NCBI GenBank assembly: GCA_963717505.1
Contig: OY970342.1
Span: 2,752,001-2,816,000 of the forward strand
Direction: 5' to 3'
Length of the DNA stretch: 64,000 nt
Source: Candidatus Eiseniibacteriota bacterium
GTDB taxonomy: Bacteria > Eisenbacteria > RBG-16-71-46
The notes beneath the pieces were generated by a model. That model was not told the DNA's origin. It was given only the letters and a program-made list of their open reading frames with translations, and did not search any database. Position 1 is the first letter of the stretch. Each line of letters starts with the position of its first letter. This document shows positions 1-64,000 of the stretch, in pieces. A program made the translations under genes and the position numbers.

Positions 1-663
1 CAAATGGCTTCTGCTGCTGTGGATCGCGGCGTGGATCACGGCCGGGTTCCTGTGGGCCCCGCTGGTGCCCGGGCTCGGCGAGACCACACGCGTGCTTTAC
101 TTCCACATCCCGGCGGCCTGGGTTACGGTGCTCGCGCTGGCGTGGTCCATGGTCCACAGCGTGCTCTACCTGAGGCGTCGACGCCTCGAGCACGACGATC
201 ACGCGGCGGCGGCCGCGGAGTTGGGACTGATGTTCTGCATGATCGCCACCGTGAGCGGCTCGATGTGGGCGAAGGCGATATGGGACTCACTACTGGAACT
301 GGGATCCGCGCGAGACCTCGATCTTCTTCCTGTTGCTGATCTACGGCGCCTACCTGGCGCTGCGCGGCGCGATCGAGGGCGACGAGCGCCGGGCGCGTCT
401 GTCGGCGATCTACTCGGTGGTCGCCTTCGTCACCGTGCCGTTCCTGATCTTCATCGTGCCGCGCATCTACTTCACGCTGCATCCCGATCCCGCTCATCAA
501 CGCGCGCGGCAAGGTCGACATGGATCCGCGCATCCGGATCGTCGTTCTTCGCGCATGCTGCATCGGGTTCACGGCTTTGTTCTTCTGGGTGCTGACCCTG
601 CGAGTCCGGGTCACTCGACTCGCTCGCCGAGCCGCCGTGCGCGCGGCGGCCGAGGCGGCATGA
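1..663 (+). CDS. ccmC: Heme chaperone-loading protein CcmC (5' partial, frameshifted)
   Basis: RVLYFHIPAAWV, a Trp-rich W..WDPRET region and LIYGAYLALR...RIYFTLHP, spread over several frames; lies upstream of ccmD/E/F. Confidence 0.85.
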
Positions 664-673
664 GGGAGGTGTG

Positions 674-781
674 ATGGGCGCCAACGGAGTCGTGCTCGGT
701 GTGGCCCTGCTCGCCTGGGGGCTGCTGTTCTTCTATCTCGTGCGCCTGGAGCGCCGCATCCGGGAGCTGGAGAAGTCATGA
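674..781 (+). CDS. ccmD: CcmD-like small membrane protein (35 aa)
   Basis: Read by hand: MGANGVVLGVALLAWGLLFFYLVRLERRIRELEKS (one TM plus charged tail); GGAGG RBS; stop overlaps the ccmE ATG. Confidence 0.75.
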   Translation: MGANGVVLGVALLAWGLLFFYLVRLERRIRELEKS

Positions 782-1167
782 ACCTCAAGAGTGATCGTGG
801 CGATCGTACTGTTGGTCGTCGCCGGCGGGTTCGGGGTCACCAGCTTCCGCAAGTCGATGACCCCGTACATCTCGTTCGCCGAGGCCCGGCGCGCGACCGG
901 GCATGGTCCAGGTGAACGGCGTGCTTGCCGACAAGAACTACGTGCTCAAGCGTGACGAGCAGTACCTCGCAGTTCGACCTCAAGGACGAGCGCGGCGAGG
1001 TGCTGCCGGTCGAGTACCGCGGCGTGATCCCCGGCAATTTCGACCAGGCGACCTCGATCGTCGCGATCGGCCGCTACCAGGACGGCCGCTTCGAGGCCGA
1101 CCAGCTGCTGGTCAAGTGTCCGTCGAAGTACCAGGCCGAAGCCGAACGGGGCGGAACCGCGACATGA
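778..1167 (+). CDS. ccmE: Cytochrome c maturation heme chaperone CcmE, Cys variant (frameshifted)
   Basis: N-terminal TM, VEYRGVIPGNF, FEADQLLVKCPSKY; indels near 790, 900 and 970. Confidence 0.85.
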
Positions 1168-3368
1168 ACTTCGGGCAGATCCTCGGCTGGATTTCGCTCC
1201 TGGCCTCGCTGGCGGCGGGGCTGCTGTTCATGGCGGCCGCCGGCGGGCGCGAGTCGGCGCTCAAGCCCGCGCGCATCGCGTTCGGCGTGCAGTGGCTGGC
1301 GCTGCTCGGCCGCGCCGGGCTGCTCTGGTACATCCTGTTCAACCACCAGTTCCAGTACCAGTACGTCGCCTCGTACTCGTCGCACGTCGATGCCCGGCGC
1401 ACTACGTGTACGCGGCGTTCTGGGGCGGGCAGGAAGGCACGTTCCTGCTGTGGGCGCTGCTCACCGCGACGCTCGGACTGGTGCTCATGCGCGTGCGGCA
1501 TCCGCTGACGACGCCGGCGATGTTCTTCCTCAACCTGCCGCTGGTGATGCTGGCGCTGGTCACGGTGATGCGCGGCCCGTTCCTCGACGTTCGCGCCGGG
1601 GACGATCCCGGTCGACGGCAACGGCCTGAACCCGCTGCTGCAGGACCCGTGGATGACCATCCACCCGCCGGTGCTGTTCACCGGCTTCTCGTCGCTGGTC
1701 GGTGCCGTTCGCGATCGCGATGGCGGCGCTGGTGCGCCGCGACTACGACGGCTGGATCAAGCCGGTGCTGCCCTGGGTGGTGTTCTCGACCGCGATCCTG
1801 GCCACCGGTTTCATCATGGGCGGTGTGTGGGCCTACAAGGTGCTCGGCTGGGGCGGCTACTGGGGCTGGGACCCGGTCGAGAACGGCTCGCTGATCCCCT
1901 GGCTCTCGAACGTCGGCGCTGCTGCACGGACTGCTGGTCCAGCGCGTGACCGGGTAGCCTCCGGCGCACCAACTTCTTCCTCGCGATCACCTCGTACGTG
2001 CTCGTGCTCTACGCCTCGTTCCTGACCCGCAGCGGCGTGCTGGCCGACTTCTCGGTGCACTCGTTCGTGAACCTCGGGCTCAACGGCTTCCTGCTCTCGT
2101 TCCTGTTCCTGGTCATGATCGTCGGCTACGGCACGCTGCTCGTCCGCCTGCGCGACATCCCCGCGCCGCCGCAGCCGCTCGGCAACTTCTCGCGCGAGTC
2201 GATGATGTGGCTCGGCCAGCTGGTGTTCATGCTGATGTGCGCGCTGATCGCGGTCGGCATGAGCGCGCCGCTGATCACGCGGCTGTTCGGTCCGCCCTCG
2301 AACGTCCAGACCTCGTACTACAACCTGGTCAACGCTCCGCTGGCGGTGGCGCTCGGGCTGCTGCTCGGAATCGCGCCGCTGATGCGCTGGCGCCAGCAGG
2401 AGGCGCGGCCGCTCCTGCGCGCCGCGTGCCGTCGGTCGCTGGTCGCGGTCGCTGCGTGACGCTGGTCGCCGCGGTCGCTGCGGCGTGCGCGAGCCGATGC
2501 CGGCCGCGGTGGTGTTCGCGTGGCCTTCGCGCTGGCCGCGAACCTCGTCGTCGACGGTGCGCGGCTTCCGCGCCGGCTGGAAGCACGGCGTCGCCTACCT
2601 CGGTCACGCGGGCGTCGCGGTCCTGCTGATCGGCGTGGTCGCCTCGTCCGGATACGGCCGCTCGGTCCAGGTCCAGCTGCCGCGCGGCGAGGAGCGCAGC
2701 GCGCTCGGCTTCCAGCATGACGTTCGAGGGCATGCGGCAGGATCGCGAGGGCAAGGACCACGTCATGATCGCGGTGAACGCGTCCGGAGCGGCAATTCGA
2801 GGCGCTGCCGGCGATGTACTGGAGCGAGTTCAACCAGGGCTACATGAAGAAGCCGCACATCGAGCGCTTCCTGACCCACGACGTCTACATCTCGCCGCTC
2901 GAGATGGTCGGCGACGATCCCGCGGCCAGCGCGCTGTGGCTCGCCAAGGGCGAGACGCAAGCAGATCGGACAGGTCGCCTACACGTTCGTGGACTTCGAC
3001 GTCCAGGGCATGGGGACCGCGGAGATGCGAGTCGCGGCCCAGCTTGCGCGCCGAGATCGGCGGACGCACGGTGCCGGTGCGACCGCGCATCGAGATGAAC
3101 GGAGGGCGGCGTCCCCAACCGCGATTCCCGACTACCTGCCGGGCGGGGCTCGGTCTAGATCGTGTCGGTGGACGCCACGACCGGCCGGGTCGCGCTGGAA
3201 GTGCCCGGCATGCAGAAGCCCAGCGAGGGCGGAATCCTCGCGGTCGAGGTCAGCACCAAGCCGCTGATCAACCTGGTGTGGCTGGGCGCGATCCTGATGC
3301 TGGGCAGCGTGTTCTTGAGCATGGGGCGTCGCATCATCGACGTCCGGCGGGCGGCGGCGAGCGCCTGA
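1164..3368 (+). CDS. ccmF: Cytochrome c heme lyase CcmF (multiple frameshifts)
   Basis: FWGGQEG, GLNPLLQDPWMTIHPP, WAYKVLGWGGYWGWDPVEN, FLTRSG..SVHSF, KPLINLVWLG. Confidence 0.9.
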
Positions 3369-3404
3369 AGTTTCTGGGCATCGTTGGGTCGAGGGGAAGT
3401 ACAC

Positions 3405-3433
3405 TGGACAGGTGCACGGATGTGCAGTAGATT
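3405..3433 (+). promoter_or_regulatory. Sigma70-type promoter with palindromic operator TGCAC-N4-GTGCA in the spacer
   Basis: TGGACA (3405-3410), 17-bp spacer, TAGATT (3428-3433); perfect inverted repeat at 3413-3426. Confidence 0.6.
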
Positions 3434-3451
3434 CCGTTCGGTGCCCAGCCC

Positions 3452-3709
3452 ATGTTCGAGACCCTCAACGACCCGGTGGACGTACTCACCGCCTTCACCA
3501 ACGGAGCCATGGAGCCCCTCCGGTTCCGTTGGAAGGGCAAGGTGATCCGCGTCTCCAAGGTCACCGGACGCTGGACCCGGCGCGAAGGACAAGCCCTCCT
3601 GCGCTACTTCTCGGTCGAGGGGCCGGGAAGCGAAACCTACGAGCTGTGCTACGACCCTCGCGGACCGCGCTGGCTGCTGAGCCGAGCGTGGACCTCGGGC
3701 GGACGCTGA
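3452..3709 (+). CDS. DUF6504-like small protein (resembles the ImuB C-terminal region)
   Basis: 85 aa with P..FRW.G....V..V.GRW, RYF.V and YEL.YD....W pattern; first gene of the dinB operon. Confidence 0.6.
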   Translation: MFETLNDPVDVLTAFTNGAMEPLRFRWKGKVIRVSKVTGRWTRREGQALLRYFSVEGPGSETYELCYDPRGPRWLLSRAWTSGGR

Positions 3710-3741
3710 GGAATCCCTTGGCTCCGCCGGTCTCGCGCGGA

Positions 3742-4954
3742 ATGATCCTGCTGGTGGACATGGACTCGTTCTTCGCCTCGGTCGAGCAGGCGCACCACCC
3801 CCACTTGCGCGGCCGGCCGGTGATCGTCTGCGGCGACCCTGAGCGCCGAGGGGTGGTGACCGCAGCTTCCTACGAGGCGCGGCCCTCGGGAGTCCACGCC
3901 GGAATGCGGCTCCAGGAGGCACGCCGCTTGTGCCCCGACGCCGAATACGTCGAGGGCAACCCCGACAAGTACGTCGCGATCTCGCTCCAGCTGCTCCAGC
4001 TCTATCTCGAGCTGACGCCCGACGTCGAACCCTTCAGCGTCGACGAGGCGTTTGTCGGACTCGGGCGCACCGACGCCCTCGGTGGCGAGTGCGGTCGAGA
4101 TCGCCGAAACCATTCAGCAGCGGATCTGGGACCGCTTCGGCCTCGGCGCCTCGATCGGCGTCGGGCCCAACAAGCTGGTGGCCAAGATGGCTGCAGGGGT
4201 GAACAAGCCGCGTGGGCTGACCGGGTTCGATGAGGCGGCTTTTCGCGCACATTTCTGGCCGCTCGACATTCGCGAGTTGTGGGGCGTCGGGCCGAAGCTC
4301 GCCGAGCGCATGCGGTCGCTCGGGATATCGACCGTCGGCGAGCTCGCCCGCGCCCCAGAACCCGTCTTGAAGAGCGCGTTCGGCATCATCGGCCCGCAGC
4401 TGCGCGAAGCCGCCTGGGGGCGAGACGACACGCCGCTCGTGCCCTACCATCGCGGCGTGGATGCCAAGTCCATGGGCCATGAGGTGACGTTGCCCGCCGA
4501 CGTCGAGAAACGCGATCAAGTGGGGGGTACGTTGCTACGGCTGTCGGATCAGGTTGCGCGCCGGCTGCGCAGCGAGGGTTATGTCGGCCGGGTGATCGCG
4601 ATCAAGCTGCGCGACCATCGCTTCCACACCCGGATCCGCCAGCGGGCGATCGAGGTGCCGACCGACGACTACGCCCTGATCTATTCGGTGGCCACCACGC
4701 TGCTCGACCAGCTGTGGCGCGGGGAGCCGTTGCGGCTGATCGGCGTCCACGTCTCGGGACTCGAGCGTCATGCGCCGCCGCAGGGCGAGCTGTTCGAGTC
4801 CGGGCGGCGCGCGCGCGAGCTGCGCGACGCCATGGACCGGGTCCGCAATCGACTCGGGGAGGCGAGTCTGGTCCCCGCCGGCTCGATCGGGCATCGGCGC
4901 CATCTCGGTCACGTTCCCTTCGGCACTCCCAATCGCGTCCCCGACCCGTCATGA
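3742..4954 (+). CDS. dinB: Y-family DNA polymerase IV (one frameshift near 4070)
   Basis: MILLVDMDSFFASVEQ, AASYEAR, FSVDEAF, GPNKLVAKMA, WGVG, KSMGHEVTL, C-terminal QGELF clamp-binding-like motif. Confidence 0.9.
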
Positions 4955-5748
4955 CCGCGCTCGCCGATCGAATCCTGGTCGGCACCTCCGGCTACTCGTT
5001 CGCCGACTGGGTGGGGCCCTTCTACCCGCCCGGGACGCGCAACTCCGAGTTCCTCGGTTTCTACTCCGCGCACTTCAACACCGTCGAGGTCAACTCCACC
5101 TACTACCGAATTCCCCATCCGCGCGTGCTCGACATGATGGAAAAGAAGACCCCGCCCGGATTCCACTTCGTCGTCAAGCTGAACGAGGCCATGACCCACG
5201 AACGGTCCACCGATCCGGGGCTCTATCGCGAATTCCTCGCGGTGCTCGAGCCGCTCAAGGCCGCGAGCAAATACGACGGCCTGCTCGCCCAGTTCCCCTG
5301 GGGGTTCCATCGCACGCCGGCGACCCTCGGGCACCTGGAGGCCATGCGCTCGCTGCTCGGCGACGAACCCTTGCACGTCGAGTTCCGCCACCGATCGTGG
5401 ATCACGCCCGAACTGGAGCCCTGGCTTCGCCAACGACAGCTCGGCTACTGCGTGGTCGACGAACCGCAGCTTCCCGGGCTGGTGCCGCCGATCCCGCTGC
5501 TGTCGACCGACGAGGCCTACGTCCGGTTCCACGGACGCAACGCCCAGAACTGGTGGGGACGCGGGACGGGAGACCGCTACGACTACGACTACAGCGAGCA
5601 GGAACTTCGCGACTGGCTCGGAAAGATCCGCGCCCTGGCCGAGCAGGCGCGACGCACGTACCTGTTCTTCAACAACTGTCACGCCGGGCAGGCGGCGCGT
5701 AACGCCAAGCTCATGCAGGAATTGTTGCGTCACACCGAACCTGCGTAG
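4951..5748 (+). CDS. DUF72 family protein (YecE-like)
   Basis: VGTSGYSFADWVGPFYP, VEVNSTYY, EFRHRSW, YVRFHGRN, YDYDYS, FFNN; ATGA overlap with dinB. Confidence 0.9.
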   Translation: MTALADRILVGTSGYSFADWVGPFYPPGTRNSEFLGFYSAHFNTVEVNSTYYRIPHPRVLDMMEKKTPPGFHFVVKLNEAMTHERSTDPGLYREFLAVLEPLKAASKYDGLLAQFPWGFHRTPATLGHLEAMRSLLGDEPLHVEFRHRSWITPELEPWLRQRQLGYCVVDEPQLPGLVPPIPLLSTDEAYVRFHGRNAQNWWGRGTGDRYDYDYSEQELRDWLGKIRALAEQARRTYLFFNNCHAGQAARNAKLMQELLRHTEPA

Positions 5749-5880
5749 AAACCCGGACTCGCCGGCGCAAACTATTCTCTTGAGTGATCGGGGATCGGCG
5801 GCCACAATTCACGCCCCGGAACGCCGGTCCCCCCCCGGTCTCGGCTGCCCCCTGCGTCACCCACACCCGGAAGGACCCGA

Positions 5881-8280
5881 ATGTTCGACTCGCGCGCTGC
5901 ACGTGGACTGGGCAAGACCGGCGTGCCGTTCGCCGCCTGGCTGTTCTTTGCGGTCGGTGCCGAGGCCCAGCCCGTAGTGCTGCAGGAGAACCTGGCCGAG
6001 ACCGACGGGGTCGTCTCGACGATCGTGCTGTCCAGCACCTCGGCCTTCATCGGGGGCGACTTCACCTACGTCGGCCCGCATACTGGTTGCGCCGTGCCGC
6101 TCGGCGTCACCACCGCGACGGCACCGGCCAGTTTCCCGAAGGTCGAAGGTGGCGACGTGCTCGCCATCGCGGCTGACGGCGCCGGCGGGTGGTTTCTCGC
6201 CGGCAGTTTCACGCACGTCAGTGGCGAGCCGCGGCATCATCTCGCGCACGTGCTCGCCGACATGACGCTCGATGGCGGATGGGATCCGGGAGCGGATCGA
6301 CCGGTGTACACCCTCGCGCTCGGGGGATCGACTCTCTACGTCGGTGGCGAGTTCACCTCGGTCGGCGCCCGGACGCGCCATCGGATCGGCGCAGTCGACG
6401 CCACGACCGGCATCGCGACGGCATGGAATCCGCGCGCGAACGCTGCGGTCCATACCCTGGTGGTCTCCGACACGACTCTGTTCGCAGGCGGCGCGTTCAC
6501 TACCATCGGTGGGACGGTGCGCACGCGGATTGCCCAGCTGAGCCTGGCGACCGGCGAGGCGACCGTGTGGCAGGCCGGCGCCAACGGTGTGGTGCAGACG
6601 CTGTGTCTCAATGGCTCGTCGCTCTATGCCGGCGGGTGGTTCACCAGCATCGGCGGCCAGCCGCGAAGTCGCATCGCCGCGCTCGACCGGAACACCGGTG
6701 CGCCCACTGCCTGGAATCCAGGGGCCAGTGATGCGGTTCAAACCCTCGCAATCTCGGGAACCACGCTCTATGTCGGCGGCCTGTTCACCACGCTCGGCGG
6801 CCAGCTGCGCGACTTCATCGGCGCGGTCGACGCGGTGTCCGGAGTGACCACCGCGTGGAACCCCGATCCCGACGACCCGGTGACGGCACTCGCGGTGCTC
6901 GATACCACGATCTACATCGGCGGGCCGTTCTCGAGCATCGGCGGGGCGCCGCGCAACTTCATCGCTGCGGTCGGCGCGGTCACCGGAGGCGCCACCGCCT
7001 GGAACCCGGGCGCCAATGGCAACGTGCGCGCAGTGCAGGCCGCCGGGAGCGCGGTGTTCGTGGGTGGCGCGTTCTCGAGCGCCGGCGGCCAGCCGCGGGC
7101 CAACATCGCCGAGCTGAACCTGGCCAGCGGCCAAGTGACCGCGTGGAATCCCGGCGCCAATAGCGTCGTGCAATCGTTGGCGCTTTCCGGATCGACGCTC
7201 TACGTGGGCGGGTGGTTCACCAGTATCGGCGGCCTGGCGCGCAACTACGCTGCCGCGTTCAATACCACAACCGGGTTGCCGACCTCCTGGAACCCGAACG
7301 CCAACGATTTCGTGTCCACCCTCGGCGTCAACGGGTCCACGATCTACGCGGGCGGCTGGTTCACCTTGATCGGCGGTCTGACCCGCAATCGCGTGGCCGC
7401 CCTCAACAACACGACCGGTGCTGCGCTGACCTGGAATCCCAACGTCGATGGCGACCTTCAAACTCTGGTGGTCTCCGGCAGCAACGTCTACGTCGGGGGC
7501 TTCTTCAACATTGTCGGCATCCAGCCGCGTGACTACCTGGCTGCGGTCAGCACTTCGACCGGACAGGCCACCGCGTGGAATCCGACTCCCGACGATTTCG
7601 TCTACGCCGTGATGCCGGCGGGCGGCCTGATCTACGTCGGTGGCTGGTTCACCGAGGTCGGCGAGGAGGCTCGCGAGCGGCTCGCGGCGCTGGACCCGAC
7701 CACCGGTCTCGCGACCGGGTGGAACCCGGGAGCCAACGACTACGTGCACGTGCTCGGAGCCGCGGGGAGCAACTTGTACGCGGGCGGCTGGTTCACCTTC
7801 ATCGGTGGACAGCCGCGCACCTACCTGGCGGCGATCGACGCGGTGACCGGGGAGGCGAAGCCCTGGGCCCCTGATCCCGACGGGCCGATCTACGCCATGG
7901 CGCTGTCGCCGACCGCGATCTACGTGGGTGGGGACTTCGCCGAAATCGCCGGCGGACGGCGCCGCAGCCTGGCGGGGATTCAGATCCCGGTGACGCTCGA
8001 TGTTCCCGGGTCGTCTGCGGCGCTGACCGCGTTCGCCTGGCCGAATCCGTTCCGCGATCGGGCGGTACTCCACTTCTCGCTGCCCGAAGCGGCCAATGTC
8101 ACCGTGCGCATTTTCGACGTGGGCGGCCGGGTGGTGGCGAACCCGATCGCGAACCAGCGGTACTCGGCCGGATCGCACATGGTCGAATGGCGGGGCGGCC
8201 CGGCGCCCGCCGGGGTCTATCTCTACCGCGTCCAGTCGGATCGGGCGCTGGCCAGCGGCAAGATCCTGCACGTCAAGTGA
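5881..8280 (+). CDS. Secreted beta-propeller repeat protein with C-terminal FlgD-Ig/T9SS-like domain
   Basis: Signal-like N-terminus; 48-aa repeats WNP..N..V..LA..G..LYVGG.FT.IGG..R..IAA.D..TG; C-terminal WPNPF...IFDVGGR...GVYLYR. Confidence 0.8.
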   Translation: MFDSRAARGLGKTGVPFAAWLFFAVGAEAQPVVLQENLAETDGVVSTIVLSSTSAFIGGDFTYVGPHTGCAVPLGVTTATAPASFPKVEGGDVLAIAADGAGGWFLAGSFTHVSGEPRHHLAHVLADMTLDGGWDPGADRPVYTLALGGSTLYVGGEFTSVGARTRHRIGAVDATTGIATAWNPRANAAVHTLVVSDTTLFAGGAFTTIGGTVRTRIAQLSLATGEATVWQAGANGVVQTLCLNGSSLYAGGWFTSIGGQPRSRIAALDRNTGAPTAWNPGASDAVQTLAISGTTLYVGGLFTTLGGQLRDFIGAVDAVSGVTTAWNPDPDDPVTALAVLDTTIYIGGPFSSIGGAPRNFIAAVGAVTGGATAWNPGANGNVRAVQAAGSAVFVGGAFSSAGGQPRANIAELNLASGQVTAWNPGANSVVQSLALSGSTLYVGGWFTSIGGLARNYAAAFNTTTGLPTSWNPNANDFVSTLGVNGSTIYAGGWFTLIGGLTRNRVAALNNTTGAALTWNPNVDGDLQTLVVSGSNVYVGGFFNIVGIQPRDYLAAVSTSTGQATAWNPTPDDFVYAVMPAGGLIYVGGWFTEVGEEARERLAALDPTTGLATGWNPGANDYVHVLGAAGSNLYAGGWFTFIGGQPRTYLAAIDAVTGEAKPWAPDPDGPIYAMALSPTAIYVGGDFAEIAGGRRRSLAGIQIPVTLDVPGSSAALTAFAWPNPFRDRAVLHFSLPEAANVTVRIFDVGGRVVANPIANQRYSAGSHMVEWRGGPAPAGVYLYRVQSDRALASGKILHVK
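6280..7870 (+). repeat. Intragenic tandem repeat, 144-bp period
   Basis: Trp codons of the W(N/D)P motif fall at 6280, 6424, 6568, 6712, 6856, 7000 ... 7864. Confidence 0.85.
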
Positions 8281-8432
8281 GCGCCTCCGGGCGACTTGTT
8301 CGCCCGGCGTGGGATCGTGTATAGAGGTCCACGGTTTGTCTTACGCGCCCCGGCCGGGACGCGGGAGAAGCGGACTCGAATCGTGGCGATCCCTCGTCGC
8401 CGCGCTGCGTTCCACGGACTCGGAGGCGGCTC

Positions 8433-9077
8433 TTGCGTCACGCCCTGGGGGCGTTGCTGTGCCTGGCGGTGCCGACCGCGCTGCTGGTCAACTCCTGTGG
8501 CAGTTCGGCGCCGGGACTGGCGCGCGGAGGGCAGCTCTACGACACCTGTGTCCCCTGTCATGGAGAGCAGGGGCAAGGGGATCGCACCCTCGGCGCGCCG
8601 GCGATCGCGGGCTTGCCCCAGTGGTACATCGAGGCCCAGTTGACCAAGTTCAAGGGCGGTGTCCGCGGTGCGCATCCGGAGGACGTCGAAGGTGCCCGGA
8701 TGCGTCCCATGGCGCGCACGTTGTCGAAGGCGACCGACGTCACCTCCGTCGCCCAGTACGTCGCCGGTCTCACCGAGGTCCACCCGGCGCACACGCTCCA
8801 GGGGGGCGATCCGCAGGCTGGCAGCGAGCGCTACAAGACCGTGTGCGTGGTGTGCCACGGCACCGACGGTCGCGGCATGGAGCCGCTCAAATCGCCGAGC
8901 CTGGTCGCTCAGGCCGACTGGTACATGCTCTCGCAGCTGAGAAAGTTCAAGAGCGGCATGCGGGGCGCCCACCCCGAGGACATCACCGGCTCGCAGATGC
9001 GGGCCATGGCGATGACCCTCGAGGACGAGAAAGCGATGATGGACGTCATCGCCTACATCCAGACGCTGTCGCGATAG
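8433..9077 (+). CDS. Diheme cytochrome c (c4-like)
   Basis: Two heme motifs (CVPCH, CVVCH), each followed by P.IAG/L..Q..WY...QL.KFK.G.RG and a Met ligand; signal peptide. Confidence 0.9.
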   Translation: MRHALGALLCLAVPTALLVNSCGSSAPGLARGGQLYDTCVPCHGEQGQGDRTLGAPAIAGLPQWYIEAQLTKFKGGVRGAHPEDVEGARMRPMARTLSKATDVTSVAQYVAGLTEVHPAHTLQGGDPQAGSERYKTVCVVCHGTDGRGMEPLKSPSLVAQADWYMLSQLRKFKSGMRGAHPEDITGSQMRAMAMTLEDEKAMMDVIAYIQTLSR

Positions 9078-9089
9078 GGGGCGAACCAC

Positions 9090-9218
9090 ATGGCAGACAA
9101 CGAGCGCGACGAAGACTGGGGCCCGAAGACCGCCCGCCTGACGTTCGTCGCCACCCTGCTCGGCGCGGCCGCGTTCGTCGGTTCGGTGATCTTCTTCATC
9201 CTGAGCCGAAAGGCCTAG
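9090..9218 (+). CDS. Small single-TM protein (42 aa) in the oxidase operon
   Basis: Read by hand: MADNERDEDWGPKTARLTFVATLLGAAAFVGSVIFFILSRKA; fills the gap between the cytochrome c gene and coxB. Confidence 0.65.
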   Translation: MADNERDEDWGPKTARLTFVATLLGAAAFVGSVIFFILSRKA

Positions 9219-9222
9219 CGCC

Positions 9223-9933
9223 ATGATCGACACGCTCGTCAAGAGCCTCTCCAGCTACGCCGGCGACATCGACCGGCTGTTCCTGCTGGTCACGATCCTG
9301 GTCGGGTTCTGGTTCATCCTGGCCGAGATCATGTTCTTCTGGCTGATCTTCCGTTTCCGGGCCAAGCCGGGGGTGCCGGCCCTGTACCTGTCCGACAAGG
9401 ACAAGACGGTCAAGCGCTGGATCAACATTCCGCACTGGCTGATCATCGGCTGCGACGTCGTGATCATCGCCGCCGCGATCAAGGTCTGGACCTACGTCAA
9501 GCAGACGCTGCCGCCGGCCGACGCGACGATTCGCGTGACCGGCCAGCAATGGGTGTGGACGTTCGAGCATCCCGGTCCCGACGGAAAGCTGGACACCGCC
9601 GACGACATCGCGATCAGCGACGAGCTGCACGTCGAGGTCGGCAAGACCTACCACTTCCTGCTCGAGTCGAAGGACGTCCTGCACAGCTTCTCGGTGCCGG
9701 TATTCCGGCTCAAGCAGGACGCGGTTCCCGGGCGGACGATCACCGGCTGGTTCAAGCCGACCGGGCCGGGAACCCACGACATCCAGTGTGCGGAAATGTG
9801 CGGCATCGGCCACGGCGTCATGATGGGCCGGATCTTCCTCGAGACGCCGGAGCAGCACGCAGCCTGGGTGCAGAAGCACGCGCCCCCGGCGCTGGCCGCG
9901 GCTCCGGACACCCTCCCACAGGCGGTGCATTGA
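9223..9933 (+). CDS. coxB: Heme-copper oxidase subunit II (CuA)
   Basis: Two TMs, GQQWVW, DVLHSF, KQDAVPG, CAEMCGIGHGVM. Confidence 0.92.
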   Translation: MIDTLVKSLSSYAGDIDRLFLLVTILVGFWFILAEIMFFWLIFRFRAKPGVPALYLSDKDKTVKRWINIPHWLIIGCDVVIIAAAIKVWTYVKQTLPPADATIRVTGQQWVWTFEHPGPDGKLDTADDIAISDELHVEVGKTYHFLLESKDVLHSFSVPVFRLKQDAVPGRTITGWFKPTGPGTHDIQCAEMCGIGHGVMMGRIFLETPEQHAAWVQKHAPPALAAAPDTLPQAVH

Positions 9934-11660
9934 TGGCGCAACACGCGAGCGGCGACGCCCACGCGGCTACGGCCGATCACGGCCACGGCGGCGGGCACGG
10001 GCACGCGAAACAGTCCTTCTTCCACAAGTACCTGTGGTCGACCGACCACAAGATCATCGCCTTCCAGTACCTGTTCACCGGGCTGGCGATGGGGCTGGTC
10101 GGCGCGTTCATGGCGTACGTGTTCCGCATGCAGCTCGCGTTCCCCGGCCAGCCGGTGCCGTTCTGGGGCGTCGTGTCGCCCGGCGAGTACAACGCGCTGG
10201 TCACCAACCACGGCAGCATCATGATCTTCTGGGTCGCGATGCCGGTGCTGGTCGCGGCATTTGGCAACTTCCTGATCCCGTTGATGGTCGGCTGTGACGA
10301 CATGGTGTTCCCGCGCATCAACCGGCTCAGCTATCAGATCTTCCTGTTGAGCGCGATCCTGATCATCGCCTCGTTGTTCGTGAAGGGCGGCGGCTTCGGC
10401 GGCGCCTGGACCGCGTACCCGCCGCTGTCGGCCGGCGGCAAGTTCAACCTGACACCTGCGGGCTCGACCATGTGGCTGATCGCGGTCGCCCTCGAATTCG
10501 TCGCCTTCCTGCTCGGCGGCATCAATTTCATCACCACCGCGATGAACTCACGGGCCCCGGGCATGAAGGCGCTCGACGTCCCGATCGTAGTCTGGTGCAT
10601 CGTCATCGCCAGCCTGTTGTTCATGGGCTCGGTCGGCCCGCTGATCGCCGGCGCGGTCATGCTGGTGTTCGACCAGCTGATCGGCACCGGGTTCTACGAT
10701 CCCTCTCGCGGCGGCGATCCGATCCTGTGGCAGCACCTGTTCTGGTTCTTCGGCCACCCCGAAGTCTACGTCGTGCTGCTGCCGGCCTTGGGCATCGTCG
10801 CCGACGTCATGGTGGTGTTCTCGCGCAAGAAACTGTTCGGCTACAAGCTGATCCTGCTCACGATCATCGCGACCGCGGTGCTCAGTTTCTTCGTCTGGGC
10901 CCACCACCAGTTCATCGCTGGCATCGATCCGCGCATGGCCAATGTGTTCACTGCGACCACGGTCATCATCTCGATTCCGATCGCCGAGATGTGCTTCCTG
11001 TACATCGCTACCCTGTACGGCGGCTCGATTCGACTGACCACGCCGATGCTCTGGGCGCTGGCGTTCATCGCCGAGTTCCTGATCGGTGGCGTCACCGGCA
11101 TCTACCTGGGGGCCAGCGGCGCCGACATCTACCTGCACGACACCTACTTCGTCGTCGCCCACTTCCACTACACGTTCTTCCCGATAGCGATCATCGGCAC
11201 GTTCTGCGGGCTGACCTTCTGGTTCCCGAAGATGTTCGGCAAGATGATGAACGACGGCCTGGGCAAGATCCATTTCTGGGGCACGATCATTCCGTTCAAC
11301 CTGATCTTCATTCCCCTGTTCTTCACGGGTGCTGCCGGCGACCATCGGCGGATCTTCGACTACACCAACTTCCCCGAGCTGTCGACGCCCTGGCTGCAGG
11401 GGCTGCGGATGACCGCGACCATCTCGCTGGTGGTCATGCTGCTGTTCCAGTTCGTGTTCTTCTACAACTTCATCGTCAGCCTGATCCGCGGTCGCAAGGC
11501 CGAGAAGAACCCGTGGCAGTCCAATACGCTCGAGTGGACGGCGGAGTCCCCGCCGCCTCATGGCAACTTCGAGACCATGCCGACCGTCTACCGCGGGCCC
11601 TACGAATACAGCGCGCCCGGCCGGTCGACCGACTTCTGGCCGCAGAACGAGAAGGCGTAG
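9933..11660 (+). CDS. coxA: Heme-copper oxidase subunit I, A1-type signature
   Basis: STDHK, HGSIMIF, DMVFPRIN, WFFGHPEVY, WAHH, HDTYFVVAHFHY, RR pair. Confidence 0.95.
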   Translation: MAQHASGDAHAATADHGHGGGHGHAKQSFFHKYLWSTDHKIIAFQYLFTGLAMGLVGAFMAYVFRMQLAFPGQPVPFWGVVSPGEYNALVTNHGSIMIFWVAMPVLVAAFGNFLIPLMVGCDDMVFPRINRLSYQIFLLSAILIIASLFVKGGGFGGAWTAYPPLSAGGKFNLTPAGSTMWLIAVALEFVAFLLGGINFITTAMNSRAPGMKALDVPIVVWCIVIASLLFMGSVGPLIAGAVMLVFDQLIGTGFYDPSRGGDPILWQHLFWFFGHPEVYVVLLPALGIVADVMVVFSRKKLFGYKLILLTIIATAVLSFFVWAHHQFIAGIDPRMANVFTATTVIISIPIAEMCFLYIATLYGGSIRLTTPMLWALAFIAEFLIGGVTGIYLGASGADIYLHDTYFVVAHFHYTFFPIAIIGTFCGLTFWFPKMFGKMMNDGLGKIHFWGTIIPFNLIFIPLFFTGAAGDHRRIFDYTNFPELSTPWLQGLRMTATISLVVMLLFQFVFFYNFIVSLIRGRKAEKNPWQSNTLEWTAESPPPHGNFETMPTVYRGPYEYSAPGRSTDFWPQNEKA

Positions 11661-11666
11661 GGGCCC

Positions 11667-12239
11667 GTGGAAAAGACGATTGCCGCCCAGCGCAGCGCGA
11701 TGAACATCCCGACCGGACGGTTGGGAGTGTGGTGGGTGCTGGTCTCCGAAATCGTGATCTTCGGCGGGATTCTCGTCTCCTACATCATGCATCGGCTCGC
11801 GCATCCGGAGTGGGGGCACCAGGCGGCGAACACCAACATGTGGATCGGTGCGTTCAACACGCTGGTGCTGTTGACCTCGAGCCTGTCGGCAGTGCTCGCC
11901 CACCAGGCGGCCGAGGCGGGCAATGGCAAGAAGGCGGCCAAACTCCTGCTGGCAACCGTCGGCGGCGGCGCGATATTCCTGATCGTCAAGTCGTACGAAT
12001 GGACCACGGAGATCATGCACGGCTTCACCATCACTTCGAGCGGCTTCTGGTCCTACTACTACACCGCGGCCGGCCTGCACGCGTTCCACGTCGCCGCCGG
12101 GATGTGCGTCATGCTCTGGGTCGCGAGCACGGCGTGGAAGAACCAGGAGCTGCATCGCGTCGAGAACGTGGGCATCTACTGGCACTTCGTCGACATCGTC
12201 TGGATCTTCCTGTTCCCCTTGCTGTACATCGCCAAGTAG
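11667..12239 (+). CDS. Heme-copper oxidase subunit III-like (short form)
   Basis: SEIVIFG, NTLVLLTSS, GLHAFHV, YWHFVDIVWIFLFPLLY. Confidence 0.9.
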   Translation: MEKTIAAQRSAMNIPTGRLGVWWVLVSEIVIFGGILVSYIMHRLAHPEWGHQAANTNMWIGAFNTLVLLTSSLSAVLAHQAAEAGNGKKAAKLLLATVGGGAIFLIVKSYEWTTEIMHGFTITSSGFWSYYYTAAGLHAFHVAAGMCVMLWVASTAWKNQELHRVENVGIYWHFVDIVWIFLFPLLYIAK

Positions 12240-12249
12240 GGACGAACGC

Positions 12250-12738
12250 ATGAGCGCACACGCCGCCTCGCACGCATCGGGTCACGGACACCACCGGAAC
12301 TACGTGCGGATCTGGATGATCCTGGTCGGGCTGCTGGTGGTCAGCGTGGTCGGACCGATGTTCGGCATCCGGGTGCTGACGCTGATCACCGCGTTCGGTG
12401 TCGCGTTGGTCAAGGCCTACATGGTGGCGAAGAACTTCATGCACTTGGACATCGAGAAGCCGATCGTCGGCTGGATGCTGGCGATCGCGCTGACGTTCAT
12501 GGTGCTCATGTTCTCGGGGATCGCGCCGGACGTCATGAAGTCCCAGGGCCGCTCGTGGCAGAAGGGCCCGGGCTTTCACCCGGTGGAGAAGGTCGGGCAC
12601 GAGTCCGACGGACACGGAGCCGCCGGGGCCTCCGGGACCACAGAGCACGGAGGCGCGACCACCGGCACCGGAAGTTCGAAACACGGGAGCACGGGTGCTG
12701 CGACGGGAGACTCGAGTGGGAGCAGCAGCGGCCACTGA
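12250..12738 (+). CDS. Oxidase subunit IV-like protein with His/Gly/Ser-rich tail
   Basis: YVRIW..L, KAYMVAKNFMHL; three TMs. Confidence 0.8.
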   Translation: MSAHAASHASGHGHHRNYVRIWMILVGLLVVSVVGPMFGIRVLTLITAFGVALVKAYMVAKNFMHLDIEKPIVGWMLAIALTFMVLMFSGIAPDVMKSQGRSWQKGPGFHPVEKVGHESDGHGAAGASGTTEHGGATTGTGSSKHGSTGAATGDSSGSSSGH

Positions 12739-13309
12739 CGGCGGCACGGTCGCCCGCCGCACGCGCATCGCCGAGGACGGCGTCTTCGGCATGGCGCTGT
12801 TCGTGTTCGTCGAGGTCATGCTGTTCGCCGGGTTCATCTCGGCGTTCGTCGTGGTCGAGAACACGGCCCTGCCCGGCATGTGGCCGCCGCCGGGGCAGCC
12901 GCGCCTGCCGGTCGCGACCACCGCGTTCAACACCCTGGCTCTGTTCGCCAGCGGGGTCTTTCTGTTCCTGTCGCAACGCGCGTTTCAGCGGGGAGCGCAG
13001 GCGGTCGCCGCCCGCTGGCTGGGAATCGCGGTCCTGCTCGGCGCCTTCTTCGTCGGTTTCCAGGGGATCGAGTGGGCGCGCCTGCTGTCTCAGGGTCTGA
13101 CGCTGACCTCGAGTCAGCTCGGCGCCTTCTTCTACGTCATCGTGGGCGCCCATGCGCTCCATGCGGTCTCGGCGCTGGTACTGCTCGCACTGCAATGGCG
13201 GGCGCTCAAGGCGCAGCGGCTGACCCGCTCCGCGTTCGGGGCCGGCCAGCTGTTCTGGTACTTTGTGGTCCTGATATGGCCCGTCATCTACGTGCAGGTC
13301 TATCTCTAG
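12716..13309 (+). CDS. Second subunit III-like protein
   Basis: EVMLFAGFISAF, NTLALFASG, QGIEW, GAHALH, FWYFVVLIWP; start codon uncertain. Confidence 0.85.
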   Translation: MGAAAATDGGTVARRTRIAEDGVFGMALFVFVEVMLFAGFISAFVVVENTALPGMWPPPGQPRLPVATTAFNTLALFASGVFLFLSQRAFQRGAQAVAARWLGIAVLLGAFFVGFQGIEWARLLSQGLTLTSSQLGAFFYVIVGAHALHAVSALVLLALQWRALKAQRLTRSAFGAGQLFWYFVVLIWPVIYVQVYL

Positions 13310-13323
13310 CTCGATCTCTGGCG

Positions 13324-13581
13324 GTGGTTGCCACGGTGCTGCTGCCCGCGGCTGCCCATGCCTGTGCGGTGTGTGGCGCCGGTCTGCAGGATCGAAGCGC
13401 GAACGCCTTCGTCGGGATCACGGCCCTCTTGTCCCTGCTGCCGATGGGAATGATCGGGGCCGGGCTATGGTGGACCCGCCGCAATCTGTGGTCGAGCCTG
13501 GGCGGGAATCCGGACGATCGAGCCTCCGACCCCGAAGACCACACGCCGCCCGAGCCGCCGAACGCCCAGCCGGGCGCGTGA
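13324..13581 (+). CDS. Small membrane protein with ACAVC motif
   Basis: AAHACAVCG followed by one TM; lies between coxIII and SCO; start uncertain. Confidence 0.55.
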   Translation: MVATVLLPAAAHACAVCGAGLQDRSANAFVGITALLSLLPMGMIGAGLWWTRRNLWSSLGGNPDDRASDPEDHTPPEPPNAQPGA

Positions 13582-14234
13582 TGCGGATCCGACGTCGGGC
13601 GCGCAAGCCGCCCGCCATGTGGCTTCGCCTGGCATTGTTGGGCGCGGCTCTGGGAGTGGCGGCGTTCGCGACCGCGCGGCTCGTCGACCGCGAGAACCCC
13701 TCGGGGGCCGCCTCGGCCACCGACTGGAAGTCCGAGCCGTTCCCTGCGGACTACCCACGCGGCGAAGCCCCGTGCCCCGATTTTCAGCTGGTGGATCAGG
13801 CCGGAACGCCCTTCGGTCCGGCGCGATTGCGGGGCCGTCCCGCCGTCGTGGCGTTCGTCTTCTCGCACTGCCAGGCGATTTGTCCCGGCCTGGTGCACGA
13901 CGTGCGCGAGGCCGCTCGCGCCGTGGGACCCGACGCCGCCCAGCTGGTCCTGATCACGATCGATCCGGCGCGCGACTCGCCTGCGGTGCTGCCCAGGATC
14001 GCGAGCGAATGGCAGCTGGGTCCGTCGGAGTGGCTGCTCTCCGGGCCACCGTCCGAAGTCGAGCGTCTGCTCGACGCGTTCGACGTGGCCCGAGCCCCCG
14101 ACGCCCTGACCGGCGAGGTCGCCCACCCGCCGCTGGTCGTGATTCTCGATCCGCAGGGCCGGCAGGCGTATCGCTTGAATGCGCCGCCGATCGCGTGGAT
14201 CGCCGACGCCGTGCGCCGCAGTCGCACCCGCTAG
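13581..14234 (+). CDS. SCO family copper chaperone
   Basis: DFQLVDQ.G, CQAICP (CxxxC), ITIDPARD, conserved His in VAHPP. Confidence 0.88.
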   Translation: MRIRRRARKPPAMWLRLALLGAALGVAAFATARLVDRENPSGAASATDWKSEPFPADYPRGEAPCPDFQLVDQAGTPFGPARLRGRPAVVAFVFSHCQAICPGLVHDVREAARAVGPDAAQLVLITIDPARDSPAVLPRIASEWQLGPSEWLLSGPPSEVERLLDAFDVARAPDALTGEVAHPPLVVILDPQGRQAYRLNAPPIAWIADAVRRSRTR

Positions 14235-15293
14235 AGTCGGGTGCGGACCTCGCTCGCCGCGCGCCGGTCGGTGGTCAGCTCGACGTGCTTGCCCTGGATG
14301 AACGCCTCGCCTCTTCGACGTCTTCCCGGCTGCCGATGAACAGCGGCGTGCGCTCGTGGAGCGTGCCGGGGGCGATCTCCATGATGCGGCGCACGCCGTC
14401 GCTCGCCGCGCCGCCGGCCTGCTCGGCGATGAACGCGAGCGGCGCCGCCTCGTAGAGCACGCGCAGCTTGCCGCTGCGGGTTCTTGCGATCGCCGGGGTA
14501 GAGGAAGATGCCGCCGTAGAGCAGGTTGCGGTGGAAGTCGGCGACCAGCGAGCCGACGTAGCGCGCGCTGTAGGGCCGGCCGGTCGTCCGCGTCCTCCAT
14601 CTTGAGCCAGTCCACGTAGCGCTTGACGCCCGTCGTCCCAGCTGGACGTAGTTGCCCTCGTTGACGCTGTAGATGTGCCCGCGCGTCGGGGTGCGGATGT
14701 TGGGGTGCGAGAGCAGGAACTCGCCGACGCTCGGCTCGAACGTGAAGCCGTGGACGCCGTCGCCGGTGGTGTAGACCAGCATCGTGCTCGAGCCGTACAT
14801 CACGTAGCCGGCGCACAGCTGGCGGCGGCCGGCCTGCAGGCAGTCCTCGACCGTGCCGCTCCCCTTCTGCGTGATCCGCGGCAGGATCGAGAAGATCGTG
14901 CCGATGTTGACGTTGGCGTTGATGTTCGACGAGCCGTCGAGCGGGTCGAAGTTGACCACGTACTTGCCGATCGGCTGGCCACTCGGCGACCGGGATGATG
15001 TCCTCGTCCTCTTCGGAGGCCATCACCGCGAGCTGGCCGGTCGAGCCGAGCACGCGGTAGATGGTCGTCGTGCGCGAACACGGTCGAGCTTCTGCACCTT
15101 CTCGCCGTGGACGTTCTCGCCGCCGGTGTAGCCGAGCATGTCGACCAGGCCGGCGCGCGATCACCTCGCGGTTGATCATCTTGGCCGCGAGCGCGATGTC
15201 GTGCAGCACGCTGGTGAACTCGCCGCTGGCCTCGGGGTGGATGCGCTCCTGCTGCAGGATGAACTGCGACAGCGTGACGGCGCGGTCGGTCAT
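14231..15293 (-). CDS. fbp: Fructose-1,6-bisphosphatase class 1 (frameshifted)
   Basis: [61 protein letters not shown]. Confidence 0.92.
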
Positions 15294-15301
15294 GGCGTCC
15301 T

Positions 15302-16711
15302 CTAGTCCGAGAGTCCGGTCACGTCCTCGGGGCCGCTGCGCGGCGCCGACGCGGCCGCCGAGCGCCGGGAACGAGCCGGGAACGAACGGCGCGTGCTGCT
15401 CGGCCAGCGCGCGCGTGCCTGGCCACGTCGAGCTGCTCGAGCAGGAAGGTGAACTTCTCCTCGAGCGCGCGCGCCGATCGCCGTCGCGCGATCGGCGCCG
15501 GCATGCCCCACATCTCGCGCTTGAACAGGCCGAGCGCCTTCTTGCGCGTCTTGTAGAAGAACTGCTCGTCGGTGTCGCGTGGCCTTGCGCTCGTCGGCGG
15601 CTGCGGTGCGCAGGCGTCTCGTAGATCGCGCGCTTGAGGTCGGCGGGGAACGCCGGGTGGTCGAAGAGCATGTTCTGGAACTCGGTCGCCAGGTGGATCT
15701 CGCACGCGCCGAGCTTGGGGAAGCGGTCGAACAGCTCCGGCCGGCAGCGTCGAGGCGCCGTGCTGCACCGCGCCGGCCATGCCGTACTGCTCGCGCGCCA
15801 GCTTCGAGCAGCGTCTCGAGCGCGTCGAAGTCGATCTTGACCTGGGCGATCGAGCCGTCGGGCAGCGGCACGCCGCCGTGGCTGGTGCCGGTCTGGATCG
15901 AGATCTTGCTCATGCCGGCGGTACCGGGCGCGTGCTTGCTCGAGCGCCGCCCGGTAGACCGTCATGAACGCGTCGCAGCTCCTCGGGGGTCGAGTTCTTG
16001 CCGCCGACCTCGCCGATCTCGCCGCCGACCGAGACCGTGACGCCCTTGGGCTCGCGGCCGCGGATGAACGCGGTGATCTCGCGCGCACAGGTCGCCGTTC
16101 AGCCGCCTGCTGCGCCTCGTGGCCCGGCTTCGACAGATCGACCAGCGTCGAGGTGTCGACGTCGATGTTGTAGAAGCCGGCCTGGATCGCCTCGGCGGTC
16201 AGCTCCTGCGACCGGCTTGCAGCTCGGCGGTCGGATCGGTCGCGTACTTCTTGGCGTTGATCTGGAAGTGATCGCCCTGGATGAACACCGGGCCCTTCCA
16301 GCCCTCGCGCAGCGCCGCGGCCAGGACCACGAACGCGTACTCGGCGGGTCGCTGGTCGGTGTAGCTGATCTCGGAGCGCGCGATCTCGCAGATCACCGCC
16401 CCGGCGTCGAGCTGCCGGCGGGCGCGGAACAGGGCGCGGGCGGTGTCGTAGGCGACGCCGCGGATGTTGATCGCCGGCACCGTGAAGTCGGCCGGGGCCT
16501 CGCCGCGGCCGCGCGCGATGTAGAGACCGTGGATCGAGGCCGGGTAGATGCCGGCCGAGCGGCACTGGTCGAGCACGGCGGCGCGAGCGGCGTCGCGCAG
16601 CTCGGCGGCTCCGAACACGCCGGTCCACACCAGGCGATCCAGGGCTTCGGGGCTGCTCGACGCCAAGGCGGCGACCGCATGCGTGAGTTCCTGCGGGTTC
16701 TTGAGTTCCAT
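15302..16711 (-). CDS. Class II fructose-bisphosphate aldolase-family protein (frameshifted)
   Basis: [50 protein letters not shown]; adjacent to fbp. Confidence 0.85.
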
Positions 16712-16846
16712 GGGGGGAAGGCTCCTGGGCTCGGGACCTCGGCCGGGGTCGACGGGCGGGAGCGCAGACCCTGGACGGACGACTCCGGGCGAGTATAGCG
16801 CCCGAGGTTCCGAGCCGGCCAGCGGCGTCGACCGGGTCGCGGTCGC

Positions 16847-17495
16847 CTACATGCAGTATCCGGTGCAGCTCGTGAACGAGAACGTGCTGAGCGACACCTG
16901 GAGCATCAACGACAGGTCGGCCGGGCTCAGACTGCCGTCGAAATTGAAGTCCGAGCGCTCGAAGAAGGTTCCGCTGAAGCGAATCGGGCAGCCATACCGA
17001 CATGTCCACCGGGTTCACGCCGCCGACGCCGTTCTGGTCGAACGTCGCGACCTTGGCGGTCGAGATTCCGACGCCCTCCATCAAGATCCGAGCGCAGTTG
17101 AGCGGATGCCCGGGGGCCGCTCCGGTCGCGTTGTTGGAGCTGCCGACGATCGTGAACGCGACGCGGCCGGCGCCGTCGGTGACGCCGTAGACCCGGTGGT
17201 CACCGCAATCGATCGTTTCGGCCCCGGGCTGGACCGCGCAGATTCGAACGTCCGGCGCGCATTGCGCGAAGTCGATCTCGACGCGGACGTTCCGGATCGG
17301 CAGGCCGGCGGCGCCACGGACCACGACCTCGAATCTGCCGAACGGATCGGGAACGCCGAGCAGCGTGCCGACCAGGTGGATGCCGGGCGGCAGATCGCAT
17401 TGCGAAGGATCGGGAACATCGGCTGCGGCGAAGCGGGCGGGCAGGAGCAGGACCGCGGCCAGGGCAAACGCCCACCGTGACTGGAGTCGGAACAT
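16847..17495 (-). CDS. Secreted Cys-rich protein with dockerin/EF-hand-like repeats (frameshift near 16985)
   Basis: Signal peptide; FDQNGVGGVNPVDMSVW and SDFNFDGSLSPADLSLM; ends SCTGYCM*. Confidence 0.6.
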
Positions 17496-17714
17496 TTCAG
17501 TCTCCGGAGGTTTTCAACAACGAAGTTTCAAAAGATGTGAGTGGCGATCCGGCAGGGGGCGCGCCATGGTAGGTGCATCGGCGACCGGAGGAAAGGGAAT
17601 TCTTCGCGACACCGAACGTGTCGGAGGCGGTTGACACCCTTCGGGATCCAGTCTTGAATCGCGCTTCGAGCGCCGTTTCATGCTACCTGACATCGGAGAA
17701 CCGCAGTCGTGCCC

Positions 17715-18223
17715 ATGGCCCCAACCGTCTGCCGCCTGCGCGTGAACGGCGATCTCCGCGAGTGCGCGGTCACGCCGCAACACGACGCTGCTCGAGGCGC
17801 TGCGCTACGGCCTCGGCCTGACCGGCTCCAAGCAGGGCTGCGACAAGGGCGACTGCGGCGCCTGCACCGTGGTGGTCGACGGCGAAGCCGATCCTGGCCT
17901 GCATCTCGCTGGCGCTGGCGTACCACGACGGGCCGGAGATCACCACCATCGAGGGCATCGCTCGCGAACGGCGTGCCGCATCCGCTCCAGGACGCCTTCG
18001 ACGTCACCGGCGGCGCCCAGTGCGGGTTCTGCACCCCGGGAATCCTGATGAGCGCGTGGGCGCTGCTGCGCGCGCAACCCGAGCCCGACGCGCGACGAGA
18101 TCGCGCGCGCGCTGTCGGGCAACCTGTGCCGCTGCACCGGCTACACGAAGATCTTCGAGGCGGTCGAGCTGGCGGCGCGCGAGCATGCGCGAGCGCGCGA
18201 GCACGGAGGCGAGCGGCGCGTGA
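17715..18223 (+). CDS. Xanthine dehydrogenase-family 2x[2Fe-2S] subunit (HcrC-like, frameshifted)
   Basis: [32 protein letters not shown]. Confidence 0.88.
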
Positions 18224-20719
18224 GCCGGCCGGCGCGAGGCCGGCGATGGCGATCCCCGGCGGGCCGCATGATGCCGCGCGAGGATCGGCTCGACGCCGCC
18301 GGCGTGGCCGAGGGCGGTCGCACGCGCCGCCCGAACGGCGACGTTCCTCGTCATCGGCAAGCGCAACCGCAAGGTCGAGGGCCTGGCCAAGGTCACCGGC
18401 CGCGCGGTCTACACCGACGACCTCACGCTGCCGCGCATGCTGCACGGCAAGCTGCTGCGCAGCATCCACGCGCACGCGCGCATCCGTGTCGATCGACGCG
18501 AGCGCGGCGCTCGCGCTGCCCGGCGTGCACGCGGTGATCACCGGCCAGCGACCTGCCCGAGCTACTTCGGCATCATCCCGTGGACCCAGGACGAGCAGGC
18601 GCTGTGCGAGGACAAGGCGCGCTACGTCGGCGACGCGATCGCCGCGGTCGCGGCCGACAGCGAGCTGCTCGCCGAGGAGGCGCTCCGCGAAGATCCACGT
18701 CGAGTACGAGGTGCTGCCGGCGGTGATCGACGTCGAGACCGCGCTCGCGCATCCCGAGTGGAAGGTCAACGAGCAGGCGAAGGACGGCAACATCTCGAAG
18801 CAGGTCCACCTCGAGTTCGGCGACGTCGACGGCCGAGCTCGCGGCGAGCGACGCCGTGGTCGAGGGCGAGTACTGGTACGAGGGCTCGACCCACACGCCG
18901 ATCGAGCCGCACTGCGCGCTCGCCGACTTCGACCCGACCGGCTTCCTGACCGTGTGGTCGAGCACCCAGGTCGCGCACTACCTGCACCGCGACCTGGCCA
19001 AGGTGCTGGGCCTGCCGACCCAGCGCATCCGCGTGATCCAGCCGGTGGTCGGCGGCGCGTTCGGCGGCAAGAGCGAGCCGTTCTCGCTCGAGTTCTGCGC
19101 CGCCAAGCTGGCGATGATCACCGGCCGGCCGGTCAAGATCCTCTACACGCGCGAGGAGGTGTTCTACGCGCACCGCGGCCGCCACCCGATGCGGCTGCAC
19201 TACCGCACCGGCGTCAAGCGCGACGGCACGCTGACCGGCGTCGACGCGCAAGATCCAGATCGACGGCGGCGCCTACTCGTCGTTCGGGCTGGTCACCACC
19301 TACTACTCGGGCCAGCTGCTGACCGCGCCCTACCGCATGCCGCGCCTACCGCTTCGACTCGACGCGCGTGTTCACCAACAAGCCGTGCTGCGGACCCAAG
19401 CGCGGCCACGGCTCGGTGCAGCCGCGCTTCGCGTTCGAGTGCCAGCTCGACAAGCTCGCCGAGGCGATCGGCATCGATCCGATCGAGCTGCGGCGGCCGC
19501 AACTTCCTCGGCGAGAACACGCGCACCGTCAACGGCATGCGCGTCACCTCGAACGGCTTCCCCGAGTGCCTCGACGCGGTCGAGCGCGCGTCGGGCTGGA
19601 CGCGCGAAGTTCCGCCGCATGCCCTACGGCCGCGGCCTCGGCGTCGCCGGCAGCATGTACATCACCGGCACCAACTACTGCATCTACCCGAACGAGATGC
19701 CGCAGTCGGCGCGTCCAGCTCAAGCTCGACCGCAGCGGCCGCGCGACCGTGTTCTGCGGCGCCTCCGACATCGGCCAGGGCGTCGGACTCGGTGCTCGCC
19801 TACATCGTGTGCGAGGAGCTGGGGCTCGAGCTGCGGCGACGTGCGCGTCGTCGCCGCCGACACCGACCTCACCCCGGTCGACCTCGGCTCGCTACTCGAG
19901 CCGCGAGACGTTCATGGTCGGCAACGCCTGCCTGGACGCGGCGCGCAAGCTGCGCGCGCAAGGTCGCGCGAGGCGCTGGCCGAGCGCTGGGGCGTGCGCG
20001 CCGGGCGAGGTCACGCTCGCCGGCGGCGTCGCGTGCTGCGATGCGCGACCCCGCGCAGCACGTGCATGACCGTCCGGGAGGCGTTCCAGCTCGCCGAGGC
20101 GCGGTTCGGCACGCTCGGCTCGGTCGGCTGGTACCAGAGCCCCAAGCTCGGCGGCGACTACCGCGGCGGCACGATCGGCGCCTCGCCCGCCTACTCGTTC
20201 ACCGCGCACGTCGCCGAGGTCGAGTGCGACGCCGAGACCGGGCGCGTCGAGCGTGAAGAAGATCTGGGTCGCGCACGACTGCGGCCGCGCGCTGAACCCG
20301 GTCACGGTCGAGGGCCAGATGGAGGGCAGCGCCTACATGGGCTTCGCCGAGGCGCTGCTCGAGGAGCAGGTGTTCAAGCCCGCCGCCTCCGGCCACGGCG
20401 CCGGGCTCCACCACGGGCCGTCGCTGCTCGACTACCGCATCCCGACCTCGCTCGACACGCCCGAGCTCGAGTCGCTGATCGTCGAGTCGATCGATCCCGA
20501 GGGCCCGTACGGCGCCAAGGAGGCGGGCGAGGGGCCGCTGCACCCGAGCATCCCGGCGATCGCCAACGCGATCTACGACGCGCTCGGCGTCCGCTGCGAC
20601 CGGCTGCCCTTCCACCCGCCGCGGGTGCTGCGGCCTGCTGCGACGCGGGCGATGCCCGGGCCCACTGGGAGAAGGCGCGCGCCCAGGTCCGCGGCACCGG
20701 CGTCGGCGCGGAACGGTAG
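18220..20719 (+). CDS. Xanthine dehydrogenase-family molybdopterin-binding subunit (HcrA-like, many frameshifts)
   Basis: [48 protein letters not shown]. Confidence 0.88.
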
Positions 20720-20725
20720 CGACCC

Positions 20726-21726
20726 ATGCTGACGCTCCCGGCCTTCGAGTGGGTGAAGCCGCGCTCGCTGGACGAGCTGCTCGGGCATCTTCGCGAGCAC
20801 GGCCGCGAGAGCCTGATCGTCGCGGGCGGCACCGACGCGGTGCCGAACCTCAAGCATCGGCTGCACGAGCCGCGCTTCGTCGTGTGCATCGGCGGCGTGG
20901 CCGAGCTGCACCGCGTGCGCGACGAGGCCGACGGGCTTCATCTGGGCCCGCTGGCCACGCTGAGCGACGATCGCGCGCGACGCGACGATGCGCGCGCGAC
21001 TTCCCGTCGCTCGCCAAGGCGGCCGGACTCGTCGCGGGTCCGCAGCTCCGCAACATGGGCACGCTCGGCGGCAACCTGTGCCTCGACACGCGCTGCACCT
21101 ACTACAACCAGACCTACTTCTGGCGCGAGGCGCTCGGGCTTCTGCCTCAAGAAGAGCGGCACGCGTGTGCCACGTGGTGCCGACCGGCAAGCGCTGCGTC
21201 GCGGCGCACTCCTCGGACGTCGCGCCGGTGCTGATCGCGCTCGAGGCCGAGGTCGAGATCGCCGGGCCGGACGGCGCGACGCATCGTATCCGGTCGAGGA
21301 GTTCTTCGTCGCCGACGGCATCCACAACAACGTGCTCGAGCCCGGCGAGGTGGTGACCCGGATCTTCGTGCCGGCACGCTCGCGCGGCGCTGCAGCGCCG
21401 GCTACCAGAAGCTGCGGCCGCGCGCCGCCATCGACTTCCCGATGCTGTCGGTGGCGTTCGCCGCGCGCATGAACGGTGCGGGCTGCGCCGGCGGGCGCCT
21501 GGTGGTGAGCGCGATCGCCGCCAAGCCACGAACCATCTCGGCGGGTCGACGCCATCGTCCAGGGCCGGCCGCTCGACGACGCCGTGGCGCGCGAGCTGGG
21601 CGCAGGCCGCGTACAAGCAGTGCCATCCGCTGATCAACGTTCCCTACGATCAGGACTACCGGCGCCGAGATGGTGCCGGTGTTCGTGCGGCGCGCGGTAC
21701 TCGAAGCCGCGGGAGGGACCTCGTGA
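20726..21726 (+). CDS. FAD-binding subunit with [4Fe-4S] insertion (HcrB-like, frameshifted)
   Basis: AGGTD, RNMGTLGGNLCLDTRC..YNQ..WR...G.CLK....CHV. Confidence 0.85.
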
Positions 21727-22666
21727 CCGAATACGATCCCCACGACCTGCCGGGCCCGACCCGCGACGCCGACGTCTGGACCGCGCTGGCGCAGTGGCGC
21801 GCCGAACGCCGCACCTTCGTGCTGGCGACGGTGATCGAGTCGCGCGGCTTCACGCCGCGCAAGCCGGGCGCCCACATGCTGATCGGGACCGATGGCGCCA
21901 CGGTGGGCACGATCGGTGGCGGCGCGATCGAGCACGAGGTGCTGCGACGCGCGCGCGGCGCTGCTGGCGCGGACTCGGCGAGCAGGCGTCGACCTCGGTG
22001 CAGCGACATCTGACCCAGGAGCTGGGCATGTGCTGCGGCGGCGAGATGACGGTGTTCCTCGAGCGGATGGACCCCGCACCGCGGCTGTTCGTGTTCGGCG
22101 CCGGCTACATCGCCAAGCCCGCTGGCCGCGATCGCCGCCGGCTGCGGCTTCGAGGTGACCGTGGTCGACGCGCGCCCCGAGTGGGCGACCGCGGAGCGCT
22201 TCCCGACTTCTGCGGTTCTGGTGCGCGCGCCCGAAGAGGTCGCTCGCGCGTTGCCCAGCACCGATGCGGACTTCGCCGTCGTGGTGACCCACGACCACGC
22301 GCTCGACCAGCAACTGGTGCAGGCGCTGCTGCGTCAGCCCGCTGCGCTTCCTGGGCATGATCGGCAGCATTCCCAAGCAGCGGAAGTTCGCGCTCCGGCT
22401 GCGAAGCTCGCGGCTTCAGCGACGCCGACATCGCCCGGCTGCGCACGCCGCTCGGCCTCGCGATCGGCGCTGCGACGCCGGAGGAGATCGCGGTCAGCGT
22501 GGTGGCCGAGCTGGTTGCCGTCCGCCGCGGGGCCGACGTCGAGGCCGGCTGGACGCCGCCGGCACGGGCCGGGCGGGCCGCCTCGACGTTCGCCGAGGGC
22601 GAGCCCGTCAGCGAGACCCAGGTCGATCCGGCGATGGCGCCAGACCCCACGGAGGCTCGCTCGTGA
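21723..22666 (+). CDS. xdhC: XdhC/CoxI molybdenum-cofactor insertion chaperone (frameshifted)
   Basis: TPRKPGA.M, GTIGGG.IE, LGMCCGG, VVTHDHALD, PLGLAIGA.TPEEIAVS. Confidence 0.85.
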
Positions 22667-23334
22667 TCGCGGGCGTTCTGCTCGCCGCCGGCGCCTCGAC
22701 CCGCATGGGCAAGAGCAAGCCGCTGGTCCGCGAGGGCGGCCAGTCGTTCGCGGCCCGCGGCATCCGCCACCTGTGGAGCACGTGCGATACGGTGGTCATG
22801 GTGCTCGGAGCGAACGCCACTCGCATCCGGCGCGACGTCGAGCTGGAGTTCGCCCGGCTCATGGAATCGGGCGCGCTGCGGCCGGACCTCAAACACGCGC
22901 ACGGACACGGATCGCGCGACCTCGAGGTGCAGATCGTGGTCAACCGCGCCTGGCGCGCGGGCATGTACGGCTCGGTGCGCGCCGGGCTCGCGAGCGCGCT
23001 CGGTTCCAAGCCCGAAGCGGTGATGGTGCTGCCGGTCGATCATCCGGACGTCCATGCGCGCACACTCGAGATCCTCGCGTCCACGATTCGGGGAGCGCTG
23101 GCCGCGTGCAAGACGCCGCGCGAGCGGCGCGGGCTGGCCTACGCCGTGGTTCCGCGCTATCGTCGCCGGCGCGGACACCCCGTGGTGATGACTCCCGCCC
23201 TGGCCGCCGCGATCGCCGCGGATCGCGACGCCGAACACCTGAGCGATGCCCTTCGTCGTCATGCCCGGCTGGTCGGCTACCTCGACGTCGCCGATGCCGG
23301 TGTGGTTCGCAACGTCAACCGACCCGCTGACTGA
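22663..23334 (+). CDS. MocA-like nucleotidyltransferase
   Basis: VLLAAGASTRMG..KPL, GMYGSV, PVDHP, GHPV. Confidence 0.8.
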   Translation: MIAGVLLAAGASTRMGKSKPLVREGGQSFAARGIRHLWSTCDTVVMVLGANATRIRRDVELEFARLMESGALRPDLKHAHGHGSRDLEVQIVVNRAWRAGMYGSVRAGLASALGSKPEAVMVLPVDHPDVHARTLEILASTIRGALAACKTPRERRGLAYAVVPRYRRRRGHPVVMTPALAAAIAADRDAEHLSDALRRHARLVGYLDVADAGVVRNVNRPAD

Positions 23335-23353
23335 TTTCTTGAAAGGAAGGTTC

Positions 23354-25705
23354 ATGGACAGAAACGCGCTGCGAACCTGTTGGCTGCTCGTCGCCCTATT
23401 GGCTTCGGGTTGCACGTCCGTCGCCCAGAAGCCTGCCTCCGGCGGCCTCGATCGCACGGTGCTTCCGGTGGCCGAGCCGGCTGTGGCGCCGATCACCGAG
23501 CAGGACGCGCGCAAGGCGACCGCGCCGCCCAGGTTCGAGGTCAAGGCTCCGGACGGTGCCCCCAACGTGGTGATCGTGCTGATCGACGACATCGGCTTCG
23601 GCCACAGCAGCACGTTCGGCGGGCCGATCGACATGCCGACGCTGCAGGGCCTGGCCGATAACGGCCTGCGCTTCAACCGCTTCCACACGACCGCGTTGTG
23701 CTCGCCGACCCGCACCGCATTGCTGACCGGGCGCAACCATCACATCAACAACGCCGGCGCGATCATGGAGGTGGCCACCAGCTTCCCGGGCAACACTGGC
23801 GTGCGCCCGAACAGCGTGACCCCGCTGGCGCAGATCCTTCGTATGAACGGATACAGCACCGCGGCGTTCGGCAAGTACCACGAGACGCCGCCGTGGGAGG
23901 CGTCGGTCTCGGGACCCTACGATCGCTGGCCCACCGGCTCAGGATTCGACAAGTTCTACGGTTTCATCGGCGGCGAGACCAACCAGTGGTCGCCCGCCAT
24001 CTACGACGGCGTCACCCGGGTCGAGCCGGAGCTTGGCCCCGATTATCACTTCACCACCGACATGACCGACCACGCGATCGCGTGGTCGCGCTTCCAGCAG
24101 GCGTTGACCCCCGACAAGCCGTTCTACATGTACTTCGCTACCGGCGCGACTCACGCGCCGCATCATGCGCCCAAGGAGTGGATCGCCAAGTACAAGGGCA
24201 AGTTCGATCAAGGGTGGGACGTGCTGCGCGAGCAGACCCTGGCGCGCCAGATCGAGTTGGGCGTGGTGCCGGCGGGGACGAAGTTGACCGCACGACCGGA
24301 GCAGATCCCGGCGTGGGACTCGTTGACCGATGATCAGAAGCGCCTATTCGCGCGCCAGATGGAGACCTTCGCAGGATTTGGGGCGCACACCGACCACGAG
24401 GTCGGGCGCCTGGTCGATGCGCTGCGCGACATGGGCGAGCTGGACAACACGCTGTTCATCTACATCGTCGGCGACAACGGCTCGAGCGCCGAGGGTGGGC
24501 CCGATGGCACCTACAACGAAATCCTGGCGCTCAACGGGATTGTCAGCGACGTGTCGTCGCAGCTCTCGCACATCGACGAGTGGGGCGGACCGAACACGTT
24601 CCCGCACTTTGCCGTGGGTTGGGCGCACGCCGGCAACACGCCGTTCCAGTGGACCAAGCAGGTGGCGTCGCACTTCGGCGGTACTCGCAACGCGATGGTC
24701 ATGCACTGGCCCAAGGGGATCGCCGCCAAGGGTGAGGTGCGCTCGCAGTTCCACCACGTGATCGACGTGGCGCCGACCGCCCTCGAGGCGGCCGGTCTGC
24801 CCGAGCCGACCATGGTCAATGGCACGCGGCAGTATCCGATGGACGGTGTCTCGATGATGTACGCCGCCGCTGACGGCGCCGCCAAGGATCGCCGCACCAC
24901 CCAGTACTTCGAGATGTTCGGCAATCGCGCCATCTACCACGACGGTTGGGTCGCGGCGACGCGTCACTCGATTCCGTGGCTCATCGTCGAAAACCCGCCA
25001 TTCGACCAGGACAAGTGGGAGCTGTACAACGTGGCCGAGGACTTCAGCCAAGCCAACGATCTGGCGGCCCAGAATCCGGCGAAGCTCAAGGAACTCCAGG
25101 ATCTGTTCGTGAAGGAAGCGATACGCAACCACGTGTTCCCGCTCGACGATCGGCGTGTCGAGCGCTTCAACCCGGCGATCGCCGGGCGCCCGGACCTCAT
25201 CGGGGACCGCACCTCGCTCACGCTGTACGAGGGCATGACCGGGATCGCGGAGAACGCCTTCATCAACATCAAGGGCCGGTCCTCGAGCATCACCGCCGAG
25301 GTGGAAGTTCCGTCGGGCGCGAGCGGCGTGATCATCGCCCAGGCCGGCCGCTTCGGCGGCTGGAGCCTGTACATGAAGGGTGGACGCGCGCATCACGTGT
25401 ACAACTTCGGTGGACTCGAGCGAACCACGGTGTCTTCGGGCGTTTTGTCGCCTGGCCGCCACACGCTGCAGTACGAGTTTGCGTATGACGGCGGTGCTCC
25501 GGGCTCCGGAGGAGTCAGCAAGCTCAGCGTCGACGGCAAGCCGGCCGGTGAGGCGCGCGTGCAAAAGACCATGCCGTTCGTGTATTCCGCGGACGAGGGC
25601 ATCGACGTTGGGATGGACAACGAAACTCCGGTGACCGAGGAGTATCGCGAAGGCCACAACAAGTTCACCGGCAAGATCCTGAGAGTGACGGTGGAGGCGA
25701 AATAG
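23354..25705 (+). CDS. Arylsulfatase (lipoprotein)
   Basis: Lipobox LASGC, PNVVIVLIDDIG, CSPTR formylglycine motif, GKYH. Confidence 0.92.
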   Translation: MDRNALRTCWLLVALLASGCTSVAQKPASGGLDRTVLPVAEPAVAPITEQDARKATAPPRFEVKAPDGAPNVVIVLIDDIGFGHSSTFGGPIDMPTLQGLADNGLRFNRFHTTALCSPTRTALLTGRNHHINNAGAIMEVATSFPGNTGVRPNSVTPLAQILRMNGYSTAAFGKYHETPPWEASVSGPYDRWPTGSGFDKFYGFIGGETNQWSPAIYDGVTRVEPELGPDYHFTTDMTDHAIAWSRFQQALTPDKPFYMYFATGATHAPHHAPKEWIAKYKGKFDQGWDVLREQTLARQIELGVVPAGTKLTARPEQIPAWDSLTDDQKRLFARQMETFAGFGAHTDHEVGRLVDALRDMGELDNTLFIYIVGDNGSSAEGGPDGTYNEILALNGIVSDVSSQLSHIDEWGGPNTFPHFAVGWAHAGNTPFQWTKQVASHFGGTRNAMVMHWPKGIAAKGEVRSQFHHVIDVAPTALEAAGLPEPTMVNGTRQYPMDGVSMMYAAADGAAKDRRTTQYFEMFGNRAIYHDGWVAATRHSIPWLIVENPPFDQDKWELYNVAEDFSQANDLAAQNPAKLKELQDLFVKEAIRNHVFPLDDRRVERFNPAIAGRPDLIGDRTSLTLYEGMTGIAENAFINIKGRSSSITAEVEVPSGASGVIIAQAGRFGGWSLYMKGGRAHHVYNFGGLERTTVSSGVLSPGRHTLQYEFAYDGGAPGSGGVSKLSVDGKPAGEARVQKTMPFVYSADEGIDVGMDNETPVTEEYREGHNKFTGKILRVTVEAK

Positions 25706-25707
25706 CC

Positions 25708-26730
25708 ATGCGTTTCATACCGGCAACCAGTTTCGTCCTGGCGCTCGCTACCCCGGTCTTCGCTGCGTCGCGCGGCGACCTGTTGGTGGTGCTCAACAAG
25801 TCCGATCACGACGTGGCGTTGGTCGATCCCACCACGCTCAAGGTGGTCAAGAAGCTCAAGACCGGCAAGGGCCCGCACGAAGTCGCGATCTCGCCGGACG
25901 GCCGTTGGGCGTTCGTCACCAACTACGGCGCCTTCGGTCTGTTCAAGCCCGGCGAGCCGCCGCAGCGCGAGCCCGGCAACTCGATCACCGTGATCGACCT
26001 CGACAAGCAGTCGGTCGCACGCACGATCACGCTCGAGGGCTACTCGATGCCGCACGGCATCCAGGTCAGCCGCGACGGCAAGCGCTTCTGGGTGACGTGC
26101 GAAGAGAACCAGGCGGTGCTCGAAGTCGAGATCGCGAACGGCAAGATCGTGGCGAGCTGGAAGACCGGAGCCGAGATCAGCCACATGGTGGTCGTGACCC
26201 CCGACGAAAAGAAACTCTATGTCGCCAATATCCGGTCCGGCAGCGTGACCGTGATTGATCGCGCCAGCGGCTCGGTGCGTTCGATCCCGACCGGGGATGG
26301 CGCCGAAGGCATCGACATGGCCCCCAACGGACGCGAGGTGTGGATCGCCAACCGCGGGGCCAACACCGTGTCGGTGATCGACGTCGCCACCGACTCGCTG
26401 GTCGCCAATCTCGAGAGCGGCGGCGAGTTCCCGATCCGGTCGCAGTTCACGCCCGACGGCAAGGAAGTCCTGGTGTCGAACGCGCGCAGCAACAAGGTCG
26501 TGGTGTTCGACGCCGCCACCCGCGAGCGGGTCGCCGATATCGAGGTCGGCACCATGCCGATCGGGATCGAGATCACGCCGGATGGCTCGCACGCCTACAT
26601 CGCGAACACCAACGACAGCCGGGTGACGGTGATCGACATCAAGCAGCGCAAGGCAACCGGCACGTTCACCACCGGCAAGGAGCCGGACGGCATGGGCTGG
26701 GCGCCGCGACCGGCGGCCAAGAAGTCGTAA
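25708..26730 (+). CDS. YncE/YVTN-type secreted beta-propeller
   Basis: Signal peptide; repeated TG.GP/H..i.spDG...yvaN..s..V.VID blades. Confidence 0.85.
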   Translation: MRFIPATSFVLALATPVFAASRGDLLVVLNKSDHDVALVDPTTLKVVKKLKTGKGPHEVAISPDGRWAFVTNYGAFGLFKPGEPPQREPGNSITVIDLDKQSVARTITLEGYSMPHGIQVSRDGKRFWVTCEENQAVLEVEIANGKIVASWKTGAEISHMVVVTPDEKKLYVANIRSGSVTVIDRASGSVRSIPTGDGAEGIDMAPNGREVWIANRGANTVSVIDVATDSLVANLESGGEFPIRSQFTPDGKEVLVSNARSNKVVVFDAATRERVADIEVGTMPIGIEITPDGSHAYIANTNDSRVTVIDIKQRKATGTFTTGKEPDGMGWAPRPAAKKS

Positions 26731-26736
26731 CCGCGC

Positions 26737-27486
26737 GTGTCTATCGAGGACGAGGACGACTGGAGCGGGCTGAGGCTCGCAGGTCGAGCCGCGGCGGCGG
26801 CGCTCGAGGCGATGCGCGTCTCGGTCGCCCCCGGTCTGACCACAGCCGAGCTGGACGCGATCGGACGCGCGGTGCTCGAACGGCATGGGGCCCGTTCGGC
26901 GCCCCAGCTCGTCTATCAGTTCCCCGGCGCCAACTGCATCAGCCTGAACGACGAAGTCGTTCACGGCATTCCGGGGTCGCGCGCGATCCAGCCTGGCGAC
27001 GTCGTGAAGTTGGACGTGACGGCCGAGCTGGGCGGCTACATGGCCGACACCGCGTGCACGGTCGTGGTGGGCCCGGCGGACCCATTGGCCCAGGAACTTG
27101 CGGCCTGCGCCGAGGCCGCATTCCAGGCGGCTCTGAAGGCCGCTCGTGCCGGAGCGCTCGCTCGCGACGTCGGTCGTGCGATTCAGGGCGTGGTCGAAGG
27201 CCATGGATTCTCCTGCGTCGAGGGCCTGAGCGGGCACGGCATCGGTCGCACGATCCACGAGCCGCCGACCATCCCCAACGTCGACGACCCCGACGCCACC
27301 GAGCGCCTGGAGGAAGGCATGGTGCTGACGATCGAGCCGATCATCGCGGCAGGGTCGGGACGGGCCTACCTGGCAAGCGACGGCTGGACGGTGCGCACCC
27401 ACGACGGGCGGAACGCAGCGCACTTCGAGCACACTGTGGTGATCGGCAAGGGCGCCCCGACGATCCTGACGACGCTCGCGGCGTAG
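26737..27486 (+). CDS. map: Methionine aminopeptidase type I
   Basis: CISLNDEVVHGIP, DV...GGYMADT, GHGIG..IHE, TIEP, AHFEHTV. Confidence 0.93.
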   Translation: MSIEDEDDWSGLRLAGRAAAAALEAMRVSVAPGLTTAELDAIGRAVLERHGARSAPQLVYQFPGANCISLNDEVVHGIPGSRAIQPGDVVKLDVTAELGGYMADTACTVVVGPADPLAQELAACAEAAFQAALKAARAGALARDVGRAIQGVVEGHGFSCVEGLSGHGIGRTIHEPPTIPNVDDPDATERLEEGMVLTIEPIIAAGSGRAYLASDGWTVRTHDGRNAAHFEHTVVIGKGAPTILTTLAA

Positions 27487-27514
27487 CTCAGGGGACCCCT
27501 TGCCTCGGCGTCGA

Positions 27515-27554
27515 CCGTTAGTTGGGCCTAACGGAACTCGCTCTGGAGCGAGTT
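27515..27554. terminator. Tandem hairpins between convergent genes
   Basis: CCGTTAG-N6-CTAACGG (27515-27534) followed directly by AACTCGCT-N4-AGCGAGTT (27535-27554); no long U-tract. Confidence 0.4.
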
Positions 27555-27559
27555 GACCT

Positions 27560-27889
27560 CTAGTCGTCGAACCACAACGCCCCGTCCCGCTCCTCGACCT
27601 CGAGTCTCGTGAGCTTCGACCCGACGCACGGCCCGTCGAAACACTCGCCCGTCTCCGGCCGGTATCTCGCCCCGTGATGGCAGCACACCAGCGCGTCATA
27701 CTCGTCGTCGAAGTAGCGCGCATCGCCAAAGTCCAACGGCAGCGACTGGTGCCGGCAGGTGTTCACGTAGGCGTAGAGCCTGCCTCGATAACGCACCACG
27801 AACGCCTCGCGGCGTACGCCATCGCGGACGATCTCGAACTTGAGTCCGCCGCCCTCGCGCAGGCGTGAAGCGTCTTCCAGGATTCTCAT
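27560..27889 (-). CDS. Rieske [2Fe-2S] ferredoxin-like protein
   Basis: NTCRH ... CCHHGA.Y...TG.C..GP. Confidence 0.85.
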   Translation of the reverse strand: MRILEDASRLREGGGLKFEIVRDGVRREAFVVRYRGRLYAYVNTCRHQSLPLDFGDARYFDDEYDALVCCHHGARYRPETGECFDGPCVGSKLTRLEVEERDGALWFDD

Positions 27890-27989
27890 CACGTGACACT
27901 GGCCCGTCCCGGGCCGCCGTGGCAAGATGGTGGCCGGCACCCGGTCGTCCGACCCCCGGCGCCCACGCCCCATCCTCTCCGGAGACCCG

Positions 27990-28550
27990 ATGGCCACGCG
28001 CCCGTTGATCGCCGTGTTCGGCAGCAGCACCGTCCGACCGGGGGATCCAGCCTACGCGCTCGGCCTCGACCTGGGGCGCGCGATCGCCGCCGCAGGCGCC
28101 GACGCCATGACCGGCGGCTACAGCGGCACCATGGAGGCGGTTTCGCGCGGGGCCCACGAGACCGGCGGGCACGTGATCGGGGTCACCGTCGAGTTGTTCG
28201 AAGCCCGGGGGCCGGTCAACGATTGGGTGCGTGAGCGGGTGCACACGACCGACCTCTACGAGCGCCTCCGTCACCTGGTCGAGCGCGCCGACGGGTTCGT
28301 CGTGCTCCCGGGCAGCATCGGAACGCTCACCGAGCTGTTCCTTGCCTGGACGCTGGTCAGCGTCGGCGGACGTCACGCCGCACCGATCGTCCTCCTTGGG
28401 CCGCACTGGAAGGAGTTCATTCAGGCGCTCCGCCATCCGGACATGGTCCTGCCGCACCTGTTCGAGCACGTTCAGGTCACGGAGTCGCCCACAGATGCCG
28501 TGCGCCTGGCACTGGCCGAGCGCGAAGCCGGAGCGGGAGAAGCTCGATAA
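27990..28550 (+). CDS. LOG family protein
   Basis: VFGSS, TGGYSG.MEA, PGSIGTLTE. Confidence 0.85.
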   Translation: MATRPLIAVFGSSTVRPGDPAYALGLDLGRAIAAAGADAMTGGYSGTMEAVSRGAHETGGHVIGVTVELFEARGPVNDWVRERVHTTDLYERLRHLVERADGFVVLPGSIGTLTELFLAWTLVSVGGRHAAPIVLLGPHWKEFIQALRHPDMVLPHLFEHVQVTESPTDAVRLALAEREAGAGEAR

Positions 28551-29731
28551 TGGCGACCCGCACCGCGCCGGATTCGCTGATTCACTGGCGAACCGAGTTC
28601 CCGACGGTCGAGACAGCGCTGCACTTCATCTCGCACTCGCTCGGGCGCGATGCCGCGTTTCGCCGAGGAGGCGCTGCGGCGCTACACGCACACCTGGAAG
28701 ACGCGCAGCATCCGCGCATGGGACGAAGGGTGGTTCGCCCTGCCGACCGAGATCGGAAACCTGCTCGGCTCGATCTTCAACGCCGAGCCCGGCTCGATCA
28801 CGATGTTCGAGAACGCGACCATGGCCGAGGCGGTGGCGCTGTCGGCGTTTCGCTTCGAAGCGCCGCGCAATCGCCTGGTCTGCACTGCGGAGGATTTCCC
28901 GTCGATGCTGTACCTGTACGAGGGGCTTGACGCAGCGCGGCGCCGAGGTCGTGCTCGTGCCGGCGCGCGAGGACCACCACATCGCCGAAGCCGACATCGT
29001 GGCCGCGATCGACGAGCGCACCGCTGTCGTCGCGATCTCGCACATGTTGTTCCGCAGCGCCCAGGTGCTGGATCTCGCGCCGATCGTCGCCAAGCGCACA
29101 CGCAGTCGGGGGCGCTGGTGCTGATCGATGCTTACCAGTCGATCGGCACCGTACCGCTCGACGTCCAAGCCTCGAACATCGACATGCTCGCCGGTGGCTC
29201 GGTCAAGTGGCTGTGCGGCGGACCAGGCGCCGGCTACCTGTACGTGAGTCCGCGGGTGGCGCCGAAACTCGAGCCCGCGATCACCGGCTGGATGACGCAT
29301 GAGCGGCCGTTCGACTTCGAACCCGGTCGCTCGCGCGCGACACCGGTGCGCGGCGGTTCTGGATCGGCACACCGGGGATCCCGGCATTCGTCGCGGCCCG
29401 CGCGGGCTATGACGATCGTCGCCGGAATCGGGGTGGCCGCGATCCGCGCCAAGTCGCTGCGCCAGACCGATCGCATGATCGCCTGGGCGGATGAGTTCAG
29501 GATGACGCTGGGATCACCGCGCGAGCCGGAGCGGCGCGGCGGCACGGTTGTGCTCGACGTGCCGAATGCCGAGTCTGCGTGCCTCGCGCTGCTGGGCCGC
29601 GGACGTGCTGCTCGACTACCGCCCGGGTGTGGGGCTGAGGTTCGCGCCCCACTTCTACACTCGGGACGAGGAAGTGGACCTGGTCATGACCCGCCGGTCC
29701 GCGACGCGGTCGCGGCGTCACGCGCAAATAG
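28550..29731 (+). CDS. Kynureninase-like class V PLP enzyme (frameshifted)
   Basis: SHSLG.MP, FPS..Y, DAYQS.G, KWLCGGPGAG, RFAPHFY. Confidence 0.75.
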
Positions 29732-29745
29732 GGGACGGAACCTCC

Positions 29746-30553
29746 ATGGGAACCACGGCAATGCAGGACGACCAAACCGCTCAAGATCGTGCGCGACCCG
29801 AGTGTGCATCTGGTCGGCCGCCAGGTCGTCGATCCGGCGGGCGATCGAGCGGCTTCCTCGAACGACCACGGCCTGACCTGGAGCACCGACACCGAGGTCG
29901 GCGGCGAGCAGCTGGCCGAGATGGCCGGGCGGGTCTGCTACATGTCGTACGGCAAGGGCCGCAAGCACCAACCGCGAGTTCATCGAGCACATCGTCGAGG
30001 TCGGACACGGCTCGGTGCTCGAGCACGCGGTGTGGAGCTTCGTGATCACCGGCGTGTCGCGCTCGTTCACGCACGAGCTGATCCGCCACCGGCACTTCTC
30101 GTACTCGCAGCTCTCGCAGCGCTACGTCGACGAGTCCGACTCGGACTTCGTCGAGCCCGACGTGATCGCCGCCGATCCCGAGCTGCACGCGGCCTGGGAA
30201 CGAGGCGGTCAACGCGACGCGCGACGCCTACGATCGGCTGGTCACCGGGCTCCAGGAGCAAGTTCACCGACGTGCCCGAGAAGACGCTGCGGCGCAAGCT
30301 CGCGCGCCAGGCGGCGCGCTCGGTGCTGCCCAATGCCACCGAGACCAAGATCTTCGTCACCGGGAACGCGCGCGCGCTTCGGCACTTCATCGAGCTGCGC
30401 GGCAGCGAGCACGCCGACGTCGAGATCCGCAAGGTCGCGGTGGCAATGCTCAGGATCATGCAGCGCGAGGCGCCGGCGATGTTCGCGGACTACACGCTGG
30501 TCCCGCTCGCCGACGGCAGCTTCGCGACCCGCACCGAGCATCCGAAGGTCTGA
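29746..30553 (+). CDS. thyX: FAD-dependent thymidylate synthase (frameshifted)
   Basis: [45 protein letters not shown]. Confidence 0.92.
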
Positions 30554-30569
30554 GCGCTTCGGGATCGAC

Positions 30570-31403
30570 ATGACGCAGAGTCCTCCCGACCCACGGCGTA
30601 CCGTCCGCGCGGTGACGCGCGTGGCGGCCGGGGCCACGGAGCGAATCGACGACGCGGTCGCCGTCGAGCGCGCGCTCGAGATTCGTGTGGACGGCCGCCC
30701 GCTCGCGGTGACGCTGCGCACGCCCGGCGACGATCGCGAGCTGGCGCTGGGTTTCCTGGCCGGCGAGGGCGTGATTCGCACGCGCAGCGGATGTTCGCGA
30801 TGTGCGTGAGAGTGTGGCGGCATGCGCCGACGAGCCCGATCGGATCGACATTTCGCTCGCGCCCGACGTCACCCTCGACTGGAGCCGGCTCGAGCGCCAC
30901 TTCGCGGCGACCGCGGCCTGCGGACTGTGCGGGCGAGCGCATCTCGACTCGTTGCGCGCCGGACTCACGCCGATCGCCGAAGGTCCGCCGATTGCGGCCA
31001 CCGCCCTGGCGGCACTCCCCGAACGTCTGCGCGCGGCGCAGGTGACGTTCACAGCGACGGGCGGGCTGCACGCCGCCGCGTGGTGCGACGAACAACTCGA
31101 GCCGCGCGTCCTGCGCGAGGACGTCGGGCGGCACAACGCGGTCGACAAGATCTGCTGGCTGGCTGATCGAGCCAGGGGCGCCACCCCGCGAACGCGGGCG
31201 TGCTGTGGGTCAGCGGGCGCGCGGGAGCCGAGATCGTGCTCAAGGCCGCGCGGGCGCGGATTCCGGTGCTGGCCGCGGTCGGGGCGCCGTCGTCGCTCGC
31301 GATCGAGCTGGCCGAGGCCGCGCGCATGACGCTGATCGGGTTCCTGCGCGAAGGCCGGATGAACCTTTACTCGGGGCATGAACGAGTTCAGACTGGCGCA
31401 TGA
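30570..31403 (+). CDS. fdhD: Formate dehydrogenase accessory sulfurtransferase (frameshifted)
   Basis: [48 protein letters not shown]. Confidence 0.9.
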
Positions 31404-31425
31404 ACCGGGCGTCAGGAGTAGCTCC

Positions 31426-33819
31426 ATGACTCACCGTCGGCCGACCCGTGTCCGCGTCCTGATCGCCATCGCACTCCTCGCGATCCCGGCGAGTGCCCGT
31501 GCTCAGAATCCCGACGATATCTTTTGGTCGCCGAGCTTCGACGCACCGGCATTCGATTCGCCGATTCAGGACTTCGCGAACTTCGGCGGTGACCTGGTGG
31601 CGGCGGGCGCCTTCGGCCAGACACCGGACGGTCCGGCCTCGGCTATCGCGCGCTGGGACGGCAAGCAGTGGCGCCCGCTTGGCGACGGCGTGTACGGCGG
31701 CCTGTGGGCATTGGTCGAGTTCGAAGCCTCGCTGATCGCGGGCGGCGCATTCGGCGTCCCCGGCAGCGATACCGCGCTGAACGTGGCGCGATGGGACGGC
31801 GTCGCGTGGCACCGAATGGGCTCGGGGTTGCAGGGTCAGGTGCTCGATCTCGCTGTGGTCGACGACGAGCTGTTCGCCGCCGGCGACTTCACCTTCGGCG
31901 CGAGCTTCGAGCACGTTCCGGTGGCGCGGTGGAACGGGACCGAATGGGAGCCGGTCGGTCCGCTCGTGCCCTCAGCGATCTTCGCGCGTGCCCGCAAGCT
32001 CACGATATTCGAAGGCAGTCTGGTCGCATGTGGGCGCTTCCGGCGCGAAGGCGTCACGGAAGTCGGCATCGTGCTGCGTTGGACCGGCGCCGACTGGGAT
32101 ACGCTGGCGAGCGGCGACGGCAGCAGCAGCGCAGTCTCGATCGCGGTGGACGGCACGGATCTGGTGGTCGGCGGGTTCTTCACGTTGTCGCCTGGCCATG
32201 CGCTGGGCCCGATCGCGCGATGGAATGGAACGACGTGGACGACGGAGCTGTCGGGTTGGGACGGGATTCCCTACGAGCTCAAACCGCTTTCCGACGGGCT
32301 CTACATGGCCGGGTTGCTGACCAACGTCGTGAACCGGGTGGCAGTCGCGCGAGTGTCGGCCGGTGTACTGGAGCCGCTTCCCGTGATCATCGGGACCGCC
32401 TACGCACTGGCCGAGTACCGGAATGAACTCTACGCGGGCGGGTCGATCGAGTCGGCCGAGTTCGCCACCGGCATCCAAACGATCTTTCATTGCGTGCGAC
32501 GCGGAACGACGTACTGGGAAGACATCGGCGGGCCCGGTCGCGACGGCTACGGCCTCATGGGCACGGGGTTCCCTGCGGTGAACGCCATGCTGCCAGTGGG
32601 TGACCAGCTCTACGTCGGAGGGTCGTTCTCGGCGGCTCGTAGCGGCTCGCAATGGGTGCCGACCGGCGCTGTGGCGCGCTGGAATGGATCATCATGGACC
32701 GAATTCTCGGGATTGACGGGTTCGGTGAGCGCGCTCGCCTGGTTCGGCGGCCGGCTGATCGCCGGTGGTGATTTCACCGGCCCTTTCGGCATCAACAACC
32801 TGGCTTACTGGGACGGCACGGACTGGAGCGAGCTCGGCGGGGGAACCGACGGTGAAGTGATGGCGCTGCTCGTTTCGGGTTCGGAGTTGTACGTCGGCGG
32901 TCGTTTCGAGACAGCGGGGGGCGTCCTCGCTCCACGAATCGCGCGTTTCGACGGTGCGCAGTGGTCGCCGGTGGGTTCCGTCGGCGGACTCCCTGCGGTT
33001 GTGGTGCGCGCGTTGATGTCGACGCCTGGAGGAGACCTGATTGCTGCTGGCTCGTTCGAGGGCCTCGGTGGAGTTGCCGCGGACAACGTCGCGCGCTGGG
33101 ACGGTATTGCGTGGAGTGCAATGGGCGCGGGCTTTCCCGGTGAAGCGGTTGCGCTCGCCGAGTTCGAGGGCGACGTGATCGCTGGCGGCTATCCGTCCGG
33201 CGGGGCTGCGTCGCCGGTCCTGCGCTGGACGGGCGCGACGTGGGAACCGCTCGGCGTCGTGCCCGGGTTGGGTGTGCGGACGTTGTGCGTCGCCGGCGGT
33301 AGCTTGCACGCGGGCGGACAGACCTTCGGCCCAGACGATGTCCACATCGCTCGCTGGAACGGTGTTTCGTGGGAGTCGCTGGGCTCCGGGATCGGCCAAC
33401 GCGCCTTCGACTATCGAGCGGTCAGTGCGTTGTCACTGTTCGAGGGCTCTCTCTACGTCGGCGGCGCATTCAACCAGGCGGGGGGGCATCCATCCGCCTC
33501 GATCGCCAGGTGGGATGGTCTGGCGATCCCGGAGCCCGTGCCCCAGCCGTTTGCGGTCGAGCTCGGCAGGCCCAATCCGTTCGCAGAACAGACGGCGATC
33601 GAGTACACGCCGGGGATGGACGTCACCATTCAGGTTCACGACCTGAACGGCCGAAAGGTACGCACACTTCCCGCCTGGTCCGGACCGCTCGGGCGCAGCA
33701 TCGCCATCTGGGACGGGAGGGACGACGAAAACCGGCGCGTACCGGCCGGCGTCTACTACGTGAGGTTCGTTCCTCGGACCGGCGACCCGATTGCCCGCAA
33801 GGTAGTCCTGCTGCCGTAG
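31426..33819 (+). CDS. Secreted beta-propeller protein (ARWDG repeats) with FlgD-Ig/T9SS-like C-terminal domain
   Basis: Signal peptide; repeated LYVGG.F...IARW(D/N)G..W; C-terminal PNPF...DLNGRKVRTL...WDGRD...GVYY. Confidence 0.8.
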   Translation: MTHRRPTRVRVLIAIALLAIPASARAQNPDDIFWSPSFDAPAFDSPIQDFANFGGDLVAAGAFGQTPDGPASAIARWDGKQWRPLGDGVYGGLWALVEFEASLIAGGAFGVPGSDTALNVARWDGVAWHRMGSGLQGQVLDLAVVDDELFAAGDFTFGASFEHVPVARWNGTEWEPVGPLVPSAIFARARKLTIFEGSLVACGRFRREGVTEVGIVLRWTGADWDTLASGDGSSSAVSIAVDGTDLVVGGFFTLSPGHALGPIARWNGTTWTTELSGWDGIPYELKPLSDGLYMAGLLTNVVNRVAVARVSAGVLEPLPVIIGTAYALAEYRNELYAGGSIESAEFATGIQTIFHCVRRGTTYWEDIGGPGRDGYGLMGTGFPAVNAMLPVGDQLYVGGSFSAARSGSQWVPTGAVARWNGSSWTEFSGLTGSVSALAWFGGRLIAGGDFTGPFGINNLAYWDGTDWSELGGGTDGEVMALLVSGSELYVGGRFETAGGVLAPRIARFDGAQWSPVGSVGGLPAVVVRALMSTPGGDLIAAGSFEGLGGVAADNVARWDGIAWSAMGAGFPGEAVALAEFEGDVIAGGYPSGGAASPVLRWTGATWEPLGVVPGLGVRTLCVAGGSLHAGGQTFGPDDVHIARWNGVSWESLGSGIGQRAFDYRAVSALSLFEGSLYVGGAFNQAGGHPSASIARWDGLAIPEPVPQPFAVELGRPNPFAEQTAIEYTPGMDVTIQVHDLNGRKVRTLPAWSGPLGRSIAIWDGRDDENRRVPAGVYYVRFVPRTGDPIARKVVLLP

Positions 33820-33869
33820 GGGACCCGAGGGCCCCGATCGGGCCCCGGCTGCGCTACCATGCACCGCCC

Positions 33870-35612
33870 ATGACTGCCCCTGTCGACATCCACCGCTTCC
33901 TCCATGACGTCTCGGCCCAGGTCCGCGACGCCGCGGAGGTCGGCAAGATCCTCAAGCACTTCGTGCGCGCCGCCGCCGAGCGCTTCGGGGCCGAATCCGC
34001 GTGCGTCGCGGTGCTGGAACCCGGCATGGAAACCGCCCGGGCGTTGTTCTCGCACCCCGCCGGGGCCGGGTGCGACCTCGACCTGATCACCGAGCTGCTC
34101 CGCGGCGGGCGCGTGCAGATTCCCGCGGGTACGGTCGTGGCGCGGCTGGTCCGACGGAATCGTTCGTGGGGATTGATCGTGCTCCAACGCGCTCAGGGTG
34201 CGTTTGCCGAGGGGGCGCCGCGCGAGCTGGGTCATGTCGCCGAGGCCGCTTCGGATCTGATCCAGCGGCTCGATGAACGCCGGCTGGTCGAAGTGCGCGC
34301 GCGCATCGACGACAAGCTGATGAGCGAACTGCCGGCCAAGGATCTCTACTACCAGATCCTCGATGGACTGCAGTTGCTCACGCGCTACGACCATTCGGCG
34401 GCGCTCTGGATCTGGAATCCGGCGACCGAAACGTTGGATCTGGTCGCCGAGCAAATCTCATGGCGCAAGTCGAAGAGCGATCGCATCGGGCAGTCGTTCG
34501 CACTGAGCCGCGAGCAGGCGGCAGCACTCGCCAGCGAGGCGGTCTGTGGCTTCGATCGCACGGCGGAGGGTTGGGTCGAATGGACCGAGGGCTATTCGCT
34601 CAGCTTGGCAGCACTGCTCGATCCCGGGGCGCACCCGGCACGTCCCCCGGCCGGCTCGCTGCTCGATGCCGGTTCGGAGCTGATGCGCCCGGTCGCGGGC
34701 TCGCTGCTGCTCGGTCCGCTCGCCAGCCGCCGCGGTCCCCTGGGGGTGCTCGTGGTGGCCGAGCTGCATCGAGGCGCGTTTCGTGAGTACGAGCGCGGCG
34801 TGGTCGAGCGCTTCGCGCTCCTGGCCTCCCTCGCGCTTCAGCGCGCCGAGAGCCTCGAGAATCTCCAGGCGCGCATGCTCAAGGTCGAGCGCCAAGGAGC
34901 GCTGGCCCAGCTCGCGGGCGGCGTTGCGCACGACATCAACAACGCGCTCGGCGAGGTCATCCCACTGGTCCAGCAAGTGCGCGCCGACCTGGGGGCCGGG
35001 CGCCTGGATCCCGCGCTGCTCGCCGAGGACCTCGACCGCGTGGACCAGTCGCTGCAGGTGGTCCGCGACATCTTCGGCCGCATGACGCGCTTTGCTCGCG
35101 GTTCCGTGCGCGCGGCTGCCCCGGGCAGCATCCGGAAGGCGCTCTCCGGCGCCCAGGCGCTCCTGCACGACGGTTTGGCCCGCCGCCGCGTGAGCCTGGT
35201 GCTGCGGATCGCGGACGATTTGCCCGAGCTGCGCTGCGGCACCAGCGACCTCGAGCGGCTGCTCATGAACCTGATGACCAACGCGCGCGACGCCATGCCG
35301 TCGGGCGGCACGCTGACCGTCTCCGCCCATCTCGAAGGCAACGCCGTCCAGGTCCTGGTTGCCGACACCGGGATCGGAATGGATCGCGAGCTGCTGCAGT
35401 CGATCGAGCGACCGTTCCACACGACCAAGGACGACGGCACCGGACTCGGACTCTCGACCTGCCGATCGATCGTTTCCGAAGCAGGCGGCACGCTGGCCAT
35501 CGAAAGCGAGCCGGGGCTGGGCACGCGCGTGCAGCTCCGGCTGCCCGTGGCGGTCGAGAACGCGGCGGTTCCGAGTGGCGTGGTCGGGAACGCCGGCCCG
35601 ACTCCCAGCTAG
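33870..35612 (+). CDS. GAF-type sensor histidine kinase
   Basis: H-box AHDINN, N-box NLMTNARDAM, DTGIG, PF.TTK..GTGLGL. Confidence 0.9.
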   Translation: MTAPVDIHRFLHDVSAQVRDAAEVGKILKHFVRAAAERFGAESACVAVLEPGMETARALFSHPAGAGCDLDLITELLRGGRVQIPAGTVVARLVRRNRSWGLIVLQRAQGAFAEGAPRELGHVAEAASDLIQRLDERRLVEVRARIDDKLMSELPAKDLYYQILDGLQLLTRYDHSAALWIWNPATETLDLVAEQISWRKSKSDRIGQSFALSREQAAALASEAVCGFDRTAEGWVEWTEGYSLSLAALLDPGAHPARPPAGSLLDAGSELMRPVAGSLLLGPLASRRGPLGVLVVAELHRGAFREYERGVVERFALLASLALQRAESLENLQARMLKVERQGALAQLAGGVAHDINNALGEVIPLVQQVRADLGAGRLDPALLAEDLDRVDQSLQVVRDIFGRMTRFARGSVRAAAPGSIRKALSGAQALLHDGLARRRVSLVLRIADDLPELRCGTSDLERLLMNLMTNARDAMPSGGTLTVSAHLEGNAVQVLVADTGIGMDRELLQSIERPFHTTKDDGTGLGLSTCRSIVSEAGGTLAIESEPGLGTRVQLRLPVAVENAAVPSGVVGNAGPTPS

Positions 35613-35617
35613 CCGCC

Positions 35618-36751
35618 GTGAGCCGCGATCGGATCCTGGTGGTCGACGACGAGCCGGGCATGCTGCGCTCGATCGAACGCATTCTGTCTCCGCACTACGA
35701 CGTCCAGGTCGCCGGCACTCCGAGTCGCGGGCTCGAGCTGGCGGCCGAGAGCGCGCCGGATCTCGCGATCCTCGACGTCCGAATGCCCGAAATGGACGGC
35801 TTCGCCCTGATGGCCCGGTTGCTCGAGCGCGATCCGCACATGGACGCGATCATGATGACCGGCAGCGCCGACGAGCGGGACGCGCGCATGGTGCGCGCGA
35901 TCCGCGAGCGGGCCTTCTTCTTCCTGACCAAGCCCTTCGACCGCGAAGTCCTGTTGACCCTGGTCGAGCGCTGCATGGATCTGCGCCGGCTCGATGCCGA
36001 GAACCGCGCGCACGTGACACGCATCGAGCAGGAGATCGATGCGGCCCGGGTGTTCCAGCAGAGTCTGCTGCCCGAGCTGACGGCCGACGAGGACGGACTC
36101 GAGGTGGCGATCCACTACGAGCCGGGTGGCGAGCTGGGGGGCGATTTCTGCGACTACTCGTTCGGCGACTACGGCTTCGGCCTGGTGGTGGTCGACGTGT
36201 CGGGCCACGGCGCCACCGCGGCGATGCAGACCGGCATGGTCAAGCTCGCGTTCCGCGACGCGTTCGCCGACGCCATGCGCCCCGAGTCGGTCGCTCGGCG
36301 CATCGCCGAAGCCTGCCGTCTGTTCCCGCAGGGCCGGCACATGTCGGCGGTGTGCGTTCGGGTGAAAGGAGAGCGACTCGAAGTGGTGAACGCCGGGCAT
36401 CCGGACGCACTCAAGATCGGCCGCGACGGGAGCATCGAGCGGCTGGAGTCCACAGCGCCCATCGTCCACCCCGGGCTGGATCCGTGGCCCTACGAGAGTC
36501 GTCCCATTCCGTTCCACAAGGGCGACATGCTCCTGGTCTACACCGATGGGCTGATCGAGGCGCGCAACGCGGCGGAGGACGAGTACGGCCTGGATCGGCT
36601 CCGCGCCAGGGTGACCGAGTGGCGAGCCGGGAAACCCTCGGGTTCGTTGTGCGCGAGCCTGCTGGGCGCGGTGCGCGAGGACCTGGCGGCCTTCGCCGCC
36701 GGCCGACCACTCGACGACGACCTGACGCTGGCGATCGTGCGGCGAAAGTAG
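35618..36751 (+). CDS. Response regulator receiver fused to PP2C/SpoIIE phosphatase
   Basis: ILVVDDE, LDVRMP, KPF; GGDF.D, DVSGHG, NAGH, YTDG, DD.T. Confidence 0.9.
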   Translation: MSRDRILVVDDEPGMLRSIERILSPHYDVQVAGTPSRGLELAAESAPDLAILDVRMPEMDGFALMARLLERDPHMDAIMMTGSADERDARMVRAIRERAFFFLTKPFDREVLLTLVERCMDLRRLDAENRAHVTRIEQEIDAARVFQQSLLPELTADEDGLEVAIHYEPGGELGGDFCDYSFGDYGFGLVVVDVSGHGATAAMQTGMVKLAFRDAFADAMRPESVARRIAEACRLFPQGRHMSAVCVRVKGERLEVVNAGHPDALKIGRDGSIERLESTAPIVHPGLDPWPYESRPIPFHKGDMLLVYTDGLIEARNAAEDEYGLDRLRARVTEWRAGKPSGSLCASLLGAVREDLAAFAAGRPLDDDLTLAIVRRK

Positions 36752-36760
36752 CCCGCGGGC

Positions 36761-38079
36761 TCAGTGCCCGCCGCCACTCCGCTTGGGCCGCGCATTCCAC
36801 AGGAACAGCATCAGCACCGCGCCGATCGCGCTGAAGCCGATCATGCTCGGTCCCCACGCGCTCCAGCCGTAGTTCTCGAGCAGCCAGCCCATGCCCGACG
36901 CCGACGAACGAGCCGCCGATGTACTGCATGCCGTCGAACATGTCCGGCCGCGGTCGCGGCGGCGCGCTTGCCGCCGAAGTCCATCGAGGCGGTGCCGGAG
37001 AGCATCGAGTGCACCATCGAGATGGCGAGCGAGTTGAACGATGAAGGCGATGATGATCGCATTCAGGCTCGGCGCCTGCCACACGACCGCACAGGCAGAC
37101 GATCTGAAGCACATAGCCGATGAACGCGACCGGCGGCCGGCGATGGCCGAACAGCTTGTCCGACGCGAAGCCCGCGACGAAGGCGCCGGCGATGCCGGCG
37201 ATGACGACGGCAAGTGCGCCGCTCTGGAAGATCGGGTGGTCGAAGCTGGCAGGTGCTGCGCCTCCTGCATGTAGCGCGGGAACCACTGCTCGAAGCCCTG
37301 GCGCACGAATCCGGTGCAGAACTCGGCGACCGCGATGGTGATCGCGACCGGGTTCGTGAATACCTTGCGCGCCACGTAGCCGAACGTGATCTTCTCGGTG
37401 TCGCCGCTGGTCGCGTCCTGCGGGTCGAAGTCGTCGAGCCCGGCATCGCGTGGTGTGTCGCGCACCACCATGAAGGTGAGCGATCGCCATGAGCCCGGCG
37501 ATGGCCGCGGGGAGGAAGAACTTCCACTGCCAGGGCAGCGCACACGACCAGCGAGCGTCGCCAGCAGCAGGAACACCAGCGCTCGGCCACTCTGGATCAT
37601 CGAGCCGAAGATCGCCGAGAACACGCCGCGCTCGCTGACGTGGAACCAGCCGGAGTTGACCTTGATCAGGGCCAGCGCGCTGTACGACTGGAAGTACATG
37701 TTGAGCGTCCATACGGTCGCGAGGTAGCCGAGCAGGACGGTGCCGGTGCCGAGGAAGCCGAGGTAGGCGCCGAGGCCGAACGCCAGGTTGAAGACGCGTG
37801 GCGCCGCACGACGCCGATCAGCATCGCGCGACGGCCGCCGAGTCGGTCGGCGATCGGGCCGTTGAACATCGCCGAGATGCCGTAGACCAGGGTCGCGGTC
37901 GAGATGATGGTCCCGACCTGGGTCTTGTCCCAGCCGTAGGTGTCGGACAGCGACTTGTTGGCGAAGCCGAAGTTGTACCGGGCCATGTACATGGCCGCGT
38001 AGGTGAAGCCGAGCACGAGCCAGTTCTGCGTGCGGCGGGACAGGAATGCAGGCGAGTGGACGATGTGCTCGGGCGTCAT
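36761..38079 (-). CDS. MFS transporter (GlpT/OPA-like, frameshifted)
   Basis: Y..MY.ARYNF, G.IADRLGGR, WF..SERG, multiple TMs. Confidence 0.8.
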
Positions 38080-38158
38080 GAAGGGTCCCCGGGACGGACA
38101 AGCCGCGTACCCGCGATGCCGGCTATGGGGCCGTCCAGCGGGTGTTGCGAATCAGCGG

Positions 38159-38187
38159 CTTGTACCGCCGACTGTCGCCAGGGTCAA
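38159..38187 (-). promoter_or_regulatory. Possible sigma70 promoter of the MFS gene
   Basis: Minus strand TTGACC-N17-TACAAG; the -10 box is weak. Confidence 0.35.
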
Positions 38188-38204
38188 GGGCGGGCGGATT
38201 ACTG
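38188..38204 (+). repeat. 17-bp target-site duplication, left copy (right copy at 39548-39564)
   Basis: GGGCGGGCGGATTACTG is identical on both sides of the IS. Confidence 0.92.
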
Positions 38205-39547
38205 TGTAGTGAGCAAGACTATCTGTCCGCATTTAGGGCGGACGGGAGTGACCGCTCCCCCTAGTGGGGCGGTTGGGTGGTATCAGGGGTTGCGAGGAGG
38301 GCCTCGCAATGCCGGCTACGCCGACCGTCCAGGAGCGGACGATGCGGGTCAGGGAAGTGCTGATGCGAGCGGTACAGCGGGAGATCAGCTGGATCCAGGC
38401 GGCGGACATTCTCGGGATCAGCGCCCGGAACATGCGGCGCTGGAAGGTGAAGTTCGAGACCGCGGGACTCGAGGGCGTGCTCGACCGGCGGACGCTGGGC
38501 CACCCGAACCCGCGGCGGGTGACTCGGGCCGAACTGGAGCGGCTGCTGGCGCTCTACCAGAAGCGCTACCAGGGGGTGAACGTGCGGCACTTCTGTGCGA
38601 TTGCCCGGCGTGAGCATGGGCTGAAGTGGTCGTACAGCTTCGTGCGACAGGCGCTGCAGGTGGCCGGGTTGATCAAGAAGCGTCGACCGCGTGGACGTCA
38701 CCGCCTGCGCCGTCCGCCGCGTGAGTGCTTTGGCGAGATGCTGCATCTGGATGGCAGCCTGCACGCGTGGCTGGCCCTGCGTCCGCACGACCGCCAGTGT
38801 TTGATCGTGGTCGTGGACGATGCGACGCGGCGGTTGCTCTACGCCCAGCTGTGCGGACACGAAGGCACCGAGCCGGTACTGGCCGCGATCCACGCGGTCG
38901 TCTCGCGCCACGGCGTGCCCCAGGCGCTGTACACCGATCGGGCCCGCTGGGCCGCGTTCACGCCTAAGAGTGGTGGACCGGTCGATCGTGACCACCCCAC
39001 CCAGGTCGGGCGCGTGCTCGCGCGCCTCGGGGTCGAGCACATCCTCGCCTACTCGCCCCAGGCCCGTGGCCGCAGCGAGCGACTCAACCGCACGCTCCAG
39101 GACCGGCTCATCCAGGAGCTGCGCCTGGCACGGATCGTCACTACCGAGCGCGCCAACGCCTTCATCACCGAGACGTTCCTCGCTCGCTACAACGAGGAGT
39201 TCGCGGTCGCGCCGGCCGAAGCGACGTCCGCCTTCGTCACCGCTGGCGGCGCCGACCTCGACCAGATCCTGTGCCACGAGGAGTCGCGCACGGTCGGCAA
39301 AGACAACACCGTACGCCTCGACGGGGTCTGCCTTCAGATCCCGAAGCAGCCCGGCCGGCCCTCCTGCGCGGGCCTCACGGTCACCGTTCGCAGGCACCTC
39401 GACCACACCCACTCCGTGTGGTGGGGCCCCCGCCGCCTCGGGCGGTTCGATGCCCGCGGCCGGGCCCTGAGGGAGGCCGCTGACCTTGCCGCCTGAAAGA
39501 GGACAGATAGTCGTGTCAAAAGCGGTCACTTAGTCTTGCCAACAACA
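38205..39547 (+). mobile_element. Insertion sequence, IS1202/ISNCY type, apparently intact
   Basis: Imperfect terminal IRs TGTAGTGAGCAAGACTA / TGTTGTTGGCAAGACTA; flanked by 17-bp direct repeats; single transposase. Confidence 0.9.
38309..39496 (+). CDS. DDE transposase (ISNCY/IS1202-like)
   Basis: N-terminal HTH (QAADILGIS.R), GEMLHLDGS.H.W, VDDAT, YTDR, SPQARGRSER. Confidence 0.92.
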   Translation: MPATPTVQERTMRVREVLMRAVQREISWIQAADILGISARNMRRWKVKFETAGLEGVLDRRTLGHPNPRRVTRAELERLLALYQKRYQGVNVRHFCAIARREHGLKWSYSFVRQALQVAGLIKKRRPRGRHRLRRPPRECFGEMLHLDGSLHAWLALRPHDRQCLIVVVDDATRRLLYAQLCGHEGTEPVLAAIHAVVSRHGVPQALYTDRARWAAFTPKSGGPVDRDHPTQVGRVLARLGVEHILAYSPQARGRSERLNRTLQDRLIQELRLARIVTTERANAFITETFLARYNEEFAVAPAEATSAFVTAGGADLDQILCHEESRTVGKDNTVRLDGVCLQIPKQPGRPSCAGLTVTVRRHLDHTHSVWWGPRRLGRFDARGRALREAADLAA

Positions 39548-39605
39548 GGGCGGGCGGATTACTGCGGGGAGGGGATGCCCGACGCGGCTACGACTGGAAC
39601 AGGGT

Positions 39606-40904
39606 TCAGCTGCCGGTGACAGCGAGCGCGGGTATTTCCGGAGCCGACCCTTCGGACGACGCCAACTCGTCCAGATCTCGGTCCAGATCGCCGCTCTCGT
39701 GCAGCTCGATCAGCGCTTCCACGACTTCCGGGAAGAACTGGGTACCGGCGTTGCGCCGCAGTTCCTGGTAGGCCTCGGAGGCGGGGAGGCCGCGACGGTA
39801 GGGCCGATCGCTGGTCATTGCGTCGAAGGCGGCGACCGCCATGATGATCCGCGCGCCGACCGGAATCCGGTCTCCGCGCAGCCCGCACGGATAGCCGCGT
39901 CCGTCCGGCTGCTCGTGATGCGCCTGGACGATCTCGGCGACGCGTTCCAGACCCGGGAGCCCCTGGACGATCTGGAAGCCGACGGTCGGGTGCGTGTTGA
40001 TCACCGCCCGTTCGCGCAGGTCGAGGGGGCGATGGCTCTGGAGGATGTCGAGGTGGATCGCGGTGCGCCCGATGTCGTGGAGCAACGCGCCGAGTTCGAT
40101 GTCGCGCAGTTCCGCCTCCACCACTCCGAGCCGTCGGGCGATGCGCACCGACCGCCGGGCCGCGCGGTTGGAATGGCCGCGCGTGTAGGGATCGAACGCG
40201 TCGATCGCAGCCATCAGCACGCGGACCGTCTGGATCTGGCCGTCGGCCACCGGCTCGTGACGCCGCGACGCGAGGCTGATGAACAGGGAAGGCAGGAGGC
40301 CGTAGACCGCGACCAGGATCGCCGCTGAGGCATCGACCATGGCGAGCACCAACCCGTAGGGCAGGATCAGCAGGTCGTGCAACAGCTCACGCGGCAGGCG
40401 ACTGTGAATCGTGGCCCACGCGCCTCGGCCCTGAGACAGGAGCGTCGCGCAGGACGCGAGCGCGGCGCGTGCGACCCAGGCGGTGACGAAGGCGCCGGCC
40501 AGAGTGGTCGCGTTCAGCCCGCCTCCGGTGGAGCTGGTTCCGAGCGCAAATCCGGTGGCGCTGACCACCAGGATGCCTTCGCCGGCGCTCGAGAGCGCTT
40601 CGGAGAGCGGACGCCGTTTCATGGCACAGGCGGCAGCTCGGCCGATTGCAGTCGCGCAGGCGGCGGGGGCCGGGCCGAGCAGCAGCAGGGCAGCGAACTC
40701 CATCGCAGGCGTCAAGACCATGCGCACCCCGGTACGGGGAATCGCGACCGCCAGGAACTCGGCCAGCGCCACCAGGCAGATCCAGGGAATGACGATCGTG
40801 GCGCCTCCGCTCCAGGTCGCGGGCGGCGCGTTCATGATTGTCAACGCCAGGGCGACGGCTCCGGCCGCAGCCAGCGTCCACTTGCCGAGGTTAGGTGTGG
40901 GCAT
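39606..40904 (-). CDS. Membrane-bound HD-GYP domain protein
   Basis: Multi-TM N-terminus; DPYTRGHS, LLHDIGR, HHEQPDGRGYP, DAMTSDRPYR. Confidence 0.88.
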   Translation of the reverse strand: MPTPNLGKWTLAAAGAVALALTIMNAPPATWSGGATIVIPWICLVALAEFLAVAIPRTGVRMVLTPAMEFAALLLLGPAPAACATAIGRAAACAMKRRPLSEALSSAGEGILVVSATGFALGTSSTGGGLNATTLAGAFVTAWVARAALASCATLLSQGRGAWATIHSRLPRELLHDLLILPYGLVLAMVDASAAILVAVYGLLPSLFISLASRRHEPVADGQIQTVRVLMAAIDAFDPYTRGHSNRAARRSVRIARRLGVVEAELRDIELGALLHDIGRTAIHLDILQSHRPLDLRERAVINTHPTVGFQIVQGLPGLERVAEIVQAHHEQPDGRGYPCGLRGDRIPVGARIIMAVAAFDAMTSDRPYRRGLPASEAYQELRRNAGTQFFPEVVEALIELHESGDLDRDLDELASSEGSAPEIPALAVTGS

Positions 40905-41054
40905 GGGTCTCCAGTCGGGTATCCGAGGGTTCGGGGGACCCGAACGGTCTGAGGTGGGTTTTCGGCTGGACCCGGGGAAACCTGAGCGAGAATTCCGGCC
41001 CCAACCTGCGGACGGTCCTAAAGCTGGGCAGCCCCAGGTGCCGAATATACCGGG

Positions 41055-42323
41055 GTGGAATTCCTCATTCGCCCATTCCGAAGAGACGCCGATCGTCCGA
41101 TCCTGGTCGACGACACCGGCGGCGAGCCGACGGTGGTTGCGTCCCGCCCGCTGGCCGAAGTGCGTGGCGCCCAGGAAGAGATCGTCCGTTCCGACGCCAA
41201 ACTGGCCGAGCTGATCCTGAATCTGGTCCACGAGACCGCGCGCGCCAGCAGCGACGAGTCGCAGCTCATGGCGGTGATCGCCGAGTTCGCGTTCCGGGCG
41301 TTCCCGGGCGCCACCCACCACGTGCTCGCGGTCAAGGACGCGAACGAACCCGGCGGCTTCCGCACGCTGATCGCCCGCTCGCGGAGCGGCGACGAGCCCG
41401 ACGTGACACTGAGCCGCACCATCGTCTCGCGGGTCATCAGCGAGGGTTTGGCGGTGCTGGTCACCCACACTGAACAGGACATGGCCAAGGTCCACAGCAT
41501 TGCACTCTCGGGGCTGCAGACCGCGATCTGTGCACCCCTGACCCAGGGCGAGACCGCGTTCGGCATCGTCCAGCTCGACATTCGCAATCCCGGCAAGGGC
41601 GTGTTCACCAGCCGCGACGTCGACCTCTTGTCGGTGTTCGCCAGTCAGGTCAGCCTCGCGCTCGACCACCTGCACCTGTTCCAGCAGCAGCGCCGAGCCC
41701 TGCAGTCGACGATCAATGCCCTGGTTCACTCGCTGACCCTCAAGGATCCCGAGACCGCGCATCACTCGGAACGGGTCCAGGCCGTGGCGCTCGAGATCGG
41801 ACGCGAGATGGGTTTGTCGGGCCGCGAGCTCGAGATCATCGGGGTCGCCGCGATCCTCCACGACCTGGGCAAACAGGGCGTGCGCGATGACGTCTTGTTC
41901 AAGCCCGACCGGCTGACCGAGGGCGAGCGGGAAGAGATGGCGCACCACGCGGCCTACACCCAGACCATCCTCGACAAGATCGAGTACCCGGAGCAGCTCC
42001 GGGAGGTCCCCAAGATCGCTGCCTACCACCACGAGAAGATGGACGGCAGCGGGCCATTCGGCATTCCCGGTCCCGAGATCCCGCGCGCCTCGCGCATCAT
42101 CTCGGTTGCCGACGTGTTCGATGCGCTCATGTCGCCGCGCTCGTACAAGGATCCAATGTCGGTCGACCAGGTGGTAGGGATCCTCGAGAAGGGCAAGGGC
42201 GTCGACTGGGATCCGCAAGTGGTCAGCGCTCTGCGGCAGATCATCCCGGATCTCGAAGCATCGCTCTACGCTGCGTCGGCGTCCGCCGCCGAGGCCAGCG
42301 AGCCGCTCGACGAAGCGGCCTGA
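41055..42323 (+). CDS. GAF + HD-GYP domain protein
   Basis: ICAPL, F...D.DLL; D.ETAHHS.RV, LHDLGK, HHEKMDGSGP, VADVFDAL. Confidence 0.88.
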   Translation: MEFLIRPFRRDADRPILVDDTGGEPTVVASRPLAEVRGAQEEIVRSDAKLAELILNLVHETARASSDESQLMAVIAEFAFRAFPGATHHVLAVKDANEPGGFRTLIARSRSGDEPDVTLSRTIVSRVISEGLAVLVTHTEQDMAKVHSIALSGLQTAICAPLTQGETAFGIVQLDIRNPGKGVFTSRDVDLLSVFASQVSLALDHLHLFQQQRRALQSTINALVHSLTLKDPETAHHSERVQAVALEIGREMGLSGRELEIIGVAAILHDLGKQGVRDDVLFKPDRLTEGEREEMAHHAAYTQTILDKIEYPEQLREVPKIAAYHHEKMDGSGPFGIPGPEIPRASRIISVADVFDALMSPRSYKDPMSVDQVVGILEKGKGVDWDPQVVSALRQIIPDLEASLYAASASAAEASEPLDEAA

Positions 42324-42400
42324 CGCTCGTCGCACCCGCAGAACCCCCGCATTCTCGCCCGCATCCCGCCAACGAATCGACTTTGCCTGGCCGCCCCCGA

Positions 42401-43471
42401 TCAGGCGGCGAAGTCCTGGGGCAGATACTTCTCGAAGGCGATGCGGTCGATGGCGTGCTCGTAGGCTTCCTCGCCGCTGATCGTTTCCTTCTTGACCATT
42501 TCGCCGAGCACGGAGTCGAGCGCCTGCATGCCGATCCGGCCGCCGGCCTGGATCGCGTTGGTCAGCTTGTGGCTGTTGCCGCTGCGGATCATCGAGGACA
42601 CCGCGTGGGTGGTGACCATGACCTCGGCGGCGACCACCCGACCCGAGCCGTCGGAGCGCCGCACCAGCTGCTGTGAGACCACCAGCCGCAAGCTGTCGGC
42701 GAGCATGGCGCGGATTTGGTCCTGGCGCCGAGGCGGGAAGACGTTGACGATCCGGTCGATCGAGCGCACGGCGCCGTTGGTGTGCAGCGTGCCGAACACC
42801 TGAATGCCGGTCTCGGCGGCGGTCAGCGCCAGGCTGATGGTCTCCAGGTCGCGCATTTCGCCGAGCAGGATGACGTCCGGATCCTCGCGCACGGCGCTGC
42901 GCAGCGCCTCGGAGAAGCTGGGCACGTGGGCGCCGACCTCGCGCTGGGTGAACAGGCACTTCTTGACCTGGTGGACGAACTCGATCGGGTCTTCGATCGT
43001 GATGATGTGTCCGTGGCGCATGCCGTTGATGTAGTCGAGCATGCTGGCCAGCGTCGTCGACTTGCCCGATCCGGTCGGACCGGTGACCAGAGTCAGCCCC
43101 TTCGGCACCTCGATGATGTTCTTGACCACCGTCGGAATGCCGATCGCGTCGATGTTCGGGATGTCGGTCGGGATCACGCGAAAAGCGGCGGCGAGGCCGG
43201 ACGAATGGCGGTAGACGTTGACCCGGAATCGCCCGAGCGACTCCGAGGAGTAGGCGAGATCGACCGCGTACTGGCTGGCCAGGGTCTCTTTGTGCTCGCG
43301 ACTCAAGATTTCGACCAGTAGGTCTTCGACGTCGGTGGTCGACAGGTCGCGGAACCGAACCGGGGCCAGATTGCCGTTGACCCGGATGCGCGGCACCTGC
43401 CCCGAGACCAGATGCAGGTCGGATCCGCCCTGCTTTACCACCAGCTCGAGGAACGTGTCGATGCGTTTCAT
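42401..43471 (-). CDS. pilT: PilT-family ATPase (paralog 2)
   Basis: GSDLHL, GPTGSGKSTT, ITIEDPIE, REDPDVILLGEMRD, GTLHT, GMQ. Confidence 0.88.
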   Translation of the reverse strand: MKRIDTFLELVVKQGGSDLHLVSGQVPRIRVNGNLAPVRFRDLSTTDVEDLLVEILSREHKETLASQYAVDLAYSSESLGRFRVNVYRHSSGLAAAFRVIPTDIPNIDAIGIPTVVKNIIEVPKGLTLVTGPTGSGKSTTLASMLDYINGMRHGHIITIEDPIEFVHQVKKCLFTQREVGAHVPSFSEALRSAVREDPDVILLGEMRDLETISLALTAAETGIQVFGTLHTNGAVRSIDRIVNVFPPRRQDQIRAMLADSLRLVVSQQLVRRSDGSGRVVAAEVMVTTHAVSSMIRSGNSHKLTNAIQAGGRIGMQALDSVLGEMVKKETISGEEAYEHAIDRIAFEKYLPQDFAA

Positions 43472-43473
43472 GG

Positions 43474-44592
43474 CTACGCCGCCCGTCCTTCGGCGTCGCC
43501 GCTCGGGGCGCCGGCCATCAGGTTCAACAGCTCGGGACGGGTCACGAACGGCGCGAAGCCGAATTTGTCGGTGGCCTTGAGGAATGCCTCGTCCGGGTCG
43601 ATGTCGCCGGCGCGCACCATGGCGAGCAGCGACTGGTCCATCAGCTGCATGCCCATGCGGCGACCGGTGATGATGGCCCCCGGGATCTGGAACGTCTTGC
43701 CTTCGCGGATCAACTGGGCGACCGCCAGGGTGACCACGAGGATCTCGGCGGCCGCTCGGCGTCCGCGCCCGTCGGCGACGCGGACCAGCTCCTGGCTGAT
43801 CACGCACTTGAGGTTGTCCGCCAGCGAGTGACGCACCTGCGCCTGGGCGTCGACCGGCAGGGCGTCGACCATGCGATCGATGGTCGCGGCCGCACCTCGG
43901 GTGTGCAGCGTGCCGAACACCAAGTGGCCGGTTTCGGCGGCCTCGAGCGCCAGCGCGATGGTTTCCGAATCGCGCAGCTCACCGACCAGGATCACGTCCG
44001 GATCCTCACGTAGCGCCGAACGCAGGCCGTCTTTGAACGAGAGGACGTGGGTGCCGACCTCGCGCTGGACGACCAGTGACTTGGCGCTCTCGTACTGGAA
44101 CTCGATCGGCTCCTCGAGCGTGAGCACCATGAGATCCTGCGTCTGGTTGATCTCGTTGATCATGGCCGCGAGCGTCGTGGACTTGCCGGTGCCCGTCGCT
44201 CCGGTGACCAGGACCAGGCCCGAACTGAAGCTGGTGAATCGCGAGAGAATGTTCGGCATCCCGAGGTCGGCCAGCCGCGGCACCGCGCTCGGGACGACGC
44301 GGCAGGAGATGCCGATGCCGCGCAGATGTCGGCAGACGTTGATCCGGAATCGCCCGACCGCTTCCGCGGCGTACGACAGGTCGACGCTGCCGCGCTCGTG
44401 GAACACGCTGCGCTGCGATTCGCTCAGGATCTCGTCGATGATGCCTTCGGCCTCTTCCTGGGTCAGCGAGCGGTACTTGATCGGGACCAGCTGGCCGTCG
44501 AGGCGCACCAGCGGCGGTTGGCCGACGCTGAAGTGGATGTCGGAGCCGCCCTGCTCCCGGCCGATCTGCAGGAACGCATCGATGCGCGGCAT
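43474..44592 (-). CDS. pilT: PilT-family ATPase (paralog 1)
   Basis: GSDIH, GATGTGKSTT, REDPDVILVGELRD, TGHLVFGTLHT, LIREGK, GMQLMD. Confidence 0.88.
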   Translation of the reverse strand: MPRIDAFLQIGREQGGSDIHFSVGQPPLVRLDGQLVPIKYRSLTQEEAEGIIDEILSESQRSVFHERGSVDLSYAAEAVGRFRINVCRHLRGIGISCRVVPSAVPRLADLGMPNILSRFTSFSSGLVLVTGATGTGKSTTLAAMINEINQTQDLMVLTLEEPIEFQYESAKSLVVQREVGTHVLSFKDGLRSALREDPDVILVGELRDSETIALALEAAETGHLVFGTLHTRGAAATIDRMVDALPVDAQAQVRHSLADNLKCVISQELVRVADGRGRRAAAEILVVTLAVAQLIREGKTFQIPGAIITGRRMGMQLMDQSLLAMVRAGDIDPDEAFLKATDKFGFAPFVTRPELLNLMAGAPSGDAEGRAA

Positions 44593-44609
44593 GGCTTCCT
44601 AGGGCGCGG

Positions 44610-46979
44610 TCAGGCCGCGGCCCGCAACATCCCGAGCAAGTCCAGGGCGGACGCGGGCCGGTCCTTGGGGTCTTTTGCGATCGCGCGCATGACGAAGCGC
44701 TCCACGTGTTCGGGAACGTCCGGAACCAGCTCGCGCAGCGGCGTCACCTGGCCTTCGACGTGGCGGAAGAGCACGTTCACCGCGTTCTCTCCGTAGAACG
44801 CCTGCCTTCCGGAGAGCATCTCGTAGAGCACGACGCCAAACGAGTAGATGTCGGCGCGGCCATCGATGTCGGCGCCGGTGATCTGCTCGGGGGAGATGTA
44901 TTCCGGCGTGCCGACCAGGATGCCGCTCTTGGTCAGTCGTGATCCGGCGCCGGTGCCGGCGGAGGCAAGGCCGAAGTCGACGATCTTGGTCTGGTCGTCC
45001 TTGCCGATCAGGATGTTCGCCGGCTTGATGTCGCGATGGATGACCGAGACTTCGTGGGCCGCGGCCAGCCCTTCACACACCTGACAGGCGATCTTGAGCG
45101 TGCGGTCGACGGGGAGCGTGCCTTGGAGCTTGAGCAGCCGACCGAGATCCTGCGACTCGAAGTACTCCATCGAAATCGCGTGCTGGCCGCCGAGATCGAC
45201 CAGGTCGTAGATGCGGATCACGTTCGGATGGCTGATGCGCCGCGTGTACTTGAGCTCCTGAACGAAGCGCCGAATCATGCTCTCGTCGAGCGCCAGGTGC
45301 GGGCTCAGGACCTTGAGCACCAGTTCCTCGCGCACGATGACGTCCTCGACCAGGTAGACGGTGCCGAAGCCGCCGCCACCGATCTTGCGCACGACTCGGT
45401 AGCGATCGAGCAGCCGAACGCCGGGCGGCAGGTTCTGGTAGTCGCGGACAGGGGCGCTCGGGATCGGGGAAGCGGATGGCACCGGGGACGCGCTCCGGTC
45501 CTGAGGCGTCGGCGAGGGACGACCCTCGATGTCGGAGCGGCCCGGGTCCTGGTCGGGATCGGAGCGGCGCTTGCGCACCTCGAGCGGGCGCAGGCCGTCG
45601 CGGTCGCGCGCGGCCCCGGTGGCGTCGAGCGCCTCCTGGACCAGCCGGCGCTCCATCTCGGGCATCTCGACCTTGGCCAGCGCGGTGAGCGCATGGATCG
45701 CCTCGCGTCGGACCTCGGCGCTCTCGGATTGGGTCATGCGATAGACCGGGTCGACCGCGCGCGGATCGCCGAGTGCCCCCAGTGCGCGCAGGCACAGGGG
45801 AATCGCCCGGGTCTCGCGTTCCATGAGCCGCATGATCGGGACGACCGCGCGCTCGTCGCCGGTTTTCGCCAGGGCATCGATGGCGCGCTCGTGCACCCAC
45901 CAGTCCTGGTCGTCGAGCGCCTTGATCAGAGGTTCGACGGCGCGTTCATCGGGAACCGTGTTGAGAATCTCGACCGCGTAGCGGCGGATGTACTCGTCCT
46001 TGTCGTCGAGCAGCGAAATGACCGCGTCGACGACGCGATCCCCGCCCAGTGAGCCGAGCGCATCGGCGGCGCGTACGCGCACCCACCAGTCGGCGTCGCG
46101 TAGGGCCGACACCAGGTCCTTGATGGCGTCGACCGTGACCACCTGATTGAGCACCTCGACCGCCCCGCGGCGCGCCTGCTCCGATTCGTCCTTGAGGACC
46201 TCGACCAGGTGCGGCACGGCGGAAACGTCGCCGATCGCGATCAGGGCGTCGATCGCCGCCGTGTGGATCTTGATGTCCGGATCGCGCAGGTTCTGGCACA
46301 GGCCGGGGATCGCGGCCACGGCCTTGAGTCGCCCCAGGCACTGCACCGCCTCGAGGCGCACGCCGCGATTCTCGTCCTTGAGCAGGCGAATGACCGTCTC
46401 GATTCCCGCTTCGCTCGGGAAGCGCGCCAGGAGTTTGGCCATGTTCAGGCGCAGCCACCACTCGGCGTGGACCGCGAGACGGATCGCTTCGGCGGCGATG
46501 CTGCTGTCCGCGTGCTTCTCGAGAATGCGGAAGATGACGCCGCGGGCGTCCTTGCTCAGGTCCGGCAGCAGGCTGATCAGCATCCGCGGCTGAATGCCCT
46601 TCATCTGCGCCGAGAGGATGGCCTCCAACCGCGCCTTGGAGACCCGCGAGTCGGTGAACAGCTCGAGCAGGCGCGTCGGGTCGTAGTTCTGGGAGCGAGA
46701 CAGGGCCGTGCTGACGCCGTCGACGGTCTGGGGATCGGTCGAGGTCAGGGCATCGAAGAAGATCGGGAGCGTCTCGTTGTTGACCAGGCGCTCGAGGACC
46801 TCGAGTGCGGCGTCACGGGCTTCCGCCGAATGGAGCGAATCGAGGACCGAGCGGATCGAGGCGGGGCCGAGCGAGACCAGCTGATCCTTGACGTCGCCAA
46901 GCCGGCCGTCCGGTCCGGCCGTGGCCGAACCGAGCTGCTTCGCGATATGACCCGCCTGGATCTTTTTGAACAGGCGCAT
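44610..46979 (-). CDS. HEAT-repeat protein with C-terminal Hanks-type Ser/Thr kinase
   Basis: Repeated L.D.d..VR..A..ALG HEAT units; IGGGGFGTVY, HRDIKPAN, DFG, GTPEYISPE; no TM. Confidence 0.92.
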   Translation of the reverse strand: MRLFKKIQAGHIAKQLGSATAGPDGRLGDVKDQLVSLGPASIRSVLDSLHSAEARDAALEVLERLVNNETLPIFFDALTSTDPQTVDGVSTALSRSQNYDPTRLLELFTDSRVSKARLEAILSAQMKGIQPRMLISLLPDLSKDARGVIFRILEKHADSSIAAEAIRLAVHAEWWLRLNMAKLLARFPSEAGIETVIRLLKDENRGVRLEAVQCLGRLKAVAAIPGLCQNLRDPDIKIHTAAIDALIAIGDVSAVPHLVEVLKDESEQARRGAVEVLNQVVTVDAIKDLVSALRDADWWVRVRAADALGSLGGDRVVDAVISLLDDKDEYIRRYAVEILNTVPDERAVEPLIKALDDQDWWVHERAIDALAKTGDERAVVPIMRLMERETRAIPLCLRALGALGDPRAVDPVYRMTQSESAEVRREAIHALTALAKVEMPEMERRLVQEALDATGAARDRDGLRPLEVRKRRSDPDQDPGRSDIEGRPSPTPQDRSASPVPSASPIPSAPVRDYQNLPPGVRLLDRYRVVRKIGGGGFGTVYLVEDVIVREELVLKVLSPHLALDESMIRRFVQELKYTRRISHPNVIRIYDLVDLGGQHAISMEYFESQDLGRLLKLQGTLPVDRTLKIACQVCEGLAAAHEVSVIHRDIKPANILIGKDDQTKIVDFGLASAGTGAGSRLTKSGILVGTPEYISPEQITGADIDGRADIYSFGVVLYEMLSGRQAFYGENAVNVLFRHVEGQVTPLRELVPDVPEHVERFVMRAIAKDPKDRPASALDLLGMLRAAA

Positions 46980-47014
46980 TCACGCTCCATCGGCCCGGCT
47001 GCCGAGGCCCGAAC

Positions 47015-47596
47015 CTATCGGATGATGAACCAGGCCGCCGCCGCGCCCACCGACGTCGCGACGATCAGCGCGATGCCGATGGCGATCAGCGTCGCGGCTC
47101 GAGACCAGCGTTTCTCCGGGGTCATGGGCGCCCGGCCGCGGGAGGCAGGGTCGGGTCCTGTCGGGGCCACGATGTCCTGCTCGCGCGAGATGTTCATCAG
47201 GTGATTGATCTCGGCGGTCGACAGCATCATCGTCGGCTGAGCGGCGTCGCCAGCGGGCGCTGCCGCCGGTTCCGTGGTCGCGCGACGATCGCGCTCCAGG
47301 CTGATCCACAACGAGAACTTGCCGAGGCGGATCACGTCGTTGTTGTACAAGTAGGCCGTCTTGATCCGCTCCTCGTTCAGGAACGTGCCGTTCGCGCTGT
47401 TGAGGTCGCGTACTGTGTAGTGCCCTTTGGGCGTTCGCTCGAACTGCAGATGAATGCGCGAGATGCTGGAGTTGTCCAGCACGATGTCGCACTCATCGCT
47501 GCGCCCGCAGGTGATGACCGGTTTGTCGAACGTGTAGCTCTTGAGGGGACGCCCCTTGAGCGACAGCCGGATGCGAAGGACATTGTCCTCAGCCAT
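47015..47596 (-). CDS. FHA domain protein with C-terminal TM
   Basis: GR...CDI, SISRIH, DLNSANGTFLN; hydrophobic C-terminus. Confidence 0.88.
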   Translation of the reverse strand: MAEDNVLRIRLSLKGRPLKSYTFDKPVITCGRSDECDIVLDNSSISRIHLQFERTPKGHYTVRDLNSANGTFLNEERIKTAYLYNNDVIRLGKFSLWISLERDRRATTEPAAAPAGDAAQPTMMLSTAEINHLMNISREQDIVAPTGPDPASRGRAPMTPEKRWSRAATLIAIGIALIVATSVGAAAAWFIIR

Positions 47597-47738
47597 TCGA
47601 TCAGCTCCATTGCAGATTGCCCGGGGGAGCCCATTTGGCCCCAACCGGCCGGTTTCACGCGGCGCACGTGCGTGATTTGCCGGCACTTCCCCTATCGGCC
47701 GGGGCGGGATCGTGACTTGAGGGCAAAAAGGGGCAGGA

Positions 47739-48530
47739 CTAGGCCCCGAGGCGGTCCCGGAGCTCCCGTGCCCGGGTCCGGCTGACCGGAACCTCGGTTC
47801 GGGCGGAATCGCGCAGCTGGAGCCGGTAGGTGCCGGCAAATGCGGGCCGCAGGGCGGCTGCCCAGTCCAGGTTGACGATTGCCGAGCGATGGACCCGGGC
47901 GAAGCGGGCGGGATCGAGCCGCCGCTCGAGCTGATCGAGCGTGAAGTTGACGTAGTGCCGGTCGCGCTCGGTGGCGACGAACACGAGTTTGTCGTCGGCG
48001 CCAAACCACAGCACTTCCTCGGCCCTGAGGATGACCTGCCGGGCGCCGACCCGAACAGTGAATCGTTCGAGCCAGGGCGCTGACGCGCGCCCGGCGTCGA
48101 GGCCGGTCAGAAGTTCGGTCAATCGCCGCGACAGATCCTCGGGATGCTCGAGTTCCCGGCGCGCCCGCGCCAGGGCCTCGGCGAGCCGCTCGGCGCGAAA
48201 CGGCTTGAGCAGGTAGTCGACCGCGTTCTCCTCGAACGCGCGCACCGCGTAGTGGTCGAAGGCGGTCACGAACACCACCGCCGGGCGTGGGTCGAGCGAG
48301 GCGAGCAGCTGGAAGCCATCCTCTTCGGGCATCTGGATGTCGAGCAGCACGACGTCCGGGTGAAGCTCGGCGATCCGGCGGCGCGCCTCGGCCGCGGACC
48401 CCGCCTCGCCGACCAGGGTGACGCCGGGAAGCTCGCCCAGGATGCGGCGGGCGCGCGCTCGCGCCAGCGGCTCGTCGTCGACCACCAGAACGCGTAAGGC
48501 CCGATCGGAGCCCACCGGCGGGGGAATCAT
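47739..48530 (-). CDS. LytTR family response regulator
   Basis: VVDDEPLAR, LDIQMP, DYLLKP, FARVHRSAIVN, PVSR. Confidence 0.93.
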   Translation of the reverse strand: MIPPPVGSDRALRVLVVDDEPLARARARRILGELPGVTLVGEAGSAAEARRRIAELHPDVVLLDIQMPEEDGFQLLASLDPRPAVVFVTAFDHYAVRAFEENAVDYLLKPFRAERLAEALARARRELEHPEDLSRRLTELLTGLDAGRASAPWLERFTVRVGARQVILRAEEVLWFGADDKLVFVATERDRHYVNFTLDQLERRLDPARFARVHRSAIVNLDWAAALRPAFAGTYRLQLRDSARTEVPVSRTRARELRDRLGA

Positions 48531-48541
48531 GGCCTAGGCGT

Positions 48542-50746
48542 TTACCACGTCAGCGCGAAACCCGCCACGACCATCCGGCGACTGAAGTACGACAGCATCT
48601 CGTGACGTTCGGTGTAGTCCTCGTTGTACGTGTATTCCAGGATGTTCGGAGTATCCAGAACGTTCATCGCCTCAAGGTAGAGGACGCTCAGGCCACTCTC
48701 GGGTAGCCCAAGGCCGGCGGGCATGGTGAACAGCCGGGTGAGCCGGACGTCCAGTCGATGGTACTGGGGCATCTCCGCCGAGTACTCCGGTCCCTCGATC
48801 GGGCGCCACAGATCACGGCTCGGGTCGTACGTGGCGCCGACCACCGGCGTGTAGGGACGACCGGTGGTGAAGCCGAACCGACCGCCCATCTGCCAGAAGC
48901 CCGGAAGCTGGACCGATGCGACCAGGGTCAGCGAGTGGCGCACGCCGTAGGGCGAAGGAACTTCGGTGGTGACGTCGCCTTCGAGGCGGCGGCTGTCGAG
49001 ATAGCCGTACGAAATCCATCCGGTGTAGGGGCCGGACCGGGTGCGCGCGAACAGATCGACGCCGTTGGCTTCGCCATGGCCCTCGTTGGCGTAGTAAGTC
49101 TCGGCCGATTGAGTGACCAGATCGTCGTAGCGCTTGCGATAGAACTCGATCCGCACGTTCGACTCCTCGGCCAGCCACTCGTAGCCGGCAATCACATGGT
49201 CGGCGGCGAGGGGTCCCAGGGTGGGATTGCCGTAGACCGGATCGAGGTATTCGGGGCTCGCCAGCTGATGATAGCGGCCCGCCGCGACGCGCACGGTCTG
49301 GCGGTCGGAGATGCGCCAGGCGAGTGCCGCGCGCGGATCGATCGTCCAGGTGTCCACGAGCGAGGCGCGATCGGCGCGCACGCCGAGCGTCGCGTACACC
49401 GGGCCCCACAGGCGGATCTTGTCTTCGATGTAGCCGCCGGGCATCGACTGACGCGGCCGTGTGTCGTGATAGCGCACCGGTGCGCCCGGCTGGAGGTCGG
49501 TGCTGTCGGCCGGGTAGACGCCGACCAGGTCGTCGGCGCGCCGCGCGAAACGGAAGCCGGTCGACAGCTCGTGCTGCGGCGAGGCAGCCCACACCGCGTC
49601 GAGCTGCGCCTGGATTCGCTTTTCTCGCTCGGTCGCCGCCATCGGGCCGAACGTCCAATCCGACAGGTACTGCTGATATCCGACGTGTCCGCGCAGGGCG
49701 ATGCTGCGGCCGATGCCTTCCTGCCACTGCACCGCGGCGATTTGATTGCGCGACTCACCAGTGTAGACACCCGAGAAGTTGAGATAGTCGGAGCTGACGC
49801 TGGCCCTGTCGCCCGATCCCAGATAGAGGAACGACAATCGGCCGGTGGGCGAGTAGCGGTACAGCAATCGTCCGGCAGCGTCGGCCGAGCGCGGCGCCGA
49901 TACGTAGTCGCGCGAAGCACCGTAGAGCTGCTCGAGCAGCTGCACGTTGCTGGCGCGCACCGAGCCGACCAGCGAGACCTTGTCTGGCACCAGCGCCCAG
50001 CTGGTCGACACGCCGCCGCCCACCAGATTCGCGCCGACCGTGACCGTGCGCAGGTTCATCGGGTCCTGGGTCTCGATGTCCATCACTCCGGAAAGGGCCC
50101 CGCCGTAGCGGGCCGAGAACCCGCCGCTCGAGAAGAAGGCACTCTTGAGCATGTAGGCGTCGAGGGTCGAGAACAGCCCGCCCGAAGCGCCTTCATAGTG
50201 GTAGGGGTGGCCGATCTCGCCACCGTCGAGCCGGACCACGGTCTCCGAGGGATCGCCGCCGCGGACGAACAGCGCAGCGCCCTCGTTGGGTGCGTTGATG
50301 CCCGGCATCGCGCGCAGCGATTGAAACACGTCGGCGGCTCCGCCCGGCGTGGTGAATACATCGATCCGGCGCAAGGTCGCACCCTCGCTCTTGCCGGACT
50401 TGCCGAACGACGAGGCGGCGACCACGACTTCACTGACCGGCACCGGGGCTTCGCGCAACACGATCCGGAGCGGTGCGATGCCGGCCGCAATCACCAGATC
50501 GAGTCGCACCGGCTGGTAGCCGATCTGGGTCGCTTCGAGCACCACCGGCCCCTCGGGCAGTTCCAGCGCGAAAGCGCCCTGAGCGTTGGTCACCGCACCG
50601 GCGCGGAGCGCAGACACCCGCACGTTGGCCAGCTCGACGGGACGCCCGGCCGGGTCGACCACGATTCCGGTGACGCGCGCCGCCCACGCCGGGGCAGCGC
50701 ACAGCGCCACCAGGACGACCGCGAGTACGGCGCGCGCCGGGATCAT
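48542..50746 (-). CDS. TonB-dependent receptor with N-terminal carboxypeptidase-regulatory-like domain
   Basis: Signal peptide; VRGG....ET...LDG; GGFSARYGGALSG; terminal Trp. Confidence 0.88.
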   Translation of the reverse strand: MIPARAVLAVVLVALCAAPAWAARVTGIVVDPAGRPVELANVRVSALRAGAVTNAQGAFALELPEGPVVLEATQIGYQPVRLDLVIAAGIAPLRIVLREAPVPVSEVVVAASSFGKSGKSEGATLRRIDVFTTPGGAADVFQSLRAMPGINAPNEGAALFVRGGDPSETVVRLDGGEIGHPYHYEGASGGLFSTLDAYMLKSAFFSSGGFSARYGGALSGVMDIETQDPMNLRTVTVGANLVGGGVSTSWALVPDKVSLVGSVRASNVQLLEQLYGASRDYVSAPRSADAAGRLLYRYSPTGRLSFLYLGSGDRASVSSDYLNFSGVYTGESRNQIAAVQWQEGIGRSIALRGHVGYQQYLSDWTFGPMAATEREKRIQAQLDAVWAASPQHELSTGFRFARRADDLVGVYPADSTDLQPGAPVRYHDTRPRQSMPGGYIEDKIRLWGPVYATLGVRADRASLVDTWTIDPRAALAWRISDRQTVRVAAGRYHQLASPEYLDPVYGNPTLGPLAADHVIAGYEWLAEESNVRIEFYRKRYDDLVTQSAETYYANEGHGEANGVDLFARTRSGPYTGWISYGYLDSRRLEGDVTTEVPSPYGVRHSLTLVASVQLPGFWQMGGRFGFTTGRPYTPVVGATYDPSRDLWRPIEGPEYSAEMPQYHRLDVRLTRLFTMPAGLGLPESGLSVLYLEAMNVLDTPNILEYTYNEDYTERHEMLSYFSRRMVVAGFALTW

Positions 50747-51528
50747 GACTCGGTTCCTCCTCCCGCCAGCTTGTCCAGCTCGGGCAGCAGGCTGTAGCGC
50801 ACCCAGTTGTTCCTCGGATTGATCTCGAGGGCCTTCTCGTAGTGCGCGCGCGCTGCGTTCCAATCCTTGAGCTTGGCCGCCGAGCGGCCGGCCCAGACGT
50901 GGGCGTCGTCGTAGCCCCAGTCGATCGAGGTGCTGTCGCCGGGTGCCGCCGCCGCGAACAACGTGATCGCGCGTTCGAGTTGAGGCAGTGCCTTCTTGGC
51001 GCCGCCGCCCACGAAACCCGGTTTGTTGTAGGTGCCGATGCCCTCCAGCAGTGCCACCCGCGGATTCTCGGGGGCGATACCCTTGGCCTGGCCCTCGATG
51101 CCCGAGATCTCGCCACCCAGCGACATCGCCTTCATCGGCGACATCGAAATCGAAAGTCCGAGCAGGCCCGCCTTGAGCGACATGCACTCGGCGGACTGTG
51201 GCGAGGCCGCCAGCGCCTGATCGAGATGCGCGACCGCGTCGTCGCAATAGCGCTGCGCCTGTTTCTTGTCCTTCGTCATGACGCGCGGCACCAGCCGGTA
51301 GGAGGCGAGTGCCACCCAGTAGTGCAGCTCGACCGACTTGGGATCGGCCGCCGACATGCTCGCCAGCTGTTCGCGCACGGCCACCAGCTTGTGGACCGAG
51401 TCGAAGGCCGCGGCGTAGGTCAGCGTGCGCGCCGTGGCCAGCTCAGCCGGGTCGGTGGCGCTGGCCGGTTGCGCCGTAGCGATCAGCGCCAGGGTTGCGA
51501 GAACGAGGATGCTGCGTTCGGGTTTCAT
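50743..51528 (-). CDS. Secreted TPR-containing protein
   Basis: Signal peptide; helical repeats such as AHYEKALEINPRN and PENPR. Confidence 0.75.
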   Translation of the reverse strand: MKPERSILVLATLALIATAQPASATDPAELATARTLTYAAAFDSVHKLVAVREQLASMSAADPKSVELHYWVALASYRLVPRVMTKDKKQAQRYCDDAVAHLDQALAASPQSAECMSLKAGLLGLSISMSPMKAMSLGGEISGIEGQAKGIAPENPRVALLEGIGTYNKPGFVGGGAKKALPQLERAITLFAAAAPGDSTSIDWGYDDAHVWAGRSAAKLKDWNAARAHYEKALEINPRNNWVRYSLLPELDKLAGGGTES

Positions 51529-52643
51529 GACCGTTTCTCCTTTGGGAACTGCGGATCCGCGCCCGGCTCGTGCGAGCGGACGGGAAGCGTGATCCGGACG
51601 GTGGTTCCGCCGCCCGGTGTGGCCTCGATGACCAAATCGTGAGGAGGACCTGCGCCGCGCAGGCGCTCGCGCACCGAGTGCAGGCCAAAGCCATTGCCGC
51701 TTGGGGTGGCACCCGGGTCGAAGCCCGGTCCGTCATCGCGCACTTCGAGGATCAGCCGATCGCTGTCACGACGCGCGCTGATCGAGATCGTGCCGCCCTG
51801 GTTCTGCGCCGACACGCCGTGGCGCACCGCGTTCTCGACCACGGGTTGGAGCAACAGGCTCGGGACGTGAAGAGCCTCGAGCCCGGACTCGATCCGCTCC
51901 TGAACTTGGAGCCGAGCGCCGAACCGAACCCGCTCGATCTCGAGGTAGGAACGCAGGAACTCCAGCTCCTCGCCGAGTCGCGCGAACTCGCGGTCCGAAG
52001 CGCGCAGCGTGTAGCGGAACACTTCGGCCAGGCGGGTGATGGTGTCCTCGGCCGCCGCCGGCTGCTCACGGACCAGCGCCGCGATGGTGTTGAGCGCGTT
52101 GAACAGGAAGTGCGGATGGACTTGGGCGCGCAGTGCTCTCAGCTCGGCCTCGGCCAGCTCGGCGCGCAGTCGCTCGATGGCGCCGGCCCGATCGACCGCC
52201 TGCCGGTGATAGCTGATCGCCGAGATGATGCCGCCGATCAACCCGGTGAACAGGAGCGAAAACATGCCGACGATCACCATGCTGCGAGCACTGCCCATAA
52301 GGCCGGGCATGAGGGTGAAGTGGATGATGATGGCGGCGATGTACGAGCCAATCAGGGCCGCGACCGCGTAATAGATCGGGATTTGCCAACCGCGCCCGGT
52401 CTCCTCGCAGCGCTGGCGGGGCAGCACGAAGCTCTCGAGCGCCCATATGCACACATTGATGATGAAACCGAACACCATCGAGAGCTGGTAGGCGAACCAG
52501 TAGCTCGTCCAGCCGCGATCGCCGAACAGCGTCCCGAAGAACAGGGCGGTCGGAATCGACCACAGGGGCGTCCGCCACGCGATGGTCCCTAGCTGCTGGA
52601 GCGCGCTTCGCTTCGGGCGTGTCTTCAAATGCGGTCGTTCCAT
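51525..52643 (-). CDS. LytS-type sensor histidine kinase
   Basis: About 4 TMs, LRAQVHPHFLFNALNTI, LQPVVENAVRHG, DDGPG, GFGL. Confidence 0.92.
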   Translation of the reverse strand: MERPHLKTRPKRSALQQLGTIAWRTPLWSIPTALFFGTLFGDRGWTSYWFAYQLSMVFGFIINVCIWALESFVLPRQRCEETGRGWQIPIYYAVAALIGSYIAAIIIHFTLMPGLMGSARSMVIVGMFSLLFTGLIGGIISAISYHRQAVDRAGAIERLRAELAEAELRALRAQVHPHFLFNALNTIAALVREQPAAAEDTITRLAEVFRYTLRASDREFARLGEELEFLRSYLEIERVRFGARLQVQERIESGLEALHVPSLLLQPVVENAVRHGVSAQNQGGTISISARRDSDRLILEVRDDGPGFDPGATPSGNGFGLHSVRERLRGAGPPHDLVIEATPGGGTTVRITLPVRSHEPGADPQFPKEKRS

Positions 52644-52698
52644 GGCTTCCTCCTCGACGCAATCTACGGAGAAGTCCATGGGGCGGCGACGGTTCGCC

Positions 52699-52732
52699 GG
52701 ATGAACGGTCGGATCAGGGGGATGAACGGTCG
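52699..52732 (-). promoter_or_regulatory. Direct-repeat pair, probable LytTR binding site
   Basis: GGATGAACGGTCG at 52699-52711 and 52720-52732 (21-bp period); TAGATT -10-like box at 52666-52661 on the minus strand. Confidence 0.7.
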
Positions 52733-52925
52733 CGGGCGGGGGCGGACACCTCGGCTCCGCGGGGTCGTGGGCGTTGGGAGGCCCCCGGGCCTGGTCGCCC
52801 GAGGGGTGAAGTCCCAGGGCCGAGTCGCCGAAAACCTTCGATGCCCCCGAGGACGGGCGGCCGCACGCGTTCAGCGCTCGGTGCCGACCCCTCGGCCCAA
52901 TCCTGAATCCACCACGGAGGCAAAC

Positions 52926-53516
52926 ATGAAGCGCACCATTCTGCTGCTCACGCTTGCGTCGACCGTCGCGGCGGCTTCGTCCGCGATGGCGCAGGCCGAC
53001 CTCGGGCTCAAGAACGTCGGGGTCGCTCTCGGCTTCGTCAACGCCGAGGAGCTCGACGGCACGTTCAGCGTCGGCATCCTCGCGAACCACGGCACGATCG
53101 CTCCGAGGATCGGGCTCGAGTCGCACCTCGACTACTGGTCCAAGTCCGAAGACGACTTCGGCACCGAGGTCTCGGTCCGCGACATCACGATCGGCGTGCG
53201 CGCCAAGTATCTATTCGAAGTCGCGAACCCGCGGGTCCAGCCGTTCGCCGGCGTCGGCGTCGGGCTCCACTTCCTGGGCGCCGAAGTGACCACACCGCCG
53301 ATCGGCGGGTTCCCGGGCACGTCCTCAGACGACTCGGAGACCCGTCTCGGAATCGACCTGGGTGGCGGTCTGACCACCCCGATTGGCCCCAAGACCGACT
53401 TCCTGGCTGAGGCCTGGTACGGAATCGTCGAGGACGTGAATCAGTTCTCGCTGCGGGCCGGAATGGTCTGGAAGCTCGGTGGGCTGGCACCCGCCGCTCG
53501 CAAGGGAGGCAAGTAG
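52926..53516 (+). CDS. Outer-membrane beta-barrel protein (OmpA-like/porin family)
   Basis: Signal peptide ending AMA-Q; alternating strands; VQPFAGVGVG. Confidence 0.75.
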   Translation: MKRTILLLTLASTVAAASSAMAQADLGLKNVGVALGFVNAEELDGTFSVGILANHGTIAPRIGLESHLDYWSKSEDDFGTEVSVRDITIGVRAKYLFEVANPRVQPFAGVGVGLHFLGAEVTTPPIGGFPGTSSDDSETRLGIDLGGGLTTPIGPKTDFLAEAWYGIVEDVNQFSLRAGMVWKLGGLAPAARKGGK

Positions 53517-53532
53517 GGTCGCAGCAGTTCGG

Positions 53533-54738
53533 CTACGGGGTTCGCGACAGGACGCGCAACACCATGACCGTCATGTCGTCGGCGGGCTCGACGCCGTCGA
53601 GGAAGTCGCGAACCCCGTGCAGGACCCGCTCGATTACCTCGCGCGCGGGCAGCTCGCGCGGCAGGGATTCGATCAGCGCGTAGAGGCGTTCTTCCCCGTA
53701 CATCTCCCCGGTGGTGTTCTCGGCCTCGCTGATTCCGTCGGTGTAGAACACCACGCGATCGCCGGGCACGAGCTGAATGACTTCCTCTTCATAGGCAACG
53801 CCCTCGAGGAAGCCGACCACCAGTCCACCTGCCTCGAGCTGCGTCCGGCGTCCATCCGAGTGGAATACCACCGGATAGTTGTGCCCGGCGTTGGTGTAGG
53901 TCATGCGCAACGTCGACTCCTCGACCCGCGCCAGGAAGCAAGTGGCGAACTGTCCCGTGCTCGAGCTGCGCTGGTGCACCAGGCCGTTCAGACTCCTGGC
54001 GACCCCGGCCACGGAAGGCGTCAGGTCGGCCTGGGTGCGCAGCGAGGCCTGAAGCATCGAGGTCAGCAGGGCCGCGGGTACCCCCTTGCCCGAGACGTCG
54101 GCGATCACCAGGTAGAACGCATCATCGCCGGCTGGGACCACGTCGTAGAAGTCGCCGCTGACTTGTTTCGACGAAACGTTGACCGCGTGGACCTCGAGCC
54201 GGGGCATCGCCGGAAACTGGGAGAGTAGGAACGAGCGCTGGATGCGACGAGCCAGATCCAGCTCCTGCTCGGAGAGAGCGCGCGCGACCGCCTCGCGGTA
54301 GAAGATCACGGCGTAGATGATTCCGCTGACCAGCACCACGAACAGCACCGAGAACATCGCGATGGTCAGCACCTGCCTCGGGCTGCCCATGAATCCCGGC
54401 AGGATCGTGAAGTGGATGAGCATGGCCGCGACGAACGAGGCGGCCAGGCTGACCCCGCCGAACAGGAGCCCGTGCTTGATGAATCCCACCGCCCCCGGGG
54501 TGTCCGATTCCGGGAGCAGCCGCGGGCGCACGAAGGACTCGGTGGCCCACACCGAGATCCCGATTACGTAAGCGAAGACCAGAGAGATCAGGTACGCGTC
54601 GAAGTAGCCCCTGAGTCCGGCCCCGAACAGCGTTCCGAAGAACAGGCCGAACGGGATCCCCCACAGCGCCTGCATCCAGAGCAGGTTGAGGAAACTGCGG
54701 AGCTTGGTTTCGGGTTTGGCGGGACGACGCGGGGGCAT
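53533..54738 (-). CDS. Membrane-bound PP2C/SpoIIE phosphatase
   Basis: About 4 TMs; ARRIQRS.L, SGDFYD, DVSGKG, NAGH, YTDG, DDMT. Confidence 0.92.
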   Translation of the reverse strand: MPPRRPAKPETKLRSFLNLLWMQALWGIPFGLFFGTLFGAGLRGYFDAYLISLVFAYVIGISVWATESFVRPRLLPESDTPGAVGFIKHGLLFGGVSLAASFVAAMLIHFTILPGFMGSPRQVLTIAMFSVLFVVLVSGIIYAVIFYREAVARALSEQELDLARRIQRSFLLSQFPAMPRLEVHAVNVSSKQVSGDFYDVVPAGDDAFYLVIADVSGKGVPAALLTSMLQASLRTQADLTPSVAGVARSLNGLVHQRSSSTGQFATCFLARVEESTLRMTYTNAGHNYPVVFHSDGRRTQLEAGGLVVGFLEGVAYEEEVIQLVPGDRVVFYTDGISEAENTTGEMYGEERLYALIESLPRELPAREVIERVLHGVRDFLDGVEPADDMTVMVLRVLSRTP

Positions 54739-54840
54739 TCGGTGCGGCCTCCAGGTTCGGACCCGGACGTTAGGGTGTCGGGTGACCGGCCACCATAGCG
54801 GGCCGGCGCGCGGGCGGAAAACCGAGACGAACGGTCGGAA

Positions 54841-55458
54841 CTAGGGGGCGAGCCGTTCGAGGATCCAGCCGGCGGTGTCGCGTCGATAGCGCAACCGGTC
54901 GTGGAGACGATGGCTGCCCGCCTGCCAGAACTCGATCATCTCGGGCGCCACGCGATAGCCGCCCCAATCCCGAGGCCGCGGGATGGAACCGTGCCTGTGC
55001 CTTTCGGCGGCGGCGCGCGCGCGGGCTTCGAGCCACTCGCGACTCTCGACCACCTGGCTCTGCGGCGAGACGCTGGCGCTCAAGCGGCTACCGACCGGCC
55101 GCGTGGCCCAGTAGGCGTCGGACTCGGCGTCGGTGATGCGTGCGATCGGGCCCTCGATGCGGACCTGCCGATCGAGCGTGCGCCAGTGAAAGCAGAGTGC
55201 AGCGCGTGGGTTCGCCGCCAGCTCACGGCCCTTGCGGCTGGTGAAGTGCGTGAAGAACACGAAGCCGCGCTCGTCGGCGCCGCGTAGCAACACCATGCGC
55301 ACCGAAGGCTGGCCGTCCGCGCCGCTGGTCGCGAGCGCCATGGCGTCGGCTTCTTCAGCCGCACCGCCGGCATCCGCGTACCAGGCGTGAAACAGCACGA
55401 GCGGATCGGCGGGGGCGTCGCGCTCGTCGAGCGGCGCTGGCCGAGGGGGACTGGTCAT
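54841..55458 (-). CDS. pdxH: Pyridoxamine 5'-phosphate oxidase
   Basis: PSVRMVLLR, SRKG, RQVRIEG, WGGYR, EFWQ, RLHDR. Confidence 0.93.
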   Translation of the reverse strand: MTSPPRPAPLDERDAPADPLVLFHAWYADAGGAAEEADAMALATSGADGQPSVRMVLLRGADERGFVFFTHFTSRKGRELAANPRAALCFHWRTLDRQVRIEGPIARITDAESDAYWATRPVGSRLSASVSPQSQVVESREWLEARARAAAERHRHGSIPRPRDWGGYRVAPEMIEFWQAGSHRLHDRLRYRRDTAGWILERLAP

Positions 55459-55488
55459 CGCGCGTGCGGGCCGTCGGCGGCGCTTGGT

Positions 55489-56685
55489 TCAGCGATACGC
55501 CGGAATGCCGGTGACCGCCTCGCCCAGCACCAGCGTGTGGATGTTGTGCGTGCCCTCGTAGGTCTTGACCGACTCGAGGTTGCACATGTGCCGCATCACC
55601 GGGTACTCGGCGGTGATGCCGTTGGCGCCGAGGATGTCGCGCGCCTGGCGCGCGATGTCGAGCGCGATCTCGCAGTTGTTGCGCTTGGCGAGCGAGATCT
55701 GCTCGGGCTTGACCACGCCGCGTCTCCTTGAGCCGGCCGAGCTGGACGCACAGCAGCTGCGCCTTGGTGATCTCGGTCAGCATATCGGCCAGCTCGCTCC
55801 TGCACGAGCTGGAAGCCGCCGATCGGCCGGTCGAACTGTACGCGGCTCTTCGAGTACTCGGCCGCCGCAGTGGAAGCAGGCCATCGCGGCGCCGACCACG
55901 CCGAATGCGATGCCGAAGCGCGCCTGCGACAGGCAGCCGAGCGGGCCCTTCAAGCCACGCACGTTGGGCAGCAGATGCGCCTCGGGCACGAACACGTCCT
56001 GGAGGACCAGCTCGCTGGTGACCGAGGCGCGCAGCGAGTGCTTGCGCTTCTGCTCGGGTGCCGTAGAAGCCCTTGGTGCCCTTCTCGACCAGGAAGCCGC
56101 GGATCTCGTCCTTGCCGGTGGTCTCGTCCTTCAGCCTGGCCCAGACCACGGCGACGTGTGCGACGGTGCCGTTGGTGATCCACATCTTGGCGCCGTTGAG
56201 GACAAAGCCGCCGTCCTTCTTCACGGCGCGCGTGAGCATGCCGCCCGGGTTCGAGCCGAAGTCGGGCTCGGTCAGGCCGAAGCAGCCGATCACTTCGCCC
56301 TTCGCCATGCTGCGGCAGCCACTGTCTGCCTCTGCTCCTCGCTGCCGTAGGCGAAGATCGGGTACATGACGAGCGAGCCCTGCACCGAGGCGAACGAGCG
56401 CAGCCCGGAGTCGCCGCGCTCGAGCTCCTGCATGGCGAGCCCGTAGGCGGTGGGCGACGACGCCGGCGCAGCCGTACTCTCTCCGGCAGCGACGCCCCGA
56501 GCAGGCCCATCTCGGCGACCTCGGGAATCAGGTCCATCGGGAAGGTCGCCTCCTCGTAGGCGTCTTCGACGCAGCGACAGGAAGCGGTCCTCGACCCAGT
56601 CGCGGACGTGGTCGCGGATCTGGCGCTCGTCCTCGGTCAGGAGCGAGTCGATGTCGTAGAAATCCACGCCGGTGAAGCGGGGCAT
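55489..56685 (-). CDS. Acyl-CoA dehydrogenase, glutaryl-CoA dehydrogenase-like (frameshifted)
   Basis: [45 protein letters not shown]. Confidence 0.88.
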
Positions 56686-56908
56686 GCGGGCCTCCAGGCT
56701 GCCGCGCGCACGGCGCGGGGACATTCGATGGGTGTGCGGGCCGGGCAGTATAGGAGGTTTGCACAGCGTGCGCACGAGGGCCGCCGGTCTTGTCGGGGCA
56801 ACTCCGCGGTGGCAACCTGATCGCCGATCAGGAACCGGTTGAGGCCGTTGATCAGCGGCGGCCGCAGGTGAGCCGCAATAGAGGGCTCGATACGATAGGA
56901 GCGCAACG

Positions 56909-57313
56909 ATGGCGAAGATTACCGGAGTCGGCGGCGTCTTCTTCAAGAGCAATGGCGACAACGCCGCGCTGGCAGCGTGGTATCGGAAGCACTTGGGCAT
57001 GCAATTGGAGGACTTTGGCGGCGCGATCCTCAGATGGCCGGACGACAAGGCCGAGGATCGAGGCCTTACCGTGTGGCATGTCGCGGAAAAAGACAGCCAG
57101 TGGTTCAGCCCCAGCAACTCCTTGTTCATGATCAACTACCGGGTCGACAACCTCGGCGAGATGCTGGAGCAACTGCGTGCGGGGGGTGTGGAAATCACCC
57201 AAGGCCCCGAATCGCACGAGAACGGCAAGTTCGCGTGGATCATGGACCCCGACGGTAACAAGGTCGAACTCTGGGAACCGAAGGTCTGGAACGACAAGAA
57301 CAAAGGTGCCTGA
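56909..57313 (+). CDS. VOC/glyoxalase family protein
   Basis: [36 protein letters not shown]. Confidence 0.88.
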
Positions 57314-57344
57314 GAGCGCCGCCATGGCAAAGGAGGCAAACGAC

Positions 57345-57704
57345 ATGGCAGAACAGGGTCACACTCACCACGCCATCGACTACATAGAGTTTGCCGTCAC
57401 CGACATGGCCAAAGCCAAGAGCTTCTACGAAGCAGCGTTTGACTGGAGGTTCAACGACTACGGTCCCGACTATGCCGGTATCCAGAAACAGGGTGGTGAG
57501 GCCGGAGGACTGCGCCTGGAAGCAGAGGTGTCGCCGGGGGGTCCCTTGGTCATTCTGTACTCCCATGATCTCGAGACGACGATCACGAGGGTCCGCCAAG
57601 CGGGTGGGCGGATCACGAATGAGCCGTTCGAGTTTCCTGGTGGCCGCCGATTCCACTTTGCGGACCCGAGCGGTAACGAACTCGCGGTCTGGTCCGACCA
57701 GTGA
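57345..57704 (+). CDS. VOC/glyoxalase family protein
   Basis: IDYIEF, FPGGRRFHFADPSGNELAVWS; AGGAGG RBS. Confidence 0.88.
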   Translation: MAEQGHTHHAIDYIEFAVTDMAKAKSFYEAAFDWRFNDYGPDYAGIQKQGGEAGGLRLEAEVSPGGPLVILYSHDLETTITRVRQAGGRITNEPFEFPGGRRFHFADPSGNELAVWSDQ

Positions 57705-58363
57705 GTGTGGCCTCACCGCCTGCCATTACAACGACGCAGCAGGTGTTGATCGTGGGCGGCATCGTTTCGGCTCTGCTCTACACCGCGATGCTCGTCATTG
57801 TCCCGATGTTCTGGGAGGGCTACAGCTCCGCTTCGCAGAGCGTGAGCGAGCTGTCGGCGATCGAAGCTCCGACGCGATCGCTCTGGGTGTCGCTGGCGGC
57901 CGTCTGGACCGTGCTGTATGGCGCGTTCGGCTGGGGTGTCTGGTGGTCGGCGAGGTCCAACCGCGCTCTGCGCATGACGGGGGCCGTGATCATCGTCGCC
58001 GCGATCGCCGGCGTCTTCTGGCCGCCGATGCACCAGCGCGAGGTCCTGGCGACGGGTGGGGGAACCCTGACCGACACGCTCCACATCGTCTGGACAGCGG
58101 TGAACGGCGCCCTCACGCTGCTCGCGATGGGCATCGGCGGCGCAGCAATCGGCGGTCGATTTCGGCTCTATTCGATCGCAAGCATGGTGATCCTCGTTGG
58201 TGCCGGTGCCCTGACGTCGGTCGATGCTCCGAGGATCGATGCCGGCCTGCCCACGCCGTGGATGGGTGTTTGGGAGCGGGTCAACATCGGCGTGTGGCTG
58301 CTCTGGGTCGTCGTGCTGGCGGTCATGCTGTTGCGAGGGCCAATGTCCAGGGAGTCGCCATGA
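57701..58363 (+). CDS. DUF998-like membrane protein
   Basis: GYS..SQ.VSELSA, LH, G.WER; multiple TMs. Confidence 0.7.
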   Translation: MSVASPPAITTTQQVLIVGGIVSALLYTAMLVIVPMFWEGYSSASQSVSELSAIEAPTRSLWVSLAAVWTVLYGAFGWGVWWSARSNRALRMTGAVIIVAAIAGVFWPPMHQREVLATGGGTLTDTLHIVWTAVNGALTLLAMGIGGAAIGGRFRLYSIASMVILVGAGALTSVDAPRIDAGLPTPWMGVWERVNIGVWLLWVVVLAVMLLRGPMSRESP

Positions 58364-58413
58364 CGGCGCTTGTCCCGGAGTGCACTTTCCGTTGCGATCG
58401 AAGGAGGCATTCG

Positions 58414-59325
58414 ATGTCCGAGCACTTGCCAGTGAGATGCGCCGTGCGAACGACCCGACAGGCGTTGGGGAATGGGCTTGCTCCGTGGAGCCTCCTTGTT
58501 GCATGGATTGCCCTGATCAGCCCGCCCTCGGGCGCCTGGGCCCAACAGCTGCCCACGGGCGGAACGACATCGTGGGAGATCCGGGGACCCGAGGAGTTCG
58601 TCACGTTCGTGCTCTTCGATCCGAAAGTGCCGGGAGTGTCCCTGCCCGCGGGGCTTCGATTCATTTCCGCTCGGGACGCACAGATGCCCGAGATCGAGGA
58701 GCACTTGAAGCAACACCCCGACCACGCGGAATGGGCGTTCTCGTTCATCGAGATCACCCGACAGAAGGCATTCCTCCTCGACGGCAGGGCGCCAGCAATG
58801 CCGAAGAACGGAGGCGTTGGATTGTGGTTCGCTCCCGTGGATCCTTCGCAGCTCGCGGAGGAGATCCCGAAAGCCGCGTTCGACAGCATCATCGCCCCAT
58901 CACTGGGGTCCGTGATCGGACTCGGAATCTGGATTCCGGACCGGAAGTACGTCGACTACATGCGTGCGCGCGGGCACCATGCCGAGTATGGGATGGTGAC
59001 GCTCATGGAAGACAGCACGGGTGCGTTTCATGGCGAGATCCGATTGGACAACTTGCGTGTAACAGGCTCAGCAACACCTCAGGGTGACATTCGGGAAGAT
59101 CCGGCTTCCGGGACACAGGTGCTCTTTGCACCAGGAGACAGCGTGGTGCACGCCGTCGTCGTCGCCGGTGCGAACGCGCGTAACCGTGCCTGCGATGCGA
59201 CGTGGACCATGAAGGGCAATCATCCGTTGGCCCGTGGCGTGTTCGTGGGGCCGACGTACATGACGACCTATGAGGCGCCCCTCAAGGGGAGTGCGTATCG
59301 GCTCCGAGAAAGGGCGAAGCAGTAA
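58414..59325 (+). CDS. Hypothetical exported protein
   Basis: AAGGAGG RBS; uninterrupted frame; AWA-Q cleavage-like site. Confidence 0.6.
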   Translation: MSEHLPVRCAVRTTRQALGNGLAPWSLLVAWIALISPPSGAWAQQLPTGGTTSWEIRGPEEFVTFVLFDPKVPGVSLPAGLRFISARDAQMPEIEEHLKQHPDHAEWAFSFIEITRQKAFLLDGRAPAMPKNGGVGLWFAPVDPSQLAEEIPKAAFDSIIAPSLGSVIGLGIWIPDRKYVDYMRARGHHAEYGMVTLMEDSTGAFHGEIRLDNLRVTGSATPQGDIREDPASGTQVLFAPGDSVVHAVVVAGANARNRACDATWTMKGNHPLARGVFVGPTYMTTYEAPLKGSAYRLRERAKQ

Positions 59326-59353
59326 GACAATGCGGCCGAACAGTCGGTAGAAC

Positions 59354-60799
59354 ATGCGCACCGATTCTGCGGGAAGACGTTTCACATGGTTGAGGGGCGT
59401 CGTGTGTCCGCTCTTCACGGCGTGCGCTTGCCTTCTCGTCAGCTCCGGGCTGCGCGCGGCGCCGCCGCCCGAGCGCCCGAACATCATCTTCATTCTGATG
59501 GACGACTTGCGCTGGGACGAAATGGACTATCCGTTCGTCAACGTGCCGAACATCCGGCGCATCGCGCGCGAGGGCGTGCGCTTCCGGAATGCGTTCGTGA
59601 CCACGCCGCTCTGCTCGCCCGGGCGTGCGAGCATCCTCACCGGTCAATACGCGCACAAGCACGGCATCACCGACAACACCGATCGCAGCCCGCGCAGCCA
59701 CGAATTGGTGACGTTCCCGCGCCTGCTGCACGACGCCGGCTACGAGACGGCGTTCATCGGCAAGTGGCACATGGGTCTCGACGACAATGCTAGACCCGGA
59801 ATCGATCATTGGGTCAGCGTCAAGGGACAGGGGAGCTACCTGGATCCCGAGTTCAACGTGAACGGCAGGCGCGAAAAGATCCCAGGCTACTTTACAGACA
59901 TCCTGAACAAGTTCGCACTCGACTACTTGAAGCAGAAACACACCAAGCCGTACCTGCTCTACCTTTCTCACAAGGCCGTGCATCCCGATCTGGTTCAGAA
60001 CGCTGACGGCAGTCTGTCGGACCCGAACGCGGGCAAGTTCATTCCCGCCGTTCGGCACACGCAGCTCTATGCGGAGGCCTCGATCCCGCATCGCGCCAAC
60101 CACGGTAGGCCCCCTGAGGACAAACCTGCCTTGCTCCGGCCGATCGCCGGCCTGCCCCCGCTCGGCCCGAAGACGGGCACAGACGATGAAACGATTCGCA
60201 ATCGCCTGCGGATGCTCGCATCGGCGGACGAAGGCGTCGGGCAGATGTTCGAGGCGCTCGAAGGGCAAGGGCAGTTGGACAACACGCTCATCGTGTTCAC
60301 GAGCGACGAAGGATACTTCTACGGTGAACACGGCCTGAGTGTGGAGCGGAGGTTGGCCTACGAGGAGTCGGCCCGCATCCCGCTACTGATGCGCTGGCCG
60401 AAACTCATCGAGGCCGGCCGCGTGATCGACGAGTTCGCGTTGAGCATAGACCTGGCTCCCACCCTGCTGGACATCGGGGGAGTACCTGCCGCGAAGGATG
60501 TGCACGGGCGCTCCCTCGCCCCTCTATTGCGCGGCGAGACGGTGCCCTGGCGCAATGCGTTCCTCATCGAGCACTTTTCAGACAAAGTCTTCCCGCGCAT
60601 GTCGAACATGGGCTACCAATGCGTGCGGACGGAGCAATGGAAGTACATCCACTACGTCGACCTTGATGGAATGGATGAGCTGTACGATTTGCGTAACGAT
60701 CCGCTCGAGATGAAGAACGTGATCGGGCAAGCGGACGCCCGAGGTGCGCTAGGAGAGATGAGAGCCGAACTGGACCGCCTTTTGCGGACAACGAAGTAG
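59354..60799 (+). CDS. Sulfatase (GlcNAc-6-sulfatase-like)
   Basis: PNIIFILMDD, CSPGRAS.LTG, GKWH, ELYDL..DP.E. Confidence 0.9.
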   Translation: MRTDSAGRRFTWLRGVVCPLFTACACLLVSSGLRAAPPPERPNIIFILMDDLRWDEMDYPFVNVPNIRRIAREGVRFRNAFVTTPLCSPGRASILTGQYAHKHGITDNTDRSPRSHELVTFPRLLHDAGYETAFIGKWHMGLDDNARPGIDHWVSVKGQGSYLDPEFNVNGRREKIPGYFTDILNKFALDYLKQKHTKPYLLYLSHKAVHPDLVQNADGSLSDPNAGKFIPAVRHTQLYAEASIPHRANHGRPPEDKPALLRPIAGLPPLGPKTGTDDETIRNRLRMLASADEGVGQMFEALEGQGQLDNTLIVFTSDEGYFYGEHGLSVERRLAYEESARIPLLMRWPKLIEAGRVIDEFALSIDLAPTLLDIGGVPAAKDVHGRSLAPLLRGETVPWRNAFLIEHFSDKVFPRMSNMGYQCVRTEQWKYIHYVDLDGMDELYDLRNDPLEMKNVIGQADARGALGEMRAELDRLLRTTK

Positions 60800-60827
60800 T
60801 GCGGTAGGGCAATACGGGGAGACAGTC

Positions 60828-61274
60828 ATGAAGGAGATCGTCGATGTGCTTGGTACGGCGGGCCGTTCCAAGGTGGAGCGTGCGGCCGCAAGAGTAGCGT
60901 TCCTTCGTAAGCGGTCAGACATTTGGAAGAACATCCAAGAAGAAAGGTTCCCTGCGACTTACGTCTCTTCCGGGATGAAGAAGTTCGTTGGGGCTCCGAG
61001 AAAGACAGCAATTCGATGCGACTTCTTGTTGGCCAACAAGGCCGCACTCGGGGGAAAGTACGCTACAGACCGGATCTCTGATATGGCCCAGCGCGACTTG
61101 CTGTTCCGCGTGCTGCGGGACAGAGAGGTCTTTCCCAACAGAACCGGAAACAAGTTCTATTGCTGTCCAAAGTGCACGGCCAAGCTGTACGAGTGCGTGA
61201 GTGCTAAGGTGTTCCGCTACGTCGACAATGCGAAGTGGAAGGCGGCGATTGAAGGCGGCCGCGATGTCCAGTGA
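60828..61274 (+). CDS. Hypothetical protein (lower GC, CCPKC motif)
   Basis: 148-aa ORF with GGAG RBS. Confidence 0.55.
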   Translation: MKEIVDVLGTAGRSKVERAAARVAFLRKRSDIWKNIQEERFPATYVSSGMKKFVGAPRKTAIRCDFLLANKAALGGKYATDRISDMAQRDLLFRVLRDREVFPNRTGNKFYCCPKCTAKLYECVSAKVFRYVDNAKWKAAIEGGRDVQ

Positions 61275-61723
61275 CGACTAACCCTGCGCGGCGCCAGCAG
61301 TCTCCAGCGCGCAAGCCCACGAAGTCGCGCCTCCTCTCAGGCGGTAACCCTCAAATCGCGAAGGCCGACGGCGACGTCCCCTTACAGGCCTACATCGCGG
61401 CCATGCCGGGCTGGAAACGCGACGTCGGGCACCGCCTCGACGCGCTTATCGTGCGCAACGTGCCCAAGGTGCGCAAGGCCGTGAGGTGGAACTCGCCCTT
61501 CTATGGCATCGAGGGCCAGGGCTGGTTCCTCAGCTTCCATTGCTTCACGAAGTACATCAAGGTGGTGTTCTTCCGCGGCTCGTTGCTGCGTCCACTCCCG
61601 CCCGTCGAGTCCAAGGACCCAAACACGCGCTACTTCCACATCCACGAGGACGACCGGCTGGACCAGAAGCTCGTGGCGAGTTGGATCAGACAGGCATCGG
61701 AGCAGCCTGGCTGGGTCCCGTAG
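61271..61723 (+). CDS. DUF1801 family protein
   Basis: LLSGGNPQIAKADG, VRWNSPFYG, WIRQAS..PGW. Confidence 0.8.
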   Translation: MTTNPARRQQSPARKPTKSRLLSGGNPQIAKADGDVPLQAYIAAMPGWKRDVGHRLDALIVRNVPKVRKAVRWNSPFYGIEGQGWFLSFHCFTKYIKVVFFRGSLLRPLPPVESKDPNTRYFHIHEDDRLDQKLVASWIRQASEQPGWVP

Positions 61724-61845
61724 CGCCGGCGATGCCCAGCCCGATGTCAAGGCTGGTGCTTGAAACGCCGATGGAATGGAGGGTGGACGACAGGCGCACA
61801 CTGCGCCGGTCCGCGCGGCACGGTTGGCGCGTATCGGGAGGATGT

Positions 61846-62349
61846 ATGGCTGCCTGCGGTTACTGCGGAACATCGATCCTGTTCGGCGGGACGCGCGACG
61901 GTGACGTTCGCTTCTGCAACCCGAAATGCCAGAAGAAGGGAGTGGTCGCGTCGGTCGCTGGGCATGTGCCGGAGGCGATCGTCCGGGAACAGGTGATGCA
62001 GGTGTTTCGGGGCTTGTGCCCAAAGTGCGGTGGCAGCGGGCCCGTAGACGTCCACACGAGTCACCGTGTGTGGTCCGCTCTGATCGTCACGACCTCGAGC
62101 AGCCGACCGCACGTCGTGTGCAAGCCGTGCGGTGCGAGGGCGCAGCTCGGCGATGCGGTGTTCTCGTTGATCCTGGGATGGTGGGGATTTCCGTGGGGCG
62201 CGATCATGACGCCCGTGCAGTTGTTCAGGAACATCGCCGGCCTCTTGCGCTCGAACGAGCAGGCTGCACCATCCCTAGAGCTGGCGCGTCTTGTCAGGCT
62301 CCAGCTCGCCGCGGACGCCATCGCGGCTCACCAGGAACGAGCCGCCTGA
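61846..62349 (+). CDS. Hypothetical Zn-ribbon membrane protein
   Basis: CGYC, CNPKC, CPKC, CKPC; LGWWGFPWG hydrophobic segment. Confidence 0.7.
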   Translation: MAACGYCGTSILFGGTRDGDVRFCNPKCQKKGVVASVAGHVPEAIVREQVMQVFRGLCPKCGGSGPVDVHTSHRVWSALIVTTSSSRPHVVCKPCGARAQLGDAVFSLILGWWGFPWGAIMTPVQLFRNIAGLLRSNEQAAPSLELARLVRLQLAADAIAAHQERAA

Positions 62350-62494
62350 CACATCTGGCGGCATACGATCCCAGGTTGCTCGGCTGACAAGCCTCCAGTC
62401 CGCCGCCGCAATCTAGTGGGGATTGCCTCCAACGCCCTTCGGCGGCTAACGTTGCCGCAATGGACGCACCATCCCCAGCCCCGGAGGCGCCGAC

Positions 62495-64000
62495 ATGGGT
62501 AACGCTCGCATCCTCGTTCCGGCCACGGTGTGCCTGGTGGCGACCGTGATGGCAGGCAGTAACCAGTCCTCACACGCCGCGCGCGGCAACGCCACCCGCT
62601 CACCCGTGGTCGCCGAGCACGGCATGGTGTGCGCCGCCCAGCCGCTCGCGGTCCAGGTCGGGGTCGACATCCTCAAGGCCGGCGGCAGCGCAGTCGACGC
62701 CGCGATCGCGGTCAACGCATGCCTGGGACTCATGGAGCCGACCGCCAACGGCATCGGCGGCGATCTGTTCGCGCTGGTGTGGGATCCCAAGTCCAACAAG
62801 CTGGTCGGGCTCAACGCTTCGGGCCGAGCACCCATGGCACTCACCATCGACAAAGTGAAACCCGACTCGGCGGACGGCACCATCCCCGAGTACTCGCCCT
62901 ACGCGTGGAGTGTTCCGGGTTGTGTGGACGGCTGGGTCGAGCTGCACAAGAAGTTTGGCGTCTCGAGTGGAAGGAATGCTCGAGCCCGCCGATCGCGCTA
63001 CGCGGAAGAGGGATTCCCGGTGTCGCCGGTGATCGGCGGCGACTGGGAACGTGCGCTCAAGCGCTTCGCCGACAAGCCCGGCTTCAAGGAAGTGTTCATG
63101 CCCGGCGGCCGTGCACCGCGCGAGGGCGAGCGCTTCAAGAACCCGGCACTCGCGCGCACGCTGCGGCAGATCGCCAAGGGTGGACGCGACGCCTATTACA
63201 AGGGATCGATCGCCGATGCGATCGTCGCGTTCTCCAAGCAGCACGGCGGCTTCTTCGCCAAGGAGGATTTCGCCAAGCATCACTCGACCTGGGACGCGCC
63301 GATCTCCACCACCTATCGCGGCCACACGGTGTGGGAGCTGCCGCCGAACGGCCAGGGACTCGCCGTGCTCCAGATGCTCAACCTGCTCGAGGACTACGAT
63401 CTCAAGTCGATGGGGCGGAACTCGCCCGACTTCTGGCACCTGCTGGTCGAGGCGAAGAAGGTCGCGTTCGCCGATCGCGCGCGCTACTACGCCGATCCCG
63501 AGTTCGTGAAGGTGCCGATCGAGGAACTCATCTCCAAGGACTTACGCCAAGGAACGCGCCAAGCTGATCGACATGGCAGCACGCCGCGCAGACCGACGCC
63601 GCCGGCGAAGTCGCGGCCTCGAACCAGCGCGAGACTACGTTCCTGTGTACCGCCGACGAAGACGGCATGATGGTGTCGCTGATCCAGAGCAACTACACCG
63701 GCTTTGGCTCCGGCTACTGCGTGCCCGAGCTGGGCTTTGGCCTTCAGAATCGTGGCGCCCTGTTCTCGCTCGATCCCGCGCATCCCAACGCACTGAAGCC
63801 GGGCAAGCGTCCGTTCCACACGATCATCCCGGCGTTCGTCACCAAGGATGGCGTGCCGCTGATGGCGTTCGGCCTGATGGGCGGCGACATGCAGCCGCAG
63901 GGGCACGTGCAGGTCCTGGTCAATCTGGTCGACTTCGGAATGAACCTGCAGGAGGCCGGAGACGCGATTCGCTTCCACCACATCGGGTTCGACCGAGCCG
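62495..64000 (+). CDS. ggt: Gamma-glutamyltransferase (3' partial, frameshifted)
   Basis: GGSAVDAAIA, GIGGDLF, PPNGQG, ETT..., SLIQSNY, KRPFHTIIP, GGDMQPQG. Confidence 0.92.

Follow-up and report, generated by a model that had tools for sequence, protein, structure and literature searches.

The closest described systems are the aa3 oxidases of R. sphaeroides (1M56, 2GSM; K362M mutant 3OM3) and P. denitrificans (1AR1), which share with the oxidase analysed here the fold (TM 0.83–0.87), 37–38% identity, the GHPEVY motif, all haem, CuA, CuB and Mg ligands, and D132/N139/E286 (R. sphaeroides numbering). Unlike these enzymes, ours lacks K362, T359, S299, S365 and subunit II E101. It carries, in its own numbering, E188, E352, E381, T310, T314, S318, S347, Q326 and P417 in subunit I and H71 and D78 in subunit II, and its operon encodes a dihaem cytochrome c and a pair of short subunits III. 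Loss of the K-channel lysine has been catalogued before. Specifically, Degli Esposti et al. 2021 (PMC8239418 supplement Table S1, Fig. S7) list an ‘A1 KC-channel’ subclade (Elusimicrobia, Ca. Calescamantes HR19, Methylacidiphilum), a sequence classification rather than biochemistry, which shares with our oxidase the A1 type, the missing Lys, an acid at H300 and Ser at G327. Lysine-less A2-type oxidases are also reported in acidophilic iron oxidisers (Acidithiobacillus rus operon; bioRxiv 2020.03.01.968255), and a lysine-less COX in Ferrigenium straubiae (bioRxiv 2026.01.22.701106). In both cases the Lys and the subunit II Glu have been lost naturally and the D-channel is reportedly kept, as here. 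The iron-oxidiser enzymes, however, retain T359 and count as A2, and the present enzyme is A1. A1 subtype a-III (coxMNOP-type) operons have a COX3 doublet as ours does, but the listed a-III members retain the canonical K-channel.

Within the window, i.e., the whole 64,000-nucleotide stretch of DNA that was analysed, the operon lies on the forward strand. It begins with a dihaem c4-like cytochrome c (8433..9077; PF00034 in two stretches, start codon uncertain), the likely electron donor, and a 42-aa single-helix membrane protein (9090..9218; no match in Pfam or NCBIfam), possibly an extra subunit. The cytochrome gene is 5' of subunit II in 19/20 core loci (a contig end truncates the 20th), and a similar short hydrophobic ORF takes the place of the 42-aa gene in 22/22 loci examined. 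Subunit II (236 aa, 9223..9933; PF00116) and subunit I (575 aa, 9933..11660; PF00115, A1-type by GHPEVY) are open frames, in agreement with the first-pass annotation, which had called both genes free of frameshifts. Then come a short-form first copy of subunit III (11667..12239; PF00510), subunit IV (12250..12738; PF03626, TIGR02229 above cut-off) and a second subunit III (12695..13309; PF00510) whose true start is probably downstream of the ORF start; the order IIIa-IV-IIIb recurs in 19/20 core loci. A small CxxC-motif membrane protein (13309..13581; no Pfam match, start uncertain), possibly a copper-delivery factor, resembles an ORF that comes after IIIb in 16/18 loci, and is followed by a SCO1/SenC copper chaperone (13581..14234; PF02630) that was not found at the corresponding place among the 20 core loci compared. 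No sigma-70-like promoter was found in 8200–14400.

Subunit I residues were placed by a phmmer alignment to R. sphaeroides 1M56 (gap-free over helices VI–X) and by ideal-helix geometry. On the K-channel side the alignment gives T359I (I350), I361E (E352), K362M (M353), S365L (L356), S299A (A290) and L390E (E381), with D291 at the H300 column. The canonical K-channel set of K362, T359, S299, S365 and subunit II E101 is replaced by M, I, A, L and V. Positions 10968–11003 hold the helix VIII stretch ISIPIAEMCFLY, and the helix VIII residues T342, T343, S347 (A356), I350, E352, M353 and L356 span 10956..11003. The first-pass annotation had read these changes by eye, in bovine numbering, as T316I, K319M and V318E, together with Ala at S255 and a Glu gained on helix IX; all of them hold in the formal alignment, with neither Lys nor Thr at the K-channel positions.

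The changes are shared across a lineage. None of 147 close (core) homologues and none of 10 basal sequences has Lys at 362, compared with 71 of 74 outgroup sequences (subunit I counts leave out the frameshifted L026), which rules out chance, a frameshift or sequencing error. At A290 and D291 (10800..10805), Ser/Thr occurs at 290 in no core sequence, and Asp/Glu at 291 is found in 147/147 core sequences, yet in 43/74 outgroup sequences too. E352 is present in 146/147 core and 0/10 basal sequences. Position 381 (11073..11075) holds Glu in 131, Thr in 15 and Asp in 1 of the core sequences (basal 2/10). Variation at these two positions, namely the one core exception without E352 (L011) and the 15 Thr at 381, was counted against the rebuilt route discussed below. 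L011 comes from Puniceicoccaceae bacterium K14, whose record carries no MAG mark and which may be growable. On an ideal helical wheel, E352 is ~100 degrees off the K362 position and 160 degrees off that of T359, an orientation in which it may point towards subunit II and have a structural role.

The wall of the K cavity has gained hydroxyls (A319T, I323T, G327S, A356S). On helix VII these form a stripe of T310, T314 and S318 (10860..10886), with Thr/Ser at 310 in 147/147, Thr at 314 in 141/147 and Ser at 318 in 147/147 core sequences. S347 on helix VIII occurs in 147/147 core, 10/10 basal and 10/10 sister sequences and in 0/74 of the outgroup (two of which have Thr). Taking core, basal and sister sequences together, S347 and S318 are found in 167/167 and T342 in 166/167. 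A319 and G327 define the width and boundary of the K-channel, A356 is likewise a boundary residue (PMC10341450), and helix VII closely contacts the K-channel Lys (PMC9335260).

The active site had appeared intact, and indeed all metal ligands and the His-Tyr site are retained: the six His ligands, Y279, E277, D123, N130, D398/H402/D403 and R472/R473 are present, with the helix VI His-Tyr pair within XGHPEVY. The active site with D132/N139/E286, the cross-linking Tyr included, is kept in 147/147 core sequences. The predicted model of subunit I (pLDDT 89.3) has A-family aa3 structures as its nearest folds, and its best PDB matches are A-family both by sequence and by fold. With regard to the D-channel, also taken as intact, the description is right for D132, N139, N121, N207, Y33 and E286 (kept in 146–147 of 147 core sequences) and for S142, but not for the serine zone and F109: S197, S200, S201 and F109 are Glu, Ala, Phe and Trp in 146/146 core sequences. 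S197, S200 and S201 are D-channel boundary residues (PMC10341450), here E188, A191 and F192 (10494..10508). E188 occurs in 146/146 core and 10/10 basal (one Asp) but 0/9 sister sequences.

Subunit II has the CuA ligands H154, C189, E191, C193, H197 and M200, of which all except E191 are listed as invariant across 36/36 sequences. The channel-entrance Glu was correctly noted as missing, with Val at the E101 column where 73/77 outgroup sequences have Glu. The buried acids remarked on in its transmembrane helices are of unequal interest: D78 on helix 2 is special (36/36), but the E35 column of helix 1 has Glu/Gln in 53/77 outgroup sequences, and E35 was dismissed as a novelty. D78 pairs with H71 on the same face of helix 2 (i, i+7; 9433..9456). 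H71 is found in 29/29 core and 0/7 basal sequences, the basal ones having Asp/Glu at 82 instead. A Glu occurs in the corresponding part of helix 2 in two subunits II of the sister group.

In trees of A-family rows (midpoint root; a quick tree of 72 rows and a careful one of a 42-row subset give the same picture), support is 100/100 for the core, 100/100 for core plus basal, and 99/98 where the sister group joins them. Lys-bearing A1 enzymes join all three in a group supported at 100/99, and the oxidase nests among those of Gemmatimonadota and Acidobacteriota. The lysine-less lineage spans several bacterial phyla, with an intact operon and 75–90% identity over 120 protein clusters, and at least 58 of 201 genomes sampled from the same phylum have the core or basal form. 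A probable basal relative has already been catalogued as ‘A1 KC-channel’: the HR19 row (S299F, K362T, T359F, E300) equals basal L021 (Ca. Calescibacterium) at four columns, with S365 being Ala in L021 and Ser in the table, and this row pattern would place HR19 in the clade. The sister group similarly matches the Elusimicrobia and Methylacidiphilum rows, as a comparison of row patterns rather than sequences. E188, E352, E381, S347 and subunit II H71/D78 are not among the columns of the table (PMC8239418), and none of its rows shows the core pattern (Ala, Met, Ile, Leu). Our search of mostly open-access literature turned up nothing on the E188/E352/E381/H71/D78 signature and no bench study of a core-type enzyme. 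Fig. S10 of bioRxiv 2020.03.01.968255 may bear on the novelty of the signature.

Lysine loss itself is not exceptional, even though the lineage-wide changes are confirmed; it is already in print, recurs in the A family with at least 9 changes on the tree, and is seen in 54 of 144 diverse A-family representatives. Raw counts associate it with Ser/Thr at A356 (33/54 Lys-less vs. 1/90 Lys-bearing representatives) and with a helix IV acid (21/53 vs. 1/88). We do not take either gain as convergent with lysine loss, the raw counts being strong but not significant on 7 independent pairs in a kinship-corrected test. In the paired test A356 changed the same way in 3.4 and the opposite way in 0.0 (p ~0.25), and A319 and A351 showed the opposite tendency.

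The source genome (86.7% complete) has a single PF00115 locus, this one, as the sole haem-copper oxidase found there, and no bd oxidase was found in it. It also has CtaA (haem a synthase), an adjacent UbiA-family gene and an ActA-B-C-E-F-like cluster (complex ACIII). CtaA is present in 32/33 carriers, ~5 kb or less from the oxidase in 5. In 8/34 carrier genomes the enzyme is the sole haem-copper oxidase with no bd above cut-off; given that carrier genomes are incomplete, this does not prove a sole oxidase. Among 41 related genomes, 11 have the Lys-less form, 21 the usual Lys-bearing A1 form and none both. Strict mutual exclusion with other A-type oxidases was dismissed, as it holds only against the lineage's usual A1 form in these relatives. 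Many carriers additionally have cbb3, bd or a further A-type oxidase: Lys-bearing A-types in G001, G003, G006, G019 and G020, an A2 fragment in G047, a second Lys-less A-type in G015, and a second copy at ~41% identity in G188 and most basal carriers (families f10 and f17).

Taken at the level of sequence, the operon very probably encodes an A1-type cytochrome c oxidase that reduces O2 to water. Its CuA subunit II, subunit III genes and tree position are those of the A family. The B-family (ba3) K-analogue has Tyr at +11/+15 from the helix VI His and Ser/Thr at the T359 and K362 positions, with no D-channel; our enzyme has L286, A290, I350 and M353 there, and a D-channel (in comparison with the B-type sequence L160). 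The C-family KC-channel positions Y227, S240, S244, H247, Y255, S287 and N293 (V. cholerae) correspond to D291, G303, I307, T310, S318, I350 and L356, 3/7 of them polar. A different chemistry, as the first-pass annotation had floated, is hard to sustain, and an NO reductase or dedicated peroxide reductase is very unlikely. The cNOR, qNOR and B-derived eNOR, sNOR, gNOR and nNOR belong to the same superfamily and have buried glutamates, the B-derived ones also a CuA subunit II as here, but NOR families are defined by loss of the active-site Tyr (PMC11214002; the same criterion was applied to bNOR), which all 147 core sequences keep. In a His-anchored register with cNOR and qNOR sequences, the Glu for the helix VI Tyr, the second Glu at +8 and the helix VIII Glu are absent, these positions being Y279, L283 and I346 and not E352; the register and the retained Tyr are the grounds for rejecting the NOR reading. 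A-family enzymes do reduce NO weakly (PMC11214002), and NirK is above cut-off in 7/33 carriers, but it is sub-cut-off or absent in 26/33, the source genome gave no NirK above cut-off and no NirS-length match, and cNOR or qNOR is encoded separately in several carriers. A peroxidase side activity is conceivable since K-blocked oxidases keep it (PMC10095113); nothing indicates it as the role. The retained D-channel also speaks against either chemistry.

It is highly improbable that the enzyme pumps sodium with its buried carboxylates as a cation site. This would be in keeping with three or four new buried acids that have Ser/Thr next to them and with the sodium pumping known for a cbb3 oxidase, but the source genome's ATP synthase c subunit lacks the Gln/Ser/Thr sodium ligands, NqrB/RnfD-family matches are weak, and E381 is eight residues off the cbb3 helix IX Glu position. 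An inactive or purely regulatory relic is hardly credible: K319M (K362M) abolishes reductive-phase transitions in canonical enzymes (PMC10194837), yet this oxidase keeps 75–90% identity across its 120 clusters and an intact operon in several phyla, and it is the sole haem-copper oxidase found in its genome.

How protons reach the active site is a more even contest. The reading we prefer, at about even confidence, is an A1 aa3 O2 reductase that lost its K-channel residues and in which new hydroxyl and acidic residues rebuild a K-side proton route; the rewired path proposed in the first-pass annotation is in this sense supported by conserved, lineage-wide polar gains. Electrons would pass from complex ACIII through the dihaem cytochrome c, CuA and haem a to haem a3-CuB. 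In the reductive half-cycle the entry point for protons would lie near D291 and the subunit I/II interface, with E352, probably paired with subunit II H71, as the titratable relay replacing Lys. From there the protons would pass to Y279 through a water-filled cavity lined by T310, T314, S318 and S347 (the latter substituting for T359). The D-channel would continue to supply E277 and the pump, with E188 in place of the serine zone. In favour of this route, a closed cavity would have no need of the invariant S347 and S318, and the coincidence of the gains with published boundary residues (A319, G327, A356) counts in the same direction. E352 and H71 are dispensable for life without Lys, as basal members lack both.

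It is possible, though we find it doubtful, that the D-channel carries all protons, with E188 as an extra titratable site serving the reductive phase, the K cavity vestigial, and E352, E381, H71 and D78 structural. E188 is the one acid common to all core and basal sequences and absent from the outgroup, hydrophobic residues replace T359, K362 and S365, and the raw helix IV counts point the same way; but that association fails once kinship-corrected, the Lys-less sister group has S347, S318 and T342 without E188, and the invariant K-side hydroxyls stay unexplained. Quite unlikely is a new wire through subunit II helix 2, from E352-H71 via D78 to T342/T343 beside the CuB ligands, bypassing the K cavity. 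The invariance of D78, the near-invariance of T342, the level of D78 with T342 (by residue counting from the E101/S365 level), the sister-group helix 2 Glu and the co-occurrence of E352 and H71 in the core and their absence from basal members would fit it. However, that co-occurrence is a single evolutionary event, H71 and D78 are ~10 A apart along the helix, the outward second acid (82) of basal members suggests another access direction, and the interface contacts are putative. A broader proposal, which we regard as unlikely, is a pumping aa3 oxidase with a third route undescribed in haem-copper oxidases, along the I/II interface from E352 to subunit II H71 and D78 and on to T342/T343 by the CuB ligands, plus a D-channel carboxylate. 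It would have arisen stepwise: S347, T342 and a subunit II acid in the sister group, E188 in basal forms, and E352, H71 and E381 in the core.

The need for two proton channels in A-family oxidases is a long-standing question, as is whether the job of K362 is to carry protons or to compensate charge. So far this has been studied mostly with crippled mutants. Many uncultured bacteria probably have the lysine-less enzyme as their main oxidase. Being naturally K362M/T359I/S299A and without E101, the enzyme is a natural test of the role of the K-channel Lys. It also offers a handful of conserved compensating residues, open to mutation in their own enzyme or to transfer into K362M R. sphaeroides. 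If the stepwise third route were true, the sister, basal and core forms would be natural intermediates for dissecting the function of the K-channel Lys.

The genes for subunit II (9223-9933) and subunit I (9933-11660) of the window oxidase are open, while many neighbours within window positions 1-25000 look frameshifted. In an alignment with R. sphaeroides 1M56 that is ungapped across helices VI-X, S299, T359, I361, K362, S365 and L390 correspond to A290, I350, E352, M353, L356 and E381 of the window protein, which confirms the claim of the first-pass annotation that the K-channel residues were lost and that helices VIII and IX gained glutamates. Subunit II indeed lacks the channel-entrance Glu, as had also been noted: the E101 column holds Val in the window, and Glu in 73/77 outgroup (other A-family) and 2/27 core sequences. 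The six His ligands, Y288, E286, D132, N139, N121, N207, the Mg ligands and the Arg pair are all kept, and the best structural matches of the predicted subunit I model (pLDDT 89.3) were A-family aa3 enzymes.

To place the enzyme, we compared 147 core, 10 basal and 10 sister sequences (nested Lys-less groups around it) with 74 outgroup sequences. The core set combined 120 clusters and 27 loci without further dereplication, excluding the frameshifted locus L026; the best 120 protein clusters were 75-90% identical. Lys362 was found in 0/147 core, 0/10 basal and 0/10 sister sequences and in 71/74 of the outgroup. Our careful tree (42 of 72 rows) recovered core (100/100), core plus basal (100/100) and core plus basal plus sister (99/98), nested in a 100/99 group alongside Lys-bearing A1 enzymes, and a quick tree of all 72 rows agreed. 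The core shares the signature as a clade, with the helix VIII Glu present in 146/147 sequences. Among the 80 genome loci listed, 24 are members of this group and come from Gemmatimonadota, Myxococcota, Bdellovibrionota, Verrucomicrobiota, Eisenbacteria, Fibrobacterota and Calescibacteriota, with Ca. Eisenbacteria the closest named relatives. Within the phylum, at least 58 of the 201 genomes sampled carry a form at ≥55% identity, and 67 further matches were weaker. The lysine-less pattern is a lineage trait, not an accident. One carrier locus (L013), from a metagenome-assembled genome titled Klebsiella pneumoniae, groups with non-enteric members, and its label is probably wrong.

The operon reads dihaem cytochrome c, 42-aa membrane protein, II, I, IIIa, IV, IIIb, small CxxC membrane protein and SCO. 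Both the upstream cytochrome and the downstream IIIa-IV-IIIb were present in 19/20 core loci, the sole exception in each case being a contig end. The 42-aa single-helix ORF (9090-9218), which had no family match and has a similar ORF in 22/22 loci examined, is a possible extra subunit; the CxxC protein (about 13309-13581; 16/18 loci), without a Pfam match, is a possible copper chaperone. Genes at 1-3400 and 14231-22400, named by eye as cytochrome c maturation, fructose-bisphosphatase/aldolase-like and molybdo-hydroxylase-like, appear to be broken by frameshifts, likely assembly indels. An IS481-like transposase lies at 38264-39496.

Across A-family representatives clustered at 50% identity, the lysine is absent from 54/144, with at least nine changes on a FastTree tree. 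Ser/Thr at A356 occurred in 33/54 Lys-less vs. 1/90 Lys-bearing rows; for an acid in helix IV the counts were 21/53 vs. 1/88. Neither link with lysine loss was significant over 7 independent pairs, and A319 and A351 lean the opposite way. Glu at the positions of E188, E352 and E381 was seen in 5/142, 3/148 and 4/147 representatives, several from the window's own group, and is rare outside it. A separate, large Lys-to-Gln lineage (P0152, P0166, P0178, P0196, P0197 and related proteins), with long subunits (mostly >800 aa) and helix IV acids, is a second route to D-channel acidification. Two Terriglobia oxidases (L047, L048; 6001-7725) have Val at K362 within a Lys-bearing acidobacterial group, an independent and recent loss. 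The A-type subunit I of L030 (6001-7659), close to an ordinary copy (L029), carries Gln in place of two CuB His, K362V, and Asn/Ser where D407/D412 would be, and is possibly a non-oxidase derivative. In a Lys-bearing A1 subunit I (L123, genome G050) the helix VI CuB His is Asp, which may be a sequence error.

Iron oxidisers are described as having oxidases without the Lys (bioRxiv 2020.03.01.968255), and a Lys-less COX of unclear function was noted in bioRxiv 2026.01.22.701106. An A1 'KC channel' subclade is listed in PMC8239418, where the HR19 row equals the basal Ca. Calescibacterium member (L021) at 4/5 K-side columns; the core pattern matches none of its rows, and the new acids are not among its columns. 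Further background is given in PMC6431628, PMC8361435, PMC10095113 and PMC9687966. We found no literature on the core residue signature in a search of sources other than subscription papers and bioRxiv supplements.

To the first-pass annotation the D-channel had looked intact. This stands for D132, N139, N121, N207 and E286, but not for the boundary residues S197, S200 and S201 (PMC10341450), which are Glu, Ala and Phe in 146/146 core sequences, nor for F109, which is Trp. The K cavity of the core has gained hydroxyls at A319 (Thr/Ser, 147/147), I323 (Thr, 141), G327 (Ser, 147) and A356 (Ser, 147; among 74 outgroup sequences, Ser 0 and Thr 2). Three of these positions, A319, G327 and A356, serve to define the K-channel in PMC10341450, and helix VII adjoins the Lys (PMC9335260). 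Helix 2 of subunit II carries D78 in 36/36 rows and H71 in 29/29 core rows; in the basal rows (n = 7) H71 is missing and residue 82 is acidic instead. All three features had been overlooked. On the tree, S347, S318 and T342 were gained first (core, basal and sister), E188 and Q326 next (basal and core), and E352, H71 and mostly E381 last (core). Since E352 was gained only in the core, it came late, and living without the Lys does not depend on it. Near haem a, core sequences have a Thr and a Pro that follow the haem a His in helix X (11160-11183; 146/146 each) and Arg492 (11406-11408; 146/146, mostly Asn elsewhere), changes that may tune haem a. Sister loci (L187, L188, L189) include two, L187 and L188, in which subunit II is encoded after subunits I and III and has a Glu in mid helix 2. 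At the basal locus L040 (G023:C134, 1-2961), a cytochrome bd-like gene with a CxxCH motif lies directly upstream, and a haem c motif is present in the ORF for subunit II.

How protons reach the active site without the lysine can be read in several ways. K319M abolishes reductive-phase transitions of canonical enzymes (PMC10194837), so a working Lys-less enzyme needs another way. We favour a rebuilt K-side path, at about an even chance, with all residues placed by inference. Protons would enter close to D291 and the subunit I/II interface, E352 would act as titratable relay, probably together with H71, and a hydrated cavity lined by T310, T314, S318 and S347 would lead them to Y279. E352 lies ~160° from the T359 position on an ideal helical wheel, and placed in this way it may instead contact subunit II in a structural role. 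Supply through the D-channel only, resting on E188, is unlikely, as it offers no explanation for the invariant hydroxyls on the K side and does not work for the sister group. The boldest option, a proton wire at the interface via H71 and D78 of subunit II, appears more doubtful still.

Regarding chemistry, NO reduction had been raised as an alternative. NOR families are recognised by loss of the cross-linked Tyr (PMC11214002), which is retained in 147/147 core sequences, and the NOR glutamate positions, counted from the conserved His in cNOR and qNOR sequences of related genomes, correspond to Y279, L283 and I346; an NO reductase is not supported. In the window's own genome, a single contig that is 86.7% complete, PF00115 occurs at one locus, CtaA adjoins a UbiA-family gene and there is an ActA-B-C-E-F-like cluster (C1:2580656-2588147); within it we found no bd oxidase match, no bc1-type cytochrome b, no NirK over cut-off and only a short weak match to the cytochrome d1 family. 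CtaA occurs in 32/33 carriers and NirK over cut-off in 7/33. The enzyme is the sole haem-copper oxidase, with no bd over cut-off, in 8/34 carriers, all of them assembled or incomplete genomes. Among 41 related genomes, 11 have the Lys-less form, 21 the usual Lys-bearing A1 form and none both. As evidence the other way, cbb3 or bd is encoded as well in many carriers (bd over cut-off in 12/33), some hold Lys-bearing A-type oxidases, and most basal forms in two other families have a further A-type copy next to them. The window enzyme belongs to a genuine variant of A1 oxidase that is shared across its lineage; it most likely reduces O2 rather than NO and has altered K and D paths.
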